Below, in pieces: positions 1-64,000 of a DNA stretch of 64,000 nucleotides (its first letter is position 1; the number at the start of each line of letters is the position of its first letter). The notes below the pieces were generated by a model. The model worked only from the letters and a program-made list of their open reading frames with translations, had not been told where the DNA came from and did no database searches. Both the position numbers and the translations under genes were made by a program. Where the stretch lies: positions 5,380-69,379 of the forward strand of contig CAYNSX010000004.1 in NCBI GenBank assembly GCA_964400165.1. The letters run 5' to 3'. The stretch comes from an uncultured bacterium (GTDB lineage: Bacteria > Armatimonadota > Hebobacteria > CAYNSX01).

Positions 1-2585
1 GCCAACTCGGGCCGCCCGCCGCCGCCGCCGCCCGCCACTGCCGCGACGCCGCGGATGAGGGTGCCGGCGTGGACGCCGCGCTTGACCAGGTCGGGCGACA
101 CGCCGCTGGCGAAGAGGACGCTGCCGTCGGTGACGCTCGCCAGCACCACGACCCCCGACCCGACCGCGCGGGTCAGTTCGTCGGCGACCATGCGCAGCGC
201 CTCGGCGCTGACGGACGGCACCCGCCCCGCCACGACGCGCACGCCGTTCACTTGCGCGGCGTTGTCAATCAGACCCCGTGCCGCCAGCGCCGCCGCCTTC
301 GCTTCGGCGGCGAGCGCGGCGCGCTCGCTTTCGGTCAGTTGCGCTTGCAGATGCGCGACGCGTTCCGGCACTTCCTCCGGTGGCGCAGCCAGCTGCGCGG
401 CCACCAATCGCTCACGGCCCGCTCGCGCAAGTTGATAGCGCACCGCGGCGAGTCCGGTCAGCGCCTCGACGCGCCGCAGGCCGGAGCCGATGCCGCTCTC
501 GCCGGTGAAAACGAACTCGCCGATCTGGCCGCTGGCGGTGCAGTGCGTGCCGCCGCAGAGTTCCTTCGAGACCCCACCGACGGCAATCATCCGCACCGTG
601 TCGCCGTACTTCTCGCCGAAGAGCGCCATCGCGCCCTTGGCGATGGCCTCGCGGTAGGGCAGCAAAGTCACGGTGACCGGATGGTCGGCGATGATTTGCT
701 CGCTGATCATCAGCGTGAGTTCGTCGAGTTCGTCGGGCGTCACGCCGTGGAAGTGCGAGAAGTCGAAGCGCAGCCGGTCGTTGTCCACCAGCGAGCCCGC
801 CTGCGCGACATGTACGCCGAGCTTCGTGCGCAGCGCCCAGTGCAGCAGGTGCGTCGCCGTGTGCGCGCGCATCAGCCCGCGCCGCCGGTCGGCGTCGACG
901 ACCGCTCGCGTGTCCTGCCCAACGCGGAGGGTGCCGGTTTCAATCTTGGCGCGGTGGACGGTCACACCATCGAGTGGGTGCTGCGTATCGGTGACCTTTG
1001 CGATCACCCCATCCGCCTGCAACACGCCGGTGTCGCCAATCTGGCCGCCCGACTCGCCGTAGTACGGCGAGTGGTCGAGGACGACCTCGACTTCCTCGCC
1101 CGCAGTCGCCTCCTGAACCGCCGCGCCCTCCTTTAGCAAACCGATGACTTTGCCGGCGCCTTCGGTCGCGTCGTAGCCGAGGAACTCCGTCTTGCCAACG
1201 AAGGGCGCGTAAGTCTTGGCGTCCGCGTACTTGAAGACCTTGGCGGCGTGCGCCTTCGCCCGCTGCCGCTGTTCTTGCATCGCCGCCTCGAATCCGGGCC
1301 GGTCCGGCGTCAATCCCCGCTCTTCAACGATTTCTTGCGTCAGTTCGACCGGGAAGCCGTAGGTGTCGTACAACTGAAACACAACCGCGCCTGGAAACAC
1401 GCTTTGCTTCGTCGCGCTAACTTCTGCGATGCTCTTTTCCAACAACTGCGTGCCCTGATCGAGCGTGCTCTGGAAGCGTTTCTCTTCTTCATGCAGCAGG
1501 CGCTCGGCGAACTCGCGGCGCTCACGCACATTCTGGTAATCCGCGAAGCCGCCGTAGTGCTCCGCAATCACTGCCGGATAGCGGTGCAGGAACGGCTCCT
1601 TGATGCCCAGCAGCGTGCCGAAGCGATAGGCGCGGCGAATGAGGCGCCGCAACGCATAGCCGCGGCCCTCGTTGGTCGGGATAACGCCATCGGCGAGCAG
1701 GAAAGTGACCGCTCGGGCGTGGTCGGCGATGACGCGGAACGCCCGCCGCGCCTTCGGGTCTACATCCACATCGGCGCTCGACTTCGCCGCCTTCAGCAGA
1801 TCACGCGTGAGGTCGTTGATCGGCGCGAAGAGGTCGGTGTCGAACACGCTCGGCACCCGCTGCATCACCAGCGCCAGCCGCTCCAAGCCCATGCCGGTGT
1901 CGATGCCGCGGCGCGCAAGCGGATTGTCCACGCCGTCGGGGTCGCGGTCGAACTGCGGGAAGACCAGATTCCAGAACTCGAAGAACCGCCCGCACGGCGA
2001 CCCGTCGGGCCGGGTGTTCTCGCACTCCGGCTTGCAGTCGGGCTTCCCGCAGCCGAATTCCGGCCCCAGGTCATAGTTGATTTCCGAACACGGCCCGCAC
2101 GGCCCCGTTGCGCCCACCGGCCCCCACCAATTGCTCTCGACCTTCACGATGCGCTCGGCGCGGATGCTGGTCAGCGTCATCCAGAGTTTCGCCGCCTCGT
2201 CGTCGCTCGGGTGGATGGTCACCCAGAACGGCGCCGGGTCGATGCGCATCCGCTCGACGAGGAACTCCCAAGCGAACTCGATGGCCTCGCGCTTGAAATA
2301 GTCGCCGAACGAGAAGTTGCCCAGCATCTCGAAGAACGACAGGTGGCGCGGCGTCAGGCCGACTGTCTCCAGGTCACCCGCCCGGGCGCACTTCTGCACG
2401 GTGGTCAGCCGCGGGGCGGGCGGGTCGGCGTCGCCCTTCCAAAAGGGGACGAACTGCTGCATGCCGGCGCTGGTGAAGAGCGTCGTCGGGTCGCTCGGAA
2501 TCAGCGACGAGCCGGGGCGCCGGAGATGGCCTTTCTCCTCAAAGAAGGCGAGGAAGATGTCGCGCAGTTCGTGGCCGGTTGGCAT
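1..2585 (-). CDS. alaS: alanine--tRNA ligase, partial (C-terminal end beyond window start)
   Basis: Minus-strand translation from the ATG at ~2583-2585 reads MPTGHELRDIFLAFFEEKGHLRRPGSSLIPSDPTTLFTSAGMQQFVP..., the canonical AlaRS N-terminus. The frame stays open to position 1 and ends in a Gly-rich C-Ala-like tail. It is absent from the ORF track because no stop codon lies inside the window. Confidence 0.9.
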   Translation of the reverse strand, partial: MPTGHELRDIFLAFFEEKGHLRRPGSSLIPSDPTTLFTSAGMQQFVPFWKGDADPPAPRLTTVQKCARAGDLETVGLTPRHLSFFEMLGNFSFGDYFKREAIEFAWEFLVERMRIDPAPFWVTIHPSDDEAAKLWMTLTSIRAERIVKVESNWWGPVGATGPCGPCSEINYDLGPEFGCGKPDCKPECENTRPDGSPCGRFFEFWNLVFPQFDRDPDGVDNPLARRGIDTGMGLERLALVMQRVPSVFDTDLFAPINDLTRDLLKAAKSSADVDVDPKARRAFRVIADHARAVTFLLADGVIPTNEGRGYALRRLIRRAYRFGTLLGIKEPFLHRYPAVIAEHYGGFADYQNVRERREFAERLLHEEEKRFQSTLDQGTQLLEKSIAEVSATKQSVFPGAVVFQLYDTYGFPVELTQEIVEERGLTPDRPGFEAAMQEQRQRAKAHAAKVFKYADAKTYAPFVGKTEFLGYDATEGAGKVIGLLKEGAAVQEATAGEEVEVVLDHSPYYGESGGQIGDTGVLQADGVIAKVTDTQHPLDGVTVHRAKIETGTLRVGQDTRAVVDADRRRGLMRAHTATHLLHWALRTKLGVHVAQAGSLVDNDRLRFDFSHFHGVTPDELDELTLMISEQIIADHPVTVTLLPYREAIAKGAMALFGEKYGDTVRMIAVGGVSKELCGGTHCTASGQIGEFVFTGESGIGSGLRRVEALTGLAAVRYQLARAGRERLVAAQLAAPPEEVPERVAHLQAQLTESERAALAAEAKAAALAARGLIDNAAQVNGVRVVAGRVPSVSAEALRMVADELTRAVGSGVVVLASVTDGSVLFASGVSPDLVKRGVHAGTLIRGVAAVAGGGGGGRPEL

Positions 2586-2648
2586 GATAGGGTGTCGTGT
2601 GCCCGCGCCATCTTACCGCGAACGCCGCCAAGCGTTCCTCTTCGCCTT

Positions 2649-2662
2649 CCCCGCGCGCGGGG
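2649..2662. promoter_or_regulatory. perfect 14-bp palindrome CCCCGCGCGCGGGG in the alaS/EamA divergent intergenic region
   Basis: Seen directly in the sequence, about 70 nt upstream of the alaS start. In E. coli, AlaRS autoregulates by binding a palindrome at its own promoter; an analogous role here is only an inference. Confidence 0.25.
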
Positions 2663-2851
2663 AGGGACGGAGGGTGGGGTTCGTGAATCGCCTCCGCCGA
2701 TGCGTCCGAATGAAATCGGCGTGAGTCGGCTGTTTCGCGCCGCGGCCGTTTCGCGCCCGGGGCTAAACCTTTCGGCTTCGCTCAAGACAAGCCCCCGGGC
2801 TCACGACCCCGAGCACACAGCGGGGCTTAAGCCCCGCCGGGTTTCGCCGTC

Positions 2852-3790
2852 ATGAGCCCGGCCGTTCAGGGCCGGGCGTCGTCGCGCCGGGCCTACGCCT
2901 CCCTCTGGATCGCCACGCTCGTCTGGGGCGCGTCGTTCCCGGTGGCGCGGTATTTGTTGCAGCCCGGCGCCGACGGGCAGGCGGCGATCTCGCCGTTGGT
3001 GCTCGCCGCGCTGCGGTTCAGCATCGCGTCGGCGCTGATGCTGATCCCGGCGGCGCGGGCGCTGCGGCGCACGCCGCTCGGCCGCGCCGACTGGTGGCAC
3101 TTGGTGCTGCTCGGGCAGGTCGGCGTCTCGATCTATTTCTGGCTGCAATATGTCGGCGTCCAGAAGACGAATGCGGGCATCTCGTCCATCGTCATCCTCG
3201 GGCTGATTCCCGTCTTCACAGCGGTCGCCGCCTGGCTGCTGCGCTACGAGCGGTTTTCGTGGATGCAGGTCGTCGCGCTCGGCATCGGCATCGGCGGCGT
3301 CTGGGTGCTGGGGCAATCGCAGAACGGCGCGGTCGCTTGGCGCGGCAACGACATGACCATCGGCCTCGTCGCGCTCGTCGCCAACGCGGCCTGCTTCGCC
3401 ATCTATGCGCTGCTGGCGCGGCGGCTGGTGCAACGCGTGCCGACGCTGACGGTGACCGCGGTGTCGATGACGAGCGGCGCGCTGGCGCTGCTGTTGGTCA
3501 CGCTCGCCAACCCCGGCGCGTGGAACGCCGTCGCGCGCTTGCACACCGGACACTGGCTGGCGGTGTTCTATCTGGCGCTGGTCTGTTCGGTGGCGGCGTA
3601 TTACCTCTTCAACTTCGCGCTCACCGTCGTGCCCGCGAGCCGCGCCGCGTTCCTGGCGCTGTTCGAGCCGGTGGTCGCCGTCGCGCTCGGCTCGGCCTTC
3701 CTCGGCGAGCGGCTGACGCTGCTGATGCTAGGCGGCGCGGCGCTGATTGCGCTCTCGGTGGCGTTGGTGCTAAGGCGGGGAAGTGCGTAG
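2852..3790 (+). CDS. EamA/DMT-family drug/metabolite transporter
   Basis: 312 aa with about 10 predicted TM helices and two EamA-like halves (..LWIATLVWGASFPVARYLL.. / ..AVFYLALVCSVAAYYLFNFAL..). It is the track ORF in the correct frame. Confidence 0.7.
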   Translation: MSPAVQGRASSRRAYASLWIATLVWGASFPVARYLLQPGADGQAAISPLVLAALRFSIASALMLIPAARALRRTPLGRADWWHLVLLGQVGVSIYFWLQYVGVQKTNAGISSIVILGLIPVFTAVAAWLLRYERFSWMQVVALGIGIGGVWVLGQSQNGAVAWRGNDMTIGLVALVANAACFAIYALLARRLVQRVPTLTVTAVSMTSGALALLLVTLANPGAWNAVARLHTGHWLAVFYLALVCSVAAYYLFNFALTVVPASRAAFLALFEPVVAVALGSAFLGERLTLLMLGGAALIALSVALVLRRGSA

Positions 3791-3798
3791 CGCCCTCT

Positions 3799-3819
3799 CC
3801 CGGCCCTATAAGGGCCGGG
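3799..3819 (+). terminator. GC hairpin CCCGGCCC-tataa-GGGCCGGG immediately after the EamA stop
   Basis: 8-bp perfect stem with a 5-nt loop, 9 nt after the TAG at 3788-3790. No U-tract follows, which is common in high-GC genomes. Confidence 0.45.
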
Positions 3820-3928
3820 CTCACAAAGCCCGCCCCATGAATGGGACGAACAAATCAATCGTAGGGGGCCGGCGCTACCGAAAATCGTCGCCGCAAGAAT
3901 GCGGCTCCTACAAGAATCCCTCTTTCCT

Positions 3929-3958
3929 CGTTTCCTTGTGACCTGCCGCTGTCTGCTA
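3929..3958 (+). promoter_or_regulatory. candidate sigma70-type promoter for secG (TTGTGA -N15- TATACT)
   Basis: The -10 TATACT ends about 13 nt before the secG ATG at 3972; the -35-like TTGTGA lies 15 nt upstream. Spacing is slightly short, so confidence is low. Confidence 0.3.
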
Positions 3959-3971
3959 TACTTTTGCTCCC

Positions 3972-4220
3972 ATGTGGTTCCTCCAGACCATCCAAGTGCT
4001 CATCTCGCTGTTGCTGATCTTTCTCATTCTGGCGCAGACGACGCGCGCCGAGGGCGGCGGCGGGCTGCTGGGCATGGGCACCATCGGCGGCCAGGCCCGC
4101 GCCGCGTTCAAGACCCGCTCCGGCTTCGAGGAGCACATCGGGCGCATCACGGCCTGGGTGGCGTCGGTGTGGCTTGTCGTCTCGGCGATCCTCTCGGTCC
4201 TCTTCCTCGCCCGCGGGTAG
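3972..4220 (+). CDS. secG: preprotein translocase subunit SecG
   Basis: 82 aa: MWFLQTIQVLISLLLIFLILAQTTRAEGGGGLLGMGTIGGQARAAFKTRSGFEEHIGRITAWVASVWLVVSAILSVLFLARG. Two TM helices flank a Gly-rich loop, the SecG signature. Confidence 0.8.
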   Translation: MWFLQTIQVLISLLLIFLILAQTTRAEGGGGLLGMGTIGGQARAAFKTRSGFEEHIGRITAWVASVWLVVSAILSVLFLARG

Positions 4221-4240
4221 CGCGCGGCGCGCTGCCTCAT

Positions 4241-4249
4241 TGGTACAAT
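4241..4249 (+). promoter_or_regulatory. extended -10 element TGGTACAAT upstream of tRNA-Leu
   Basis: TGnTACAAT matches the extended -10 consensus TGnTATAAT and ends about 10 nt before the tRNA 5' end. The same 12-mer TTGGTACAATCC recurs at 59760-59771. Confidence 0.4.
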
Positions 4250-4259
4250 CCCCACGCCT

Positions 4260-4345
4260 GCCCAGGTGGCGAAATGGTAGACGCGCTAGCTTGAGGGGCT
4301 AGTGGGCGCAAGCCCGTGGGAGTTCAAATCTCCCCCTGGGCACCA
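4260..4345 (+). tRNA. tRNA-Leu (anticodon GAG)
   Basis: Folded by hand: acceptor GCCCAGG/CCTGGGC, D arm GCGA-AATGGTAG-ACGC, anticodon stem CTAGC/GCTAG with loop TTGAGGG (anticodon GAG), a long variable arm GGGCGCAAGCCCGT as expected for type II tRNA-Leu, T arm GGGAG-TTCAAAT-CTCCC, discriminator A, then an encoded CCA. Confidence 0.85.
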
Positions 4346-4357
4346 GCACTGACCAGT

Positions 4358-4451
4358 GACCAGGAAGGCGGGGAGGCGGTGACCAGTGTGTCATGACGAC
4401 GCGTGATTGCGCCGTTCCTGCTTCCCTGCCTCCCCGCCTCCCCGGTTCCTG
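4358..4451. repeat. family-A palindromic repeat element (GACCAGGAAGGCGGGGAGGCGG ... CCGCCTCCCCGGTTCCTG hairpin)
   Basis: Inverted-repeat arms of about 22-30 nt flank a ~35-nt loop. Closely related copies sit at 14498-14570 and 16245-16312, and a half copy at 5905-5948. Confidence 0.5.
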
Positions 4452-4606
4452 TCGTTATGGAATAACCCTCCAATCCCCGTGCGCGCCGAACGGGCCGCCA
4501 AGGAGGGGTTCTGTGACCGACGCGCCGCACACACGCCGATTCCGATGCGGAGGGGCGAGACTGTGAAACGCTCGCTCACCTTCTCGCCGCCGGTCATTCA
4601 TCCCGC

Positions 4607-5812
4607 ATGACGCCGGACGACGGACAACCGAGCGGCGTGTCCGAGGGATTCGGCGCCGCACCGTCCAATGCCGCAACCGCGCGAGCGCGTTCTGCCGCAG
4701 CGCGCGGAACCGTGCGGACCGACAGCGCGGCCGCGCTCGACTCCGACACGGTGTGGCTCCTCTACCAGGCCGCGAAGTCGCTGGGCGGCACCTTCGAATT
4801 GGAACGCATCAGTGAACTCGCCGGCGCATTGCTCAATCACGCCGCGTCGGGCACGCTCACCACGATCTTTCTGCTGAACCCGGCGCGCAACATAGCGCTG
4901 GCGCCGCTGTGCACCGTCCCGGCGCGCGCCGCCACGACCTCGCCGGTGCCTTTGAGCCGCGGCGACCTCGATGCGCTGGTGGCGCTCGGCGCCCCGCTGC
5001 TGCTGCGCGGCGCCGAGGACGACCGCGCGTTCGAGTTCCTGTTCCGCGGCACCGCCTTCCGGCCGCCGGCGCTGCTCGTCCCGCTGTATGCGGACGCGTC
5101 GCTCGTCGGCGTGGCGTTGGTGGCCCTAGCCCCCGGCCACGCGGCGGTGAACGGCGAGCGCCGCGCGATCATCTCCGCGCTGGCGCGCAACATCGGCATC
5201 GCGGTGCAGAACAGTTCGTTCGTGAAGAACCTGGAAGATTTGTACCTGGGCACCATCCGCGCGCTCTCCAGCGCGCTGGGGCACGAGGATGACTATGCGC
5301 GCGGCCACGCCGACCGCGTCGCGGGCTATTGCCAGGAACTGTGTGACCGGCTGGGCGTGCCGGAAGTCGAGCGCAAGGCGCTGCTCGCCGCCGCCCACCT
5401 CGCCCAGATTGGCAAGGCGAAACTGCCCGAGTCGATCCGCCACAAGCGCGGCGGGCTGACCACCGAAGAGGTGCAGCAAGTGCGGCAGTACCCCGTCATC
5501 GGCGCCGAGTTCGTCGGCGACCTGGCGCTGCCCTGGGATGTGCAGGCGCTGGTGCGGCATCACCACGAACACTACGACGGCGGCGGCTATCCCGACCGGC
5601 TGGTGGGGGCTGCCATCCCGCGCGGCTCACGCATTCTCGGCATCGTAGACGCCTATTGCGCGATGGTGGCCGACCGCCCCTATCGCGTCCGGCTGACCCG
5701 CGCCGAGGCGATGGCGGAACTCCTCCGGCAGCGCGGCGCGCAGTTCGACCCCGTCATCGTCGATGTCTTCTGCCAATTGCTGGACGAAGAAGTCGCCCCG
5801 CCCCCCGCGTAG
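4607..5812 (+). CDS. GAF-domain HD-GYP phosphodiesterase (cyclic-di-GMP signalling)
   Basis: The C-terminal half carries the HD-GYP core ..RGHADRVAGYCQEL..HLAQIGKAKLPESI..HHHEHYDGGGYPDRL..IVDAYCAMVADRPYR. The N-terminal ~200 aa are GAF-like. Confidence 0.75.
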   Translation: MTPDDGQPSGVSEGFGAAPSNAATARARSAAARGTVRTDSAAALDSDTVWLLYQAAKSLGGTFELERISELAGALLNHAASGTLTTIFLLNPARNIALAPLCTVPARAATTSPVPLSRGDLDALVALGAPLLLRGAEDDRAFEFLFRGTAFRPPALLVPLYADASLVGVALVALAPGHAAVNGERRAIISALARNIGIAVQNSSFVKNLEDLYLGTIRALSSALGHEDDYARGHADRVAGYCQELCDRLGVPEVERKALLAAAHLAQIGKAKLPESIRHKRGGLTTEEVQQVRQYPVIGAEFVGDLALPWDVQALVRHHHEHYDGGGYPDRLVGAAIPRGSRILGIVDAYCAMVADRPYRVRLTRAEAMAELLRQRGAQFDPVIVDVFCQLLDEEVAPPPA

Positions 5813-5904
5813 TCCTCTGACGCTCCGCCAATCCACCTCACCCCGCCCTTCGGGCATCCCTCCCCGTCTCACGGAGAGGGGCCAGAGATGAAATCGTTCG
5901 GTTG

Positions 5905-5948
5905 TCCTCCTCCCCGCCTTCCTGCCTCCCTGCCTCCCCCGTTCCCCA
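5905..5948. repeat. half copy (C/T-rich arm only) of the family-A repeat
   Basis: CCTCCTCCCCGCCTTCCTGCCTCCCTGCCTCCCCCGTTCCCC matches the right arm of the 4.4 kb, 14.5 kb and 16.3 kb copies. No matching G-rich left arm lies nearby. Confidence 0.35.
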
Positions 5949-6098
5949 AGGTGTGGGGCCGCGGCCGTCACCGCCCCGTGACACGCCGCGGCCCACGATG
6001 CAATTTGTCAGTGCTCTCCGCCGGCCGGACCCGCGGATCGCTGCATGCGCGGGGGAGGAAAGCCGCCGCGGGCCGGCCGAGCAGAGAGATCACACTGG

Positions 6099-6126
6099 GC
6101 TCCGGTGGAGAGCGGTCCACCGGAGC
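6099..6126. terminator. 11-bp perfect hairpin GCTCCGGTGGA-gagcgg-TCCACCGGAGC between convergent genes
   Basis: It lies between the HD-GYP gene (+, ends 5812) and the sigma-54-type regulator (-, ends 6211). It is a candidate bidirectional terminator; no U-tract follows. Confidence 0.4.
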
Positions 6127-6210
6127 CGCCCAGGAGGAGTGAGGGAGAGGCCGAGGGGACATGCGGCTGCATGCCGACCCCCGGCGTGGAGTACTGGCCG
6201 GGACGGGAGC

Positions 6211-7449
6211 TCATGGCTCCGCGATCCCGGTGGAGTAGGCAAGTGACTCTTGTTCTGGAGGGACTGCCAATCGCCGTTCGATGAGGGCGTGCACCAATTC
6301 GTCGGGGACTTCGCCGTTCTCGGACAGGAGCAGCGCGCGCCGCATACAGGTCTCGAGTTCGCGCAAGTTGCCCGGCCAGTCGTAGCGCTCCAGCCGCGCC
6401 AGCACCGGCGGCGTCAGGTGCGGCACCGGTCGGTGCAGCGCCCGGGCGTGCAGCGCGAGGAAATGGCCGGCCAGGTGGGCGATATCTTCCACCCGCTCAC
6501 GCAGCGCCGGCAAGTGAAGCGCGACGCACCCCAGCCGCGCCGCCAGCCGCGGCGGGAAGTCGCGCAGCGTGCGCAGATCGCGCGTCGCGGTGGCGATGAC
6601 ACGCACATCGACGCGCGTCCCGCTGCCCGCGCCGACCGCGTGCACGCGCCCCTCCATCACCAGCCGCTCCAGGCGCACCAGCAAATCGTCCTGCGCCTGG
6701 TGCACGCGCCGCACCACCAGCGTGCCCAAGTCGGCCTGCAACGCCGCGCCCACTCGCTCCACCGCCCCGGCGATCGGTTCGCCCAGCAGTCCGAAGAGAA
6801 GTGCGGTCGGGTCGCTGCCGTTCCCGTTCGTGCAACTCGCCACCATCAGCGGCCCGCGGGACCGCAAACTCTTCTGATGCAGCGCCTGCGCCCAGACCAG
6901 TTTCCCGGTTCCGTGCTCGCCGAACAGCGCGACGGGCAGGTCTGAAGTGGCGAGCGCCTGCAAGGCCCGGAAGTATTCGCGCAATTGCGGGTGCGTCCCG
7001 ACCATCCCCTCGACCCGGCCCACGGCGCCGCTGTCGGGGCTGGCGTTGCGCTGCCGCGCCCGCTGCAGCGCATCGCGGAACGCCGACAGCACAAACGGAT
7101 TGGGCACCACCGCATCCGCCCCCCACGACAGCCCCTCCGACGCCCGCCCGAACACCAAACTGTCCGCCAGCAGCACCAGCACCGGCGTCGGCACCCTTGC
7201 CTTGATGCGGCTGCACAGCGACCGGGCCTCTTCGGCATTGGCGAGAAACGGCGCCACCACCAAGTCGGGCGCCGGCAGTGGCCAGGACTGCTCGTCCATC
7301 TGTGCCGCCACCGCCGTCCGATAGCCCTCTTCGGACAGGATGGTGGCGACCAGCGACGCCACCGCCTGCTCGATGCCGACCACCAGCGCGACCCGGGCCT
7401 CCGGGTGGAGTCCCGCCCGCGCGTCATCCGCTCGCCATCCGTTCGCCAC
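6211..7449 (-). CDS. sigma-54-interaction (AAA+ bEBP) domain protein with a receiver-like N-terminus; atypical (degenerate GAFTGA, no C-terminal HTH)
   Basis: Walker A FGEHGTGK is present, and the Walker B / arginine-finger region aligns with NtrC-type activators. The position of GAFTGA reads GEPIAGAV, and the C-terminus (..DWPGNLRELETCMRRALLL..) lacks a Fis-type HTH. Confidence 0.55.
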   Translation of the reverse strand: MANGWRADDARAGLHPEARVALVVGIEQAVASLVATILSEEGYRTAVAAQMDEQSWPLPAPDLVVAPFLANAEEARSLCSRIKARVPTPVLVLLADSLVFGRASEGLSWGADAVVPNPFVLSAFRDALQRARQRNASPDSGAVGRVEGMVGTHPQLREYFRALQALATSDLPVALFGEHGTGKLVWAQALHQKSLRSRGPLMVASCTNGNGSDPTALLFGLLGEPIAGAVERVGAALQADLGTLVVRRVHQAQDDLLVRLERLVMEGRVHAVGAGSGTRVDVRVIATATRDLRTLRDFPPRLAARLGCVALHLPALRERVEDIAHLAGHFLALHARALHRPVPHLTPPVLARLERYDWPGNLRELETCMRRALLLSENGEVPDELVHALIERRLAVPPEQESLAYSTGIAEP

Positions 7450-7745
7450 GGCTTCTCCATCAACCTGAAAAGCAAAACGCCCGCCGTGGTCCGAAGACCA
7501 CAGGCAGGCGTCGAGACCTGCACACTATTGTTGGGCCGGGTCGGCCCGATCAGGGTGCTCTAGTTCTCCATCGGTGTGCGGGGCGGCGACACGCCATGCC
7601 ATCCTGCAACATGCGTGTCACCCGCAGACCACACCAGCGGCTTTTTCCCCATCCGATGCACATTTTGAGAGGGGGTTTCTCCCGGCTGCGCTAGAATGGG
7701 AAAACAGGGCGACAGCCCGCCCCATACTGCCCTGTGCAATCCCAC

Positions 7746-8591
7746 ATGGCCACCGAGACGGACACCGTGACCACCGACCTGGCGCGCCTGGCCTCGACTG
7801 CCCGGCAGCTGCGCCGCGACATCATCCGGTGCACCACCGCCGCCGGCTCCGGGCATCCGAGCAGTTCGCTCTCGATGGTGGAACTGCTGACGGCGCTGTA
7901 CTTCGGCGGCGTGATGCGCTACGACCCGCACAACCCCCTCTGGCCCGACCGCGACCGCTTCATCCTCTCGAAAGGGCACGGCTGCCCGGGCTTGTACTCG
8001 GCGCTGGCCGAGGCGGGCTACTTCCCGCGCGAGTGGCTGCTGAAACTGCGCGACATCGACTGGCCGCTCGAAGGCCACCCGAAGCGCCACCCGGAACTCG
8101 GCATCGAAGCGGCGACCGGCTCGCTCGGGCAGGGCCTGTCGATCGCCATCGGGCACGCCCTCGCCTGCCGGCTCGACGGACGCGACGCGCGCGTCTACTG
8201 CATGCTCGGCGACGGCGAGTGTCAGGAGGGCCAAGTGTGGGAAGCGGCGATGGCGGCGACGCACTTCCACCTCGACTCGCTGACCGCCATCGTGGACCAC
8301 AACAAGTATCAGCAGACCGGCGCCGTCTTCACCACGATGGACTACCGCCCCTTCGCCGAGAAATGGCGTGCCTTCGGCTGGCACACCGACGAGATTGACG
8401 GCCACGACCAGCAAGAAGTGCTCGACGCCTTCGAGCGCGCCCGCGGCGTCTCCGGCCACCCGCAGGTCATCATCGCCCACACCATCAAGGGCAAAGGTGT
8501 GTCGCTGATGGAAACTGATTTCACTTGGCATGGAAGAGCATTGAGCGCGGAGCAGGCAGAGGTAGCATTGAAGGAAATCGGAGAAGACTGA
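7746..8591 (+). CDS. tkt: transketolase, N-terminal (TPP pyrophosphate-binding) subunit of a split transketolase
   Basis: ..CTTAAGSGHPSSSLSMVELLTALYFGGVMRYDPHNPLWPDRDRFILSKGHGCPGLYSALAEAGYF.. is the transketolase N-terminal section. It starts at the ATG 12 nt inside the track ORF (which begins at a GTG). Confidence 0.85.
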   Translation: MATETDTVTTDLARLASTARQLRRDIIRCTTAAGSGHPSSSLSMVELLTALYFGGVMRYDPHNPLWPDRDRFILSKGHGCPGLYSALAEAGYFPREWLLKLRDIDWPLEGHPKRHPELGIEAATGSLGQGLSIAIGHALACRLDGRDARVYCMLGDGECQEGQVWEAAMAATHFHLDSLTAIVDHNKYQQTGAVFTTMDYRPFAEKWRAFGWHTDEIDGHDQQEVLDAFERARGVSGHPQVIIAHTIKGKGVSLMETDFTWHGRALSAEQAEVALKEIGED

Positions 8592-8596
8592 ACTTG

Positions 8597-8626
8597 CAGG
8601 AAACAAGGAAACAAGGAAACGAGGGT
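8597..8626. repeat. left inverted repeat (GGAAACAAGGAAACAAGGAAACGAGG) flanking the four-helix-bundle gene
   Basis: Its reverse complement, CCTCGTTTCCTCGTTTCCTCG, recurs at 9103-9131 as an imperfect inverted repeat. Confidence 0.5.
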
Positions 8627-8638
8627 CGGCTGACCTTC

Positions 8639-9094
8639 GTGGACGAGGCCTTGCCGGGTTTCAAGAATCTGGTGGCCTGGCAGAGAGCAAGGCGTCTGGC
8701 CGCCCTGGTTGACGAGTTTGCGAAGGGATTTCCCCGCTTGGAAGGAGTTCTACGATCGCAGATGCGGCGCACCGCGATTTCAGTCGGCGCCAACATTGCC
8801 GAGGGTTACTGTCGCGGCGCGATCGGCGATTACATCCGCTACTGCGAAATCGCGCGCGGGTCTCTCGGCGAGCTCGGGAATCACCTCGCGCACGCGGAAG
8901 ACATCGGACTCGCGACACAGTGTCCGTGGTATCCCAAACTGCTCGACGCCTATAGCGAGACACTCGCGGTCCTCAACGGTTTAGTCGCCGCGCTGAAGCG
9001 TAAGAGAGATACCGGGGAATGGGATCGGTCCTTCGCCGTGCGTGAATTCGCCGCGCCGTACATCGGCACCCAAATCGAGGAATCATCGTCATGA
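8639..9094 (+). CDS. four-helix-bundle protein (TIGR02436-like, 23S rRNA intervening-sequence protein family)
   Basis: ..NLVAWQRARRLAALVDEFAKGFPRLEGVLRSQMRRTAISVGANIAEGYCRGAIGDYIRYCEIARGSLGELGNHLAHAE.. matches the conserved core of this family. The start is taken as the in-frame GTG just after the tkt-N stop; it is uncertain. Confidence 0.6.
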   Translation: MDEALPGFKNLVAWQRARRLAALVDEFAKGFPRLEGVLRSQMRRTAISVGANIAEGYCRGAIGDYIRYCEIARGSLGELGNHLAHAEDIGLATQCPWYPKLLDAYSETLAVLNGLVAALKRKRDTGEWDRSFAVREFAAPYIGTQIEESSS

Positions 9095-9102
9095 ACTCGA
9101 CC

Positions 9103-9131
9103 CAATCCTTGTTTCCTCGTTTCCTCGTTTC
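9103..9131. repeat. right inverted repeat (CCTTGTTTCCTCGTTTCCTCGTTTCCTCG)
   Basis: Partner of the repeat at 8597-8626. A shorter related motif, CCTCGTTTCCTTG, also occurs at about 3918-3930. Confidence 0.5.
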
Positions 9132-9149
9132 CTCGCCGTTGGATTTGCA

Positions 9150-10097
9150 ATGATGTCGCGCCCTCTTGGAAAGGCAACCAGAGACGGCTTCGGCGAAGCC
9201 CTCCGCGACCTCGGTGCGGTGGATGCCTCGTTCATCGTCCTCGACGGCGATGTAAACAATTCCACCCGCACCGAATACTTCGCCTCTAAGTACCCCGACC
9301 GGTTCTTCAATGTCGGCATCGCCGAGTCGAACCTGGTCGGCGTCGCGTCGGGCATCGCCTCGAACGGACGCACCACCTGGCTGGCCAGTTTCGCCGCCTT
9401 CCTGATGTGCAACGCCTTCGACCAATTGCGGATGTCGGTCGCGGTGCCCGGCCTGCCGGTCAAGTGCGTCGGCAGTCACGCCGGCATTTCCATCGGCGAA
9501 GACGGCCCCTCGCAGATGGCCATCGAAGATGTCGCGCTCGCCTGCGCGCTGCCCGGCTTCACCGTCGTCGTGCCCGCCGATGAATACACCGCCCGCGCCG
9601 CCGTCCCCGCGCTGCACCGGATGGACGGTCCGTGCTACCTGCGGGTCGGGCGCCCGAAAGTGCCCGTCGTCTACAGCAACGGCTCGGCGCTCTTTGAAAT
9701 CGGTCGCGCCAATCGCTTGCGCGAGGGCGGCGATGTGACGATTGTCGCCAACGGGTTGCTAGTCGCCCCGGCGCTCGACGCCGCCGACACCCTCGCCGGC
9801 GAGGGTGTCGAAGCCCGTGTGCTCGACATGCACACCGTCCGCCCGCTCGACGCTGAAGCGCTCCTGGCGGCGGCGAACGAGACCCGCGGCCTTGTCGTCG
9901 CCGAAGAGCACCTCATCGAGGGCGGGCTCGGCAGCCGCATCGCCGTCCTGCTCGCGCAACAGCGACCCTGCCCGATGCGGTTCGTCGGCCTGACCCGTTA
10001 CGCGGAATCGGGCAAGTCGGAAGCGCTGCTCGAGAAATACCACCTGACCGCGTCCGACATCGCCGCCGCCGCCCGCGACCTGCTGCGCGCGCGCTAG
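9150..10097 (+). CDS. tkt: transketolase, C-terminal (pyrimidine-binding plus C-terminal domain) subunit
   Basis: MMSRPLGKATRDGFGEALRDLGAVDASFIVLDGDVNNSTRTEYFASKYPDRFFNVGIAESNLVGVASGIA..GSHAGISIGEDGPSQMAIEDVALACALPGFTVVVPAD.. The start is the ATGATG 108 nt inside the track ORF. Confidence 0.85.
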   Translation: MMSRPLGKATRDGFGEALRDLGAVDASFIVLDGDVNNSTRTEYFASKYPDRFFNVGIAESNLVGVASGIASNGRTTWLASFAAFLMCNAFDQLRMSVAVPGLPVKCVGSHAGISIGEDGPSQMAIEDVALACALPGFTVVVPADEYTARAAVPALHRMDGPCYLRVGRPKVPVVYSNGSALFEIGRANRLREGGDVTIVANGLLVAPALDAADTLAGEGVEARVLDMHTVRPLDAEALLAAANETRGLVVAEEHLIEGGLGSRIAVLLAQQRPCPMRFVGLTRYAESGKSEALLEKYHLTASDIAAAARDLLRAR

Positions 10098-10120
10098 GCG
10101 CCTGGCCTGACCCGTCGCCG

Positions 10121-12802
10121 ATGAGCCATCCCGCCTCGGCCCGCTGGATCGTCTGCAAGTTCGGCGGCACCAGCGTCGCCACGCGCGCTCGCTGGGACAC
10201 GATCGTCGCCATTGCACGCGAGCGCCTCGCCGAAGGGCTGCGCCCGGTCCTGGTGTGTTCCGCGCTCGACGGCGTCTCGGACGACCTCGAGCGCTGCGTC
10301 GAGGAGGCCGTTCGCGGCAAGCAGCAACCAATCCTGGACGCCATCGCCGCGACGCACTACGCGCTCGGCGACGCCCTCGGCCTCAATGCGGACACATTGC
10401 TCCGTGCCGACTTCGAGGTGCTGACCGGTCTTCTCGCGGCCATTGCGGAGGCGAAAGAGATCACTCCGGCTCGCCACGCCCGCGTCCTGGCGACGGGGGA
10501 ACTCCTCGCCACCCGCCTCGGCGCCGCGTTCTGCAACGCCTCCAGCCTGCCGACCGCCTGGGTGGACGCGCGCTCCTGCCTCGTGTCCACCGACGAGCAG
10601 CATGTCGGCGAGACGCGGCGCATGCTCTCCGCCGTCTGCGCCGCGGAACCGGACCCGGCTCTCGCCGCGCAATTCGCGGCGCTGCCCGAATCGGTCCTTG
10701 TGACGCAGGGGTTCATCGCCCGCTTGGCCGGCGGTGACACGGTCTGCCTGGGGCGCGGCGGCTCCGACACTTCGGCGGCGATCTTCGCCGCCCGGCTGGG
10801 CGCCGTCCACTGTGAAATCTGGACCGATGTGCCTGGGATGTTTTCCGCGGACCCGCGGCAGGTGCCCGCGGCGCGGCTGCTCCGGGCGCTCGACTACGAC
10901 GAGGCCCAGGAGATTGCGACGACCGGCGCCAAAGTGCTGCACCCGCGGTGCATCGCGCCGCTGCGCCAGCACCGCATCCCCCTCCACATCCGCTGGATCG
11001 AGCGACCGGAGTGGGCCGGAACCGTGGTGTCGGGTGACCCGGGCGAAGCCGGCCCGCAAATCAAGGCGATCTCCGCCAAAGGCGACATCACGCTCATCGC
11101 GATGGACACGCCCGGCATGTGGCAGCAGGTCGGTTTCCTCGCCGACACTTTCGCCGTCTTCCAGCGGCACGGCCTCTCGATTGACCTCGTGTCCACTTCC
11201 GAAATGAATGTCACCGTCTCGCTCGACCCGGGCGCCAACCTGCTCGACCCCGGCGCGCTGCATGCGCTGCTGGAAGACCTCCGCCCGCTGTGCACTCCGC
11301 GGACCATCGGCCCCTGTGCCGCGGTCAGTCTGATCGGGCGTAACATCCGAGGGCTGCTGCACGAACTGGGGCCCGCGCTCGAATTGTTCGGGGAGCACCG
11401 CATTCATCTCGTCTCGCAAGCGGCCAGCGACCTCAATTTTACCGTCGTCGTCGACGCCGGCCAGGCGGAGCCGCTCGTCCGGCAGCTGCACGCGCTCTTC
11501 TTCGAGGACCGGGCGGATGATGCGCTCCTCGGCCCGAGTTGGCGCAGTCTGTTTGCAGGCGGCGATGCGCCCGCAGCCACGGATGAAGTGACGGGCCCGA
11601 CGGTGTGGTGGCGCCAGCGGCGCGACGAATTGCTGGCCCTGGCGCGCGCCGCTGCGCCGCTCTATGTGAACGATGCCGCGTCGCTCGACGCCGCGGCCGC
11701 CCGCCTGCAGCGGCTCGCCGCCGTCGACCGCGTGTTCTACGCGCTCAAGGCCAACTCCCACCCCACGATCCTCGAGCGCTTCGCCGCCGCGGGGCTGGGG
11801 TTCGAATGCGTCTCGCCGGGCGAGATCGCCCGGGTCTTGCACACGGTCCCCAGGATCGATCGGCAGCGTATTCTCTTCACGCCGAACTTCGCCCCGCGCC
11901 ACGAATACGCCGACGCGTTCGCCGCCGGCGTGATGGTGACGCTCGACAACGCCTACCCGCTCGAGCGCTGGCCCGATATCTTCCGCGGCAGGGCGGTGTT
12001 CCTCCGCCTCGACCCGGGCCGCGGGCGTGGACACCATGCCTATGTCCGCACCGCCGGCGCGCAGTCGAAATTCGGCATCGCGGAGTTGCAACTCGACGAC
12101 CTCGCGGCGCGCCTCCGTGCATTGGATGTCCGGGTCATCGGCCTGCACGCGCATATCGGCAGCGGCATTCGTGACGCCGGCAGTTGGCTGGAAACGGCCG
12201 AGTTTCTGGCACGGAACGCAGCAAGATTCCCGGAAGTGACCGCGCTCGACCTCGGCGGCGGCCTCGGCGTCCCCGAACAGCCCGGTCAGGTGCCGCTCGA
12301 CTTGGCGGCGTTCGACGCGTCGTTGCAGCAGTTCAAGGCCGCGCACCCGCAGTTCGAACTGTGGCTGGAACCGGGGCGCTTCCTGGTCGCTGAAGCGGGC
12401 GTGCTCCTGGCGCGTGTGACGCAGGTTAAGCGCAAAGGCGACATCACCTTTGTCGGCATCGAGACCGGGATGAACTCACTCATTCGCCCGGCGCTCTACG
12501 GGGCGCACCACGAGATTGTGAACCTGACCCGCCTCGACGAACCGCCCGACCTGACGGCGAACATCGTCGGGCCGATTTGCGAATCCGCCGATGTCCTAGG
12601 CGCCGGCCGCCATCTGCCACCGACAGAGGAGGGCGATGTCTTGCTAATCGCCACCGCCGGCGCCTACGGCGCCGCCATGTCCTCGCACTACAACTTGCGC
12701 GAACCCGCCGCCGAAGTCATGTTGCCGCCGGCTACAACCGCGCCGCGGCGCACCAATTCGCGGAAAGGGCGCCCAGCGAAACAGCCGAGGCCCGCGCCGT
12801 GA
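10121..12802 (+). CDS. lysAC: bifunctional aspartate kinase / diaminopimelate decarboxylase (LysC-LysA fusion)
   Basis: The N-terminal ~450 aa are aspartokinase (..IVCKFGGTSVATRARWDTIVAI..VLVCSALDGVSDDL.. plus ACT-like region). The C-terminal ~430 aa are a PLP-dependent DAP decarboxylase (..PLYVNDAASLDAAAARLQ..VFYALKANSHPTILERFAAAGLGFECVSPGEIARV..). Confidence 0.8.
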   Translation: MSHPASARWIVCKFGGTSVATRARWDTIVAIARERLAEGLRPVLVCSALDGVSDDLERCVEEAVRGKQQPILDAIAATHYALGDALGLNADTLLRADFEVLTGLLAAIAEAKEITPARHARVLATGELLATRLGAAFCNASSLPTAWVDARSCLVSTDEQHVGETRRMLSAVCAAEPDPALAAQFAALPESVLVTQGFIARLAGGDTVCLGRGGSDTSAAIFAARLGAVHCEIWTDVPGMFSADPRQVPAARLLRALDYDEAQEIATTGAKVLHPRCIAPLRQHRIPLHIRWIERPEWAGTVVSGDPGEAGPQIKAISAKGDITLIAMDTPGMWQQVGFLADTFAVFQRHGLSIDLVSTSEMNVTVSLDPGANLLDPGALHALLEDLRPLCTPRTIGPCAAVSLIGRNIRGLLHELGPALELFGEHRIHLVSQAASDLNFTVVVDAGQAEPLVRQLHALFFEDRADDALLGPSWRSLFAGGDAPAATDEVTGPTVWWRQRRDELLALARAAAPLYVNDAASLDAAAARLQRLAAVDRVFYALKANSHPTILERFAAAGLGFECVSPGEIARVLHTVPRIDRQRILFTPNFAPRHEYADAFAAGVMVTLDNAYPLERWPDIFRGRAVFLRLDPGRGRGHHAYVRTAGAQSKFGIAELQLDDLAARLRALDVRVIGLHAHIGSGIRDAGSWLETAEFLARNAARFPEVTALDLGGGLGVPEQPGQVPLDLAAFDASLQQFKAAHPQFELWLEPGRFLVAEAGVLLARVTQVKRKGDITFVGIETGMNSLIRPALYGAHHEIVNLTRLDEPPDLTANIVGPICESADVLGAGRHLPPTEEGDVLLIATAGAYGAAMSSHYNLREPAAEVMLPPATTAPRRTNSRKGRPAKQPRPAP

Positions 12803-13590
12803 CCCCGCACTTGCTGGTTGCGCTCATCGCGCTCTCCGCCGCGGCGCTGACGCTGTTCTCCGGCTTCGGCCTCGGCACCATCCTGCTGCCGGTGTTTGCT
12901 CTGTTCTTCCCCGTCGAAATCGCCGTCGCCGCGACGGCCATCGTGCATCTGGCGAACAACCTCTTCAAGATCGGCCTCATCGGCCGCCACGCGCACTGGC
13001 CCACCGTGGCGCGCTTCGGCATCCCCGCCGCAGTCGGCGCGCTCCTCGGCGCCGAAGCGCTCGTCCGGCTGGGCACGCTGCCGCCTGTCGCCACCTATGC
13101 GCTCGGAACGACCGACCACACCATTACGCTGGTGCATCTCGTCATCGGATCGCTCATCTTCGTCTTCGCGCTCGTCGAACTGCTGCCCGCCGGGCAGCGC
13201 CTCGGTTTTGGCCGCCGCTACCTCGGCATCGGCGGCGCACTGTCGGGGTTTTTCGGGGGCGTCTCGGGGCATCAGGGTGCGCTGCGCTCCGCCTTCCTCA
13301 TCAAGGCCGGACTGACGAAGGAGCAGTTCATCGGCACCGGCGCGGTCGCCGCCGTCTTCGTGGATGTGTCCCGGCTGGTGGTCTACGGGCTGGCGTTCGT
13401 CGGCGACCCCTGGGCCGCGCTCCGGGGCTCCGGCGCGTTGGCGCTGGTCGTAACTGGTACCGTTGCCGCGTTCCTTGGCTCCTATTTCGGCGCCCGGCTG
13501 CTCCCCCGCCTGACGCTGGCGAGCGTCCGCCTCATCATCGGCGTCCTGCTGTTGGTGATGTCCGTCGCCATCGCCACGGCCCTCGTCTAG
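12799..13590 (+). CDS. TauE/SafE (TSUP) family sulfite/anion exporter
   Basis: Two-fold repeat of 4-TM units (..LFSGFGLGTILLPVFALFFPVEIAVAATAIV.. / ..GGALSGFFGGVSGHQGALRSAFLIKAGL..). It starts at a GTG overlapping the lysAC stop (GTGA). Confidence 0.7.
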   Translation: MTPHLLVALIALSAAALTLFSGFGLGTILLPVFALFFPVEIAVAATAIVHLANNLFKIGLIGRHAHWPTVARFGIPAAVGALLGAEALVRLGTLPPVATYALGTTDHTITLVHLVIGSLIFVFALVELLPAGQRLGFGRRYLGIGGALSGFFGGVSGHQGALRSAFLIKAGLTKEQFIGTGAVAAVFVDVSRLVVYGLAFVGDPWAALRGSGALALVVTGTVAAFLGSYFGARLLPRLTLASVRLIIGVLLLVMSVAIATALV

Positions 13591-13603
13591 ACCCAGTCAT
13601 CCA

Positions 13604-13654
13604 TTGACTCCCTCCAAAAGTTAGGATAACCTAACTTTAGTTAGGCACTCCTAA
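13604..13654 (+). promoter_or_regulatory. promoter (-35 TTGACT, -10 TAACCT) overlapped by two AT-rich palindromic operator-like sites GTTAGG-ataa-CCTAAC and GTTAGG-cact-CCTAA
   Basis: A perfect 6+4+6 palindrome (13620-13635) and a second near-palindrome (13640-13654) sit between the -35 element and the RBS GGGGAGG of the outer-membrane gene starting at GTG 13671. The sequence is strikingly AT-rich for this genome. Confidence 0.5.
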
Positions 13655-13670
13655 ATCAAGGGGAGGAACC

Positions 13671-14486
13671 GTGGTGACTGGCCGATTGCTGCACTTTCCA
13701 AGATTGCTGCTGTTGCTCGCTGCACTTGCCGCAGGTCTCTTCGTTCCGATGGAGTCCGCCACGGCTGATGAAGAGGACGAATATGAATTCTCTCGCCCTT
13801 TCATCACCGAATACCCCGAAGCCGACACCGAACTGCGCTTGAGTTTCTTCGTCATCAAAGGCGACCGCGAGCCCGGGCGCACACACCTAGTCCGGCTCTT
13901 GGCCGAGTACGCCTTCCGGCACAACGCCAGCATCGAGATTGAGATCCCGTGGGCCAACTTTCGGCCGGTCGGCGGTTCCTCCGTCAGCCATGTCGGTGAC
14001 ATCGAACTCGGCCTGAAGTTCGTCACCGGCGAGAGCGAGGCGCGCGGCACCGCCACCGCGCTCGGCCTCGAAGTCCGGGCGCCGACCGGCAGCAGCGCCC
14101 TCGGCATCGGCAGCAGCAGTGTGTGGGAACTGGAGCCGTTCTTCGTATTCGGGCGCCGACACGGCGACTGGGAAACGATCGGCGTCGTCCGGCTGGGCTT
14201 CCTCTTCAACGAGCCCGCCGGCGAACCGTCAGAGACGGAACTCGGTTTCGACCTCTCGCTGCTGCGTCACTTGAGTGAGCGCTGGCAGGCGCTGGTCGAG
14301 ATCAATGGCGAGCACGGCCTGCGCGGCGAGGAGGCGGGCGCGACGCTCGTCACCCTCACGCCCGGCCTCAAGTGGCGCCCCAACCCGCACCGCGGCGAGC
14401 AAATCGGCATTGGCGCCAGTTTCCCCGTCACCGGGCCGCGCGAATTCACCAGCCGCGTCTTCCTGATGCTGTTCAAGCCGATGTAA
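13671..14486 (+). CDS. outer-membrane beta-barrel protein (MetA-pathway / transporter-like family), secreted
   Basis: Signal peptide (LLHFPRLLLLLAALAAGLFVP), alternating amphipathic beta strands, a C-terminal aromatic residue pattern, and ..VGDIELGLKFV... Confidence 0.5.
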   Translation: MVTGRLLHFPRLLLLLAALAAGLFVPMESATADEEDEYEFSRPFITEYPEADTELRLSFFVIKGDREPGRTHLVRLLAEYAFRHNASIEIEIPWANFRPVGGSSVSHVGDIELGLKFVTGESEARGTATALGLEVRAPTGSSALGIGSSSVWELEPFFVFGRRHGDWETIGVVRLGFLFNEPAGEPSETELGFDLSLLRHLSERWQALVEINGEHGLRGEEAGATLVTLTPGLKWRPNPHRGEQIGIGASFPVTGPREFTSRVFLMLFKPM

Positions 14487-14497
14487 CAACCAAAGGG

Positions 14498-14570
14498 ACC
14501 AGGGAGGCGGGGAGGCGGGGAGGCAGTGGAGCATTGACTGCGTTCCCGCCTCCCTGCCTCCCTGCTTACC
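14498..14570. repeat. family-A palindromic repeat element between convergent genes
   Basis: GACCAGGGAGGCGGGGAGGCGGGGAGGCAG ... CGTTCCCGCCTCCCTGCCTCCCTGCTTACC. Confidence 0.5.
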
Positions 14571-14576
14571 TAGTCT

Positions 14577-16160
14577 TTAGTCATTCCAATCCGGCGGCCA
14601 ATTGCCCGCCGCCTTGGCGTCGGCGCTGAAAACATCCCACTCGGCATCGGTGAAGCGCCGCACGCTCCCGTCGAGCATCGCCGCGAACACATACCCGCGC
14701 GGCCAGGCGAGGAACGCGAGCGGCACCCCCTGCGGGTTCGGCCGCCCCATCACCATCTGCCCGGGCTGAATCAAGAAACTCACCAGCGCCTCGCCCCCGG
14801 GCGCGCCGAGCGAGTCACTATTCGGCAGCAAGGAACCCACCATGCCCAGGATGCCCTCGGGAAAACTTTCCGCATTCAAGTCAGGGAACCGACTCCCCCA
14901 CACCTTGAGGACATTTTGGAGTGCCGCGGACACCTCACGCATCCGCGACTCGGCGAGTTGCAGCTTCTGCTCATCGCTCAACGGGAGCCCATAGTGCGCC
15001 CGCTCGTCGAGCGTGGCGTCATCCAGGCGAAGGTCAGCCAGCCAAATCTGCCCGCCACGGACAAAACAGACACTCAATGAATCCCCCGCCCATTCCGCTT
15101 CGAAAGACGCATCTGCCGCCACCAACAGCGTGTTGTGACTCCGTCGTTCGGGATTCAGCGCCCACAGGAGAAACAAGTTGCCCTTCCACTCATTCCGCAC
15201 CTCGTCGCGCAGCGGAATCGAAGAGCCGAAGAGCAGCAAGTCATGCTTCGCCGACCAGCCGAGAATGGGGCCCGAGTCACGGGTCACGACTTGCGACTCG
15301 CCCGAGTGCAAGTCAATGACCGACCTGAACACCGTGTCCGCGGCTTGGTCGTGTGCCAACTCGACGCGAAACCGTCCGCTCGGCGATTGCAATCGAATCG
15401 GCCATCGCGTTATGCCAACAACCATATCTCGTTCGAGCAAGACCGATTGCCCCGCTTCGAGGTCGTAATTTACCAACTTTCCTTGCCGGCGTTCACTCCC
15501 GTCGGCATCCACAACACGCTGCGACGCCAAGAATTCGATGCCGTCGCCTTCGGCGTTCCAGCGCGGGATGATTCCCTCACCCACTACGGTAACCGCTCCC
15601 GTCCTCGCGTCAGCCAGCAGGACCTGCGACGGCGTGTCGGGGCTTCGCATGGTGCCAATCAGGATTCGCGTTCCTTGCGGCTCGCAGGCGACAGTCTGTA
15701 AGCGGGCGCCGCCCAACGTGTGCGTCTGGCTCTGCCAGGTGCGCGCATCGAAGACGCGCACCTCGCGCACCTCTCCGTTCTCATTCAGCCACGGCACCAC
15801 CAGTATCGGTGCGCCCTGGCACCAACAGAGGTCGGGATTCAGCCCGCCAGCGAACATCATTTCAGCCTTTAGCAAAACCCGCGGCATCCCTCCGGATGCG
15901 GGGATGACGCTCACCCGCGGCCCCATCATCCGCACCGTGGCGCCCGTCCGGGAATCAGCAACCGGATACGACAGTTCCAGATACGCGATCCACTTCCCGT
16001 CCGGGCTGGCCGCCAGCGAATACACTTCCGCATCGTGGGTCAGTTGCCGCGAGCCGCCCGCGCGGGCGATCTGGTCACCGACGACCATGACTGGATCGGG
16101 CCGCGTAGATCCCGCCGCCGCGAGAATCATCACCCAAGGAACTAGCCAGCCGTTCGCCAT
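14577..16160 (-). CDS. periplasmic PD40/TolB-like beta-propeller protein with an unassigned C-terminal domain
   Basis: Signal peptide MANGWLVPWVMILAAAG, followed by repeated ..SPDGKWIAY.. / ..GQIWLADL..-type blades. The start is taken at M28 of the track ORF. Confidence 0.55.
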   Translation of the reverse strand: MANGWLVPWVMILAAAGSTRPDPVMVVGDQIARAGGSRQLTHDAEVYSLAASPDGKWIAYLELSYPVADSRTGATVRMMGPRVSVIPASGGMPRVLLKAEMMFAGGLNPDLCWCQGAPILVVPWLNENGEVREVRVFDARTWQSQTHTLGGARLQTVACEPQGTRILIGTMRSPDTPSQVLLADARTGAVTVVGEGIIPRWNAEGDGIEFLASQRVVDADGSERRQGKLVNYDLEAGQSVLLERDMVVGITRWPIRLQSPSGRFRVELAHDQAADTVFRSVIDLHSGESQVVTRDSGPILGWSAKHDLLLFGSSIPLRDEVRNEWKGNLFLLWALNPERRSHNTLLVAADASFEAEWAGDSLSVCFVRGGQIWLADLRLDDATLDERAHYGLPLSDEQKLQLAESRMREVSAALQNVLKVWGSRFPDLNAESFPEGILGMVGSLLPNSDSLGAPGGEALVSFLIQPGQMVMGRPNPQGVPLAFLAWPRGYVFAAMLDGSVRRFTDAEWDVFSADAKAAGNWPPDWND

Positions 16161-16244
16161 CCTGCACCTCCCCGCTGCGTTCACTCGCCTGCCGATTCTA
16201 CTCTCCCCGCCCCCGAAAACAACCGGGCCGCGATACGACAAAGT

Positions 16245-16312
16245 GACCAGGAAGGCGGGAACGCAGGGAGGCAGTGACTGCCTTCCTGCCTTCCCGCCTC
16301 CCCGGTTCCTAG
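16245..16312. repeat. family-A palindromic repeat element abutting the stop codon of the peroxiredoxin gene
   Basis: GACCAGGAAGGCGGGAACGCAGGGAGGCAGTG-ACTGCCTTCCTGCCTTCCCGCCTCCCCGGTTCCTAG is a near-perfect palindrome. The TAG stop of the upstream gene lies at its edge. Confidence 0.5.
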
Positions 16313-16914
16313 TTTTTGCCCTGCAGTTCCGCGAGCTTCTTTGCCAGGTCGGCGCCGTGCGTCTTCACACTCACCTTCAGATCGATGTAGCGGACAACGC
16401 CGTCCGGGTCAATGATGAAGGTGCCGCGCTTGGACATGAATTGGACATCGAAGCCGCGCGCTTTCATTTGGGCTTGCTGGTCAGCCGTCAGCATCTGCAG
16501 CATCCCGTAGGACTTCGAGATCTTGCCGTCGGCGTCTACCAGCAGCGGAAACTGGAAGTTGTTCTTCTCGGCGAACTCCTTGTGCGTCTCCTTGCCCTGC
16601 GCGCTGATGATGAAAATGGAAGCGTTGAGTGCTTTCAGATTGGCTTGCTCATCACGGAGCGAGCACCCCTGCAGCGTTCAGCCCCCCGTATTGTCGAGGA
16701 CATAGAACGAGAGGATGACCCAGTCCTTCCCCTTGTGGTCGGCGAGGCGCTGTCGCTTGTCGTTCTGATCGGTGGTGTCGAAGAGGGGGGCCTTGTCGCC
16801 CGCCTTCAGTTGCGGTTCGTCCACTGTCGGTCCTTCCGCGGCGGTCACGCGCGGCGCCGCCAGCATCACGGCGACCAGCGCGCACACGCCCAGCATCCGA
16901 ATGGCTTGTCGCAT
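16309..16914 (-). CDS. secreted BCP/PrxQ-type peroxiredoxin with in-frame TGA (candidate selenocysteine) at the peroxidatic-Cys position; 201 codons if read through
   Basis: Track ORFs 16678..17013 and 16309..16503 lie in the same frame and are separated only by a TGA at 16678-16680. The read-through product ..WVILSFYVLDNTGG[TGA]TLQGCSLRDEQ..GTFIIDPDGVVRYI.. aligns with E. coli Bcp ..[23 protein letters not shown].., so the TGA sits on CP and the resolving Cys is kept. An N-terminal signal peptide (MRQAIRMLGVCALVAVMLAAPRVTA) is present. Confidence 0.6.
16643..16664 (-). ncRNA. candidate bacterial SECIS hairpin 14 nt downstream of the in-frame UGA
   Basis: mRNA UGA-ACGCUGCAGGGGU-[GCUcGCUC-CGUGAU-GAGCaAGC]: an 8-position stem with one C.A mismatch and a 6-nt apical loop containing GU at +26/+27 relative to the U of UGA. 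The spacing is close to the 11-nt-spacer / apical G,U rule known from E. coli fdhF. Confidence 0.35.
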
Positions 16915-16945
16915 TGCGCTCTCCAATTCTCCAGCCCCGCGTATC

Positions 16946-17392
16946 TTACTCGGTTTTGGAAGTGCTCTCCCCCGGCCAGTGCAGCGGCATCGTCGGGCGG
17001 TCGAGCATCTCACGCACCTTCACCGGCGCGTCGGGCGCCGGATGCAGGCGCGGCAGGTCGCCCGGAGCCGCCGGGTCGCGCCCGAAGGCGGCGACGAAGC
17101 GGTCGAGGTCGCGCCGCAGCCGCGCCAAGTCGATGCCGCGGTAGCGCGGCGGCAGTTGGTCGAGTTTCTCGATGCAGTGTTCGTGCAGCCCGCGCACGCC
17201 GGCGAGATTGCCCCGGCTCCAGTGATAGACCGTCACCGCCGCCTGAATCAGCGCGTGATAGAAAGTGCGCTCGTCGCCGTGCACCTGCTTCCACAACGCT
17301 TCCAGCACCTCGTGACACTGGAAGTAGTCGCCCTCGTTGAACAGGGCGATGCCGCGCAGGAAGTCGGGGTGCAGCGCCGGGTCAGGCGGCAT
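16946..17392 (-). CDS. DUF309-family protein
   Basis: ..LRGIALFNEGDYFQCHEVLEALWKQVHGDERTFYHALIQAAVTVYHWSRGNLAGVRGL.. is the DUF309 signature. The start is M70 of the track ORF; it overlaps the upstream peroxiredoxin stop by about 11 nt. Confidence 0.55.
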   Translation of the reverse strand: MPPDPALHPDFLRGIALFNEGDYFQCHEVLEALWKQVHGDERTFYHALIQAAVTVYHWSRGNLAGVRGLHEHCIEKLDQLPPRYRGIDLARLRRDLDRFVAAFGRDPAAPGDLPRLHPAPDAPVKVREMLDRPTMPLHWPGESTSKTE

Positions 17393-17873
17393 TCCTCGCC
17401 GCGGCGAGCACCTCGTCGAACGGCGGCAGTTCGCGGATGTTCTCCCGCACATCGGCATACACGATTTTTCCGTCGCGGCCGATGACGAAAGTGGCCCGCT
17501 CCGAAAACCCCTGCGGGCGGAGGACGCCGTACAGTTCCGCCGCCTTGCCGTGCGGCCAGAAATCGGAGGCGACCGGATAGGGCAGCCCGGCCGGCGCAAT
17601 CGCCTTCACCCAGGCCTTCTTCGCCGGCATGCTGTCCACGCTGATGGAAACGACCTGCGCGCCGGCCTGGGCGTAGCGCTGCCATTCTTTCCCGACCGTG
17701 CACACCTCCGTCTCGCAAACGGCGGTGAACGCCAGCGGGTGAAACATCAAGATGACCGGCCCGTTCTTCAGGGACTCGCTCAACTTGACGGTGACATCCT
17801 TGACCTCCGGCTGCGAGACGAAGCCGGGCAGTTCGAAGTCGGGTGCGGTATCGCCTGCCTTCAGTGGTGGCAT
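17382..17873 (-). CDS. peroxiredoxin (AhpC/TSA / Prx5-like, Cys-type)
   Basis: MPPLKAGDTAPDFELPG..GPVILMFHPLAFTAVCETEVCTV..ATFVIGRDGKIVYADV.. carries the T-x-x-C peroxidatic motif. Confidence 0.8.
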   Translation of the reverse strand: MPPLKAGDTAPDFELPGFVSQPEVKDVTVKLSESLKNGPVILMFHPLAFTAVCETEVCTVGKEWQRYAQAGAQVVSISVDSMPAKKAWVKAIAPAGLPYPVASDFWPHGKAAELYGVLRPQGFSERATFVIGRDGKIVYADVRENIRELPPFDEVLAAARNAA

Positions 17874-17929
17874 CGTTGGGTCTCCTTCATTTCATGCAAA
17901 TGGGATCGCTCTCAACTCCTGGACGCTTG

Positions 17930-18150
17930 TTCTCCCCTCTCCCGAGTCGGGAGAGGGACTTCGCGTCTACCACTTGTTTAATCCTCTCCCCTCTCCGCTC
18001 GTCGGAGAGGGGCTGGGGGTGAGGGCTTTGTCCCCCTCACCCGGCCTGCGGCCACCCTCTCCCGTTTGGGAGAGGGACTACTCATCTACCATTCGTATTC
18101 AATGCCCCCTCTCCTCACAGGAGAAGGGGTCAGGGGGCTTGCCCTTCGTA
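17930..18150. repeat. tandem array of four family-B hairpin units (CCTCTCCC-N5-6-GGGAGAGGG ACT...TCTACCA)
   Basis: Hairpins TCTCCCgagtcGGGAGA, CTCTCCgctcgtcGGAGAG, CTCTCCCgtttGGGAGAG and CTCTCCtcacaGGAGAAG recur about every 55 bp between the aquaporin stop and the peroxiredoxin start. A related pair occurs at 23104-23235. Confidence 0.5.
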
Positions 18151-18175
18151 GCCTTGGCGTAGAAGGGTGAGGCCG

Positions 18176-18898
18176 TCACGCGGCGTCGGGCCGCTTCTGC
18201 AAAAGCAGCGCATACACCCACGCCGCCATCGCGCCGCCCCCCAGTGGCCCCGCCCAATACACCCAGTGGTTGGCCCAATCCATCTGCACCAGCGCCGGCC
18301 CGAACGAGCGCGCCGGATTCATCGAGGCGCCGGTCAGCGGCCCGGCGGCCAGAATATCGAGCACGATGGTCCCGCCGATGGCCAGCCCCGCGGCGCCGGC
18401 GGGCGCGCGCCCGTCCACGGCGACACCGAAAATGACAAACACCAGCAGGAAAGTCAGCACCGCCTCGATGCCTACGCCGGTCGCCGGCGTGATGTTCGAG
18501 GCCAGCATCGTCGCGCCGAGGTGCGTGTCCGTCGTCGCATCCAGCGGGTAGAGCAGCGAGATGAGCAGCGCACCCAGTGACGCCCCCGCCAATTGCACGA
18601 AGACATAGCCGAGTGCCTTCCCGAGTCCGATGCGCCCCGCCAACAGCATCCCGAAAGTCACTGCTGGATTGATGTGCGCCCCGCTGATATGGCCGGTGGC
18701 GTAGACCATCACCATAATGGCGAAGCCGTGCGCCAGTGCGATGCCGACGAGCCCCAATTGCAGCCCGGTCAGCACCACTCCGAACTGCTCCATTGACCTC
18801 GCGGTCGTCGAGTTCATCGCAATGGCGCCGATGCCGATAAAGCACAGCGTGAAAGTGGCGATGAACTCGGCGATGTACGGCTGCGCCCCGCGTCCCAT
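18176..18898 (-). CDS. aqpZ: aquaporin (MIP family, AqpZ/GlpF-like)
   Basis: Two NPA boxes (..SGAHINPAVTFG.. and ..GASMNPARSFGPA..) and six TM helices. Confidence 0.85.
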   Translation of the reverse strand: MGRGAQPYIAEFIATFTLCFIGIGAIAMNSTTARSMEQFGVVLTGLQLGLVGIALAHGFAIMVMVYATGHISGAHINPAVTFGMLLAGRIGLGKALGYVFVQLAGASLGALLISLLYPLDATTDTHLGATMLASNITPATGVGIEAVLTFLLVFVIFGVAVDGRAPAGAAGLAIGGTIVLDILAAGPLTGASMNPARSFGPALVQMDWANHWVYWAGPLGGGAMAAWVYALLLQKRPDAA

Positions 18899-19006
18899 GT
18901 GCGTCGTCCCTTTCTCCTATGCGCCGGTGTGTCGTCCCGCTGTCACTGGTGCGGATTTGCACACGCAAGCCCGATTCGGGGCGGCGCGGCGGCCTTCCTG
19001 CCTCGC

Positions 19007-19036
19007 TTGACCCACTCCCCGACGCCCCGCTACTAT
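19007..19036 (+). promoter_or_regulatory. candidate sigma70 promoter TTGACC -N18- TACTAT for the FBP aldolase/phosphatase gene
   Basis: Lies in the 196-bp divergent region between aqpZ and fbp, about 60 nt upstream of the fbp ATG. Confidence 0.35.
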
Positions 19037-19094
19037 GCATACGCGGGGCTGCGGGCGGGGTATAAGACACCACTCCACAAGTGAGGGAAGGGTT

Positions 19095-20240
19095 ATGGGT
19101 TCTCCGGTCACTTTGAGTGTCATCAAGGCCGATGTCGGGGGGTATGTCGGCCACTCGCGCGTTCATCCCGAGATGCTCGCCAAGGCCGAGGAACTGCTCC
19201 AGAAGCAGCGGGGCAAACTCCTCATCGACAGCACCGTGCTGGTCTGCGGCGACGACCTCTTCCTGACGATGACGCACGAACTCGGCAACGACAACCAGGC
19301 GATTCACTCACTCGCCTGGGACACCTTCTCCGCCGCCGCCGACATCGCGCACCGCCTCAAAATGTACGGCGCCGGACAGGACCTGCAGGCCGACGCCTTC
19401 AGCGGCAATGTCAAGGGCATGGGTCCCGGCGTCGCCGAGATGACCTTCATCGAGCGCCAATCCGAACCCATCCTGATTTTCTGCGCCGACAAGTGCGCGC
19501 CCGGCGCCTGGAACCTGCCCCTCTATAAGATGTTCGCCGACCCGATGAACTCGCCCGGCCTCGTCATCGACACCAAAATGAATCAAGGCGCGCAGTTCGA
19601 AGTTTTCGATGCCGTCGAGGGCAAGTCGCTGAAACTCAACACTCCCGAAGAGGTCTACATCCTCTTGACCTTCATCGGCTCGACCGGACGCTATCTGATC
19701 AAGAATGTCTTCATGCGCTTCTGCAACGATGTCGCCGCCACCGGTTCGGTGCAACGGCTGAAGGATGTCGCCGGCCGCTATGTCGGCAAGGACGACCCGG
19801 TGCTCGTCGTGCGCGGCCAGGCCGGCTTCCCGGCGCTCGGCGAAATCACCGAGGCCTTCACCCTCGGCCACACCACCGCCGGCTGGATGCGCGGCAGCCA
19901 CCAAGGGCCGCTGATGCCGTGCTCGTTCGACACCGCGCGCCCCGTCCGTTTCGACGGCCCGCCGCGCGTCATCTGCGCCGGCTTCCAGCTGGCGCACGGC
20001 AAACTCATCGGCCCGGTCGACATCTTCGACAACCCGGCCTTCGACCGCACCCGGGACCGCTGCAACAAAGTCGCCGATTACCTGCGGGCGCACGGCGTCT
20101 TCGAGCCGCACCGCCTGCACCCCGAAGAGATGGAATACACCACGCTGCCGGAAGTCCAGAAGCAGGTCGCCCACCGCTGGGAGTCCGAGGACAAGCTGCC
20201 CTCGAAAGTCGGCGCCGGCGTCGGCGGCGATTTCGATTAG
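19095..20240 (+). CDS. fbp: bifunctional fructose-1,6-bisphosphate aldolase/phosphatase (class V FBPase)
   Basis: MGSPVTLSVIKADVGGYVGHSRVHPEMLAKAEELL..LIDSTVLVCGDDLFLTMTHE.. is the hallmark N-terminus of the archaeal-type FBP aldolase/phosphatase. The RBS GAGGGAAGGG precedes the ATG, 60 nt inside the track ORF. Confidence 0.85.
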   Translation: MGSPVTLSVIKADVGGYVGHSRVHPEMLAKAEELLQKQRGKLLIDSTVLVCGDDLFLTMTHELGNDNQAIHSLAWDTFSAAADIAHRLKMYGAGQDLQADAFSGNVKGMGPGVAEMTFIERQSEPILIFCADKCAPGAWNLPLYKMFADPMNSPGLVIDTKMNQGAQFEVFDAVEGKSLKLNTPEEVYILLTFIGSTGRYLIKNVFMRFCNDVAATGSVQRLKDVAGRYVGKDDPVLVVRGQAGFPALGEITEAFTLGHTTAGWMRGSHQGPLMPCSFDTARPVRFDGPPRVICAGFQLAHGKLIGPVDIFDNPAFDRTRDRCNKVADYLRAHGVFEPHRLHPEEMEYTTLPEVQKQVAHRWESEDKLPSKVGAGVGGDFD

Positions 20241-20307
20241 GTTTCCGTCCTGATTTCCCGCCGTCCATTCAACCTGGAGGAGGCAGGCTGAAACGGGCGG
20301 CGGCTTT

Positions 20308-21264
20308 TTGTCGTCTGGTTTAGTGAAGGGTACAACCTCCAAGATGCCCCGACCGAAAGAACCCGCCCTGCTCATCGGCACCGACGACGGCCTGCACCAA
20401 CTGCTGCCGGAGCCGCGCGTGGTGCTGCCCGAAGAGAAAGTGACCGCCATCGCCACCAGCGGCGAAGCCGTCTGGTGCATCACCGATGAGCGCACTGTCC
20501 GCCGCCAGCGCCACGGCACCGCCTTCAAGCCCATCTTCGAACTCACCGACCGCCGCCTCACCTGCCTGGGGCTGACCAGCCACGGCGTCTTCATCGGCAC
20601 CAGCGGCGCGCACCTGCTCCGCATCAAGAACAAGAAACTGGGGATGCTGCACTCCTTCGACCGCGTCACCGGGCGCAGCGAGTGGTTCACGCCTGACGGC
20701 GACGAGGCCGACATCCGCTCCATCGCCCAGTCCGAGAGCGGCGCCGTCTTCGTCAATGTCCATGTCGGCGGCATCCCGCGCACGCTCAACGGCGGCGACA
20801 CCTGGAAGCCCACCATCGACATCGAGCAGGATGTCCATCAGGTCATCGCCCACCCGAAGAAGGAAGGGCTGCTCCTCGCCGCCGCCGCGGTCGGGCTGTG
20901 CGTCAGTGACGACGACGGCGGCACCTGGACGGTGCGCAATGACGGCTTGCACGGCGACTACTGCCGGGCGGTGGCGCTCTGCCGCGACACCGTCCTGGTC
21001 ACGGCCTCGACCGGCCCGCGCAGCCGCCGCGGCGCCGTCTACCACACCTCGCTCAACGCCGCCGACACGCTGGAGAAGTGCGAGCGCGGCCTGCCCGAGT
21101 GGTTCCCCGGCAACATCGACACCGGCTGCCTTGCCGCCCACGGTGACCGTGCCGCCTTCGGCACCAAAGAGGGCGAAGTCTATCAGTCGCTTGACGCCGG
21201 CGAGTCCTGGACGCGCATCGCCGCCGCCCTGCCCCGCGTCCGCGCCGTCTCGTTTAGCGGGTAG
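20308..21264 (+). CDS. BNR/Asp-box repeat beta-propeller protein (sialidase-like / Ycf48-like fold)
   Basis: Asp-box repeats GGDTWK, SDDDGGTWT and SLDAGESWT. The start may instead be the ATG at 20344. Confidence 0.5.
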   Translation: MSSGLVKGTTSKMPRPKEPALLIGTDDGLHQLLPEPRVVLPEEKVTAIATSGEAVWCITDERTVRRQRHGTAFKPIFELTDRRLTCLGLTSHGVFIGTSGAHLLRIKNKKLGMLHSFDRVTGRSEWFTPDGDEADIRSIAQSESGAVFVNVHVGGIPRTLNGGDTWKPTIDIEQDVHQVIAHPKKEGLLLAAAAVGLCVSDDDGGTWTVRNDGLHGDYCRAVALCRDTVLVTASTGPRSRRGAVYHTSLNAADTLEKCERGLPEWFPGNIDTGCLAAHGDRAAFGTKEGEVYQSLDAGESWTRIAAALPRVRAVSFSG

Positions 21265-21406
21265 GACGCTGGGATGAGATGCCTGCGCAACCCTCCGCGG
21301 CGTCGGTTCGTCAGGTTTGCCATTGCCTCAGTGGCTGAAAGTGAGGCCTTGGGCATGCGATTCGCTCGATTCTTATCAGTAATTCTACTGAGTTGGGGTC
21401 TGTTCA

Positions 21407-21436
21407 CTTGACAGCGTTGCGGGGCGCGGGGATGAT
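21407..21436 (+). promoter_or_regulatory. sigma70-like promoter TTGACA -N17- GATGAT at the edge of the low-GC island
   Basis: A consensus -35 hexamer with a 17-nt spacer, followed by the RBS GGGAGCGAGG and the ATG of the Cys-rich ORF. Confidence 0.4.
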
Positions 21437-21463
21437 TCGCAGCGCTTGAAGGGAGCGAGGTCA

Positions 21464-21844
21464 ATGAGACTGAGAGCGGGGTCAGCAGTTCAGGCACTTT
21501 TGATTCTGGTCTTGCTGTCGGGAAGCGCGGGACCGCTGTTCGCAGTCTGTACGGTCGACCACGGACCATGCGTCAATGATGGCACATGCGAGGTCGGGAC
21601 TCTCGAATGCCAATCATATAATGAATTGACTGGGACCAATAAAGGGGTCATCTGTATTATGTCATGGCCCTTGGAACAAATCACCCGCCACGCGGGATCC
21701 TCACCCGATTTATATTTCATGACGCGTTATTGTGTCGAACTGGGAAAATGGCCTTGGCAATGGCCTGGCTGCGCTTGCCTCGGAACTCCAGACCAAACTG
21801 AACACCAGAGTCCATATGTTAGCTGCCAGACAACATGGCCATGA
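21464..21844 (+). CDS. small secreted cysteine-rich protein (10 Cys in about 100 mature residues), no recognisable family
   Basis: Signal peptide MRLRAGSAVQALLILVLLSGSAGPLFA, then CTVDHGPCVNDGTCEVGTLECQ...CIMSW...YCVELGKWPWQWPGCACLG...CQTTWP. GC is markedly lower than in the flanks. Confidence 0.4.
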   Translation: MRLRAGSAVQALLILVLLSGSAGPLFAVCTVDHGPCVNDGTCEVGTLECQSYNELTGTNKGVICIMSWPLEQITRHAGSSPDLYFMTRYCVELGKWPWQWPGCACLGTPDQTEHQSPYVSCQTTWP

Positions 21845-21905
21845 TGGAGGAATGGCTGGTCTGCGAAGTCGGGATGACCGTCTTTGCGAATGAGGAGGAG
21901 GATCT

Positions 21906-22976
21906 GTGAACACCACACATCCGACTGCGTTTCGCGCCTTCACATTAGTCGGCTTACTCGTAGTTGGCATTCTGGGCTTCGTTCTCTGGTTGAGGTCGCC
22001 GGAACCGCAAAGGACATCAGTCGCGACTGCATCGCCGGTAGCTTCAGCGCTGACGATTGGGGCTGTCGGGGCGGATGCGAAAGCCGTAGAGCTCCTCAAT
22101 AAACTGCAGGAGCGACTCGTCTCTTTGGGGACCGTCTCGGCGATCTGGAGTGAGACTTGGGAGCAGCATCCCATTTCAGGACACAGCGCCCTTTTGGCAT
22201 TGTTGACCCGCTCTCCAAAGATACCAGTTTACGTGACGACACGCGAGTCTCGCTCTGTCTGGTTTGCCACCGACGGCACCAAGTGGCGGCTGGATTGTTC
22301 TGAAGCGGCAGAACCCGTTTATGCGGAAGGCAGCACCGGCGAACGATCTAAGGGGTCGGACGACTATTCTGTCGCGTTTGACGGACTGCTAACGACCGCT
22401 CTTTCACAGGGTGGACGGGCAATGTATATCGCTGACACATCGACTGCCCGTACCGCCGTGCCGCACAATGGCTGGGAACACACCTACCGCGCGATCCTTT
22501 TTGGGGTGCCCTATTACAACCTCGGACAAGGCAGCACTTTCGCTTATGCGGGCCGAGAGTTTTTTTCGAAGTGGTGGTGCCACCGCCTGCATGGGGAGGG
22601 CACGGTCGAAGCGCCTGCGGGTGCTAGCGGCGATTGGAGTTACGAGGTGGACCTCTGGATTACCGATGACCCGATAGGCGTGCCTGTGGGTTACGAATTC
22701 CGCGGACATCAGGGCAACGCCGGGACTAGTAAGTGGCACTGGCAGATTGACCGCTTGGAGCAGCCGGCCGCCGGTGTCTTTCTCGGCGCAGATGGGTGGA
22801 AGGCATTTTGGCCGCCGTCCTGGAAGCTGACCGAACCGGAAGCGCGGACGACCTGGACCCTGCAGCAGGCCAGTGTCGATAACTCCCCTGCAGCGGAGAC
22901 ATTCCATCTGAGTCCTCCGGTGAAATGTCTCGTCCACGATCTCGTCGCAGGGGAAACTCGGCAAACTGGCCCTTAG
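21906..22976 (+). CDS. hypothetical membrane-anchored protein (N-terminal TM helix, ~330-aa extracytoplasmic domain)
   Basis: GTG start; N-terminal AFRAFTLVGLLVVGILGFVLWL. No motif recognised. Lies inside the same low-GC island. Confidence 0.4.
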   Translation: MNTTHPTAFRAFTLVGLLVVGILGFVLWLRSPEPQRTSVATASPVASALTIGAVGADAKAVELLNKLQERLVSLGTVSAIWSETWEQHPISGHSALLALLTRSPKIPVYVTTRESRSVWFATDGTKWRLDCSEAAEPVYAEGSTGERSKGSDDYSVAFDGLLTTALSQGGRAMYIADTSTARTAVPHNGWEHTYRAILFGVPYYNLGQGSTFAYAGREFFSKWWCHRLHGEGTVEAPAGASGDWSYEVDLWITDDPIGVPVGYEFRGHQGNAGTSKWHWQIDRLEQPAAGVFLGADGWKAFWPPSWKLTEPEARTTWTLQQASVDNSPAAETFHLSPPVKCLVHDLVAGETRQTGP

Positions 22977-23103
22977 CCACAAGTCCGAGCGAATGATACG
23001 AGAAGGTCGCAACTTTTAGCGCCGCGCCGCCGCTTCCGCCTGCGCGTCCCCCTCACTCCCGCTTCCTCCTTCGCCCTATGGGCTACGAAGGACAAGTCGC
23101 GTA

Positions 23104-23235
23104 CCCCTCGCCAATGTCAGGGAGAGGGGATTACAAGCACCGTGGGGCGCTGGCTGTGCCTCTCCTCTTCAGGGAGAGGGTGTCCACCGAAGCCTGATGT
23201 TTGGGCGAAGGAGGGCGGGAGAGGGACTTTACACC
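23104..23235. repeat. family-B hairpin units abutting the mrp stop codon
   Basis: CCTCGCCaatgtcaGGGAGAGGGGA, CCTCTCCtcttcaGGGAGAGGG and GGGAGAGGGACTTTACACC. The last unit matches GGGAGAGGGACTTcgcg at about 17951. Confidence 0.4.
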
Positions 23236-24377
23236 TTCGCCGCGGCTTCCGCCTGCGCGTCCTTGATGGCCTGGCGCAATTCGTCGCGCGTCTGCTGAAC
23301 CGCCGGGGCGTCGGCGCCGCGCAGCGTCTGCACGCTGATACGCGCCGCCACCAATTCCGCCACCGCCCGGAACGCCTGCGCCGCCGGCCGGTCCGGGTGC
23401 GCCAGCACATAGGGCACGCCGGCGTCGCTCGAACGCACGATCTCCGGATCGAGCGGCAGCGTCCCCAGGAACGGCACGCCCAACTGCTCCGCCGCGGCGC
23501 GCCCGCCCCCGCGCACGCCGAAGATTTCATGTTCAGCCCCGCAACTCGGGCAGATGAAGGTGCTCATATTCTCGACGATGCCGAGGATGGGCGCCTCAAG
23601 CTTCTGGAACATTTTCAGCGCCTTGGCAGCGATGGTGCGCGCCAAGTCTTGCGCGGTCATCACGATGACGACGCCGCTCAACGGAATCAGTTGCGCCAGC
23701 GTTAGTTGCGCGTCGCCGGTGCCGGGCGGCAGGTCGAGCACCAGGTAATCGAGTTCGCCCCACTCGACATCGCCGAGCATCTGCGACACCGCCTTGTGCA
23801 CCATCGGCCCGCGCCAGATGACCGGCCGGTCATCATCGCCGAGCAGGAAGCCGAGCGACATCACCTTCATCCCGTGCGCGTCGAGCGGCAGGATCTTGTT
23901 GTTGTCGCCCCAGACCGGGTGTTCATGTACCCCCGCCAGCGTCGGCAGCGAGGGGCCGTAGATGTCGAGGTCGAGCAACCCGACGCGGGCGCCGCGCTGG
24001 CTCAACGACACCGCCAGGTTCACCGCCACTGTGGACTTCCCGACGCCGCCCTTGCCCGAGGCCACCGCCACCGTGTTGCGCACGCCGGGGATGAGTGTTT
24101 CGCCCCCCTGCTGGCCGACCGGCACCTGCGCCGTCATCTTCACTTCGACCGCGCCGACGCCCGGCACCAGCCGCCGGATGGCGTCCGCCGCCACTTCCTG
24201 AAACTGGTCCTTGATCGGGCAGGCGGGCGTGGTCAATTCGAAAGTGAAGGCGACATCGGCGCCCGCAATGCGCAAGTCCTTGATCATCCCGAGCGTGACG
24301 ATGTCCTTGCCCAGGTCGGGGTCAATGACGGTGCGCAGCGCGTCGAGCACCTGCTCTTCGGTGACTTTCGGGGCCAC
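23229..24377 (-). CDS. apbC: Mrp/ApbC/NBP35 Fe-S cluster carrier ATPase with N-terminal MIP18 (DUF59) domain
   Basis: ..VLDALRTVIDPDLGKDIVTLGMIKDL.. (DUF59) followed by ..VAVASGKGGVGKSTVAVNLAVSLS.. (deviant Walker A) and the CxxC region ..FICPSCGAEHEIFG... Confidence 0.85.
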   Translation of the reverse strand: MAPKVTEEQVLDALRTVIDPDLGKDIVTLGMIKDLRIAGADVAFTFELTTPACPIKDQFQEVAADAIRRLVPGVGAVEVKMTAQVPVGQQGGETLIPGVRNTVAVASGKGGVGKSTVAVNLAVSLSQRGARVGLLDLDIYGPSLPTLAGVHEHPVWGDNNKILPLDAHGMKVMSLGFLLGDDDRPVIWRGPMVHKAVSQMLGDVEWGELDYLVLDLPPGTGDAQLTLAQLIPLSGVVIVMTAQDLARTIAAKALKMFQKLEAPILGIVENMSTFICPSCGAEHEIFGVRGGGRAAAEQLGVPFLGTLPLDPEIVRSSDAGVPYVLAHPDRPAAQAFRAVAELVAARISVQTLRGADAPAVQQTRDELRQAIKDAQAEAAAKV

Positions 24378-24471
24378 AGTTGCCTTTCAGCCGGATTCCT
24401 GCCGTGCGCGTGAGGAACGGCAATCGCACACTACTGCCGCCGTCGCGGACGGTCAAGCGAACGACGCGCCG

Positions 24472-24774
24472 CTAATTGAGGTGCCGTTTGACGGCCTGAA
24501 TGCGGTCCTTGATGCCCATCGGGCGGTCGCGGCGGTCGTCGATCTTGATGAACATCGAGACGCGCTGCACGCCCGTCGCTGTGAAGCACCGCTCCTGCAT
24601 CGCCTGTGCCGCGGCGAGCAGGTCGGGCGTGTTGCCCTCGACGCAGGTGCCCATCGCATTGAGTTCATAGGCCATCTTGCGCTCGTCGAGCACCTTGAGG
24701 CAGGCGGCAATCGCCGCCGACAGACTGGTCGAGCCGGTGCCGATCGGGGTGAGACTGATTTCCATAATCGCCAT
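24472..24774 (-). CDS. MTH1187/YkoF-family (thiamine/HMP-binding-like) small protein
   Basis: MAIMEISLTPIGTGSTSLSAAIAACLKVLDERKMAYELNAMGTCVEGNTPDLLAAAQAMQERCF..VQRVSMFIKIDDRRD.. The RBS AGGAGG lies 7 nt before the ATG (M45 of the track ORF). Confidence 0.6.
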   Translation of the reverse strand: MAIMEISLTPIGTGSTSLSAAIAACLKVLDERKMAYELNAMGTCVEGNTPDLLAAAQAMQERCFTATGVQRVSMFIKIDDRRDRPMGIKDRIQAVKRHLN

Positions 24775-25141
24775 TGGGTCGCCTCCTACTGATAGGGTAA
24801 TGGTGCTGGGAAGAGAGGAAAAAAGGACAGGCGTAACCGATGCTACTTGGGTCGAGAAAAGCCAATCTCCGACTGCTCCGGCGCAGGCAAAACTGCCTGC
24901 AGGCACGCTCGCAATAGAGCGATTCTACTAAGAAAGGCAGTCCCGGGGATTCCGCGCTCTTCTGAAAACGGCTGAATGTGACCGATCACTTCGCTGTCGG
25001 TCAGGTGCTCTGCTGCAAGTTCCAAGATTCAGTTGAAATCATAAAGCGTCACCGGCATCGCAACCATCGCGGTGTTCGCGGAAAGTATGGCTGCCCAAGT
25101 TTCATATAGGGCCTCGGCCGCGAAATAGAGTTCTGTGACGC

Positions 25142-25399
25142 TCAATGCTTCACTACATTCTCAAATCGGCTGGGAACGAGCACCACGATCTGAAGACCGT
25201 CGCGCCACGGATACACTTCAATCCGTCGGCCGCAGGTCGGACAAACGAACTGGTCGCCGCGGGTGCCGCGCTGCGAAAAGAGCATCGGCGATGCCGGATG
25301 CCCCGCCGCGCAGTGAGGAACGGTCTGTGGGTCACGGACGGCCATTCGCATCCGCATTATCCCACAAACCCCGCTTCGCATCCCGCGCCGCGCGTTCAA
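25142..25399 (-). CDS. possible small zinc-ribbon protein (HC...CPTC); uncertain
   Basis: ..VPHCAAGHPASPMLFSQRGTRGDQFVCPTCGRRIEVYPW.. The ORF lies in a lower-GC stretch and its start is ambiguous (several in-frame Met). Confidence 0.2.
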   Translation of the reverse strand: MNARRGMRSGVCGIMRMRMAVRDPQTVPHCAAGHPASPMLFSQRGTRGDQFVCPTCGRRIEVYPWRDGLQIVVLVPSRFENVVKH

Positions 25400-25877
25400 G
25401 CGGCAGCCACTGCGCGCTGTCTACATGGCAGGGCGGCAGCGTGTAGACCACCGCCCAGCCCTCTTCGAGCAGGCGCGTGTTCAGCATCATGCCGTCGGGC
25501 AGATAGATGAGCGCCCGAGTGCGGCCGTAGCGGTCGGTCGGGCGTACCGGGCAGACCTCGACCCGCACCGCTTGCCCATCGCACAGCGCCCGCGTGCGCT
25601 CGGTCGCTTGGACGAAGCCGGGTCGCCCCCGCTCCGGCGTGTCGATGCCGATCAGCCGGATGCGCCCGTAGCCCGAGACATCGATGGTGTCGCCGTCCAC
25701 GAAGTGGGTGACGACGCCCGCGCCTTGCCGTGCGGGATGCGCGGACTGCGACTGCTGCCACAGTCGAAACGCCCCCGCGGCGAGCAGGATTGCCCAAACA
25801 ATCAGAAACGCCCACTTCGAGGCCCGTTTCGCGCGTTTTCGAGGCATTTTTCGCAGAATACCACGCTTTTTCCACAC
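25332..25877 (-). CDS. thermonuclease (SNase-like) family secreted nuclease
   Basis: ..VTHFVDGDTIDVSGYGRIRLIGIDTPERGRPG....DRYGRTRALIYLPDGMMLNTRLLEEGWA.. with an N-terminal membrane anchor. Confidence 0.7.
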   Translation of the reverse strand: MWKKRGILRKMPRKRAKRASKWAFLIVWAILLAAGAFRLWQQSQSAHPARQGAGVVTHFVDGDTIDVSGYGRIRLIGIDTPERGRPGFVQATERTRALCDGQAVRVEVCPVRPTDRYGRTRALIYLPDGMMLNTRLLEEGWAVVYTLPPCHVDSAQWLPLERAARDAKRGLWDNADANGRP

Positions 25878-25983
25878 CTATTGGGGAGGAAACAGCCTCC
25901 GCCGGGCCGAATCTAGAGAGTGGCTGGGCCCGCGGCGGCGTGGTGGCCGGGCGGGCCACTTTCTCGTCTGGGAGGGCGACGCT

Positions 25984-26823
25984 GTGCGGCAGCGACACGC
26001 CTACCGTTGGTGGCACGCGTGCCTGTGGCTGGCCGTGTGCCTGATTGTCGGCCCAATGGATGCCTCGGCGGCCGATTCGGCGCTCGCGCCTGCGGGCGGG
26101 CGCATCGCCCCCGCCATCCCGCTGACCCTGGTCGCCGACGGCGACCGGCGGGAGATCCTGGCGCCGCCGACGACAGTCGGCGACGCCCTGGCCTTCGCCG
26201 GCGTCTCGCTCGGCGAGAACGACCGGGTGGCGCCATCCCCGCGGCAGCGGGTGTCGCCGAACCTGACGATCACCGTCACCCGCGTCAAGATTGTCGAGCA
26301 AACGGAGCCCATCGACCTGCCGCCGCCGATCCTGTTCCTCGAAGATGCCGCTCTGCGCAGCGGCCAGCGGGCCGTCCGGCAGACCGGCCAGGCCGGCAAA
26401 GCCGAGCGCACCCGCGTCACCTACTTGCGCGACGGCGTCGTGACACTGGAAAAGACCACCGCACCGCGGACCATCGAGCAGCCCGTCCCCGAAATCGTCG
26501 CCGTCTGGCCGGGCGCCGTCCCGGCCGGCGGGCTGGCGGCCCGCACGATGGTGGCGACGGCGTATGAGCCCGGGCCGCGCAGTTGTGGCCGCTCCGCCGA
26601 CGGCATTACCGCCACCGGCGTCCCGGCACGCCGCGGCGTCATCGCGGTGGACCCGCGGGTCATCCCGCTCGGTTCAAAAGTGTATGTCGAGGGCTACGGC
26701 TTTGCGCTGGCGGCGGATGTCGGTGGCGCCATCAAGGGCAACAAGATCGACCTGTGCTACGCGACGGTCAGTGAGTGTCTGCAGTTCGGCCGCCGCAAAG
26801 TGCTGGTGTGGCTGCTGGACTAG
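25984..26823 (+). CDS. 3D-domain protein (YuiC/YabE/MltA-like) with DUF348/G5-like N-terminal region
   Basis: C-terminus ..GITATGVPARRGVIAVDPRVIPLGSKVYVEGYGFALAADVGGAIKGNKIDLCYATVSEC.. is the 3D domain. The start is placed at an in-frame GTG and is uncertain. Confidence 0.55.
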   Translation: MRQRHAYRWWHACLWLAVCLIVGPMDASAADSALAPAGGRIAPAIPLTLVADGDRREILAPPTTVGDALAFAGVSLGENDRVAPSPRQRVSPNLTITVTRVKIVEQTEPIDLPPPILFLEDAALRSGQRAVRQTGQAGKAERTRVTYLRDGVVTLEKTTAPRTIEQPVPEIVAVWPGAVPAGGLAARTMVATAYEPGPRSCGRSADGITATGVPARRGVIAVDPRVIPLGSKVYVEGYGFALAADVGGAIKGNKIDLCYATVSECLQFGRRKVLVWLLD

Positions 26824-26865
26824 ACGGGTGTCGGGTGTCGGGTGTCGGGTGTGGGGTGTCGGGAA
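26824..26865. repeat. (GGGTGTC)x5 heptamer tandem repeat followed by CTAACTA-type repeats
   Basis: ACGGGTGTCGGGTGTCGGGTGTCGGGTGTGGGGTGTCGGG contains six GGG runs with 4-nt spacers, so it has G-quadruplex potential. It lies in the intergenic region between convergent genes. Confidence 0.6.
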
Positions 26866-26938
26866 ACGAAGAGTGCGGGTGACGGGCCGGACAGACCGCA
26901 GTTCCTACTAACTACTAACAACTAACGCTTTCTCTGCC

Positions 26939-29068
26939 TTACCAGCGATAGTTCGCTGTCAGCGAGTAGCGCGTTTTCGGCTGGCTGAAGAGGACATCGC
27001 TGCCTTCGGTGGTGCGCACGACGCCCGACAGGTCGAGGTACCAGTCCTTGGCGTCGATCTGGCTGGTCAGCCCGAAGCGGAGCAGGTAGTCGAAGCCGTC
27101 GCGGCGGTCGCCCGTCCCCATCAAGCCGAACTCGGCGCCGAGGTAGCCGCGGGCGTGTTTGCCGAACGGCCCGTCGACGCGCAGTTCGCCGGTCAGGATG
27201 TTGCGCTGCGACGGCAGTTCGATGCGCTCCGAGAAGCCGGTCGTCAGGTCATACCGCCCGAGCGGGAGCGTCAGGCGGATGGTGTGCGCTTCGTAGGGCT
27301 GGATGCGGCGGTTGTCGTCGAGCGGGTTGATGACATGCTCGACGGACAGCGTGCTGCGCTTGCCGAGCGCCCACTCGATGCGCTGGCGTTCGCCGGCGCC
27401 CTGTTGCAGGCGGCGCTCCTTGTCGAGCGGGTTGTCGAACTGCTCGAGGGTGAGCCGCATCTGCTTCGTCGCCTGCCAGGTGAGCAGCGTGTAGGCGCCG
27501 TCACCGAGTTGCGGGCGCTCCTTCTTGTCGAGCGGGTTTTGGAATTGTGCGTACTTCACTTGCAGCCCCTTGGCGGGCTTCCACTCGGCGAGCACTTCCT
27601 GCACGCCGATCGTGTCAAGCGCTTGCGCGCCCGCCGCGGTCGTCTGGGTCAGGCCGTCGCCGGTGCGCTGTTGAATGCGGGTCGTGAGGCTGAATCCGGG
27701 GATCGGCTGCATCGTCATCGAGAGGCCGACGATTTGCTGCTCGACGCCGTCCTTCTCGCCCGCCATCCAAGTGGCGGTCAGCGTGCCGAGTTTGCCCGCC
27801 TTCCAGCCGAGATCGAGTTGTGTGCGGCTGCGGTTGTCATTGCCGGCGAGCACGAGCGAGGTGCCGGTCAGCGACAGTGCTTTGCTCACGGGCAGCGTCA
27901 GGTTGATTGCGGTCGTGCTTTGGCCGGCGTCTTCGCCCTGGCGGATGCCGTCGCGCACCGCCTGGATTTGAATCTTGCCAAGGTTCGTCTGCAACTGCAT
28001 ATGGTCGCGCACCTGGTCGCGCGTCTGCCCGTCGGGCGTCGTCACCTGCGTCGTCTCTTGCAGCGCTTGCACGATGACGCCGGCAATCTGGTAATCGAGT
28101 TGCATCAGGTCGGTCACGGTGTCGGTGCTGCGGTCGTTCTGGGTGTCGGTGAGACTGGTGCGGCGCATCGTCATCTTGGGCAGGCCGGCGAGCCCGAGGC
28201 CGAAGTCGTAGGTCATCGTGCGCTTCGACTGGCCGGCGCTCGGCTTCGACCAATCGGTGAACGCCGCCTTCAGCGACAGCGGCCCGACCAGGTTGGGCGC
28301 CATCTCGAAGCCGAGGCGGCTCTCGCCGGGCTTGATGTCGAAGCCCGACTGCTCGGCGCCGGCGAACCCGAGGCCGAGCGACACATAGGTCGCCTTCATC
28401 GAGGCGAATCCGAGACTGCCGCTGGCGTTGAGTTTCATCGCGCTGGCGTCGGTGTGCTGCTGCCCCGACGACTGCATCGCCAAGCGCTGCAGGTCGCTTT
28501 GGAACGGCGCCCGCGGGTCGGTCGCCTGGCTGAACATCACCGCGGCGTCGAACCCGAACGCGCCGGTCGTGTGGGCGAGTTTCAATCCGGTTTGCAAGAA
28601 ACTGGCGTTGGGGTTGTTCGGGTCGGTGGTCATGCGCAGCAGCGCCGACAGATCACCGGCGAAGAATGTCCCGATGGCCGCTTCGCTGGCGACATTCGAC
28701 GCGCGGATGTTCGGCTGCGAGCGCAGCGGCAAGCGGAAGTACTCCACCGTCACTTGCGTCCCCGTGGGCAGCGGCTCCGTGAAAGTTACCGCGCCCTCGC
28801 CGGGGTTGATCTGATACTGCTCGCGCGCCATCCGCTGATTGCCCAGCCGCACCACGAACCCGACCGGCGAGATGTCCTTGAAGCGCAGGTAGTAGGGACC
28901 GGGCACGCCGCGGCCCGCGACCAGGTCGCGGGTCATCAAACTGGTGGCGTCACTGGCGGTCTGGCCGGCGGGCAGACCGGGCGCCACAAACGGCGACGGG
29001 TCCGCGACTGCCGCCGAGGCAAGCGCGACCGCCAGGAGCGCTGCGCCGAGATACCGAATTCCCCGCAT
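26939..29068 (-). CDS. large secreted/outer-membrane beta-barrel-like protein with internal NPLD-K/RERR repeats
   Basis: Signal peptide MRGIRYLGAALLAVALASAAVA; repeats FQNPLDKKERPQ / FDNPLDKERRLQ / INPLDDNRRIQ; alternating beta pattern; C-terminal ..TANYRW. Confidence 0.45.
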   Translation of the reverse strand: MRGIRYLGAALLAVALASAAVADPSPFVAPGLPAGQTASDATSLMTRDLVAGRGVPGPYYLRFKDISPVGFVVRLGNQRMAREQYQINPGEGAVTFTEPLPTGTQVTVEYFRLPLRSQPNIRASNVASEAAIGTFFAGDLSALLRMTTDPNNPNASFLQTGLKLAHTTGAFGFDAAVMFSQATDPRAPFQSDLQRLAMQSSGQQHTDASAMKLNASGSLGFASMKATYVSLGLGFAGAEQSGFDIKPGESRLGFEMAPNLVGPLSLKAAFTDWSKPSAGQSKRTMTYDFGLGLAGLPKMTMRRTSLTDTQNDRSTDTVTDLMQLDYQIAGVIVQALQETTQVTTPDGQTRDQVRDHMQLQTNLGKIQIQAVRDGIRQGEDAGQSTTAINLTLPVSKALSLTGTSLVLAGNDNRSRTQLDLGWKAGKLGTLTATWMAGEKDGVEQQIVGLSMTMQPIPGFSLTTRIQQRTGDGLTQTTAAGAQALDTIGVQEVLAEWKPAKGLQVKYAQFQNPLDKKERPQLGDGAYTLLTWQATKQMRLTLEQFDNPLDKERRLQQGAGERQRIEWALGKRSTLSVEHVINPLDDNRRIQPYEAHTIRLTLPLGRYDLTTGFSERIELPSQRNILTGELRVDGPFGKHARGYLGAEFGLMGTGDRRDGFDYLLRFGLTSQIDAKDWYLDLSGVVRTTEGSDVLFSQPKTRYSLTANYRW

Positions 29069-29352
29069 TCTCCTGCTTTCGCGGGCCATCCTACGCTGCC
29101 CGCCAGGGAGGGTCAATCAGCCCGCCCGCCCTCGATGTTCCACAGCCCGACAGGCCTTGGACGGCGGCGGGAGGCGTAAAGTTCGGCGACACGGAGGAGC
29201 GCATCGTCAGCAAAGCCAGCGCGGAATTACCGCATCCGTAAGAACCCAATGGTACCGTTTGCCGCAATCCCCGTCACCGCAAATTGGGTTCGTTTCGCAA
29301 TTTTGGTTTTCCCTGGCATGCCTGGGGATGAACAGAGGGCAGGGAGAAACGG

Positions 29353-30411
29353 TTAACCGGGCGCGCGGGCCGGGCGGGCCTCCGCAATCTGCCGGCCATC
29401 CGTGCGCTTCAGCGCGACGGGCTGGCCGGTCGCTTCGGCGAGCAACTGCAGCGGCACGGTGATGCCGTAGTCATAGTGCCGCGCCGGCGAGGGGAGCTTC
29501 ACCTGCCGCCCAGCGACGCTCGCCGTTCGCGTCCCGAACGCCACCGTCACCGCGCGCCCGCCGACGGTGAACTGCACTTCCTTCGCGCTCGCCTTCACGA
29601 CCTTGCCGCCGAGCAGCGCCAGCGCCTGGTCGAGCGCGACTTCGCTCTGCCCTGCGTTGACGCGATGCGCAATCGGCCGCTGTTTTGTTCCCGACACCAG
29701 ATTGCCCGGATCGATGCGCTTGCCCCACAACAAATACCCCTCGATGCGCATATCGAGCGTGTAAATCATCTGCTCTACGAGCGACCGCTCTTCCGGGCGA
29801 AGCGGTACCGTCACGGCGTCGAAGTCCCATCGCTTTCCGCTCAAAGTCCAAACACTCACGAAGATCGGACCTCGGGTGAAATAGACGCGGTAGTAGAAAT
29901 CCTCTCGGTCATTCACTTCACCAACCGACCAGTCGCCCAGGTGTCCTGCAGGGCCTGGCGAGGGCAAGGTGCGAATGTCGAACGAAACACTCGCGACAAA
30001 GAGGCCAGCCGTCTTAGATGCTTCTAACCCCTTCGGCTCTGTCGTCCATTCCATTCCGAAACCAATCTTGCGAGTGCCCAGCGGCGCGGTGGGATCAGAA
30101 TCTTCTCTGAAGAACGACTGCCCGGCGGCCGCTATGATCGGCAGTCCCACATCGTCAGTGTGCATCCTTCTCCAGTCCTCGTATTCTGCAAATGACGGAC
30201 GCGGCGGCGGGATGTGATGCCACCGGGGCAAACCGGATTCCAGTTTCCAGCCCACTGGACCTTCCGAGTCCGCGAAACGAATAGCGTCAAACCATACAGT
30301 CGGTACGGCGCGCACTTCTTGCGACCAGCTCGGCGCCAGGCACACTGGCAAGAAAAGAGTAACCGCGGTAAGCGCCATCCAACGGCGGGCGAACCAGCGA
30401 GTGCTGTTCAT
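29353..30411 (-). CDS. secreted hypothetical protein with C-terminal copper-amine-oxidase-N-terminal-like (stalk) domain
   Basis: Signal peptide. The C-terminal ..KEVQFTVGGRAVTVAFGTRTASVAGRQVKLPSPARHYDYGITVPLQLLAEATG.. resembles the Cu_amine_oxidN1 domain. GC is lower than in the flanks. Confidence 0.4.
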   Translation of the reverse strand: MNSTRWFARRWMALTAVTLFLPVCLAPSWSQEVRAVPTVWFDAIRFADSEGPVGWKLESGLPRWHHIPPPRPSFAEYEDWRRMHTDDVGLPIIAAAGQSFFREDSDPTAPLGTRKIGFGMEWTTEPKGLEASKTAGLFVASVSFDIRTLPSPGPAGHLGDWSVGEVNDREDFYYRVYFTRGPIFVSVWTLSGKRWDFDAVTVPLRPEERSLVEQMIYTLDMRIEGYLLWGKRIDPGNLVSGTKQRPIAHRVNAGQSEVALDQALALLGGKVVKASAKEVQFTVGGRAVTVAFGTRTASVAGRQVKLPSPARHYDYGITVPLQLLAEATGQPVALKRTDGRQIAEARPARAPG

Positions 30412-30413
30412 CT

Positions 30414-31718
30414 TCAGTCCACCACCTTTGGGACATAGCCCCGGAGCACCTCGAGATCGCTCGCAGGATAGCCCTGCACCAGCGCTGCTCGATACAGATT
30501 CCAGGCGACCTTCAATACATTAGAACCAGGAGGACAGTTCACCCTCGAACAGGCATCCCACGCGTATTCTGCCGTGCTTCCTCCGGGGGATGCCATGATG
30601 GCATGATAGTTCCAACTCCAGGTCTGACAGCCATACCTGAGCCCAGTCACATCGATGGGCCATGTACAGAACTGCTTGAAGGGTTGCGACGGGTCACAGT
30701 CAGGTGAAACCGCCGTTGGAACGATCGTTTTCGAATCTCTCGAGGTGACGCCGACTGCCCGACACAAGAGCACTAACAGGTCGTTAACATCATTGCACTG
30801 TCCGTTTACGCGGACGTTCATGTGCGCGCTCTCCGCGACATACAGTTGTGCGTTGAACTCTGGCGGATCTGCCCAATAGTTCGAGTAGAAGTATGCATCG
30901 CCGTCGGCTCGCTGTTGCGGGAAGGGAGGCAAGGGATAATTGAATAGAAACATTTCCACCCATAAGGTCAAACCAGCCGCCACCGAGTCGTTTGTGTTAG
31001 ACATTATCGCGTGCCGACAGGCGTAGTCGAGGAGCGTTTGCCACGGCAGCGCACCCCAGGCCTCGCCGCTCTCAATCCATTGCGGCGCCTCAAGCAAGCG
31101 ATAGATCCGCACGGGGGCTATACCGACTGCCACATCATTGTTCCCAAACTCCCAGTGACTCTCCGTGTCAGTCTTCGTCATGACCATATTCAATTCATAC
31201 CCGATGTCATCCGGCAGCGGTCCCACCTCGAACTCAATGAGATGAATCGTTGGATTCGCGCCCCCGAACTTCAACAGCCATGACGCTTCTTCGGGATCCT
31301 CGCCGCTCCCAACATACACTGGTATGACGCGGTCGAATTCATCGCTGGCCTCTATGGTGAGAATGGTTTTCGTGATGATGGTGCACGAATACAGCACCAT
31401 CGTCACATGCAGCGTGCTTCCCATCAGAACTGCTGTCGGATCCCGGTGCGGATTCGGTCCGCCCCCGACGCTGCATCCATACGGCGCTCCGTCCCACATC
31501 CACCCCGCCGGGTCGGTGGCATGCGGTATCGCAACTTCGTTCAGCCAGATCGCGTATTCTGGCGCGCCGCTGACCTTCAGACTTCGGACGAACAGTTCAC
31601 CATCTTCGCCCTGTTGCTGCGCGTCCACAGGCGCGGACTGCAGCGAAAGCAGCCCACCGAGAATCAGGAGAGCCAGGAGGCCTGGCCTGGCCTTGCCTTG
31701 CCTTGCCTTGCCGCTCAC
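30414..31718 (-). CDS. secreted transglutaminase-like (papain-fold Cys/His/Asp) domain protein
   Basis: GTG start preceded by GGAGGG; signal peptide VSGKARQGKARPGLLALLILGGLLSLQSAPVDA. Core ..GQCNDVNDLLVLLCRAVGVTSRD....WNYHAIM....AWDAC.. resembles the transglutaminase-like C/H/D triad. Lies in the low-GC region. Confidence 0.4.
   Translation of the reverse strand: MSGKARQGKARPGLLALLILGGLLSLQSAPVDAQQQGEDGELFVRSLKVSGAPEYAIWLNEVAIPHATDPAGWMWDGAPYGCSVGGGPNPHRDPTAVLMGSTLHVTMVLYSCTIITKTILTIEASDEFDRVIPVYVGSGEDPEEASWLLKFGGANPTIHLIEFEVGPLPDDIGYELNMVMTKTDTESHWEFGNNDVAVGIAPVRIYRLLEAPQWIESGEAWGALPWQTLLDYACRHAIMSNTNDSVAAGLTLWVEMFLFNYPLPPFPQQRADGDAYFYSNYWADPPEFNAQLYVAESAHMNVRVNGQCNDVNDLLVLLCRAVGVTSRDSKTIVPTAVSPDCDPSQPFKQFCTWPIDVTGLRYGCQTWSWNYHAIMASPGGSTAEYAWDACSRVNCPPGSNVLKVAWNLYRAALVQGYPASDLEVLRGYVPKVVD
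31691..31710. repeat. (CCTTG)4 = (GGCAA)4 pentanucleotide tract inside the first codons of the transglutaminase-like gene
   Basis: On the coding strand GTG AGC GGCAAGGCAAGGCAAGGCAAGG CC encodes the n-region SGKARQGKAR of the signal peptide. Gain or loss of one unit shifts the frame. Confidence 0.6.
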
Positions 31719-31854
31719 CCTTCTTCCCTCCGAATTGATTCTACCCCCGCGATGCAAGAGTTGTGCACTGCTGACAACCGCCTGCTTGCCTGCCACGCCT
31801 TCCGCCGATGCAGTCCTTTCGCCCTGGCGATAAGATGCCATCACACAGGACTCT

Positions 31855-33291
31855 ATGACCACGGACGCCCTCATCGCGGAACTGCGCCGCCTGCTCGGAC
31901 CCGAGGCCGTCTTCTCGCGGCCGGAGGAACTGGCCGTCTACGAATGCGACGCCTACACCGTCCCGAAGATGCGGCCCGAGGCGGTCGTCCTGCCGCGCAA
32001 CACCGACGAAGTGGCGGCGGTGGTGCGGCTGTGCGCCCGGGCGCGGGTGCCTTTCGTCCCGCGCGGCGCGGGCACGGGGTTGAGCGGCGGCACGCTCCCC
32101 ACCCGCGGCGGCGTGATGATCGGCTTGAGCCGGATGAACCGCATCGTCGCGGTGGACATCGCCAACCGCCGGGCGGTGGTCGAGGCGGGATTGGTGAACC
32201 TGCGCCTGACCGAGGCGGTCAGCAGCCGCGGGCTGTGCTTCGCGCCCGACCCGAGCAGCCAGATGGTCTCGACCATCGGCGGCAATGTCGCCGAGAACGC
32301 CGGCGGCCCGCACACACTGAAGTACGGCGTCACCACCAATCATGTGCTCGGCGTGGAACTGGTGCTGCCCGACGGCGAGGTGGTCTGGTGCGGCGCCGCG
32401 GTCGAAGACCTGCCCGGCCTCGACCTGACGGGCGTCGTCGTCGGCTCCGAGGGCACCTTCGGCATCGTGACGAAGGCGATCGTGCGGCTGGTGCCGCTGC
32501 CGCAGGGCTGGCGGACACTGCTGGCCATTTTCCCGAGCATCGACACGGCGAGCCGGGCGGTGTCGGGCATTCTCGGCGCCGGCGTGACGCCGGCGGCGCT
32601 GGAGATGATCGACCAGACGATGCTGCGCGCCATCGAGGAGGCGTTCCACTACGGCTTCCCGACCGACGCCGGCGCGGTGCTGCTGGTGGAACTCGACGGC
32701 ATCGAAGCGGGCCTCGACGCGCAGGCGGACCGCGTCGAGAAGGTGTGCGCGGAGTCGGGGGCGGTCGAAGTGCGCCGGGCGCACGACGCCGACGAGCGCG
32801 CCCATTTCTGGAAGGCGCGCAAGATGGCGGTGGGCACGGTCGGGCGCCTGGCGCCGAGCGTGGCGACGCAAGACGGCGTCATTCCGCGCACCAAACTCCC
32901 CGAGGCGCTGAAGCGCATCGACGAGATCGCGGCGCGGCACCGGGTGCGCATTTGCCATGTCTTCCACGCCGGCGACGGCAACCTGCATCCCGTCACGCTC
33001 TTTGACGAGCGCGACGCCGACGAGGCGCAGCGGGTCCTCGCCGCCGGCATGGACATCCTGCGGGTGTGCATCGACCTGGGCGGCAGTCTCACCGGCGAAC
33101 ACGGCATCGGCACCGAGAAACTCGACGCGATGGCGCTGATGTTCACCGACGACGACCTGGCGGTCTTCCGCCGGGTGCGCGAGGCGTTCAATCCCGACGG
33201 GCTGTGCAATCCCGGCAAAGTGGTGCCGACGGGCGCCGAATGCCGCGAATTGCGAGTCAAGCAGGCCGCGGCGCCGGGCGCATGGGTTTGA
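31855..33291 (+). CDS. glcD: glycolate oxidase subunit GlcD (FAD-linked oxidase)
   Basis: ..VVLPRNTDEVAAVVRLCARARVPFVPRGAGTGLSGG.. (FAD PCMH) and a C-terminal FAD-oxidase domain. Confidence 0.85.
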   Translation: MTTDALIAELRRLLGPEAVFSRPEELAVYECDAYTVPKMRPEAVVLPRNTDEVAAVVRLCARARVPFVPRGAGTGLSGGTLPTRGGVMIGLSRMNRIVAVDIANRRAVVEAGLVNLRLTEAVSSRGLCFAPDPSSQMVSTIGGNVAENAGGPHTLKYGVTTNHVLGVELVLPDGEVVWCGAAVEDLPGLDLTGVVVGSEGTFGIVTKAIVRLVPLPQGWRTLLAIFPSIDTASRAVSGILGAGVTPAALEMIDQTMLRAIEEAFHYGFPTDAGAVLLVELDGIEAGLDAQADRVEKVCAESGAVEVRRAHDADERAHFWKARKMAVGTVGRLAPSVATQDGVIPRTKLPEALKRIDEIAARHRVRICHVFHAGDGNLHPVTLFDERDADEAQRVLAAGMDILRVCIDLGGSLTGEHGIGTEKLDAMALMFTDDDLAVFRRVREAFNPDGLCNPGKVVPTGAECRELRVKQAAAPGAWV

Positions 33292-34454
33292 GCGCGGCGG
33301 GGCTGGGCCACAGCCTCCGCGTCCGCAGCGCGGGAGAAGTGGCGGCGGCGCTGCGCGCGGCGACCGCGGACAACGGCACTGTGTTTCCCGTCGGCGGCGG
33401 CACCCACCAGTTTCTCTCCGACCTGCCGGCGGACGGCGCGACTTTCCTGCACCTCGCCGACCTCGACGACCTGGTGGACTATCAACCGGCCGACTTGACG
33501 GTGACCGTCGGGCCGGGAATGTCGCTCGCCCGCCTGCAGCACACGCTCGCCGAGAAGAAACAATGGGTCGCGCTCGAAGCAGCCGACGCGGAGCGGGCGA
33601 CCATCGGCGGCATTCTGGCGACCGGCTGGGCGGGGCCGCTGCGTCTCGGCCACGGCCGCCCGCGCGACCAAGTGCTCGGGATGCGGTTCGTGACCGGCGA
33701 CGGCGTGCTGGCTAAAGCGGGCGGGCGGGTGGTGAAGAATGTGGCGGGCTACGATGTCTGCCGGCTGCTGTGCAGCAGCCACGGAACGCTGGCGGTCATC
33801 ACGGAGGTGACGCTGCGCGTCCGGCCGCTGCCGGAACGCGAGGAGACTGTGGTGGCGCGGTTCGACGGCGCCGAGGATGCGGTGCATGCCGCCGAGGCGG
33901 TGTGGCGGACGCGCTGGGCGCCGACAATGCTGACGCTGCAGATCGAGCAGCAGTCGGCACGGCTGTTCATCGGGTCGGACGGCGACCCCGACTCCGTCGC
34001 CGCGCAGAGCGCGGCGCTCGCCGAGTTGCTGCGCATCCGCGGCGCGCAGCCGCAAGTGCTGCGCGAGGACCGGTGGAACGAGGCGCCGCCGCGGCAGGCG
34101 CTGCGCGCCGCCGCGGTGCCCGAGTCGGGGCACGGGCTGCGGGTGTCGCTGCTGCCGAGCGACCTGGGCGCGCTGCTGACGACGGTGGGAAGCGAGTCGC
34201 AGTCGGCGGTGGCGCACTACGCGTCGGGGATCGCGCACCTGCGCTTCGCGCCGGGGGCGGTGGCGGCGATGCGGGCAGTGCGGAAGTTCGCGCTGAAGCA
34301 CGGCGGCGCGGCGGTGCTGGAAGGGCCGGGCGTGGACGGCTTCTCGCGTTGGGGCCCGCGGCGGCCCGATTTCCCGCTGATGCAGCGCTTGAAGACCGCT
34401 TTCGACCCAAAGAGTGTCCTGCCGCCGCTGCCATTCGGCGAGGCGCCCCAATGA
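33282..34454 (+). CDS. glcE: glycolate oxidase FAD-binding subunit GlcE
   Basis: ..VFPVGGGTHQF..TIGGILATGWAGPLRLGHGRPRDQVLGMRFVTGDGVLAKAGGRVVKNVAGYD.. The ATG overlaps the glcD stop (ATGGGTTTGA). The upstream part of track ORF 33066.. is an artefact. Confidence 0.75.
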   Translation: MGLSAAGLGHSLRVRSAGEVAAALRAATADNGTVFPVGGGTHQFLSDLPADGATFLHLADLDDLVDYQPADLTVTVGPGMSLARLQHTLAEKKQWVALEAADAERATIGGILATGWAGPLRLGHGRPRDQVLGMRFVTGDGVLAKAGGRVVKNVAGYDVCRLLCSSHGTLAVITEVTLRVRPLPEREETVVARFDGAEDAVHAAEAVWRTRWAPTMLTLQIEQQSARLFIGSDGDPDSVAAQSAALAELLRIRGAQPQVLREDRWNEAPPRQALRAAAVPESGHGLRVSLLPSDLGALLTTVGSESQSAVAHYASGIAHLRFAPGAVAAMRAVRKFALKHGGAAVLEGPGVDGFSRWGPRRPDFPLMQRLKTAFDPKSVLPPLPFGEAPQ

Positions 34455-35671
34455 GTGAGCCCGCCCGCGCCGAACTCGACCAATTGAGCCAGGCCTGCAT
34501 CCACTGCGGGCTGTGCTTGGAGGCGTGCCCGACCTACCGCGTCCTGGGCTCGGAGATGGACTCGCCGCGCGGGCGCATTTATCTGATGCGCGCCGTCCTG
34601 CATGACGAATTGCAGCCGACCGCGACGGTGCAGAAACACCTCGACCGTTGCGTCGGCTGCCGGGCGTGCGAACCGGCGTGTCCGTCGGGGATGCAATACG
34701 GGCGATTGCTCGAGGGGTTCCGCGCCGCGGTGTCGGAACCGGCGCGACCGCGCGGCTGGCGGCGGACAGTGGTGCGCGCGCTGATTCGGACGGTGCTGCC
34801 GCACCCCGCCCGCTTGCGCCGGGCGCTGGCGTGGGGCGCGTTCGCTCGCGCGATCGCGCGCCTGTTCAAGCGCCGCGGGCCGCTGCCGCTGGCGCTTGAT
34901 TCGCTGCCGCAGCCGCAGGCGCGACTGCCGCTGCCGGAGACGACATACGCGGGAGGCGCGCGCGGGCGCGTCGGGTTCTTGCGCGGCTGCGCGATGTCCG
35001 TGCTGTTCCCGGCCGTGAATGCCGATACCGTGCGCGTCCTCGCCGCGGCGGGCTACGCGGTCGTGACGCCGCCGCAGCAGGGCTGCTGCGGCGCGCTGGC
35101 CGCGCATGACGGCGATCACGCGGGCGCGGCGCAGTTCGCGCGGGCGCTGATCGCGGCGTTCCCGACCGACTTGGAATGCATCGTGACGAACTCCGCCGGC
35201 TGCGGCGCCGCTATGAAACAATACGGCCACCTGCTCGGCGATGAGGACGGCGCCCGGTTCGCCGCCACGGTGCGCGATGTCAGCGAAGTGCTGGTCGATA
35301 CTCCGTTGCCGCTCGTCGAGCGGAAACAGCGCGTCGCCTACTACGACCCCTGCCACCTGAAGAACGGCCAGGGCATCACAAAGCAACCGCGGGCGCTGCT
35401 GCGAGCGGCGCCGGGCGTGGAATTGGTCGAACTCGGCGCGCTCGGCTGCTGCGGCGGCGCCGGCGCCTACTTCCTGACGCAGCCCGGACTCTCGCAATCG
35501 CTGCTCGATGCGCTGATGGACTGCGTCGCCGAGGCGAAGCCCGATGTTGTCGTCACCGGCAACCCGTCGTGCCTGCTGCAGTTGCAGAAAGGGGTGGCCC
35601 AGCGCGGCCTGACCATCCCCGTCCAGCACCTCGCCGAGTTCCTGGCTGAATCGCTTTCGACAGACCCTTGA
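34451..35671 (+). CDS. glcF: glycolate oxidase iron-sulfur subunit GlcF
   Basis: MSEPARAELDQLSQACIHCGLCLEACPTYRV..LDRCVGCRACEPACPSG.. (2x 4Fe-4S) plus two CCG domains. ATGA overlap with the glcE stop. Confidence 0.8.
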   Translation: MSEPARAELDQLSQACIHCGLCLEACPTYRVLGSEMDSPRGRIYLMRAVLHDELQPTATVQKHLDRCVGCRACEPACPSGMQYGRLLEGFRAAVSEPARPRGWRRTVVRALIRTVLPHPARLRRALAWGAFARAIARLFKRRGPLPLALDSLPQPQARLPLPETTYAGGARGRVGFLRGCAMSVLFPAVNADTVRVLAAAGYAVVTPPQQGCCGALAAHDGDHAGAAQFARALIAAFPTDLECIVTNSAGCGAAMKQYGHLLGDEDGARFAATVRDVSEVLVDTPLPLVERKQRVAYYDPCHLKNGQGITKQPRALLRAAPGVELVELGALGCCGGAGAYFLTQPGLSQSLLDALMDCVAEAKPDVVVTGNPSCLLQLQKGVAQRGLTIPVQHLAEFLAESLSTDP

Positions 35672-35759
35672 CAGGACATCCACAGGATTGGCATACTAAT
35701 AAAACAAAAGTTTGAATATCGAGACGCATGGAAAGTCTGTACAGTCCGAAGGGAAAGCC

Positions 35760-36701
35760 ATGAGTCGAGAAAAGAACGGCAGAGTTAACAAAGGGCGACG
35801 CGAACGCAGCAGATACCTCTCCCCAATCTATCTGGATGGCATCCTAACAGTCAGAGAGCAGCTTGCGCTCTATGGCTACAAGGTCATCCAACGGAAGACA
35901 CGGGGACGAAAATTCATCGCATTTGGATGGTACGGTGGCAAGTTTTCTCATCTCGATTGGCTCCTGCCGCTGCTGCCCTCGTGTCACCACTACTGCGAAC
36001 CTTTTGGCGGCTCTGCTGCGGTTCTGTTGAATCGGCCCCCTTGTCCCGTGGAAACATACAACGATATTGACGGAGAGGTAGTGAATTTCTTCCGAATCCT
36101 TCGCAGCCGACCAGAGCGACTACTCAAGGAGATTGCGCTCACACCCTTTTCCCGGGAAGAGTTCTTCTTTGCCTGCACAACCAATGGTCAGCGCATAACT
36201 GACCTTGAGCGTGCAAGGAGATTCTTCGTTCGCGCACGACAGGTAAGAACGGGACTTGCGCAGAGTGCAAGCCTTGGTCGTTGGGCAAACTGCAAGAACA
36301 CCACCCGTTCGGGAATGTCTGGCGTCGTGTCACGATGGCTTGGGAGCGTTGACACTCTGCCATCGGTCGCAGAGAGATTGCTGCGAGTGCAAATCGAGAA
36401 CCGCCCAGCTGCCGATCTCGTCAAGCTGTACGATGACAAGGGGACTCTTTTCTACTGTGACCCACCCTATCCCCACGAGGCACGCGGAGATGACAAGGCG
36501 TATGGCGCAGAGATGACAGACGAAGAGCATGCAGAGCTGTCAGAACTCTTGGTGCGCGCAAGAGGCAAGGTGGCTGTCTCGGGCTACCGTTGCAAGCTTA
36601 TGGACAAGCTATACAAGGGATTCCGTCGTATCGATGCTCCAACAAAGCTCTGCCATTCAACCAAGGGACCACGCACCGAATCCCTCTGGATCAACTACTG
36701 A
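35760..36701 (+). CDS. Dam-family (alpha-class, D12) N6-adenine DNA methyltransferase
   Basis: Motif X FGWYGGK, motif I EPFGGSAAVLL and motif IV YCDPPY occur in the Dam order. GC is about 50%, far below the flanks. Confidence 0.7.
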   Translation: MSREKNGRVNKGRRERSRYLSPIYLDGILTVREQLALYGYKVIQRKTRGRKFIAFGWYGGKFSHLDWLLPLLPSCHHYCEPFGGSAAVLLNRPPCPVETYNDIDGEVVNFFRILRSRPERLLKEIALTPFSREEFFFACTTNGQRITDLERARRFFVRARQVRTGLAQSASLGRWANCKNTTRSGMSGVVSRWLGSVDTLPSVAERLLRVQIENRPAADLVKLYDDKGTLFYCDPPYPHEARGDDKAYGAEMTDEEHAELSELLVRARGKVAVSGYRCKLMDKLYKGFRRIDAPTKLCHSTKGPRTESLWINY

Positions 36702-36719
36702 GTTACGACAAGTCCGCGA

Positions 36720-37805
36720 ATGCCTGATCTGAATCTCGAAGCCGCGCGTGAAGTACTTGAGCGCCTCTTCACCGAAGTGGAGGGCGAACTGCTTGAGGGC
36801 ACCGTTCCCTCAGTCGACCCGCGATTCAACGATGCGATCTCACATGTGTTCAGATCCTCCACTCAATCATACAGAGAGATCCTCCTTGGCTGCATCCTGG
36901 CCCGTCTCCAGGACAAGAGCATCGACATTCACCTCCCCTATGTTGGCCTAGGAGAGAATTCATACCACGGCAGAAAACTGGATGAAGACGTGGTGAATCC
37001 ATTCCTGCACGCTCACCAAATCCCAAGCACGCGGGGTGCCTTTCTAGCGGTCTTCCGCAGGTCGGTCAGTTTCGTCCCCGAGACTCGGGAGGGACTGAAA
37101 GATACAGCCGGATATGATTCCCTGCTCATCCTAATCGACTACCTTGCTCAAGAAGTGGACGATGGAGCGATAGAAAGTTTTCTAAAAGTGCTGTTGGCAA
37201 AGTTGGTCGAAGTTCGTGAGGGTGCACGTATTGAGCTAATCAATCTGCAACGACTGAGCGCGGATCAATATGGCGCATTGATTGACGGGCTCCTGGCAAG
37301 ACAGAGTGGGGGGAGATTTCCAGTCATGCTGGTCGCGGCTGCTTTCGAGGCGCTCCGCGAGAGATTCCACTTGCCCTGGGAGATACAGACACAAGGGATC
37401 AATGTAGCGGACCTTCCATCGAAGTTCGGTGGAGACATCGTAATCCTGGAAGGTGACAGGACAGTTTTGGCCGCAGAGGTCACCGAACGACGGATCGACA
37501 AAGAGCGAGTCGTGGCCACGTTTCAGGCCAAAATTGGCCCACAAGGGATTGATGACTACTTGTTCTTTGTCACTGCGGACGTGGATGAGTCAGTGATGCG
37601 CCAATCCAGGCAGTACTTCACCCAAGGTCATGAAGTGAGCTTTGTGCTCATAAAGGGTTGGATTCTCGCAATTTTGCTGACGATCGGCCCTGACGGTCGA
37701 AGGGCCTTCAACAATGCATTGTTGGAACGGTTGTCAGACTCAACGGTACCCTCTTCGCTGAAGGCCATTTGGAACGAACTGATGGTCGTGCTTACAGAAG
37801 TTTGA
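36720..37805 (+). CDS. hypothetical 361-aa protein immediately downstream of the methyltransferase; putative restriction endonuclease partner
   Basis: No recognised motif; the call rests only on adjacency and co-orientation with the Dam-like MTase and the shared low GC. A possible PD-(D/E)xK-like stretch ..GGDIVILEGDRTVLAAEVTERRIDKER.. is not convincing. Confidence 0.3.
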   Translation: MPDLNLEAAREVLERLFTEVEGELLEGTVPSVDPRFNDAISHVFRSSTQSYREILLGCILARLQDKSIDIHLPYVGLGENSYHGRKLDEDVVNPFLHAHQIPSTRGAFLAVFRRSVSFVPETREGLKDTAGYDSLLILIDYLAQEVDDGAIESFLKVLLAKLVEVREGARIELINLQRLSADQYGALIDGLLARQSGGRFPVMLVAAAFEALRERFHLPWEIQTQGINVADLPSKFGGDIVILEGDRTVLAAEVTERRIDKERVVATFQAKIGPQGIDDYLFFVTADVDESVMRQSRQYFTQGHEVSFVLIKGWILAILLTIGPDGRRAFNNALLERLSDSTVPSSLKAIWNELMVVLTEV

Positions 37806-37810
37806 CCTCT

Positions 37811-38572
37811 TCAGCTCCTTGACTTCAGCGCCTCTTTCAACAACTCCACCGTCGCGGCGACATCGGTCTCGATGTAGCGCTCGCCGCGGGCGCGGTCGCC
37901 GAGCGTCGGGTCGCCGACGACCCCGTTGCCGGTGACCTGCTTCCAGGTCTTGCTCTTGAAGTCTTCCCGCGCCTCGCGGTAGTCGCCGGTGAAGCCGGGC
38001 GCGGCCTTGTCCATCTGCACCAGGCCGCTGTGGAGCGCCAGCATGATCGAGGTCTCGACCTCGCCGGCGTGGGCGCCGGCGGCGCCGGTGCCGATGCCGT
38101 CCTTGGCGGCCACCTGATAGAAGCGGTCGAAAGCGGTATCGAGGTCAATCAGGTAGTGCACGCGCGCCGGCGCCACCGTCCGGCGCAAGTCGGCGAGCAT
38201 CGCTTCGAGCGGCGGGAAGTTGCCGCCGTGCGTCGGCAGCAGGACCAGGTCGGTGAGGCCATGCTGCGCCAGGGTGCGGCAATAATCGGTGACGACGGCC
38301 TGCAGCGTTTCGCGGCGCAGCGAGATGGTGCCGGGGAACTCCATGTGGTGGTCGCTGCAGCCGGCGGCGATGCACGGGGCGACGAACGCCTGGCCCAGCG
38401 CCCGCGCCACCCGCTCGCCGAGCGCCCGGCCGTAGGCGCTGTCGGTCATGGTCGGCAGGTGGGGGCCGTGCTGCTCGTTCGAGCCGACGGGGATCAGGCA
38501 GGTGGTCCAGCCGACGGCAATGCGGGCGGCGATTTCGGGCGAAGTCAGATGTTCCAGCGCGACGGTCTCCAC
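37811..38572 (-). CDS. creatininase / creatinine amidohydrolase family protein
   Basis: ..IPVGSNEQHGPHLP..D....HGGN.. metal-binding pattern of the creatininase fold. The start is taken at the GTG of VETVALEH (M/V45 of the track ORF). Confidence 0.6.
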   Translation of the reverse strand: METVALEHLTSPEIAARIAVGWTTCLIPVGSNEQHGPHLPTMTDSAYGRALGERVARALGQAFVAPCIAAGCSDHHMEFPGTISLRRETLQAVVTDYCRTLAQHGLTDLVLLPTHGGNFPPLEAMLADLRRTVAPARVHYLIDLDTAFDRFYQVAAKDGIGTGAAGAHAGEVETSIMLALHSGLVQMDKAAPGFTGDYREAREDFKSKTWKQVTGNGVVGDPTLGDRARGERYIETDVAATVELLKEALKSRS

Positions 38573-38652
38573 GGGGCGTCCTCCCGGAGGAAGGATACGC
38601 ACCGCGGCGCGCCGAAACAATTGGGCAGCGTCTTCCGGGAAGGGAGTCCCTC

Positions 38653-39330
38653 GTGACACGACCGATTGCACTCGGCCTCGCGGCCCTGATGACCGCCGCC
38701 ACATTGGCGGCGCCAGCCCTGGCCAGCCCCAACCTCCTCGGCGCCACCGGGCTGATCCGCACGCCGTCGGCGGATGTCCTGCCGGCCGGCGGCTACAACC
38801 TGGGCGGCTTCTTTTCCGAGAGCAACCCGTTCACGCTCGACACGACCGCGGACACATCGCTGTGGGTTGCGAACTACGGCGTGGAGGGCAATCTCGAACT
38901 GGGCATCGTCGGCTTGAGCAACAGCACGGACATTTTCACGGGGAATGCGAAACTGCTGATCGAGCCGGAGGTGGGCAGCCAAGTGGGGATTGCCGTCGGC
39001 GTGTACGACTTCCTGGACGAGACCGCCATCACCCCGTATGTCGTCTTCAGCAAATCACTGGTGCCCGGGCACGGGCTGCCGTTCGGCGCCGATGAAGTGT
39101 CGGTCGTGCGCCTGCATGTCGGCGGGTCGTCCGAGGGAATCTTGCACGGCATCTTCGCCGGCGCCACCGTCGTGGTCGGCCGGCAGTTGATGGGCATGGC
39201 GGAGTGGGACGGCGACGATTTCAACTTCGGCGGGCGCCTGTTCATCGGCACCAACTTGCGCATCCACGGCTTCTATCTGGGCGGCCCGGAGAACTTCGCC
39301 GGCGGCGTGTCCTGGAACGGGCGCTTCTAG
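38653..39330 (+). CDS. small outer-membrane beta-barrel-like protein, hypothetical
   Basis: Signal peptide MTRPIALGLAALMTAATLAAPALA, Gly/aromatic-rich alternating strands, C-terminal ..WNGRF. Confidence 0.4.
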   Translation: MTRPIALGLAALMTAATLAAPALASPNLLGATGLIRTPSADVLPAGGYNLGGFFSESNPFTLDTTADTSLWVANYGVEGNLELGIVGLSNSTDIFTGNAKLLIEPEVGSQVGIAVGVYDFLDETAITPYVVFSKSLVPGHGLPFGADEVSVVRLHVGGSSEGILHGIFAGATVVVGRQLMGMAEWDGDDFNFGGRLFIGTNLRIHGFYLGGPENFAGGVSWNGRF

Positions 39331-39334
39331 CCCC

Positions 39335-41386
39335 TCACAGCCGCGTCGCGATCACTTCGACCCAGAACTTGCTGCCGGCGCCGAACGAGAACCCCTGCCC
39401 GACGCCGGTGCCGCCGTTGGGCGAGTAGTTGGCCACCAGTTCATACAGCCCCAGCCGGTAGGCCAGCGCCACCCGGCTGTCGGTGAAAGTGCCGAGCGAC
39501 AAGTCCGAATGGCTGACCTGGGCGAAAACCCGCCAGCGCGGCGGGGCGCCGCCCGCGCTCGGGAACCGATAGCCCGCCCAGCTGCTGGCAAACAGGTCGG
39601 ACCGGGTCAGGTCGTAGGTGGCGTACAACTGCCCCTCCCAGCGCCGCCCCTGCTGTAACCCGAAGGACAGGTCGAGACTCTGCCGCGAGTCAAAGTCGCC
39701 GTCCCGGCCCTGCGTCACCGAGGTGCGGAAACTGAAGTTGCCGTAGGCGGTGCGCTGCTGATTCGCGCTCGTGCTGCGATAGGCGAGGCCGGCGCGACCG
39801 GTGTAGGACTGGCGCAGGCCGAGGATGTCGAAGTTGGTGAGCCGCGCCGTGACGGCCGTCGTCAGGCGCAGCGCGGAATTGAACTCGACCGACGGGGGCG
39901 CCAGCGTCAGCGCGCCGGTCTCGTGCAGCACCTGCTGCTCGGTTGCTTCCGCGGACGCGTCGGGGTCCTCGGAAAAGCCGGGTGCAACGATGAGCGGCCC
40001 GATGCCGACTCCCAGCCGCCAGCGCGTCCGCAGCCAGCCGCCGAAGAGCGCTCCGCCGGAATCCGCCGACAGTTCGCTCGTCCAGGCCGAGTTGTCGCCG
40101 CTCTTCACGGCGCTGCCGACAAACGAAAAGGTCGTCAATCCGATGCGGCGGGAGAGACCGGCGCTCACCGTGCCCTGGTCGGGGAGTGTCTCGAAGCCGG
40201 GGTCGTAACTGATGCCGAAGTTGCCGTCGGTCTGGTGTTCGAAGCGCTGCCAGTGGGTCCAAAGAAGCGCATGGCGGCCGGTCAGGTCGTCTACCCAGAT
40301 GCCGCCCTGGCCGCCATTCGACAGGCGGTATTGATGCTCGAACTGCACCGACCAGCCGGGGGTCACGAACTCCGGCGAAAAGCCGAACAGGGCCGTGCGT
40401 TGGACATGCAGCGCGGTAATGGCGTCGGTGCCCGCGAACAGATAGAAGGGCAGATCGAGGCCCAACCCGCGGGCGCTGTCGTAACTCAAAATCTGATTGA
40501 TGTAGCCCGGGTCGAGCCGCTGCAAGAAGGCGACATGGTAGAGCAGCGACCAGACGCGCCGGCCTTGAATGATGAAGGTCGGGCGCTTGAAGTGCACGCG
40601 GTCGCCGACGAAGACAATCGCTTCCTTCGCCTCGATCCAGACGGCGGTGCCGGCGGTCTCGAAGCCGCCGAGTTCCTCGACCGGGTCCGGGTCGCGGTCG
40701 GTGCGCGTATTGAGGCCGCGATCGAAAACCCAATGAGACGGATCCGCGCCCGGGTCGTACAGCGTGCCGTAGCCCTGCGCCAGGCGGAAAATGAGGCCGG
40801 TCCCGCGCCGGACGCGGTCCTGCCACTGCACGGTGACGGCGCCGGTCGCCCGCACGACGCCCAGCAGCGCATGACATTCGATCTCGTCGGCCTCGATGAC
40901 GAAGCCCTCCCACTCGAGCCGCGCGTGCGGGCCGGCGATGACGACGGCGGCCTGCTCGCTGAAGGCGACGCGGTCGCCCGTGAGGCGCACCACCAGCCGC
41001 TCGGCGGGCGGCGGCGCCTGTTCCTGCGGCACGAATTCGACGGAGGCCTCGCCGGTGATGCCTTCGACTGCGGCGGTGATAACGGCCGTGGCGGGGTAGG
41101 CCGGCGCGGTGAGTTCCGCGCGAGCGACACCGCCCGCGGTGGTGGCGTACGGGGTGATGGTCCCGTGTGAGGCGAGCAGCGAGACGCGCGTGCCGTCCGG
41201 CGCCGGCGCGCCGAGCCCATCGCGCACTTCAACGGTCACGGTGATGCGGGTGGCGCCGTCGGCCGGCGCCGCATCGGTGGACGTGCGCACCAGCACCGAG
41301 GCGACTTGGGCGACCGCCGCCTGCGCGGCGCACAACATCATGCACACAGCGACGGCGCGGGTGCGGCGGACCAGCGACCCCCTCAC
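39335..41386 (-). CDS. LptD/OstA-like outer-membrane protein (putative)
   Basis: Signal peptide, an OstA-like N-terminal region (..VVRLTGDRVAFSEQAAVVIAGPHARLEWEGFVIEADEIECH..GAVTVQWQDRVRRGTGLIF..), then a long beta-barrel-like C-terminal region ending ..FWVEVIATRL. Confidence 0.4.
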   Translation of the reverse strand: MRGSLVRRTRAVAVCMMLCAAQAAVAQVASVLVRTSTDAAPADGATRITVTVEVRDGLGAPAPDGTRVSLLASHGTITPYATTAGGVARAELTAPAYPATAVITAAVEGITGEASVEFVPQEQAPPPAERLVVRLTGDRVAFSEQAAVVIAGPHARLEWEGFVIEADEIECHALLGVVRATGAVTVQWQDRVRRGTGLIFRLAQGYGTLYDPGADPSHWVFDRGLNTRTDRDPDPVEELGGFETAGTAVWIEAKEAIVFVGDRVHFKRPTFIIQGRRVWSLLYHVAFLQRLDPGYINQILSYDSARGLGLDLPFYLFAGTDAITALHVQRTALFGFSPEFVTPGWSVQFEHQYRLSNGGQGGIWVDDLTGRHALLWTHWQRFEHQTDGNFGISYDPGFETLPDQGTVSAGLSRRIGLTTFSFVGSAVKSGDNSAWTSELSADSGGALFGGWLRTRWRLGVGIGPLIVAPGFSEDPDASAEATEQQVLHETGALTLAPPSVEFNSALRLTTAVTARLTNFDILGLRQSYTGRAGLAYRSTSANQQRTAYGNFSFRTSVTQGRDGDFDSRQSLDLSFGLQQGRRWEGQLYATYDLTRSDLFASSWAGYRFPSAGGAPPRWRVFAQVSHSDLSLGTFTDSRVALAYRLGLYELVANYSPNGGTGVGQGFSFGAGSKFWVEVIATRL

Positions 41387-41396
41387 GGGTCTGCGC

Positions 41397-41612
41397 TTAT
41401 CGCGGAGCGACGGGGGTGCGCGTTCCGGGTGTGATGCTCTTGGGGCCGGACGCCGAGGAGATGATTTGCAGCTGCCGCGATCGCTCGCTCGGGAGCGTCA
41501 GCGTGTAGGACGGCTGCTTGCGCAAGTCGATGACCTTGCCGGCGATTCGGTCGTAGAGTTGCAGCCGCACGCCGTCCGGGACGCCGGCCAGTCCGCGCCA
41601 ATCGAGCGTCAC
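41397..41612 (-). pseudogene. out-of-frame C-terminal FlgD-Ig-like domain belonging to the upstream 768-aa gene (frameshift or sequencing error)
   Basis: VTLDWRGLAGVPDGVRLQLYDRIAGKVIDLRKQPSYTLTLPSERSRQLQI is homologous to the C-terminus of the M6 protease paralog, VTLTWSMFQVPAGYALTLTDSVTGARTDLKRAKSYSFTLAPGQTTRALTI. It begins with GTG overlapping the upstream TGA (GGTGACG), next to a GGCGGCGGGGCGGCGG run. Confidence 0.45.
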
Positions 41613-43915
41613 CGCTCCGCCGCCCCGCCGCCGCTCGGCGCCGTCACTTCGACGGTCCAGGTCTGCGACGGGCCGGAGCGGCGATAGTCGGCGGCGAGCC
41701 CGGGGCGGTAGTCGGATGAGAGGAAGCGCAGCGACACGGTGGAGGCGATGGCAGGCGCCTTTTCGACATCTTCCGAGCCGAAGCGGTCCGCGGCGCTCGT
41801 GAGGATGCCGAAGAAGTTATCGGGGTCTTGCAGGCGGCCGCTGGTGGCCACGAGGCGGAGACGCCAGTCGGGCGCGGCGCCCGTCGCGGCCATGGTGGTC
41901 GCGGTGGCGTCGGAGGTCGGTCGGTAGTCGAGCACACCGGCGCGCTGCAGGTCGGCCAGGGCGCGCTCGCGGGCGGCATCGAACTTGGCGCGTGACGGGA
42001 GCGCCGGGCCGTTGCTGCCGCCGCGGCCGATGGTCGGCAGGCGCAACGACGGCAGGTTCACGCGGAACGGCACCGACAGCGGGTCGATGGTCGGGTCGAT
42101 CGGAATGGGCTGGAAAATCAGGAACACATCGCGCAACGCGCGAATCCAATAGCCGCGGTACGGCTCCAGGATCTGGCCGTCAAAGTCGGAGAAGCGATAA
42201 TTGCCGATGCGGCGGTCCCAGAAATAGATGTTGCGGCGGATGTACCCGCGGTCCACCGCTTCGCGCATCGTGAACACTTCGTTGTCCTTGACGATGAGCA
42301 GTGTCCCGCGGTGAATCGGGAAGTGGTACGGGGGGCTGATGCCGTTCCAACCGTCGCCACGCGAGTCGAGGAAAAATGCAAACTCCCGCTGCGGGTTGAC
42401 GGATTGGAAGTCTTCCATCAACAGCGGGCGCGCCTGCAGGCCGTTCTGCAAGGTGTACATATCGGAGGCCTGCTGGAGACTGATCCAATAGGCGCGGCCC
42501 GGGACGGTGTCGGCAAGTTCCGGCTCCAGGTTGATCGGGTCGAAGATGGCATAGCGGCGGCGGTCGGGCAGATAGGTGGCGAACCGACCGGTCAGTTCGT
42601 CTTCACCGAGCGTGACCGACCCGCGGTCGCGGGCCAGCCCCAGCGCGATCGGCGGATAGCGGTCGGTGAAATCGAAGGGGAAGCCGACAAAGTCCACACC
42701 CGTCGGGTCGCTGGGCGAGACGGCGGCCGGGAAGAAGTGCCAGGGCAGCGCGGGCACGACCACTTTTCGCTTGATGGTGCGCGCGGCAATGCCCTGCGGG
42801 CCGACTGGAGAGACGACAATCTGATACTCCAGGACGCCGTTGCGCAGATTGTCGGCAATCACATCCCAGCCGAGAAAAGTCTCCTGCTGAATGTCAACGG
42901 ACGGGAAGGCCTTGGTCGACAGTTCCCCTGGCGCCAACCGTAGCCCTTCGGGCAGGAAGATGGTGGCGGTGCCGCCGGCACCCGTCAGGTGGTTACCGAG
43001 AATGAGCGGGCCCTGGTTGAAGACTCCCATCCGCGCGGTAAACGGCTCCGGGGTGAAATGGAATGGGAACGGAAAACCGGTCTGCGAATACATGGCGTTG
43101 GCGATGCCCAGCGCCCGCACCGAGGAGGTAGTCGCCGAATAAGGTTTTTGGTATTCGCCAGACCCCCACCCCAGCCCGATGTAGACGATGAAGGTGCGCT
43201 TCTGGCCTGCGGCGACGCTGATGCTGGGGAAGATGATGCGCCAGAAGCCGGGCAGAACCGGCGGACTAACTTCCACACGGGTCGGCAACACCACTTTGCG
43301 CGGGTCCTGATCGCTGAGGCCGCTCAAGTACACCTGCGCCGTGATCTGGCCCCCGCCGACGAAGGGCGGCGTGGGGAAGAAGGACAGCAGTTGCGCGGGC
43401 CGGTCGCGTCCGGTGTATACGGGCCCGCTGAAGGGCGGCCCGGGCAGGTGGTCCGGGAACGCCTCGAACGCACTAAAGGGGTTGCGGATAATGACTTCCG
43501 GCTGCAAGGTGAAGAAAGTGCCGAAGGGGTTCACCAGACTGAACTCGAAGCGGAACATATCCCGCGTCACTTCGGCATCGGGGAAGTTCAGGTCCTCCAC
43601 GAAACTGCTGGCGACGCCGACATTGTCGAACACGGACTCCCCATTGATCAGCAGCCAGAGGTCGGCCAGGTCTTGTCCCTCATCGCCATCCCGGAAGGGG
43701 TCGCCGTTGAGCGTCGTAATCCGGAACAGCGGATTGACGCCGCCGCCGGCGAGCGGGTTATCCGTTGGAACCGGGAATGACGGCCAGAGAACCGCAAAGA
43801 GATAGTTGCTCGCCGTGACCTGCGCCGCGGACGGCAGCGCCAAGCCCATGGCGCCGACCGCCAAAAGCACCAGCGCCCGCCCGACGCCCGCGCAACCTGT
43901 CCCGATGCCGCGCAT
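41609..43915 (-). CDS. large secreted hypothetical protein (768 aa), paralogous to the C-terminal part of the M6 protease
   Basis: Signal peptide MRGIGTGCAGVGRALVLLAVGAMGLALPSAAQ. The pre-tail ..PDWRLRLVATSGRLQDPDNFFGIL.. parallels ..SEWRLRLIAETARFRDNDAILGAS.. in the M6 protein. Confidence 0.5.
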   Translation of the reverse strand: MRGIGTGCAGVGRALVLLAVGAMGLALPSAAQVTASNYLFAVLWPSFPVPTDNPLAGGGVNPLFRITTLNGDPFRDGDEGQDLADLWLLINGESVFDNVGVASSFVEDLNFPDAEVTRDMFRFEFSLVNPFGTFFTLQPEVIIRNPFSAFEAFPDHLPGPPFSGPVYTGRDRPAQLLSFFPTPPFVGGGQITAQVYLSGLSDQDPRKVVLPTRVEVSPPVLPGFWRIIFPSISVAAGQKRTFIVYIGLGWGSGEYQKPYSATTSSVRALGIANAMYSQTGFPFPFHFTPEPFTARMGVFNQGPLILGNHLTGAGGTATIFLPEGLRLAPGELSTKAFPSVDIQQETFLGWDVIADNLRNGVLEYQIVVSPVGPQGIAARTIKRKVVVPALPWHFFPAAVSPSDPTGVDFVGFPFDFTDRYPPIALGLARDRGSVTLGEDELTGRFATYLPDRRRYAIFDPINLEPELADTVPGRAYWISLQQASDMYTLQNGLQARPLLMEDFQSVNPQREFAFFLDSRGDGWNGISPPYHFPIHRGTLLIVKDNEVFTMREAVDRGYIRRNIYFWDRRIGNYRFSDFDGQILEPYRGYWIRALRDVFLIFQPIPIDPTIDPLSVPFRVNLPSLRLPTIGRGGSNGPALPSRAKFDAARERALADLQRAGVLDYRPTSDATATTMAATGAAPDWRLRLVATSGRLQDPDNFFGILTSAADRFGSEDVEKAPAIASTVSLRFLSSDYRPGLAADYRRSGPSQTWTVEVTAPSGGGAAER

Positions 43916-43936
43916 GCCGACGATCTCCCTCCCGAG

Positions 43937-46900
43937 TTAGCGTCCGGCCGGATCGACCGTGATGGTGAGCGCGCGCGTGGTCTGCCCCGGCGCCAGGGTG
44001 AAACTGTAAGACTTGGCGCGCTTGAGGTCCGTGCGCGCGCCGGTGACCGAGTCGGTGAGGGTCAGGGCATAGCCCGCCGGCACTTGGAACATCGACCAGG
44101 TCAGTGTGACTCGCTGGCCCGGCTCGCTGACTCGGATTTCGACCGGCCACACCTCGCGGCGTACCACCGGCGCCCGGACATCCAGGGCATACTGGCCGGC
44201 GAACCGGCCCCAGCCGCGCTGCGGAATGCTGACGCTGACATATTGCGGCGGCGGCGGAGACTTCTCACGGTCATAGGCCAGGTCATAGCCGCGGCTGGCG
44301 CCCGGCGAGGCGCCCAGGATGGCGTCGTTGTCACGGAAGCGCGCGGTTTCGGCGATCAGGCGGAGCCGCCATTCGCTCGGCGCCAGCGGGCGCGAGGCAA
44401 CCGGCGCTTGCGCCCCGGCGTGGGCCGGGTTCGGCGCGAAGATCATGCGGATGCCGGCGGTGCCGCTGTCGATGACCGACGGGTCCACCCGCAGCCAATA
44501 GCCACGGAACGCCTCTAGGACGCCGTCGGGGGGCCGGAAGAAGGTGTAGCGCCCGCGCATCTGTGACGGCGCCGCGACCGAGTCCGGCGCCCAGGTGTAA
44601 ACGAACGGCCGCACCCAGCCGCGCTGGATGGCCTGCGCGAAGTTCAGCAGCTCCCCCTGGTGCCGGAAGAACACCGAGGCCGACGGGATATCGAATTCAT
44701 ACGGCGTGGCAAACATATTCCACTCGCGCTTCAGCGGCACCTCGAAGGTGTTCAGTGGATCGATCGGGTCGCCGCGCAACCAGAGCGGCAATTGGCTCAC
44801 GGCGGTCGAGGTGGTGTCCTCGACATACAGGAAGACCGCCTCGGCAATCGGCTTCGCCAGGCCGGCGACGCCGGGGGTGTCTGTAACGAAACTGAAGTTG
44901 AGCGCGTCGAGGTTGCGGACATACTGCTGGGTCACCGCGTCCCAGCGGGCAATCTTGGCGACATTGATATCCGTCGTGCCGTCGTGCACCAGCCCCTGGA
45001 AGTCAAAAATGGTGGACACCACGGCGTCCGAGGCGGCGACATCGCCGAGCCCGAACGGGAGGCTGAACATGCGGAGCCCTTCGGGAATGGTCTTCGCCCG
45101 GAAAAAGTAACTGAACAAGATGGTATTGGTGTTGGGGACGAACGGACCGAAGGGGGGATTCCAGGTGCGGAACCCGGCCGGTTCCGTCGCCGCGATCGAC
45201 AGGGTGTGCCGCCCGGGCACCAGTTCGGGGCGAACCTGCACTTTGGCGCGGAACGGATCGGCGGGATCGCTGGGGTCGGGCTGCGAGGACACCGCGGAGG
45301 TGACATCGGCGCCATCAACCAGCACTTGGAGGCTGGCCGGGTCAAACCCGGCGATGCGGGCGCGGATGCTGGGCGCCACCGAGGCGGTCTCGAAGCCGGA
45401 GGTCGGCCGCACCTCGCGGAACCGCGGGAGATCACTCACGAACAGGTCGGCCAGCGCGCCGACGCCGGTGTACGACGAGGAAGCAGAGAGGGTCTGATTG
45501 CGCTGCACGCGGCTGACTTCGACGAGCGAGTCAAAACCGTCGTTCGACCGGCTGCTGGGGAGGGTATCGTGCTTAAATGTGGCCATCGACCCAAACGGCC
45601 ACATATCGCCGGCCGCAAACGCCGGAGGGGTGATGAGCAGGTGGCAGAAGACAATCGGGGTCGTGCATTCCACTTCCCCGAATCCGCCCAGCGTGGCAAA
45701 GCGGGTTCCGGTGGCGCTCATCAATGTCACCGTGGGGTGCACCGTGTCGGTGACGGTCCCGCGCTCGTCCACATGCCAAATCAGCAGGCCGTCGTTAGCG
45801 AGCCGGGTGTCGGGCGCACCGGGACGAAAACTGGAAGTGTCGGCGTCACGGTATTCGATCAGGAAGTATTCCGGAGCGCCGGGATCACTGTCGGTCCATA
45901 ACTTATACACCGTGGTCGGGCGCTCCCCAGGCGGCGTGGCGCTCCAGTCGAACGACGCCGACGCGATGAAGGTGCCGAGCCGATAACTGTCAATGATGGT
46001 CGGGATGACCCAGCCCAGTTGCAAGCGCGACCAGGCGCTAAAGTTGGCCGGACTGCTCAACCAGTCGATGCAGGCATTCGTCACCGGAGACGGGGAGTCC
46101 TTGGCATACAGTGCCCCCCAGTTGTCCATCGTGTCCCACGGACCGATGCCCCGGCCCTCCACGGCCAAATACAGATCCGGCAGGCCAAGTTGGTGTCCAA
46201 ACTCGTGGACCCAGACCCCGAACACATCCATGTTGGGCGTCGGGCACCATTCGTCGCTGCCGTCGGAGAGGCAGATGGAGCAGGACCCGATCACCCCGCA
46301 GGTGAGCGACGGATCGAAGTCACACGGCACGCAGTCGAATTCGCCCGTGTCACATCCCTTTTCGAAAGTGTCATTGTCGCGTTCCGACTCGGGCACGACC
46401 GCGAACGCCACCACATCGGCCTCGTCCAGCGTCTGGATCGCCAGCCCAAACGGCCAGAGACTGGCGAACAGCGAGTCGAAGTTGCCATTCTTCGGACACG
46501 CCGGACAATAGATGCCGTTTCCCAATTCGTTGCCCGCGCCGGCCGTCACAAAGACCACCGCGTCGGCCAGACGGAAGTTCACGAAGGTGTCGGCCACGGC
46601 CACGGTCAGCGCAGCCAAATCCAGGAAGTTGGCTTCCAGCGCGCTCTTCGTGACCGGCAGGTGAACGACCGGCGTGATGATCGGGTCGATCGTCAACTGC
46701 CCCATCGACGCGATATCATAGAAGTTGACGAAGCGCTGCACCATGCCCTGCATGAAGAACTGGACATCGAGCGTCTGAAAGGTACCGCAGCCCGTGATTT
46801 CTTCGTCTTCGCAGTCTTCGATGAACTCGACCGGGAGAAACATCACGCGCAGCGTGCCGGTCGAAGTGACGAAGCGCCCGACCTGCTTGCGCGTCCCTTG

Positions 46901-47125
46901 AGCCAATTGTGCCCCGGGCACTGCGGTCGTTCCGGGGCGTCCTGTTTGCGGCGAGGTCAGGTGAATGGGGGTTCGGCTTTCCAGCCGTTGCCGGAGCGGC
47001 GTGCCGTTCGGCACAAAGCACGGCTTCTCGATGGTGGCCGCCTCGACGACCTTTGCCTGCACGGCGCCCGCCACGGCCAGGCCCACCCCCGCGCTGACCA
47101 GCAGCGCGAGAATTGGGACTCTCAT
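43937..47125 (-). CDS. M6-family (immune inhibitor A-like) zinc metalloprotease with C-terminal FlgD-Ig-like beta-sandwich domain
   Basis: HEXXH motif in the context VWVHEFGHQLGLPDLY (M6 InhA: HEYGHNLGLPDEY). Signal peptide MRVPILALLVSAGVGLAVAGAVQA. The start is M27 of the track ORF; ATGA overlap with the upstream gene. Confidence 0.7.
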   Translation of the reverse strand: MRVPILALLVSAGVGLAVAGAVQAKVVEAATIEKPCFVPNGTPLRQRLESRTPIHLTSPQTGRPGTTAVPGAQLAQGTRKQVGRFVTSTGTLRVMFLPVEFIEDCEDEEITGCGTFQTLDVQFFMQGMVQRFVNFYDIASMGQLTIDPIITPVVHLPVTKSALEANFLDLAALTVAVADTFVNFRLADAVVFVTAGAGNELGNGIYCPACPKNGNFDSLFASLWPFGLAIQTLDEADVVAFAVVPESERDNDTFEKGCDTGEFDCVPCDFDPSLTCGVIGSCSICLSDGSDEWCPTPNMDVFGVWVHEFGHQLGLPDLYLAVEGRGIGPWDTMDNWGALYAKDSPSPVTNACIDWLSSPANFSAWSRLQLGWVIPTIIDSYRLGTFIASASFDWSATPPGERPTTVYKLWTDSDPGAPEYFLIEYRDADTSSFRPGAPDTRLANDGLLIWHVDERGTVTDTVHPTVTLMSATGTRFATLGGFGEVECTTPIVFCHLLITPPAFAAGDMWPFGSMATFKHDTLPSSRSNDGFDSLVEVSRVQRNQTLSASSSYTGVGALADLFVSDLPRFREVRPTSGFETASVAPSIRARIAGFDPASLQVLVDGADVTSAVSSQPDPSDPADPFRAKVQVRPELVPGRHTLSIAATEPAGFRTWNPPFGPFVPNTNTILFSYFFRAKTIPEGLRMFSLPFGLGDVAASDAVVSTIFDFQGLVHDGTTDINVAKIARWDAVTQQYVRNLDALNFSFVTDTPGVAGLAKPIAEAVFLYVEDTTSTAVSQLPLWLRGDPIDPLNTFEVPLKREWNMFATPYEFDIPSASVFFRHQGELLNFAQAIQRGWVRPFVYTWAPDSVAAPSQMRGRYTFFRPPDGVLEAFRGYWLRVDPSVIDSGTAGIRMIFAPNPAHAGAQAPVASRPLAPSEWRLRLIAETARFRDNDAILGASPGASRGYDLAYDREKSPPPPQYVSVSIPQRGWGRFAGQYALDVRAPVVRREVWPVEIRVSEPGQRVTLTWSMFQVPAGYALTLTDSVTGARTDLKRAKSYSFTLAPGQTTRALTITVDPAGR

Positions 47126-49455
47126 CAGTTGCCTCCGGTGCTCTTCGGTCGCGGCGCGGGCGCGCTGCCGCCGACGGGGGCATTGCGCCCGTTCCAATTC
47201 CATAACAGGCGGAGGGAGGCCCGCGGGCTGGTCGGGCCGGACAGTTGGGGCAGCAAGATGGTGACGGGCTGCCGCGAGCCGTTGCGGCGTGGGTCAGTGA
47301 GCAACGGCACTGTCACACTGGGCGGCGGCGGGATATCGCCCGTGAACGCCTGCACCGCTTGCGCCGGGCTCCAGACATAGCCGTTCCAGTTATCGTTGGG
47401 CGAGGTGCCGACCAGCGGCTGCGGGAAGTTGGGCACTGTGGACTGCGGCGTCACCCGGTCAATGGATGAACGGGCGCCGACGCGCCAGAAATACACCACC
47501 GGCTGCGTCGAGCCCGGCGGAAAGCCCGCGAATGCCAGATTCAGTTTCACGGACCAGCTGACGCGGGAGAAACTTTGCGTGGGGAAGATGCCCGGCGGGT
47601 CAAAGAAGGCCGGATTCTGTACGGCGAGGAGCGAGTTGAAGGTGACCGCGTCGGAGAAACTGGCGTTCGAGGCGACCTGTACCGCATATTCGTCCGCGCC
47701 GCCGGCGTCGGGCGCGTCCCATTCAAACAGGAGACCTTCGTTCGTGTTGACTTCCGCGTCGGGGATGGGCGAAACGATCTGCGGCGGCAGGATCGGCGTG
47801 ACGGGTCCGGCCTGCGGCCCTTCGAATTGCTCGAAGACCGCCCACTGGACGTCCAGAGTCCCATCAGGATTGCGGCCGCAAGTGACGCGGTCGCTGACGA
47901 TTTGGCGCAGCCGGTAAATGTGGCCGACGCCGGCTGCCGGGAAGTTGCCGCTCAAGTAGATGACTCCGAGCCCGGAAATGCACGAGAGCGTCGCTGCCGG
48001 CGTCGGGGTGAAGTTGGCCGCCGCCGGCGTCACCGGCGTGCGCGGGTTGCGCGGCAGGCCGGCGCCGCCCCCTCCGCCCGACGACGCGCAGTCGTCCTGG
48101 CACAAGGTTGGTGAGACCCAGGTAAACGCGGCGGAATCGGGATCCACATTCACTTCCGTGCAGGTGGCGACCAGAAAACCGTCGTCATCCAGACAAACCT
48201 GGCCCGCATAGTCCACAAAGTGGTCGGTGGCGTCAAAGCCGTTGACGAGGATCTGGACGAGGAACCCGTCCCGCTCGATGATCCAGGCCAGCGTGCCGTC
48301 TTCCACGCCGCGCGGATTCCAGCGCAGTTCGATCGCGGGATTGGGGACAATCGTGCTCAAGTCGGAGCCGCCGTTGAAGTTGGAAATGGCGTGGGCTTGG
48401 AAGCCCCCGGCCTGCCCCGGCGGAGGGCCGACGAAGGCGCCACCCTGGCCGAAGAAACTGACCAGCGCCGCCAAGGCCACGATGCCCAGGGTGCTGTTCA
48501 TCGAGCTACGGCGCCCGGCGGTGGAGGTGACGACGGGCGAGCGGCGTTCGCCGACCTCGGCCACTTGCGCCACATCGGGCTCCCAGATCGCACGGGCCTG
48601 GTCTTGCACCCAGATACCACCCGGCGCATCGATGATCTTGCAGAAGGTGTCGCGCTTGCGGACGAGGTAGGCCTTGATCGTGCCGACGCGCTGACTGCCG
48701 CGCGTCACGGCGAAGGACTGATCCGGGCGGACACCGTTATCGGCGCCGGCGTTGACCACCACATCGCTGGGCGTCGAACTCAACACGGACCCGCGCGGCT
48801 GTTTGTACGCTTCCCACTGCCGGCGGGCGCGGAAAGCCGTATCATTGGCGGCGGCCTGGGCCAGGACATCCAGGCCGAAGCCCGAGGGGCGCGGGCTGCC
48901 GCGGCCGACGACTTCGGCGCCCGATTGCGCCGCTTCCATCGCCCGGCTGAACAGGCGGACGGACAAGCCGATTTCGAAATACTCGTTGCCGTCGCGCGTG
49001 GTCACCACCTGCGCGGTTTTGATGGTCGACAGCAGCGCAAAGCGGGCATCGAGCGATTCGAGCAGCCGCAAGAGCGAGATGCCGTCCATGGCGACATTCA
49101 GACTCAGTTGCCGCATGGCATCGAGGACACGCGCCGGCGGGATTACTTCGTAGATGCGATTGTTGCCTAACTCGGAGGCCAGCGCGGCGGACATCATGGC
49201 GCCAAGGGGCGTGAGGCCCATTTGCTGGGCGGAGGCAACATCGCCCGCTATCCCGGTGTAAGCCTCGAGGTCAGTCAGTTGCGATTGGTCGATTTTCGAC
49301 GCATCGACGCAGGGCAGCACGATGACACTATCGGGGACTCGCTGCTGCACCGTTTCGATCTGCGCCACCCCGGGCCGGACCGCTCCGAGAATGCCGGCGG
49401 CCAGCGCCACCCCACCAAGGAATCCCCAACGCACAACGCTTCGGGTCGTTCCCAT
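47125..49455 (-). CDS. large secreted hypothetical protein (about 775 aa), first gene of the secreted-protein operon
   Basis: Signal peptide MGTTRSVVRWGFLGGVALAAGILGAVRPGVAQ and a Gly-rich linker SSGGGGGAG. No motif recognised. Confidence 0.45.
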   Translation of the reverse strand: MGTTRSVVRWGFLGGVALAAGILGAVRPGVAQIETVQQRVPDSVIVLPCVDASKIDQSQLTDLEAYTGIAGDVASAQQMGLTPLGAMMSAALASELGNNRIYEVIPPARVLDAMRQLSLNVAMDGISLLRLLESLDARFALLSTIKTAQVVTTRDGNEYFEIGLSVRLFSRAMEAAQSGAEVVGRGSPRPSGFGLDVLAQAAANDTAFRARRQWEAYKQPRGSVLSSTPSDVVVNAGADNGVRPDQSFAVTRGSQRVGTIKAYLVRKRDTFCKIIDAPGGIWVQDQARAIWEPDVAQVAEVGERRSPVVTSTAGRRSSMNSTLGIVALAALVSFFGQGGAFVGPPPGQAGGFQAHAISNFNGGSDLSTIVPNPAIELRWNPRGVEDGTLAWIIERDGFLVQILVNGFDATDHFVDYAGQVCLDDDGFLVATCTEVNVDPDSAAFTWVSPTLCQDDCASSGGGGGAGLPRNPRTPVTPAAANFTPTPAATLSCISGLGVIYLSGNFPAAGVGHIYRLRQIVSDRVTCGRNPDGTLDVQWAVFEQFEGPQAGPVTPILPPQIVSPIPDAEVNTNEGLLFEWDAPDAGGADEYAVQVASNASFSDAVTFNSLLAVQNPAFFDPPGIFPTQSFSRVSWSVKLNLAFAGFPPGSTQPVVYFWRVGARSSIDRVTPQSTVPNFPQPLVGTSPNDNWNGYVWSPAQAVQAFTGDIPPPPSVTVPLLTDPRRNGSRQPVTILLPQLSGPTSPRASLRLLWNWNGRNAPVGGSAPAPRPKSTGGN

Positions 49456-49553
49456 TGTGACGCGTCGTCCTCCCCTCCGTGGAATCACCGAGGTTGGTGT
49501 CCTTCCCGCGCGAGCGCGATTGTAACAAAGCGATTTTGGCCTGTAAACACGCT

Positions 49554-50234
49554 TCATGCCTTCCCGGCGCCAGCCGCGGCTGTCGCCGACGCCGCCACCA
49601 GGGCGGGCCAGAGCGCGCGCACCCGGGCGCGCGTCTCATCGAGCGCCCCGGTGGTATCCACCACATAGTCAGCGCGAGCCGCCTTCTCCGCCGCCGGCCA
49701 TTGCGCGGCGAGGCGCTGCCGCGCTTCGGCGTCCGTCAATCCGTCGCGCGCCTGGACGCGGGCGATCAGCGTCTCGTCGGGTGCGTCCGTCACGAGGACT
49801 CGGTCGACTAATCCGTCCACGCCCGCCTCATACAGCAGCGGCAACACGACGACCAGGACCGCGTCCGGGCGGGCGCGCGACTGCCAGGCGGCGATGCGGG
49901 CGCGCAATGCGGTGAGGATGGCGGGATGGGTGAGCGCCTCGAGGCGCTGGCGGGCGGCGGGGTCGGCAAAGATGCGACGCGCCAACGCCCGGCGGTCGAG
50001 TGCGCCCGCCGGCGTCACGACATCGGTCCCAATCTCCTCGCGTATGGCCGCCACGATAGGTGAGTGGGGCGCGCAGACCGCACGCGCCAGGTCATCCGCA
50101 TCAATCACCGAGGCGCCGCAGTCCGCCAGCGCCTGGGCGACTGTGCTTTTGCCGCTGGCTATTCCGCCGGTGACTCCGAGGATGAAGATGCCGGGTCTCC
50201 CGCGGTGTCCGCCGTGACCGCCTCGTCGGCGGCA
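49554..50234 (-). CDS. coaE: dephospho-CoA kinase
   Basis: The P-loop ..GIFILGVTGGIASGKSTVAQALADCGASVIDADDLA.. lies upstream of the track ORF's first ATG, so the true start is further 5'. It is tentatively the TTG at about 50234; there is no ATG or GTG in frame. It overlaps the rpsA 3' end. Confidence 0.65.
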   Translation of the reverse strand, partial: CRRRGGHGGHRGRPGIFILGVTGGIASGKSTVAQALADCGASVIDADDLARAVCAPHSPIVAAIREEIGTDVVTPAGALDRRALARRIFADPAARQRLEALTHPAILTALRARIAAWQSRARPDAVLVVVLPLLYEAGVDGLVDRVLVTDAPDETLIARVQARDGLTDAEARQRLAAQWPAAEKAARADYVVDTTGALDETRARVRALWPALVAASATAAAGAGKA

Positions 50235-51520
50235 ACTTCCGCCGCCGGGGCCACGGTCTCCGTGCGACGCAGCCCGCGCTGCAACGCGTCGCCCACCAAA
50301 TCGCCCAGGGTGATGCGCCGGTTGTCATCGTTGTTCCGGCGCTCTTTCACAAACTCTTTCGTGTCCTTCTTCGGCGTGGCTTCGCGTTCCGAGTGCACCG
50401 TTTGCCGGACGCTCAACGACATGCGCCGCTCCGTCGGTCGAATCTGCATGACGCGGACGGTGATCTCTTTGCCGACCGGCACCGCGTCGGCGGGCTTGCG
50501 GACAGTCTCGGTCGAGAGTTCCCGTGTCGGGACAAAGCCCTCGATGCCGGAGGGGAGCCGCACGAAGGCGCCGGCGGGCACGACACGCGTCACCGTGCCC
50601 TGCACTACCTGCCCGACGGTGTGGTGGTCGCCGATGTGCTGCCAGGGGTCGGGCATAATCTGCTTGCGGCTCAACGACACCCGCCCGCGCCCCGGGTCCA
50701 TCTTGAGAATGAGCACTTCAATCTTTTGGCCGGTCTTCAACACTTCTTTCGGGTGACCGACACGCGCCCAGTCGATTTCTGTGACATGAAGCAGGCCGTC
50801 GAGACCGCCCAGGTCCACGAATGCGCCGTAATCGACCAGCCGGCGCACCACGCCCTTGCGGATTTGGCCCTCGGCCAGACTGGAGACGAGCGTCTCGCGC
50901 TGGGTCTTGCGGTCTTCCTCGAGCGCCTTCTTCTGCGAGACGACGACGCGCTTGCGGTTCGGGTCGAGTTCGAGAACCTTCAGTTTGATCGACTGGCCCA
51001 CCATGCGGTCGAGGGCGCCGATGTGCTTGACCGCCACCTGCGACGCAGGCAGAAAGCCGCGCATGCCGAGGTCGACCACCAGGCCGCCCTTGACGCGCTC
51101 GATGACCATTGCGGAGGTCGTGCTCTGCGTCTTGTGCGCGTCAACCAGCCGGTCCCACACTTTTTCATAGTCGGCCTTGCGCTTAGAGAGCAGGACATGG
51201 CCTTCGGCGCTGTGCGGCTGGATGACATAGACATCAATTTGGTCGCCGACGCTCAAGCCGTCGCCGCCGGCTTCGAGTTCCGACGGCGGGATGAACCCTT
51301 CCGACTTGGTGCCGACATCCACGAACACGCCGTGGTTGTCGACTGCGACGACCTGGCCCTTGACGATGTCGCCGACGGACAGCGGCTTCAAATGCTGTTC
51401 GTATTCCGCTTCCGCGACACTCGTGGTGGTCAGTTCGTCGGTGTGGCTCGCGACGGAGTCCGGCAGCGACTCCGCGGCCACATCCGTCGGTTCGGTTGGA
51501 TCAGTCCCAGCCATTGACAA
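50159..51520 (-). CDS. rpsA: 30S ribosomal protein S1 (four S1 domains, acidic N-terminal extension)
   Basis: Repeated S1 modules: ..GDIVKGQVVAVDNHGVFVDVGTKSEGFIPPSEL.., ..GGLVVDLGMRGFLPASQV.., ..GVVRRLVDYGAFVDLGGLDGLLHVTEI.., ..GTVTRVVPAGAFVRLPSGIEGFVPTREL... Confidence 0.85.
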   Translation of the reverse strand: MSMAGTDPTEPTDVAAESLPDSVASHTDELTTTSVAEAEYEQHLKPLSVGDIVKGQVVAVDNHGVFVDVGTKSEGFIPPSELEAGGDGLSVGDQIDVYVIQPHSAEGHVLLSKRKADYEKVWDRLVDAHKTQSTTSAMVIERVKGGLVVDLGMRGFLPASQVAVKHIGALDRMVGQSIKLKVLELDPNRKRVVVSQKKALEEDRKTQRETLVSSLAEGQIRKGVVRRLVDYGAFVDLGGLDGLLHVTEIDWARVGHPKEVLKTGQKIEVLILKMDPGRGRVSLSRKQIMPDPWQHIGDHHTVGQVVQGTVTRVVPAGAFVRLPSGIEGFVPTRELSTETVRKPADAVPVGKEITVRVMQIRPTERRMSLSVRQTVHSEREATPKKDTKEFVKERRNNDDNRRITLGDLVGDALQRGLRRTETVAPAAEVAADEAVTADTAGDPASSSSESPAE

Positions 51521-51664
51521 CAGCCCTTCCCGCTCTCTGGTGAGTCTTCCCGCCGGATTGCGGTTCTAACCCCGGGAGACGCCAGCATACCCCTTCGCCT
51601 CCGAATCGACCACTCCTTCCTTGCTTGGTAGGATGGCCCTCGCCAGCCCCAAAGGAGCCACTGC

Positions 51665-52648
51665 ATGAGCGAGCCGCGACGGGCCTTGATTACCGGCGCC
51701 ACCGGCTTTGTCGGCAGCCATCTGATCGAGCACTTGGTAGCGGCGACCGACTGTCTGGTCTTCGCCTGCCGTCGCTCCCGGTCGAACTTGGAGAATGTCG
51801 CCCACCTCAACGACCCGCGCATCATCTGGGTCGAGACCGAAATCACCGATTCGTTGAGCATGGACCAGGCGATCACCGACACACGCCCGGACTTCGTGTT
51901 TCACCTGGCGGCGATTTCGTTCGTCCCGCAGTCCTGGCGCGAGCCGGAGCAGACCTTTCGCGTCAACACGCAGGGCACCATCAATCTGCTCGAGTCGGTG
52001 CGGCGGTATGTCCGCACCGGCGGTGCGGCGCGGGTGCTGGTGATCGGGTCGTCGGAAGAATACGGGCTGGTGTACCCGCACGAAGTACCCATTACTGAAG
52101 ACAACCCGCTGCGGCCGTTGAGCCCGTACGGCGTCTCGAAGGTGGCGGAAGATTTGCTCGGCTTTCAGTATCACCGCAGTTATGGGCTGCACATCGTCCG
52201 CAGCCGGGCGTTCAACCATACCGGCCCGCGCCGCGGCGCGCAGTTCGCCACCTCGAACTTCGCCAGCCAGGTCGCCGAATGCGAAGCGGGGGTGCGCGAG
52301 CCGGTGATCCGCGTCGGCAACTTGGAGGCGCAGCGCGACTTCACCGATGTGCGCGACATTGTTCGCGGCTACCACCTGGCGGTGCTGAAGGGCGAGCCGG
52401 GTGAGGTCTACAACCTCTGCTCGGGCCGCGCCGTCACGCTCGGCTGGGTGCTTGACACGCTGCTGGCGCGTTCGACCGTCAAACCGCGCATTGAAGTCGA
52501 CCCCGACCGTCTCCGTCCATCCGATGTGCCGGTCCTGCAGGGCGATCACAGCAAGTTCACCAAAGCGACGGGCTGGACGCCCACGATTCCGCTGGAACAG
52601 ACGCTGGCAGACTTGCTCGATTTCTGGCGGGCAAAACTGAAGAAGTAG
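51665..52648 (+). CDS. NAD-dependent epimerase/dehydratase (extended SDR; GDP-sugar 4,6-dehydratase/reductase Gmd/Rmd-like)
   Basis: ALITGATGFVGSHLIEHL (Rossmann) ...SSEEYG...PYGVSKVAEDLL (YxxxK). Confidence 0.75.
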   Translation: MSEPRRALITGATGFVGSHLIEHLVAATDCLVFACRRSRSNLENVAHLNDPRIIWVETEITDSLSMDQAITDTRPDFVFHLAAISFVPQSWREPEQTFRVNTQGTINLLESVRRYVRTGGAARVLVIGSSEEYGLVYPHEVPITEDNPLRPLSPYGVSKVAEDLLGFQYHRSYGLHIVRSRAFNHTGPRRGAQFATSNFASQVAECEAGVREPVIRVGNLEAQRDFTDVRDIVRGYHLAVLKGEPGEVYNLCSGRAVTLGWVLDTLLARSTVKPRIEVDPDRLRPSDVPVLQGDHSKFTKATGWTPTIPLEQTLADLLDFWRAKLKK

Positions 52649-52705
52649 AGGCCGGCAGAGAGCCAGAAGAACCTCCTCCGCAGTGCCTGCTTCCGGCGCA
52701 CTCCG

Positions 52706-55700
52706 TCAGAGGGGCAGTTGCGCCGCCCGCGTAATGAAAACTGCCATTTGGGCGCGGGTAACGATGTTCGCCGGCTTATATGTGCCGTCCGGGAATCCGG
52801 CTGTAATGCCCTTGCTGACGATGTATTCGATGAACTTGTAGGACGGGTGCGCGCACGAGACATCCGAGAAGCGCTCGCTGCCGCACGCTGGGGGAGTGAA
52901 AGCAGCAAGGTCGAGGTCGGCCAGGTCGCGCACGCGCGCAAGGAACACTGCCATCGCGCCGCGGCTGACGAAGTTGCCCGGTTTGTAGGTGCCATCCGGA
53001 AAGCCCGCGGCAATCCCCTTGCTGACAATGTACTCGATGAATTTGTAGGACGGGTGAGTGCACGAGAGATCGGAGAAGGTCTCACTGGCGCACGCTGGCG
53101 GCGCGAAAGAAGCGAAGTCGCCAAGCGTCAAATTTGCTGCCCGCGCCATGAAGACCGCCATCGCGCTGCGACTGACCATGCTGTCGGGGTGAAAGGAGCC
53201 GTCAGGGAACCCAGAAGCGATGGCGGCACGCGATACGGCTTCAATGAATTGGAATGCCCAGTAGCCGCAGGGGACATCGGAGAAGGAGTCGGCAGTTTGC
53301 TTCACAGCGTAGGAGACCGTGTCTTCCGAGGTCAGGCCACCCCAATCGGTGACGCGCAGCCGCACCGTGGTGACGCCAAGCGGCAACTCTATGACCTTGC
53401 GCTCGCCTTGCTCGTCAACGGTACCATCGTTTCCGAAATCCCACTCGAAGAAGGCAATGTTGTCGTTCGTGTGGGGCAGCGAGTCGAAGTCGGACGACCG
53501 CGTCCCATCGAGGAGTATTGTGCCAGCGGTCGCCTGGCAGCCGACGACGGTCGTCACATCGGGGCCGGCATCCGCTATCGGCTGCCGGTTCCCGCCCACC
53601 GCGACGAAGACCTCGCGTTGCAGCGCAGAATCGCGACCGAATCCGTTCGACACAGTGATCAGGGCCTCGCCGGAGTCAACAGCGGTGACAAGGCCGTCCG
53701 AAGTCACGGTGGCCACGGTCGGATCGGAAGTGGCAAACGACGTGCCGGTCGTCGTATCTGTCAGGTCGCGCCATAGCTGATCATTGAAGAGGCCCGTCAC
53801 TTGGAGCGGTTGGCTCTCTCCCATGTTTGCAAAGCGGATCGCGTCGGGCTGCACGACCAGATCAGCAAGGATCGCGTTTGGCATAGCGGTGACTGTGACC
53901 GCGGGGGAAGTGACCAGCGAACCATCTGCCAGCTGCCCCGCGGCCGAGATGGTGATGGGGCCGGAAGCGTTCGCCGATACCTGGTATGAAACAGTCCACG
54001 GGCTGCTCCCGGCCGGGTCGAGGACGACCGTGTCGTCGACTCCGAGCACGACCAGGCTTTGAGGCGCGATCCCATTGTCAGCGACGACCGTTACACTCAC
54101 GCTGCTGCCGCTTTCGACTTGCGTCCCCCCCAATGGGGCCGTGATATGCAATTGCCCATGCGAGGAGGGCCGCAACCTCGACGTGCCGGACACTGCACGC
54201 GGGGCCGCGCTCAACCTGGATAGGGCTGATGGTGCTGGTGGGAATGCGAAGGTCGCGGTATAGCTCGGGGTGTTGAGCAGCGCAAGAACGCGATCCCGGT
54301 ACACCGGGCTCGTTGTGTTCGCGGGGTGATTGAAGTCGCAGCCCTGAAACACATCGTACGCTCCGGACGGAAGCCCTCCCCGCTGGCTGTATGCGGACAC
54401 GATCCCATCGCTCGATGCACCTGAGAACACCGTATCCCATACCCCACACGCCGTATCCACGCCGCCGGCAGCGCATAGTGACCAGGTCTTAATGGCAAAG
54501 GAAAAGAAAACCCTCGCGTCAATGGAAAGACAGAACAACGCTTCACAGCCAAATCCGGCGTGCCCAATGAGCGCGTGAGTGGGGATTCCAGTCGCGCCCA
54601 TGTCCAAAATAGCCCGATTGCCAGGGACAAGGTCGTTCACTGCGCCCTGGTCGATTGGCAATCCTGCCTGGGCCATCAGCCAAGTCAGATATTCGCCGCA
54701 TAGCAAATGATTATCACGCATGTCGACGAGAGCGAGGGCGAGTCCTGACCCGAAGTGAGGGGTGTCAAGCGTAATGAGCTTGTGAACATCGCCCTGCATG
54801 AGGTTATCTCGGCGCCGGTATTCGGGCTGGTTGAAATACACCCGCGTCAGGACGCCGCCCATACTGTGTCCCACAATATCGGCGCCCATGACAGCGACTC
54901 CCGGGCGCCGCAGCTTGAACAGCGCAATTGCTTGAGCCACCGCGGTTCTCGGGACCAGAGCATTGGCAGCGAAGGAGAGCGCACTGCCTCGAGTGGAGGG
55001 ATCGTTGTCGGAATCCCCGTCGTAGTCCGCGATCCACATCACGAATCGGGAATCTTGTATGAATGATGTAAAGAACGGTGCCTGACCTTGAGACCAAGTG
55101 TCCGCGTTGGACCAGACACCATGGAGCAGTACCACCGGAGGGCGGTGAATTTCGATGGATGTGTCCGGAAGCGTTTGTGCAGAGCCTCCCGCCGGATAGA
55201 AAGTCGCGTGCAACACGACACTGCGGGTGGCGCGAAATGCGTCGCCGGGCGCGCTCATGCGCACGAAGTCGGCCGGCGCCCGGTAATAGGCAAAGGCGAA
55301 TTTCCCCCGCGAGGTGTTCACCACCGGCACTGTCAGCGCCAGTCGTGGGTCGGAGCGATTGGCGAAGTACAGGCCGCCGCCCTCGTTAGTGTTCGCCTCA
55401 TTCTGGACTGCAAAAGCCACCGTCCCGTCGGCGGTAGCCGGCAAGCGCAAGAGCACTGTCGCTTGACCGTCCGCCGCGACGCCACGTCGCGGGCCGCCGC
55501 CGACGGCTAACACCTCGGCGGCAGTGACGGTATTGCCGGTGCTGCCAACGAACTCCGGCCAGGCGTCGAGCCGCTGGACGGGTCCGCGAACTGCGCGATT
55601 CGGACCGGTCGTGAATGCTACCGTGGCGTAGTTGGAATAGCCGACCGGGTAGTCGTAGTACAAGGCAGTGCCCGTCACGAACACGGTCGCCCCATCGGGG

Positions 55701-57064
55701 CTGACAGCGAGCGCCGTATTGGTCTCCCAGTTCGAATGTGTCTCCCACAGCTGCTTCCCGGTGGCGGTGCTGTAGGCGACGGTGGCGAAGGCGTCGACGG
55801 GGCCTCCACGGGTGATCCCCGTCACTAACACAGCCCTACCATCCGGGCTGACGGCCATCGCACTCGACAGCCCCAGCGCCGTGTCGATGTACCGCGCCTC
55901 CCAGCGCTGCGTGCCAGTGGCAGCGTCGTAAGCAACGGTGGCGCAGTCGGATTTCCAGTTGAAACTATTCACCCAGAACCCCGCCGAGGACCCCGTCACG
56001 AACACGTTCGCCCCGTCCGGGCTGACTGCGGCGTCGATCGCCTGGTCGTGCCAATTGATAGGTCCGTCGTAGCGCGACTCCCACAGTTGCGCACCAGTGG
56101 CCGCGCTGTAGGCGAGAGTGACGTAGTCGTAGTCGGGGTCCGGGCCGCCGCCCAAAACGGATCCCACCACGAAAACTATCGCCCCGCCCGGGCTGGCAAC
56201 GATGGCGGCCACGAACGCTCCCCCAAAGTCCTCCCCGCAGTAGTGGGCCACCGGAATCGTCGGCAACTCCGTCCACAGTAGGGCCCCGTTTGCGGCGTTC
56301 AAAGCCACGGTGCTGATACATGAACCACTCCCCGTCACGAACACCGCCCCCCCGTCAGGGCTGACGGCGATGGCTTTCCCCGGACTCGTAATATAGGCGT
56401 CATTGACTTGCGCCTGCCAGCGCTGCGCGCCGGAAGCGGCGTTGTAAGCGACGGTGGTTAATCCCCCGACCCCGGTGATGAACACGGTTGCCCCGTCCGG
56501 GCTGACGGCGAGGACCTTTTCAGGACTGAGGCCCTGATTCGGCCCCTGGGTCCCATTTTCGTACCGCGCCTCCCAGACTTGCGCGCCGGTGGCAGCGCTG
56601 TAAGCGAGAGTGACGTGATCCCAGCCGGGATCCGCGACGCTTTTCGAAGTCCCCGTCACGAAAACTGTCGCCCCGTCCGGGCTGACGGCGGCGGCCACCG
56701 CTCGGTCGTCCGCATTGTTCGGCCCGTTGTAGCGCGACTCCCACAATTGCGCGCCGGTGGCAGCGTCGTAGGCGACGGTGTCGTAGTCGGGGTCACCGCG
56801 GTTTTCATCGTTTGCCCAGTACGACCCCGTCACAAAAACAGTAGCACCGCCGGAGCTGACGGCGACGGCGGTCGCGCCTTCAAAGCGGTGGGTCTCCGAC
56901 AGCACATCCCAGAGCACCGATACCGGCCCTTCAAGTGTGTATGTGCCCTGGAGGCCACTGCCCATGGCCGGCGCCGGGGCGCGGGTCAACAGCCCCAAAG
57001 ACCCCAGCAGAACCACTCCGGCCGCGAAGAGCCGTGGTATGCGCTGCGCCCGGTAGCCCCTCAT
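52706..57064 (-). CDS. giant S-layer-homology (SLH) anchored multidomain protein (1452 aa): SBBP-type beta-propeller repeats, alpha/beta-hydrolase (lipase-like), Big_2, PKD, and 3 C-terminal SLH domains
   Basis: About 9 repeats of ..SPDGATVFVTG..YDxVTLAYSAATGAQLWE.RY..; lipase-like ..LLHGVWSNADTW..GHSMGGVLTRVYF..; PKD ..PIADAGPDVTTVVG..; Big_2 ..DSGEALITVSNGF... Three SLH motifs: FSDVPCGYWAFQFIEAVS..GFPDGSFHP, FSDLSCTHPSYKFIEYIVSKGIAAGFPDGTYKP and FSDVSCAHPSYKFIEYIVSKGITAGFPDGTYKP. The start is set at M404 of the track ORF (signal peptide MRGYRAQRIPRLFAAGVVLLGSLGLL); the upstream 403 Arg-rich codons overlap the next gene. Confidence 0.7.
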   Translation of the reverse strand: MRGYRAQRIPRLFAAGVVLLGSLGLLTRAPAPAMGSGLQGTYTLEGPVSVLWDVLSETHRFEGATAVAVSSGGATVFVTGSYWANDENRGDPDYDTVAYDAATGAQLWESRYNGPNNADDRAVAAAVSPDGATVFVTGTSKSVADPGWDHVTLAYSAATGAQVWEARYENGTQGPNQGLSPEKVLAVSPDGATVFITGVGGLTTVAYNAASGAQRWQAQVNDAYITSPGKAIAVSPDGGAVFVTGSGSCISTVALNAANGALLWTELPTIPVAHYCGEDFGGAFVAAIVASPGGAIVFVVGSVLGGGPDPDYDYVTLAYSAATGAQLWESRYDGPINWHDQAIDAAVSPDGANVFVTGSSAGFWVNSFNWKSDCATVAYDAATGTQRWEARYIDTALGLSSAMAVSPDGRAVLVTGITRGGPVDAFATVAYSTATGKQLWETHSNWETNTALAVSPDGATVFVTGTALYYDYPVGYSNYATVAFTTGPNRAVRGPVQRLDAWPEFVGSTGNTVTAAEVLAVGGGPRRGVAADGQATVLLRLPATADGTVAFAVQNEANTNEGGGLYFANRSDPRLALTVPVVNTSRGKFAFAYYRAPADFVRMSAPGDAFRATRSVVLHATFYPAGGSAQTLPDTSIEIHRPPVVLLHGVWSNADTWSQGQAPFFTSFIQDSRFVMWIADYDGDSDNDPSTRGSALSFAANALVPRTAVAQAIALFKLRRPGVAVMGADIVGHSMGGVLTRVYFNQPEYRRRDNLMQGDVHKLITLDTPHFGSGLALALVDMRDNHLLCGEYLTWLMAQAGLPIDQGAVNDLVPGNRAILDMGATGIPTHALIGHAGFGCEALFCLSIDARVFFSFAIKTWSLCAAGGVDTACGVWDTVFSGASSDGIVSAYSQRGGLPSGAYDVFQGCDFNHPANTTSPVYRDRVLALLNTPSYTATFAFPPAPSALSRLSAAPRAVSGTSRLRPSSHGQLHITAPLGGTQVESGSSVSVTVVADNGIAPQSLVVLGVDDTVVLDPAGSSPWTVSYQVSANASGPITISAAGQLADGSLVTSPAVTVTAMPNAILADLVVQPDAIRFANMGESQPLQVTGLFNDQLWRDLTDTTTGTSFATSDPTVATVTSDGLVTAVDSGEALITVSNGFGRDSALQREVFVAVGGNRQPIADAGPDVTTVVGCQATAGTILLDGTRSSDFDSLPHTNDNIAFFEWDFGNDGTVDEQGERKVIELPLGVTTVRLRVTDWGGLTSEDTVSYAVKQTADSFSDVPCGYWAFQFIEAVSRAAIASGFPDGSFHPDSMVSRSAMAVFMARAANLTLGDFASFAPPACASETFSDLSCTHPSYKFIEYIVSKGIAAGFPDGTYKPGNFVSRGAMAVFLARVRDLADLDLAAFTPPACGSERFSDVSCAHPSYKFIEYIVSKGITAGFPDGTYKPANIVTRAQMAVFITRAAQLPL

Positions 57065-57186
57065 GGCTTCAGCCCCCTTGTGGCAAGCCAACATGCCAAT
57101 GCCCTGACTTCGTGCGCGGCGCCTCAATCCCTGCCACCCTGCCCCTGCCCTGCGTAGCCCGGAGGGCGAAGCAGGGTCCCTGGTCC

Positions 57187-59304
57187 CTAGAGTTTGTACA
57201 GCAGGGCGATGTCGGGGACATCCTGCGGGCCGCGCAGCAGAATCTGTTCGAGCCGCAAGAACCGCTCGCTGAACTGCTTGAGGAACGCCTCTTTCGTGAA
57301 GTCCTGCGCCTTGCGGCGCGCGTCGGCGCCAAGTCGGGCTCGCAACGCCGGGTCGCGGATGAGTTGCTGGGTGCGGTCGAGCAGGTCGTCCGTCGAGTTG
57401 AAGAGATAGCCGTTGTCGCCGTGGTCGACGCTCTCCGACAAGCCGCCGCCGTTGAAGACGATGGGCACGGCACCGTTCTGCATCGCCTCGACGGTGGTCA
57501 TCCCGAAGTGTTCGGTCAGGCGCGGGTCGGTCTCGCCCAGGCCGGTCAGATTCCAGAAGATGCCGGCGTTGCGATACAACTCGGCGATGGTCGGTTGCGG
57601 CACATTGGCGTCGACGGTGATGGGCAGGCGCGTCTCCTGCGCGCGCTGCACGACGCGGCGGTAATACGGGTCCTCCGTGTTCGCGCCGCCGGCGATGGCG
57701 AGGCGCCAGCCGTCCTTCACGACGCCCTGGCGCTTGTCGAGTTGCACGAACGCCTCGACGCACTCCAGCTGTTTCTTGTGGCCGGCCCGCTCGAAGCGCC
57801 CGATGGCGATGATGAGCGGCTGCTTCTCGCCGCGCTCGACCGGTGGGAAATCGACGGGCGGATAGAGCCGAAAGTCGGCGAGCAGCCCCCAGCGCAAAAA
57901 GAGGTGCGATTCGCAGAAGCGCGAACTGGCGATGAGCCAGTCGTATTTGTCGGCGAAAAAGTAGTGGTCGCGCGGGAACTCGGGGAAGTGACAGGCGAAG
58001 ATGGAAAACGCCGCCCGCGGGTAAACATGCGCCACCATATTGGCGTTGACGAACACATCGAGGGCTTCGCTGCGCTCGCTGACCAGCGTGAAGATGTTGG
58101 GCACCGGCGGGCGAATGACCGTCGGGTCGATGTGGAAACTGTCGGCGAACGGCGGCAACTCGATCGTCTCGACCGTCGCGCCCTTGAGCGGCAGGTGATA
58201 CCACTGGCGGACGCGGTCGAGGTCGATGGGCTTGTTGACGAGATAGCGCACGGGGTGCCGTTCCAGAATCCAATCGGCGATGGTGGCGAAGTACTTCTGC
58301 CCGCCGCCTGGGTAGTGGAAGGCGCGGTCGTAGATGCCCACTTCCAGGTGCGGTGACTTCGACAGCCAGCGCCGCACGCGCGTCACCAGCCGGACACCCT
58401 CATCGAAACCGAAGTGCCGAATGACCAAGTCCGCCGCCGCCCGCGCCACCGGCTCCGCTTTCGCGCCATGCGCCTTGAAGAGTTTCACCACGCCCTCGGC
58501 GAGCGACCAGAGCAGCGTGTAGCGCTCACCGGTGATGAACGCATGCGTGCGCGGGATCATCTCGACGAATCGGTCGGGGCGGTGGCGGGCGAGCCACAGG
58601 AAGCGGTTGCGATTCATCAGCCGCGCGCAGAGTTGGGAGGAGGCGGTGCCGTGGAATTCGTGGTAACTGACCAGGTCGGGGTAGAACCAGAGTTCGCCGC
58701 CCGCCTCGGTGAGGCGGAAGCCGAGGTCGATGTCCTCGGCGTACATCACATAGTCCTCGTCCACCCCGCCGATGGCGTCGAGCGCCGCTTTGCGGTAGAT
58801 AGCGCAGCCGTTGGTGACGGCCTTGCGCGGCGCGGGGGCGTCGTATTGGCCGCTGTCGCGCTCGCTGAAGCCGACATCACGTCCGTAGAAGTCGGAGTCG
58901 AGTTCGCAGCCGCAACTGTTGAGGATGCCGCGCCGCCGCTCGAAGAAGATCTTCCCCTGCAGGCCGGCACATTTCGGCTCTTGTTCGAAGTGCCGGACCG
59001 CACGCTCCAGCCAGGGCGGATCGAGATACATATCGTTGTTGAGGAAGAGAACGAGCGGGGCGTGCGCCAGCGCGGTGCCGGTGTTCAGCGCGCGGGCGAA
59101 GTTATTACGATCGGCGGCCTGCGCGCGCACCTGCGGGTATTGCTGTTGCACGAACTCGAGCGAGCCGTCGCTGGACCCGGTATCGAGCAGGATGATGTCG
59201 ATGCCGGCGGCGGGCAGCGTCTGTTGCGCCAGGCACTGCATCACCCGGGGGAGGAACTGGCGGCCGTTGTAATTGACGATGACGACGGAGACCTGCGGCG
59301 TCAT
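57187..59304 (-). CDS. bifunctional glycosyltransferase (N-terminal GT2 fused to C-terminal GT4/group-1 domain)
   Basis: N-terminus MTPQVSVVIVNYNGRQFLPRVMQCL..DGSLEF....FLNNDMYLDP (GT2 DxD-type). C-terminus ..LIIAIGRFERAGHKKQLECVEAF........FGMTTVEAMQNGAVPI.. (GT4 E-x7-E region). Confidence 0.7.
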   Translation of the reverse strand: MTPQVSVVIVNYNGRQFLPRVMQCLAQQTLPAAGIDIILLDTGSSDGSLEFVQQQYPQVRAQAADRNNFARALNTGTALAHAPLVLFLNNDMYLDPPWLERAVRHFEQEPKCAGLQGKIFFERRRGILNSCGCELDSDFYGRDVGFSERDSGQYDAPAPRKAVTNGCAIYRKAALDAIGGVDEDYVMYAEDIDLGFRLTEAGGELWFYPDLVSYHEFHGTASSQLCARLMNRNRFLWLARHRPDRFVEMIPRTHAFITGERYTLLWSLAEGVVKLFKAHGAKAEPVARAAADLVIRHFGFDEGVRLVTRVRRWLSKSPHLEVGIYDRAFHYPGGGQKYFATIADWILERHPVRYLVNKPIDLDRVRQWYHLPLKGATVETIELPPFADSFHIDPTVIRPPVPNIFTLVSERSEALDVFVNANMVAHVYPRAAFSIFACHFPEFPRDHYFFADKYDWLIASSRFCESHLFLRWGLLADFRLYPPVDFPPVERGEKQPLIIAIGRFERAGHKKQLECVEAFVQLDKRQGVVKDGWRLAIAGGANTEDPYYRRVVQRAQETRLPITVDANVPQPTIAELYRNAGIFWNLTGLGETDPRLTEHFGMTTVEAMQNGAVPIVFNGGGLSESVDHGDNGYLFNSTDDLLDRTQQLIRDPALRARLGADARRKAQDFTKEAFLKQFSERFLRLEQILLRGPQDVPDIALLYKL

Positions 59305-59729
59305 GAGTCCTCACGCCGCAGTTGGCGCTCCAATTTGGCGATGCGGTCTTCGAGCACGGCGATGCGGTCGAACATATAGAAGTTCAACCGTTCCTGCGTC
59401 GCCAGCGATTTCAGCATGAACAGTTGCACCTTGCCGAGCAGCCGAGTCAGCGCCGCCTGAATCAGGCGGCCGACCGGGCCCGGCTTGGTCGTGCGGGTGA
59501 TTTCGTAATCGAACTTATCCGTCAGTTTGAAGTCGGAAATCAGGTCGGAGGTGCGGGTCATCTGTGCGGGGCGCTGGGTGCGCACATACTCGCCGAGGGA
59601 CTGCACGAACGCCTCGGCCTCCGCGGCGGGGCGAGGAGGCGAGACGACGCCGGGAGCGGATGTCGTCGGGGGGGTCTGCGCGGGGTCGGGAATGAAGCGA
59701 TTATAGGAATCGCCTGCGCGCGGCGTCAA
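59301..59729 (-). CDS. hypothetical protein (Pro-rich N-terminus, coiled-coil C-terminus), translationally coupled to the GT2-GT4 gene
   Basis: ATGA overlap with the downstream gene. ..DRIAVLEDRIAKLERQLRRED.. is heptad-like. No family recognised. Confidence 0.35.
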   Translation of the reverse strand: MTPRAGDSYNRFIPDPAQTPPTTSAPGVVSPPRPAAEAEAFVQSLGEYVRTQRPAQMTRTSDLISDFKLTDKFDYEITRTTKPGPVGRLIQAALTRLLGKVQLFMLKSLATQERLNFYMFDRIAVLEDRIAKLERQLRREDS

Positions 59730-59759
59730 CGGCGGCGTCGTTTGGGGCTAGCGCGGCGG

Positions 59760-59771
59760 TTGGTACAATCC
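59760..59771 (+). promoter_or_regulatory. extended -10 promoter element TTGGTACAATCC upstream of the GT4 gene, followed by a small 5'-UTR hairpin CGCTTG-tcgg-CAAGCG and the RBS GGGAGG
   Basis: Same 12-mer as upstream of tRNA-Leu (4240-4251). Confidence 0.35.
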
Positions 59772-59804
59772 GCTTGTCGGGCAAGCGACCAAGCGGGAGG
59801 GCGC

Positions 59805-61163
59805 ATGCGCGTCGTGATGGCCATCCGGCCGGATTACCTGACGCGGCCGGGCGGCGACACCGTGCAATTGCTGCGGACGCGCGAGGCCTTGGTGCGCGCG
59901 GGGGTCGCCGTCGATGTCGTCACGGAGATGCCGGACTCGCTGCGCGAGTTCGACCTGGTCCACTGTTTCAATCTGACGCGCCCGCACGACGCCCTTCGGC
60001 ACGCCTGGCGCGCCCAGGCCGCCGACCGCCCCGTCGCCCTCTCCACGATCTACTGGGACATGGAAGAACTGTGGCAGCGCGGCAACCCGTTCCGCGCCGC
60101 GCCGCCGCACCAGGCCAACTGGGACGCGATGACCGCCGCGCACCTGGCGCTGTTGCACGCGCAGGCGCATGCGGTGGTGACGATGAGCGACTGGTTCCTG
60201 CCCAATTCGCGCGCCGAGGGGCAGCGCGTCTCCGAGCGCCTCGGCGCGCCCGCCGACCAGCAGACCGTCGCGGTGCTCGGCGTCGACCCGCTGTTCTTCG
60301 CCGGCGATGCGGCGCGCTTCGAGCAGGCGCACGGGCTGCGCGATTTCATTCTCTGCGCCGGCCGCCTCGACCACCGCAAGAATCAGGAAGCGCTGCTGCA
60401 CGCGCTGCGCGGCACGGACCTGCCGCTGGTGCTGGCGGGCGACGCGGCGGACGAGGCCTATGCGGCGCGCTGCCGCGCCGCGGCCTGGGAGGGCGTGCGC
60501 TTCCTGCCCGCGCTGGAGCCGGCGCAACTGGCCGACGCCTTCGCCGCGGCGCGCGTCCACGCGCTGCCGAGTTGGTATGAGACGCCGGGGCTGGCCAATC
60601 TGGAGGCCGCCGCGGCCGGGTGCGCGCTGGCCGTCACGGCCCGCGGGAGCGCCCGCGAGTACTTCGGTGACGCGGCGCACTATTGCGACCCGGGCGACCC
60701 CGATTCAATCCGCACCGCGGTGCTGGCTGCCTGGGAAGCGCGGCCCGACCCCTCGCTCGCCGAACTGGTGCGCACTCGCTACACCTGGGATGCCGCCGCC
60801 GAACAGACCCGCACCGGCTACGAGCGGGCGATGGCCGCGCACCCGAGCGGGCCGGTCGAACAGGCGGGCGCGTGGATGGCGCGCGGCGGCGCGCTGCTCG
60901 CCATGGACGAGGCGTGGCAGCAGTACCACGATGCGGAACGCGCCTATCTGTCCGAGTACGCCGAGTTCCTGCGCGTGGCGCCGGAACAGTTGCAGGCCGA
61001 GATCGCGGCACGCGGTGAGCAAGTGCTGGCCTTGCAGCAGCGCATCGACGAATTGCACGCGGACTTGAAGGAGCGCGAGGCGTTCATCGCCAAAGTGCGG
61101 CGCAACCCCGCCTACCGGGTGCTGCACGCGCTGCGCCGCCTGACCGGCGGCGGGCGCGACTAG
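59805..61163 (+). CDS. GT4 (group-1) glycosyltransferase with C-terminal coiled-coil extension
   Basis: ..FILCAGRLDHRKNQEALLHAL....HALPSWYETPGLANLEAAAAGCALAV.. The start ATG is preceded by GGGAGG; the upstream part of the track ORF is an artefact. Confidence 0.7.
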   Translation: MRVVMAIRPDYLTRPGGDTVQLLRTREALVRAGVAVDVVTEMPDSLREFDLVHCFNLTRPHDALRHAWRAQAADRPVALSTIYWDMEELWQRGNPFRAAPPHQANWDAMTAAHLALLHAQAHAVVTMSDWFLPNSRAEGQRVSERLGAPADQQTVAVLGVDPLFFAGDAARFEQAHGLRDFILCAGRLDHRKNQEALLHALRGTDLPLVLAGDAADEAYAARCRAAAWEGVRFLPALEPAQLADAFAAARVHALPSWYETPGLANLEAAAAGCALAVTARGSAREYFGDAAHYCDPGDPDSIRTAVLAAWEARPDPSLAELVRTRYTWDAAAEQTRTGYERAMAAHPSGPVEQAGAWMARGGALLAMDEAWQQYHDAERAYLSEYAEFLRVAPEQLQAEIAARGEQVLALQQRIDELHADLKEREAFIAKVRRNPAYRVLHALRRLTGGGRD

Positions 61164-62512
61164 GCCAGCGCCGAGCGCCCGTCGGCGCCGGGGAGCGTGA
61201 CGCCCGCCAGCGCCGCGACCGTGGCGCCGACATCGTGCAGCATTATCAGCCCGTCGCGCAGCCGCCGCCGGCGGACATACAGGAACGCATCGTCCACCGA
61301 ATGCATCCCCGAGAACGCCCCTTGGGCGAACACCTGGCCGCTCGGGTGGGTGCCGCGCAGGTCATAGCCGCGCTGCCAGTCGGGCAGCAGGTCGGCCGCG
61401 AGGTGGGCATAGGGACCTTCGTACGCTTCCGCGCCGCGGCGCACGCCGGCGAAGATGGTCTCGCCGCGTTCGGGGTGCGTCCACGCCGCCAGTGCCCCGC
61501 CTAACTGCTCCATCACCGTTTCGTACTCTGTGCTCGGAACTTCGCCTGTCGCTTCGCGTCCCCGCAAGTTCACATACACGCGCCCGCCGGCCAGCGCATA
61601 CGCCCGAGTGCCCGCCGCCGGGTCGAGTGTGCCCGGATTGTGGCGCGGGCCGGCGACGAACCAGCCCTGCTCGCGCAGCCAGTCGTTGACATAGACCTCC
61701 GCATGCAGGCGGCAGAAGCCGTGGTCGGCGAGCAGCGCCAGTTCCGTGCCCGCATCGAAGCGCTCGAGCGTCTGCCCGATGTATCGGTCAATCTGCCGAT
61801 AGGTTTCGAGGAAATAGTCAAAGCCCCAGCCCGACTGCGCTTCCCAGTCGGCCCAGAAAAAGTGGTGGAGCAGGTCGGTCTCCTTGCAGACACACAGCAC
61901 CGCGTCCCACGGCTCGGCATCGAGCAGCCCGAGGAACGCGCGGAAGCGCCCGTCGATGACCTGCGTCAATTGCCGGGCGAAGGCGGCGCGGTCTTGATGC
62001 CCCAAGTGCACATCGGCATCCACGATGTAGCCCCACTCTTCCAAGCGCGGCAGATATGACGCCGGGAAGGTCGCCTTCTCCAGGTTGGGCGCTTCGAAGC
62101 CGGCGATGAGCAGGCCGTTCACCGGCTGCGGCGGATAGTTGCCCGGGCAGTTGAGGACGAGTACGCGCCCGCCGGCGCGGCTGATCGGTTCCCACCACGG
62201 CGGCGCTTTGCGGTCGGCGGTGGTGGGGATGAATGTCTCGAGCGGATTCGGGCGGCGGTCGATGAACCCGAAGATGCCGTGCCGGCCCGGGTTGCAGGCG
62301 GTGGCGAACGAAGTCCACGCCACCGACGAGAGCGGGGGCCGCGACGAGTGCGTCTGCTTGCAGTCGCCCGTAACGAGCAGCGCCGCCAGATTCGGGCAAT
62401 ATCCGCCGTCCGTCAGCGTTTTCAACAGTGGAAACGGCGTCCCATCGAGGCCGATCACGGCGAGCCGGGGCGGCCGCTGGCGGGGCTTGGGAGAGGAAGC
62501 GGGGGCGCTCAT
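61160..62512 (-). CDS. alkaline-phosphatase-superfamily (type I phosphodiesterase / nucleotide pyrophosphatase-like) protein
   Basis: ..LAVIGLDGTPFPLL........SSRPPLSSVAWTSFATACNPGRHGIFGF.. (metal-ligand Asp and the nucleophile-region pattern of PF01663). The start is M30 of the track ORF (the track M1 is a GTG). Confidence 0.6.
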   Translation of the reverse strand: MSAPASSPKPRQRPPRLAVIGLDGTPFPLLKTLTDGGYCPNLAALLVTGDCKQTHSSRPPLSSVAWTSFATACNPGRHGIFGFIDRRPNPLETFIPTTADRKAPPWWEPISRAGGRVLVLNCPGNYPPQPVNGLLIAGFEAPNLEKATFPASYLPRLEEWGYIVDADVHLGHQDRAAFARQLTQVIDGRFRAFLGLLDAEPWDAVLCVCKETDLLHHFFWADWEAQSGWGFDYFLETYRQIDRYIGQTLERFDAGTELALLADHGFCRLHAEVYVNDWLREQGWFVAGPRHNPGTLDPAAGTRAYALAGGRVYVNLRGREATGEVPSTEYETVMEQLGGALAAWTHPERGETIFAGVRRGAEAYEGPYAHLAADLLPDWQRGYDLRGTHPSGQVFAQGAFSGMHSVDDAFLYVRRRRLRDGLIMLHDVGATVAALAGVTLPGADGRSALA

Positions 62513-62564
62513 CGGGGCGTATGGTACGGGTTTCGACCAGCCGGTGCGATACCATCGGAGGCGG

Positions 62565-64000
62565 CATGGGACGCTCCACCGAAGAGGAATGGCTCGCACT
62601 CGCCCGCACCGCCGGCCGGCGGCGGGTGCGCCCGGTCGGCTGGGTGCGCGCCGCGCTGCGCGTGCGTGCGGTCCGCATCCTGCTCGTGCTCGCCGGGCTG
62701 GCGGTGCTCGCCGAGGGGTCGCGGCGCTTCACGCTGTCGCGGTCGCTCTACCGGCTGAACCTCGGCGCCAACGCGGAATTGACCGAACTCCCGGAGCCCA
62801 CCGCCGCCGACCGCATCCTCCTCTTTGCGCCGCACCCGGACGACGAAATCCTGGGCGCCGGCGGATTCTTGCAGCGAGCAATGGCCGCCGGCGCTGTGGT
62901 GCGCGTCGTGCTGATGACCAACGGCGAGTTCTCACGCATTGCCGCGGCGCTCTCCGAGAAAACCGTCCCGCGCACGCCCACCTCGTTCATCGAACTGGGC
63001 TACGCGCGGCAGCAAGAGTCGCTCGCGGCCCTTGGCGGCCTCGGTCTCTCCGAGCGCGCGGTCACTTTCCTCGGCTATCCGAATGAATACCTTGACCGCT
63101 TGTGGTCTCCCGACCACTGGCTGCCGGCGAACCCGGTTCGCTCCCCCCGCCTGGCGGCAAACCGGACGCCGTACACGAATGCCTTCACGCCGCACGCGCT
63201 CTTTGCCGGGCAGTCGCTGCTCGCCGACATTCAGCACTTGCTCCTACAAGTCCGTCCGACCATCATCATCACCATCCACCCCAACGATCTTCACAACGAC
63301 CATTGGCCGACCTATGCCTTCGTGCAACTGGCCCTGCAGCGGCTCCGGCTGGCCGACCATGCCTTCGCATCGCACGCGCGCCTGTATGCCTATCTCATCC
63401 ACCGCGGTCACTGGCCGGCGCCGCGGGGGTTTCTCCCGCTGCACCACCTGGAGCCGCCGCTGGCCCTTTCGGCGCTGGAGGGCGCCGACTGGAAGGCCTT
63501 TCCGCTGACGCTGGCCGAGACGCTCGACAAGCGGGACGCCATCGCCCGCTTCGGCTCGCAAGGCGGGGCGCTCGACAAGCTGCTCGTCTCCTTCGCCCGC
63601 GCCAACGAACTCTTCTGCCTGCCGGCGCCGATTGCGTGGCAGTCGGACGGCAGCGGCAGTCGCATTCAATTCAAAGACCCGATCGGCGATTCCAATGCGG
63701 CGGCGCTCGCCCCGAGCGGGGACTTGCGTACCGTCTCGGTGAGCGCCGCGGGGCGCCGGTTGGTTGCCGGCGTGGAGACGGTTGGGCCGGTGAACCGCGA
63801 GGTGGGCTATCACCTAGTGGCGCATGTCTTGGGGGCGGCGGGCGAACTGCAGGTCTTCCAGTTCGAATGGACGGGCACGCGCGTCAGCGGCATGAGCGTC
63901 CGCAACGGCGTGTTGCGCGCCGTCACCGGCCCGCAGGTGTCGACCACCAACGGCGGCCGCGTCAGCGAATTGCGGATGCCACTGCCCTGGTCCGGCGCGC
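62565..64000 (+). CDS. PIG-L / LmbE-family N-acetylglucosaminyl deacetylase with long C-terminal extension, partial (continues past window end)
   Basis: ..ADRILLFAPHPDDEILGAGGFLQRAMAAGAVVRVVLMTNGE.. is the PIG-L HPDDE motif. The ORF runs open to position 64000 and so is not in the track. The start coordinate is +-1. Confidence 0.6.

Follow-up and report, generated by a model that had tools for sequence, protein, structure and literature searches.

When a pentanucleotide is repeated in tandem immediately behind the start codon of a predicted secreted protein, does it act as a slipped-strand switch that turns the gene ON and OFF, or is it a short coding microsatellite that happens to lie there? 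This question is raised by a gene on the minus strand of the window, i.e., of the whole 64-kb stretch of DNA that was analysed here. An earlier note on this DNA had proposed that four GGCAA units behind the GTG start codon form a phase-variation switch for a secreted, transglutaminase-like protein that is encoded within a foreign-looking island. Below, we consider the tract itself, the protein that it helps to encode, the genomic surroundings of the gene and, finally, the consequences that a gain or loss of units would have.

The repeat tract and the start codon

Read on the minus strand, the gene opens with GTG (31718-31716) and AGC, which are followed by (GGCAA)4 (31712-31693), (GGCCA)2 (31692-31683) and GGCC (31682-31679), and then by the codons CTC CTG GCT CTC CTG ATT CTC. 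On the plus strand, positions 31679-31712 read GGCCTGGCCTGGCCTTGCCTTGCCTTGCCTTGCC. The following features can be distinguished in this region:

31693..31712, minus strand: perfect (GGCAA)4 core, codons 3-9 (direct reading, regex SSR scan, TRF)
31679..31692, minus strand: variant units (GGCCA)2 plus GGCC, period and register unchanged, reaching codon 13 (TRF, direct reading)
31716..31718, minus strand: GTG start codon (434-aa product equal to NCBI call P0001; starts enumerated)
31727..31731, minus strand: Shine-Dalgarno-like GGAGG, 8 nt upstream of the GTG (direct reading)
31738..31767, minus strand: sigma-70-like promoter match, TGCACA, 18-nt spacer, TAGAAT (9/12), a consensus match only

The whole period-5 tract comprises 34 nt (31712-31679) and occupies codons 3-13; TRF reports it at 31680-31712, with a period of 5, 6.6 copies and 96% matches. 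The placement of four perfect units just after the GTG, in codons 3-9, as given in the earlier note, agrees with our reading, and the interval named there (31691-31710) covers these four units when they are read as CAAGG. The extent of the array was underestimated, since two further units, each differing from GGCAA by one A>C change, had been overlooked, and with these it continues to codon 13.

The GTG at 31716-31718 is a credible start, because GGAGG is found 8 nt ahead of it, because the 434-aa translation from this codon is identical to the NCBI-derived protein P0001, and because the encoded protein continues directly into the hydrophobic core of a signal peptide. Alternative in-frame starts before the tract are a TTG at -39, a GTG at -78 and an ATG at -123. 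As these other candidates are all upstream, the tract is within coding sequence whichever start serves; the nearest in-frame start downstream is a GTG at codon 31, past the hydrophobic core.

The tract is non-random. It is the sole pentanucleotide repeat with at least three copies in the 64 kb (regex SSR scan), and of 200 sequences simulated from the window with a first-order Markov model, none had more than 14 consecutive period-5 self-matches, as compared to 18 in the tract. Analytically, at least four perfect pentamer copies are expected 1.9e-4 times per 64 kb, such that the repeat number exceeds composition-based chance. TRF and the regex scan found no frame-shifting SSR of similar length at another gene start in the 64 kb. 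We also asked whether the tract belongs to a site of insertion or recombination and rejected this, as its motif is matched nowhere else in the window and the surrounding cassette (see below) is devoid of terminal repeats.

With respect to the origin of the array, two unit types are present, each in tandem duplicate. The fact that the GGCCA variant is itself tandemly duplicated implies that at least one unit duplication followed the point change, and we infer that the array grew by unit-wise duplication. Furthermore, the codons of the tract are rare in this genome: in twelve core genes, AGG accounts for 3% of Arg, GCA for 7% of Ala and CCA for 6% of Pro codons. Because these are codons that the genome avoids, their use suggests that repetition of the DNA, rather than optimisation of codons or protein, set the sequence of the tract.

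Could the tract have arisen through an error of assembly or consensus calling, given that the contig is metagenome-assembled, or else be part of an RNA hairpin by which the ribosome-binding site is hidden? We regard both as highly improbable. Reads and assembly k-mers exceed the 34 nt of the tract by far, and the reading frame is uninterrupted and encodes a proper signal peptide, both of which speak against an artefact. As to a hairpin, the MFE fold does pair the region of the Shine-Dalgarno sequence and start codon with 16 nt after the tract and places the repeats at the apex. However, its stability does not differ significantly from that of shuffled sequences (z = -1.7; 11 of 200 shuffles fold equally well), the corresponding DNA hairpins have z values of about -0.8 to -1.0, and there is no match in Rfam.

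The window harbors several other repeats. A 23S_rRNA_IVP (four-helix-bundle) gene (8525-9094, Pfam E = 1.5e-21; region 8525-9135) sits between the halves of a split transketolase (7734-8591 and 9042-10097) and is bracketed by inverted tandem octamer arrays, (AGGAAACA)3.4 at 8598-8624 and (GTTTCCTC)3.8 at 9106-9135; this region looks like a small inserted unit. Degenerate tandem-octamer elements are found in intergenic positions at 14497-14572, 16247-16311, 4412-4455 and 5903-5950, with arms GGGAGGCG/CAGGAAGG and the complementary CCTCCCTG/CTGCCTTC. Two of them are full palindromes (long intergenic hairpins) and two are C-rich half-elements, and they resemble REP-like or terminator-like repeats. 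Lastly, the gene for a 1855-aa SLH-domain protein (52706-58273, minus strand) contains in its 3′ part a 207-nt tandem repeat (52724-53176, 2.2 copies, 76% matches), which probably corresponds to repeated SLH domains.

The predicted product and its partner gene

The gene and its downstream neighbor have the following features:

30414..31718, minus strand: 434-aa orphan secreted protein with a weak Transglut_core match at residues 276-333 (translation, Pfam, homology searches)
31620..31718, minus strand: predicted Sec signal peptide, 33 codons (translation and hydropathy)
29353..30411, minus strand: 352-aa gene with signal peptide and C-terminal Cu_amine_oxidN1 domain

The earlier proposal that the product is secreted is supported by the layout of n-, h- and c-region in the predicted protein, as judged by rule of thumb and hydropathy. 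A Sec (SPase I) signal peptide is expected to combine a positive n-region with a hydrophobic h-region of ~10-15 residues and to have small amino acids at positions -3 and -1. Here, the n-region (residues 1-13, VSGKARQGKARPG) contains K4, R6, K9 and R11, and every one of these positive charges is encoded by the tract (SGKARQGKARPG), which contributes the peptide GKARQGKARPG. Residues 14-26 (LLALLILGGLLSL) form the hydrophobic core of the h-region, and the c-region has V-D-A at residues 31-33, followed by Q34.

This arrangement invites the explanation that the repetition is kept for the sake of the protein, with the duplicated GKAR(Q/P) providing an n-region of +4 and the periodicity of the DNA being without consequence. 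In agreement with this, the n-region owes its four positive charges entirely to the tract, and 15 nt (three units) correspond to exactly one GKARQ peptide repeat. Nonetheless, we find this explanation quite improbable. The perfect periodicity is at 5 nt and not at 15 nt, and selection at the level of codons would fail to maintain it; rare codons occur all along the tract; and a version with a single unit would still have a +2 n-region, so that a tract of this length is unneeded.

The designation of the protein as transglutaminase-like has fared less well, because the Pfam match is sub-threshold. Transglut_core (PF01841) scores 17.8 bits with the whole protein and 19.5 bits with its C-terminal half, compared to a gathering threshold of 23, and the HMM alignment covers the Cys segment only (profile positions 24-80). 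By eye, this segment, GQC308NDVNDLLVLLCRAVGV, resembles the Cys motif of the transglutaminase superfamily, and candidate catalytic residues are Cys308 in this segment, His372 in NYH372A and Asp388 in AWD388A. The protein had no match in PDB sequences or in NCBIfam, and a single-sequence AlphaFold2 model had a mean pLDDT of 35.5 and was unusable for the fold. The transglutaminase-like label is a weak one.

The ATG of the partner gene is found 2 nt past the TGA of the 434-aa gene. Because of this proximity, the 352-aa partner is probably translationally coupled to the 434-aa gene, and it could be affected by OFF frames, too. The gene calls for the partner differ: the JGI product is 352 aa long and has a signal peptide at its N-terminus, and the NCBI product (P0003) has 270 aa and starts from Met83. 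The longer form looks likelier to us; the shorter call would weaken the coupling. A single homologue of the 352-aa partner was found (39%; P0007 on L032), and its upstream neighbor is unrelated, so that this route did not lead to another copy of the tract.

The cassette and the search for a second copy of the tract

The two genes together make up an accessory segment:

29249..31854, no strand assigned: two-gene cassette of ~2.6 kb, low GC, absent from the relative (L002/L003)

The relative is represented by the metagenome contigs L002 and L003, which have 80-91% nucleotide identity to the window over 16.6-45.4 kb. Where the window has 29187-31855, these contigs have 74 bp, and the 710-aa orthologue of the 725-aa ORF (26939-29116) there directly adjoins glcD. 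Among GTDB representatives, the GlcD of the window has its best matches at no more than 52-58% identity, and these belong to mixed phyla. The cassette genes have GC contents of 0.575 and 0.626 versus 0.64-0.71 in core genes, and their GC3 is lower as well. The notion of a foreign-looking island therefore stands, in the form of a low-GC cassette without counterpart in a close relative.

A second sighting of the cassette comes from another sample (JGI 3300010391), in which a contig of 2,398 bp (L001) spans window positions 28821-31218. Over 1,970 nt of the cassette there are 0 differences, as compared to 9 in the 428 nt of flank, eight of which are synonymous and fall in 296 nt of the 725-aa gene. 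If differences were evenly spread, the chance of finding 9/9 in the flank would be (428/2398)^9, or ~2e-7. An identical cassette beside a differing flank suggests that the cassette was recently shared by strains with different core genomes, be it through horizontal exchange or a gene-specific sweep; L001 could also be a chimeric assembly. The cassette has the properties by which a horizontally acquired islet is recognized, namely absence from the relative, atypical composition and a divergence that is discordant with that of its flanks. Around it, we detected neither an integrase nor terminal repeats nor a target duplication.

Two further inserts of ~2 kb in the window, 35646-37823 and 21249-23230, are likewise low in GC (0.55-0.59) and absent from the relative. 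The former carries a D12-class N6-adenine methyltransferase (35712-36701) and an unknown 361-aa ORF, which probably constitute a restriction-modification pair, and the latter carries a 356-aa ORF without Pfam match.

Relatives of the 434-aa protein were not found among about 15 billion sequences, which makes it an orphan. A word-indexed search of 5.8 billion clusters returned the protein itself only, and an exhaustive HMMER search over 1.84 billion representatives returned itself plus one lectin-like protein (P0006), which we dismissed as a relative because the match is a chance one. Scans of genome_contigs, metagenome_contigs, viral_contigs, plasmids and phages yielded nothing for the tract or the gene, and the exact 23-mer just 3′ of the tract had no match in metagenome_contigs. 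The only other sighting of the cassette, L001, ends at window position 31218, 461 bp short of the tract. No gene calls corresponding to an OFF phase or to alternative starts (codon 31, codon 74 or the upstream ATG) are on record, and neither are the exact GlcD and 716-aa neighbor proteins.

Two other arrays in the window were compared with the relative. (CTACTAA)3 at 26905-26926 has the same, conserved copy number in the relative (L002). (CGGGTGT)5.6 at 26825-26863 starts 2 nt past the stop codon of a G5/DUF348/3D gene and fits a G-quadruplex-type motif, and its region is unaligned with L002. With one array conserved and the other unaligned, they were uninformative as gauges of slippage activity.

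Consequences of unit gain and loss, and how the tract may be read

In-silico alleles with 0-9 GGCAA units were built and translated, with the following outcome:

1, 4 or 7 GGCAA units: full length, 429, 434 or 439 aa, with charged n-region (ON)
0, 3, 6 or 9 GGCAA units: stop after 33-48 codons (OFF)
2, 5 or 8 GGCAA units: stop after 14-24 codons (OFF)

A period of 5 cannot be divided by 3, and so, as the earlier note had predicted, a change by one unit shifts the frame. Translation then ends early in either OFF frame, namely after 14-43 codons with 2, 3, 5 or 6 units. In silico, gain or loss of units switches between a full-length and a truncated product. Enumeration of start codons yielded no rescue start for the OFF frames, and no upstream start codon opens into the body of the gene. 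An OFF allele would thus amount to a true null with respect to the secreted protein.

By analogy, this architecture is that of translational SSR phase variation, and the opa pentamer is its nearest counterpart. In opa, the repeat encodes the hydrophobic core of the signal peptide. The tract described here encodes the charged n-region instead, and the two have no sequence relationship. What they share is a pentamer unit (CTCTT/CTTCT in opa) in the region coding for the signal peptide of a secreted or surface protein, with one repeat number in three being in frame, and thus a translational ON/OFF layout, which for opa goes along with documented variation and in the present case is read from the sequence.

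The two systems also differ in length, since variable opa tracts have ~5-24 units (PMC5953494), whereas here there are 4 perfect and 2 variant units. Work on the Neisseria phasome used a cut-off of 5 units for pentanucleotides and scored opa alleles with 1-4 units as non-variable, and many genic pentamers with 3 units, e.g., GCCGC(3), AAGAA(3) and GGCGC(3), showed no variation (PMC5953494). These short pentamers resemble our tract in being short coding arrays that pass a permissive SSR filter, but they have 3 units, lie in conserved genes and are unchanged across isolates (PMC5953494), whereas the present tract is longer, is located at the extreme 5′ end and belongs to an accessory gene. In Haemophilus influenzae, on the other hand, a pentamer cut-off of 3 has been used (PMC2651432). 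There, hsdM (GACGA)4 was reported to switch at rates like those of long tetranucleotide tracts, with 1, 2 or 4 units observed among strains (PMC2651432, citing Zaleski 2005). As in our case, hsdM has a four-unit pentanucleotide tract inside the coding sequence; it differs in being a restriction-modification gene of a low-GC, host-adapted pathogen with many SSR loci, and in that unit-number variation has been seen there. With 4 perfect units (6.6-6.8 including variants), our tract is below the Neisseria cut-off of 5 and above the H. influenzae cut-off of 3, both of which were calibrated on other lineages.

A selected phase-variation switch is plausible under these circumstances; the structure of the tract permits it and the sequence agrees with it throughout, but it would be at the short end of the known switching range. 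Under this explanation, the tract is a contingency locus that has been selected for hypermutability, and slipped-strand mispairing would toggle the secreted protein and, via coupling or polarity, its partner. The anatomy is canonical for such a locus, as codons 3-13 of a secreted accessory gene hold an SSR whose unit length is indivisible by 3, with early stops in the OFF frames and no rescue start. The repeat number is far above that expected from composition, which a review names as the key criterion for phase variation (PMC11868660). There are precedents in opa CTTCT (PMC5953494) and in the four-unit hsdM pentamer (PMC2651432). Furthermore, the cassette is accessory and appears to have been recently exchanged between strains. 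These points notwithstanding, we consider a contingency locus somewhat unlikely. There are only 4 perfect units, and the array is broken by variants; a second copy of the tract was not found in the collections searched, so that variation was not observed; and the 64 kb contain no other candidate contingency SSR. Moreover, the host is an uncultivated high-GC bacterium that is known from metagenomes alone, and to our knowledge there are no established SSR phasomes in such bacteria.

We therefore lean, with a probability of roughly 55%, towards the tract being a coding microsatellite that was born by slippage and that acts as a low-rate frameshift hotspot. Replication slippage would have created the microsatellite, which would then happen to provide an orphan secreted protein with the charged n-region of its signal peptide. 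A gain or loss of one unit would abolish the 434-aa protein and probably lower the expression of the coupled downstream gene. Such slippage is expected to be rare, because there are only four perfect units and variant units interrupt the array; this expectation of a low rate is taken from other species. The gene would be lost and regained from time to time, in contrast to a demonstrated contingency switch that is under selection and operates at high frequency. By comparison with Neisseria, the length of the tract, borderline with respect to the cut-off of 5 (PMC5953494), would fit a low-rate microsatellite. Its location at a classic position for phase variation and the reported switching of the four-unit hsdM tract (PMC2651432) would argue the other way.

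The most far-reaching possibility is that the tract works as a contingency switch in this high-GC, uncultivated bacterium and gates a secreted two-gene cassette that circulates horizontally between strains and that consists of an orphan putative protein of cysteine-protease/transglutaminase fold and a partner with a Cu_amine_oxidN1 domain. This appears unlikely to us. If it were true, SSR phase variation would be found outside of host-adapted pathogens, its usual setting.

Should the number of units be invariant, the tract would be an ordinary short coding microsatellite, and it would illustrate that a 5′ SSR in a secreted gene is not by itself proof of phase variation. Should it vary, a gene without relatives among about 15 billion proteins would be under slipped-strand ON/OFF control, and the products of the cassette would perhaps be costly to the cell or targeted, for instance by phage or predators.

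Follow-up and report, generated by a model that had tools for sequence, protein, structure and literature searches.

Among the closest described counterparts of the locus analyzed here are 2 type II restriction-modification (R-M) systems, SacI of Streptomyces achromogenes (PF09566, GAGCT^C) and EcoT38I. EcoT38I acts at GRGCY^C, and M.SacI is reported by Xu et al. (1998) to generate m5C. For GAGCTC, m5C methylation is likewise documented for M.Sgr13350I (PMC11275837). The nuclease SacI has been placed in the PD-(D/E)XK class by classification papers (PMC2441816, PMC3424549), and a C protein is part of the EcoT38I system (PMC2632904). We found no usable literature account of the EcoT38I structure or of a “SacI family” as such.

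The window (the whole 64-kb stretch of DNA analyzed) carries, between glcF and a creatininase gene, a low-GC island with 2 co-oriented genes, which the initial annotation had read as a candidate type II R-M module. That reading has held up: the first gene encodes a predicted Dam-class methyltransferase and the second a predicted partner of the SacI family with a PD-(D/E)XK fold, and the two are nearly always linked. The island is very probably a minimal, self-contained type IIP R-M cassette that arrived recently by horizontal transfer and whose activity and specificity we infer. The island, its genes, and its surroundings are as follows.

34451..35671, + strand: left flank, glcF, glycolate oxidase Fe-S subunit, 406 aa (Pfam CCG and Fer4 domains; host composition)
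35668..35697, + strand: sigma-70-like promoter candidate at the left edge (TTGACA, 18 nt, CATACT, with TG before the -10)
35672..37810, no strand: low-GC foreign island, lying where glcF and the creatininase gene converge with their 3' ends
35760..36701, + strand: predicted D12/Dam-class (alpha) N6-adenine DNA methyltransferase, 313 aa (Pfam PF02086 MethyltransfD12, 1.7e-22)
36720..37805, + strand: predicted SacI-family type II restriction endonuclease, 361 aa (helical N-terminal half and C-terminal PD-(D/E)XK core, both predicted)
37811..38572, - strand: right flank, creatininase-family amidohydrolase, 253 aa (Pfam Creatininase, 8.5e-65; host composition)

A predicted D12-class adenine methyltransferase

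Judged from its sequence, the first gene is an intact D12-class SAM-dependent N6-adenine DNA methyltransferase. The NCBI record (P0121, 313 aa) starts it at ATG 35760 and not at TTG 35712, an alternative start that would give 329 aa. The protein scores 80.8 bits against Pfam PF02086, above the cutoff of 22, and matches the PADLOC model MTase_II (PDLC03244) at 7.7e-55. It keeps all 90-odd family-invariant residues and is 58-75% identical to the methyltransferases that partner SacI-family nucleases in all branches. The 3 motifs previously claimed for it in alpha-class order were all found:

35922-35942, + strand: motif X, FGWYGGK, read from the sequence
35997-36029, + strand: motif I, EPFGGSAAVLL, read from the sequence
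36459-36470, + strand: motif IV, DPPY, read from the sequence

The Pfam family, the motif order (X, I, then DPPY), and the SAM-binding residues are common to this protein and to Dam, DpnM, and T4 Dam, whereas a clade-specific N-terminal “PSPIYLD” box and a basic linker set it apart from them. Identity as a Dam (GATC) ortholog was rejected, the protein scoring below the cutoffs of both TIGR00571 dam (2.4e-18, 66.8 bits, cutoff 114.85) and the E. coli Dam equivalog NF008152 (34.3 bits, cutoff 441). It matches the structures of E. coli Dam and DpnM at about 1e-6, and because this likeness to GATC enzymes is only distant, the methyltransferase is not a GATC Dam.

A predicted SacI-family nuclease

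The second open reading frame (ORF) begins 18 nt past the methyltransferase stop on the same strand. The initial annotation saw no recognizable family in its product, a view overturned by the Pfam evidence. The RE_SacI model (PF09566) matches it over nearly its full length (profile positions 34-274 of 276; E 0.0015) at 18.9 bits, just short of the gathering score, which is 19.3 in the Pfam copy used. A precomputed PF09566 match is present on every nuclease homolog, including PF09566.18 on the identical protein P0001; one same-clade relative scores 44.6 bits, over the cutoff, and distant SacI-family members reach the window nuclease by phmmer at E 1e-16 to 1e-18. PADLOC and NCBIfam model searches with the window nuclease gave no match. 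Since these models miss it and it falls 0.4 bits under the Pfam cutoff, defence finders would call an orphan methyltransferase here.

Fold searches returned the PD-(D/E)XK restriction-endonuclease fold, and fold and sequence profile both match a solved type II restriction enzyme over the whole length of the protein. The nuclease fold sought in the 361-aa product is thus predicted to be there, and no clear non-nuclease homologs emerged. Of the earlier suggestion that the gene encodes a novel restriction enzyme or another effector, the restriction endonuclease is borne out by the fold, but the family is already described. The predicted catalytic domain and the candidate active-site residues map as follows.

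37314..37649, + strand: predicted PD-(D/E)XK catalytic domain, residues about 199-310 (strand/helix order from the model)
37434-37436, + strand: candidate active-site residue D239, aligned with the D of EcoT38I
37476-37478, + strand: candidate active-site residue E253, aligned with the E of EcoT38I
37482-37484, + strand: candidate active-site residue T255, in the canonical Lys position and aligned with the Lys of EcoT38I E-V-K
within 37314..37649, + strand: candidate active-site residues E256 and R257
37530-37532, + strand: candidate active-site residue K271, nearly invariant family-wide

On the evidence of sequence and predicted model, the second gene encodes an intact, predicted SacI/EcoT38I-type PD-(D/E)XK endonuclease. 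It is 14-17% identical to EcoT38I (PDB 7E8R, 7EDB), and its D239 and E253-V-T255 align with the D...E-V-K of that enzyme. Across the whole SacI family, E253 is invariant and D239 and K271 are nearly so, and T255 is invariant within the clade of the window nuclease. EcoT38I has the canonical E-V-K, whereas the island nuclease clade has E-V-T; with Thr standing in for the canonical Lys, the clade must depart from EcoT38I in some details of catalysis. We regard Thr in place of the canonical catalytic Lys (E-V-T-E-R) as a modest novelty of the clade.

The SacI nuclease is homologous to the window nuclease, some of whose same-clade members pass the Pfam cutoff, and the two are alike in their single chain of about 360 aa, PD-(D/E)XK core, and two-gene type II layout. 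The systems differ in the modifying enzyme: the island partner is a predicted D12 N6-adenine methyltransferase, whereas the characterized GAGCTC methylation is m5C. Branches partnered by C5 methyltransferases do exist in the SacI nuclease family.

Linkage, spread, and decay of the gene pair

The 2 genes travel together, in bacteria, on plasmids of archaea and bacteria, and on phage-like contigs. A methyltransferase gene lies directly upstream of the nuclease gene, on the same strand and with a gap of 0-30 nt, in 80 of 85 loci; 4 of the 5 loci without it end at a contig edge, so that 80 of 81 informative loci hold the pair. It also occurs in long contigs, amid unrelated housekeeping genes, and on 4 plasmids, from Agrobacterium, Aeromonas, Nostoc, and Halorussus; cultured carriers include Agrobacterium tumefaciens CFBP6626, with pAtCFBP6626a, and Aeromonas caviae KAM339. 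Homologs of the nuclease occur on 11 IMG/VR viral contigs, and the phage GenBank records yielded no nuclease homolog. The companions of one same-clade nuclease are a C5 methyltransferase and an HTH protein resembling a controller, and such an HTH accompanies the C5-partnered relatives found on viral contigs. The general import of such a locus is small, type II R-M cassettes being among the commonest mobile defence genes and this methyltransferase–nuclease pairing being already named by public annotation pipelines (NCBI annotation does so for the same gene pair elsewhere). The clade of the window nuclease is, however, abundant in soil and sediment metagenomes, and an abundant clade with an unusual Thr for the catalytic Lys is a reasonable target for enzyme discovery.

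Among strains sharing one and the same, intact methyltransferase, some carry a truncated or split nuclease, the way in which R-M systems usually decay. The island might itself be such a decaying remnant, with a solitary (orphan) methyltransferase beside a nuclease rendered catalytically dead by the Lys-to-Thr change; T255 indeed stands where EcoT38I and distant family branches have Lys, and nuclease decay with a kept methyltransferase is known in the family (loci L104, L107, and L055). We nevertheless consider this improbable. The Thr is no lesion peculiar to this locus, E-[VI]-T-E-R being found, beside many other invariant residues, in 82 of 88 clade copies; 84 of the 88 nuclease copies are full length and without stops, and the window ORF is likewise full length with every invariant residue present. 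Moreover, a methyltransferase placed so consistently beside the nuclease would be expected only if the nuclease were dangerous, and the same-clade member accompanied by a C5 enzyme and an HTH resembling a controller again forms an R-M arrangement.

Considerably less probable still is that the pair serves another methyltransferase-linked defence (e.g., one resembling PD-Lambda-5) or that the partner is a DNA-binding or regulatory protein. A secondary PADLOC match of the methyltransferase to PD-Lambda-5_B (2.8e-12) and the lack of a PADLOC or NCBIfam match for the partner would fit such a system, but the PADLOC Type II methyltransferase model matches far better, the partner resembles a restriction enzyme from end to end and falls in PF09566, and the island holds no further genes.

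Composition and probable acquisition of the island

The sharp fall in GC described for the island was confirmed: its GC is 0.532, against 0.664 in the rest of the 64-kb window, and it is the lowest of all 2139-bp stretches of the window (mean 0.659, sd 0.033). GC3 is 0.58 and 0.59 in the 2 island genes versus 0.87-0.93 in glcD/E/F, the creatininase gene, and the next 2 ORFs. In host DNA, ACGT is purged to 9% and AGCT to 23% of expectation, an avoidance without counterpart in the island, which contains normal numbers of both; it makes up 3.3% of the window and holds 13 of the 58 ACGT/AGCT sites there. In a host whose avoidance of ACGT and AGCT is extreme, the island offers a clean case of foreign DNA yet to ameliorate and may help to study how such hosts tolerate incoming R-M systems.

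The flanking genes have close counterparts in a relative, on one 386-kb contig, with proteins 87-96% identical (glcD 96%, glcF 87%, and creatininase 92%). No counterpart of either island protein was found in the database for this relative (absence judged from protein clusters), which supports, as far as protein comparison can, a recent acquisition. Together with the GC, GC3, and ACGT/AGCT content, this agrees with the foreign composition and horizontal acquisition proposed initially. The nuclease ranked next in the database as a whole shares 54% identity with that of the window. The relative came from the protein clusters; a contig scan with the creatininase protein returned no close relative, the best match being 47%.

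The glcF proteins of the window (P0405) and the relative (P0406) diverge only in their last residues, and the creatininase of the relative (P0399) diverges only at the C-terminal tail (KSRS* vs KR*). The stop codons of glcF (35669-35671) and of the creatininase gene (37811-37813) lie at the island edges. The supposition that the island boundaries coincide with the gene ends therefore stands at the available resolution, but because the C-terminal tails of both flanking proteins diverge exactly at these edges, the true junctions may fall within both genes, a few codons in. The island holds no integrase or transposase gene. A search for terminal repeats returned a 12-nt imperfect direct repeat (35704-35715 / 37794-37805), which was rejected as the island terminus, being off the compositional boundary and probably due to chance.

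Among the cassettes of this family, GC is below that of the flanks in 42 of 46 loci, and cassette and flank GC are correlated across hosts (r 0.64), which shows some amelioration in the family. That both genes are old residents, with a low GC due to gene-specific constraints and not to horizontal transfer, might draw on this correlation but is scarcely credible given a GC3 of 0.58 where all neighbors have about 0.9, the ordinary ACGT/AGCT numbers in a host that purges these sites, a relative with the flanking proteins and without counterparts of the island proteins, and last codons of both flanking genes that change exactly at the island edges.

Proposed mode of action

As a recently acquired R-M cassette, the island would form an M-then-R operon read as a single transcript from a promoter at its left edge. 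The sigma-70-like candidate at this position, the -35 hexamer of which overlaps the glcF stop codon, agrees with 10 of 12 consensus positions and is the sole match in 35400-38000; as about 0.9 matches are expected by chance, it is only suggestive. Made first, the methyltransferase would methylate an adenine on each strand of a short palindrome. Copies of this site lacking the methyl mark would be cut through both strands by the nuclease, probably a homodimer with Mg2+ held by D239 and E253, and incoming phage or plasmid DNA would thereby be destroyed. Since a cell rid of the cassette would no longer have its own sites protected, the cassette may double as an addiction module. No controller (C) HTH gene is present in the island, which has only 2 ORFs of at least 100 aa on the coding strand, whereas the EcoT38I system has a C protein. 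In its place, nuclease production would presumably be kept behind methylation by the order of the genes, the 18 nt between them, and the fact that no obvious Shine-Dalgarno sequence precedes the nuclease gene.

Candidate recognition sites

Two recognition sites are candidates: GAGCTC, as the family prototype, and CAGCTG, suggested by site avoidance. Because an adenine methyltransferase could not protect every GRGCYC site, we infer that the specificities of the island and EcoT38I must differ at least in part. GAGCTC occurs 3 times in the window versus 25.5 expected from dinucleotide shuffles, with an observed/expected ratio (O/E) of 0.75 under a third-order and 1.31 under a fourth-order Markov model. 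Avoidance of GAGCTC as a sign of SacI specificity was rejected, being fully explained by the host-wide depletion of AGCT (O/E 0.23), and in the flanks of other cassettes its O/E is about 0.7, an ordinary palindrome depletion. Host DNA avoids neither GAGCTC nor CAGCTG beyond the general AGCT depletion, and in the assessment of CAGCTG the plasmids did not discriminate.

The PvuII system (CAGCTG, m4C) has proteins unrelated to those of the island and is relevant only if the CAGCTG lead is right; methylation of its site is m4C, whereas the island methyltransferase is of an m6A class. PvuII cuts blunt; SacI and EcoT38I leave 3' overhangs. The literature on CAGCTG methylation yielded m4C only, and no usable report of an m6A system at GAGCTC or CAGCTG was found. 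To our knowledge, the known CAGCTG systems are PvuII-type m4C blunt cutters, and we know of no description of CAGCTG combined with N6-adenine methylation and (probably) staggered cleavage.

In a ranking of 2,057 hexamer classes over 254 kb of cassette flanks, none is more depleted than CAGCTG (O/E 0.37, z -5.4). This result was partially replicated in independent flanks totaling 103 kb, where CAGCTG has an O/E of 0.51 and ranks third (AAGCTT lies lower); at control loci, which are few and not phylum-matched, its O/E is 0.74. The pooled flanks thus point weakly to CAGCTG, as a lead and not a conclusion. It is conceivable, if rather doubtful, that the E-V-T-E-R clade constitutes a large uncharacterized branch of the SacI/EcoT38I fold in which a Lys-less active site cuts DNA, and that its recognition site is not GAGCTC, the best candidate being CAGCTG protected by N6-adenine methylation.

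A D12-class adenine methyltransferase paired with a SacI-family nuclease

The low-GC island at 35672-37810, between glcF and a creatininase gene, encodes a D12 methyltransferase linked to a SacI-family PD-(D/E)XK endonuclease, which supports the restriction–modification (R-M) interpretation put forward in the initial annotation. The identities, integrity, and co-inheritance of the 2 enzymes are established, and the open reading frames (ORFs) that we found agree with those mapped initially.

35668-35697: promoter-like site (TTGACA, 18 nt, CATACT), one consensus match, at about chance frequency
35671: end of glcF
35712-36701, + strand: methyltransferase ORF (gene 1), 329 aa; the ATG at 35760 used in the NCBI record gives 313 aa
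35922-35942: motif FGWYGGK of gene 1
35997-36029: motif EPFGGSAAVLL of gene 1
36459-36470: motif DPPY of gene 1
36720-37805, + strand: nuclease ORF (gene 2), 361 aa
37482-37484: T255 of gene 2, Thr at the canonical Lys position
37811, − strand: stop of the creatininase gene

Gene 1 matches Pfam PF02086 (1.7e-22), the PADLOC Type II methyltransferase model (7.7e-55), and the solved structures of Dam and DpnM (about 1e-6). The previously quoted motifs occur in the order of the alpha class, all of the approximately 90 positions invariant in 27 related methyltransferases are kept, and the TIGR00571 “dam” match (2.4e-18) is well below the cutoff and far below the E. coli Dam equivalog; gene 1 is therefore an intact N6-adenine DNA methyltransferase of the D12 class and not a GATC Dam ortholog. 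Its N-terminus (35760-35920) has, before motif X, a “PSPIYLD” box and a basic linker that are conserved in most methyltransferases of the clade (alignment A3) and absent from the Halorussus, Nostoc, and L100 enzymes.

Gene 2 is a SacI-family restriction endonuclease rather than an unknown protein, and the earlier statement that it has no recognizable family was wrong. The protein aligns with positions 34-274 of the 276 in Pfam RE_SacI (PF09566), nearly the full length, at 18.9 bits, slightly below the 19.3-bit cutoff. A database search returned at least 510 homologs, all with a precomputed PF09566 match and several labeled “restriction endonuclease, SacI family” by NCBI or JGI, and an exhaustive HMMER search yielded 336 representative clusters. 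The sequence profile of the clade also matches EcoT38I in the PDB (E = 3.8e-7), and 2 classification papers assign SacI/PF09566 to the PD-(D/E)XK superfamily (PMC2441816; PMC3424549). The AlphaFold model, built with 33 homologs, is confident (pLDDT 86.8) and predicts that the N-terminal half is helical, followed by an alpha/beta core at the C-terminus. Because no PADLOC or NCBIfam model matches the window nuclease (36720-37805) and Pfam falls short by 0.4 bits, automated defense annotation would call the methyltransferase an orphan.

Linkage, decay, and partner exchange

Among 85 loci gathered with relatives of the nuclease, some of them redundant copies of one contig, 80 carry a homolog of the window methyltransferase directly upstream on the same strand, usually across a gap of 0 to 30 nt. 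A contig end interrupts 4 of the other 5, whereas locus L051 has room yet no methyltransferase: a full-length nuclease homolog (5001-6080) is preceded there by about 5 kb of sequence with no detectable D12 methyltransferase, and CAGCTG depletion is absent from the flanks. On long contigs, the pair lies between unrelated housekeeping genes (gltX/glnS, acnA/lgt, and HIT/ligA), and it recurs in the same order on plasmids of Agrobacterium, Aeromonas, Nostoc, and the archaeon Halorussus. GenBank plasmid annotation reads “DNA adenine methylase” and then “restriction endonuclease, SacI family”; the pairing is common and already annotated.

In 84 of 88 copies, the nuclease ORF is complete and free of stops. 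In strains with an identical methyltransferase (P0186), the nuclease is intact at 373 aa in L105 and L106, truncated to 273 aa in L104 (11215-12036), and split into 174 + 181 aa in L107 (3045-4166), the methyltransferase being retained throughout; the strains stand at different stages of R-M decay. R-M systems usually decay by loss of the nuclease first, and this order in the P0186 strains suggests that the nuclease is costly to carry. Locus L055 (3525-5903) contains only a methyltransferase fragment and a 5′-shortened nuclease match.

The methyltransferases are 58% to 75% identical across all branches, whereas identity among the nucleases falls as low as 20% to 26%, and this far better conservation suggests that the D12-partnered family may share a single methylation specificity. 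Other partners occur: in a distant branch (P0391; 24% to 28% identity), the nuclease adjoins a C5-cytosine methyltransferase, and in 6 IMG/VR viral contigs (L126-L131), a nuclease of the window clade (37% identity; 44.6 bits on RE_SacI) follows a controller-like Cro/C1-type HTH gene and precedes a convergent C5-cytosine methyltransferase gene (e.g., L128, 5778-8201). A gene for a 776-aa AAA_13 ATPase adjoins this architecture. M.SacI, too, is reportedly a C5 enzyme. Characterized GAGCTC methylation is m5C (M.Sgr13350I; PMC11275837). Pairing with an adenine methyltransferase, as in the island, is thus a variant of the prototype arrangement.

Foreign origin of the island

The island is foreign, as initially proposed from its composition, by its GC and ACGT/AGCT content, a close relative without cluster-mates of its proteins, and altered ends of the flanking genes. 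The sharp GC drop described earlier is real: in 300-nt windows, GC falls from about 0.66-0.77 over glcD/E/F to 0.50-0.58 at about 35.6-37.8 kb and returns to about 0.69-0.72 over the creatininase gene. With GC of 0.532 vs 0.664 for the remainder of the window, 35672-37810 is the lowest-GC 2139-bp stretch within the 64 kb (mean 0.659, sd 0.033). The contrast is clearest at third codon positions (GC3 of 0.58 and 0.59 in the island genes vs 0.87-0.93 in glcD, glcE, glcF, the creatininase gene, and the next 2 ORFs). A second GC dip (0.54-0.60) at 30414-31874 (− strand), directly upstream of glcD, covers a 486-aa ORF with a signal-peptide-like N-terminus and a weak, sub-threshold Transglut_core match (17.6 bits). 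A single tRNA-Leu(GAG) gene (4260-4345) is the sole RNA family match in the window.

The near-absence of ACGT and AGCT is a striking feature of the host, not of the island. In the window minus 35672-37810, there are 12 ACGT sites vs 134 expected (observed/expected [O/E] 0.09) and 33 AGCT sites vs 143 (O/E 0.23), with milder depletion of CTAG (0.47), CATG (0.56), and GATC (0.61), which suggests long-standing pressure of 4-base restriction systems in the lineage. The island, 3.3% of the window length, holds 4 ACGT and 9 AGCT, i.e., 13 of 58 window sites (binomial p = 1.6e-3 and 8.5e-6, respectively); measured against its own composition, it shows no shortage of AGCT (9 vs 7.2 expected) and just a slight one of ACGT (4 vs 6.8). 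Another 13 of the 58 sites form a second, mild cluster (53740-56854) in a stretch of slightly lower GC (53700-56900; 0.625-0.66) that may be another foreign patch.

A close relative is known from a 386,377-bp contig (identity of 96% for glcD, 87% for glcF, and 92% for creatininase) that carries no member of the 90%-identity clusters of either island protein; among 5.8 billion clusters, the next-best nuclease reaches no more than 54% identity. Divergence of the flanking proteins is confined to the final residues, at the edges of the island: glcF terminates in AESLST-DP in the window vs AESLQS followed by 7 residues in the relative, and creatininase in ALK-SRS vs ALK-R. We infer an empty site in the relative. 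At 46 other loci, mean cassette GC is 0.533 vs 0.585 in the flanks, and the cassette is lower in 42.

The island contains no integrase or transposase, and terminal repeats are not convincing: an imperfect direct repeat of 12 nt, ACA[A/G]AAGTTTGA, near both cassette ends (35704-35715 and 37794-37805) is probably due to chance, since it lies off the compositional boundary. Relatives of the cassette reside on conjugative or mobilizable plasmids and phage-like contigs, which are plausible vehicles. The L118 cassette (14021-15250), with many small ORFs around it and a phage capsid gene about 3 kb away, is probably within a prophage, and on Agrobacterium pAtCFBP6626a (L120 and L121; 100-200 kb), the cassette lies amid Tn3-family transposons, integrases, and duplicated mercury-resistance operons.

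Candidate recognition sites

By rough estimate, the chance that the pair recognizes a site other than GAGCTC or CAGCTG is a little below even, GAGCTC being a tentative candidate and CAGCTG a slightly weaker one. GAGCTC occurs 3 times in the window vs 25.5 expected from shuffles, a depletion that vanishes under higher-order models (O/E 0.75 and 1.31); we discarded it as an argument for a SacI-type site, the rarity following from host-wide AGCT depletion. The depletion of GAGCTC in 254 kb of flanks of other cassettes (O/E 0.68) is no more than is usual for a palindrome.

Of 2,057 hexamer classes in the same flanks, none is as strongly depleted as CAGCTG (27 vs 72.7, O/E 0.37, z −5.4), with fewer sites than expected in 49 pieces and more in 6. 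Replication in 103 kb of independent flanks was partial (23 vs 44.7, O/E 0.51, rank 3): CAGCTG was under expectation in 12 of 12 pieces and AAGCTT was even lower. The O/E was 0.74 in 9 unrelated control loci, which are few and not taxonomically matched, and site counts on 2 plasmids did not discriminate. CAGCTG is not depleted in the window’s own host (10 vs 7.7), as expected from a recent arrival. Published CAGCTG methylation, according to a literature search, is m4C.

Proposed working and a putative lysine-less active-site variant

The methyltransferase and nuclease genes would form one operon, in that order, read from the promoter-like site at 35668-35697. The methyltransferase would modify adenine on both strands of a palindromic site, and a dimeric, Mg2+-dependent nuclease with D239 and E253 would cleave unmethylated sites. 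Because the island has no controller protein, nuclease activity would be delayed by gene order and by a start codon at which no Shine-Dalgarno sequence is evident, and post-segregational killing would stabilize the island.

Across 28 diverse family members and EcoT38I, E253 is fully conserved and N228, D231, D239, and K271 almost fully. The D...E-V-K of EcoT38I aligns with D239 and E253-x-T255 of gene 2. The canonical PD-(D/E)xK lysine is kept in EcoT38I, with its E-x-K catalytic motif, and in distant family branches (EVKDK, EAKDR, and EMKLK), whereas Thr replaces it in the window clade, which has E-[VI]-T-E-R in 82 of 88 copies (alignments A1 and A2). As the motif is conserved and the methyltransferase strictly retained, this Lys-to-Thr change, a minor point of interest, would represent a lysine-less variant of the active site rather than inactivation.
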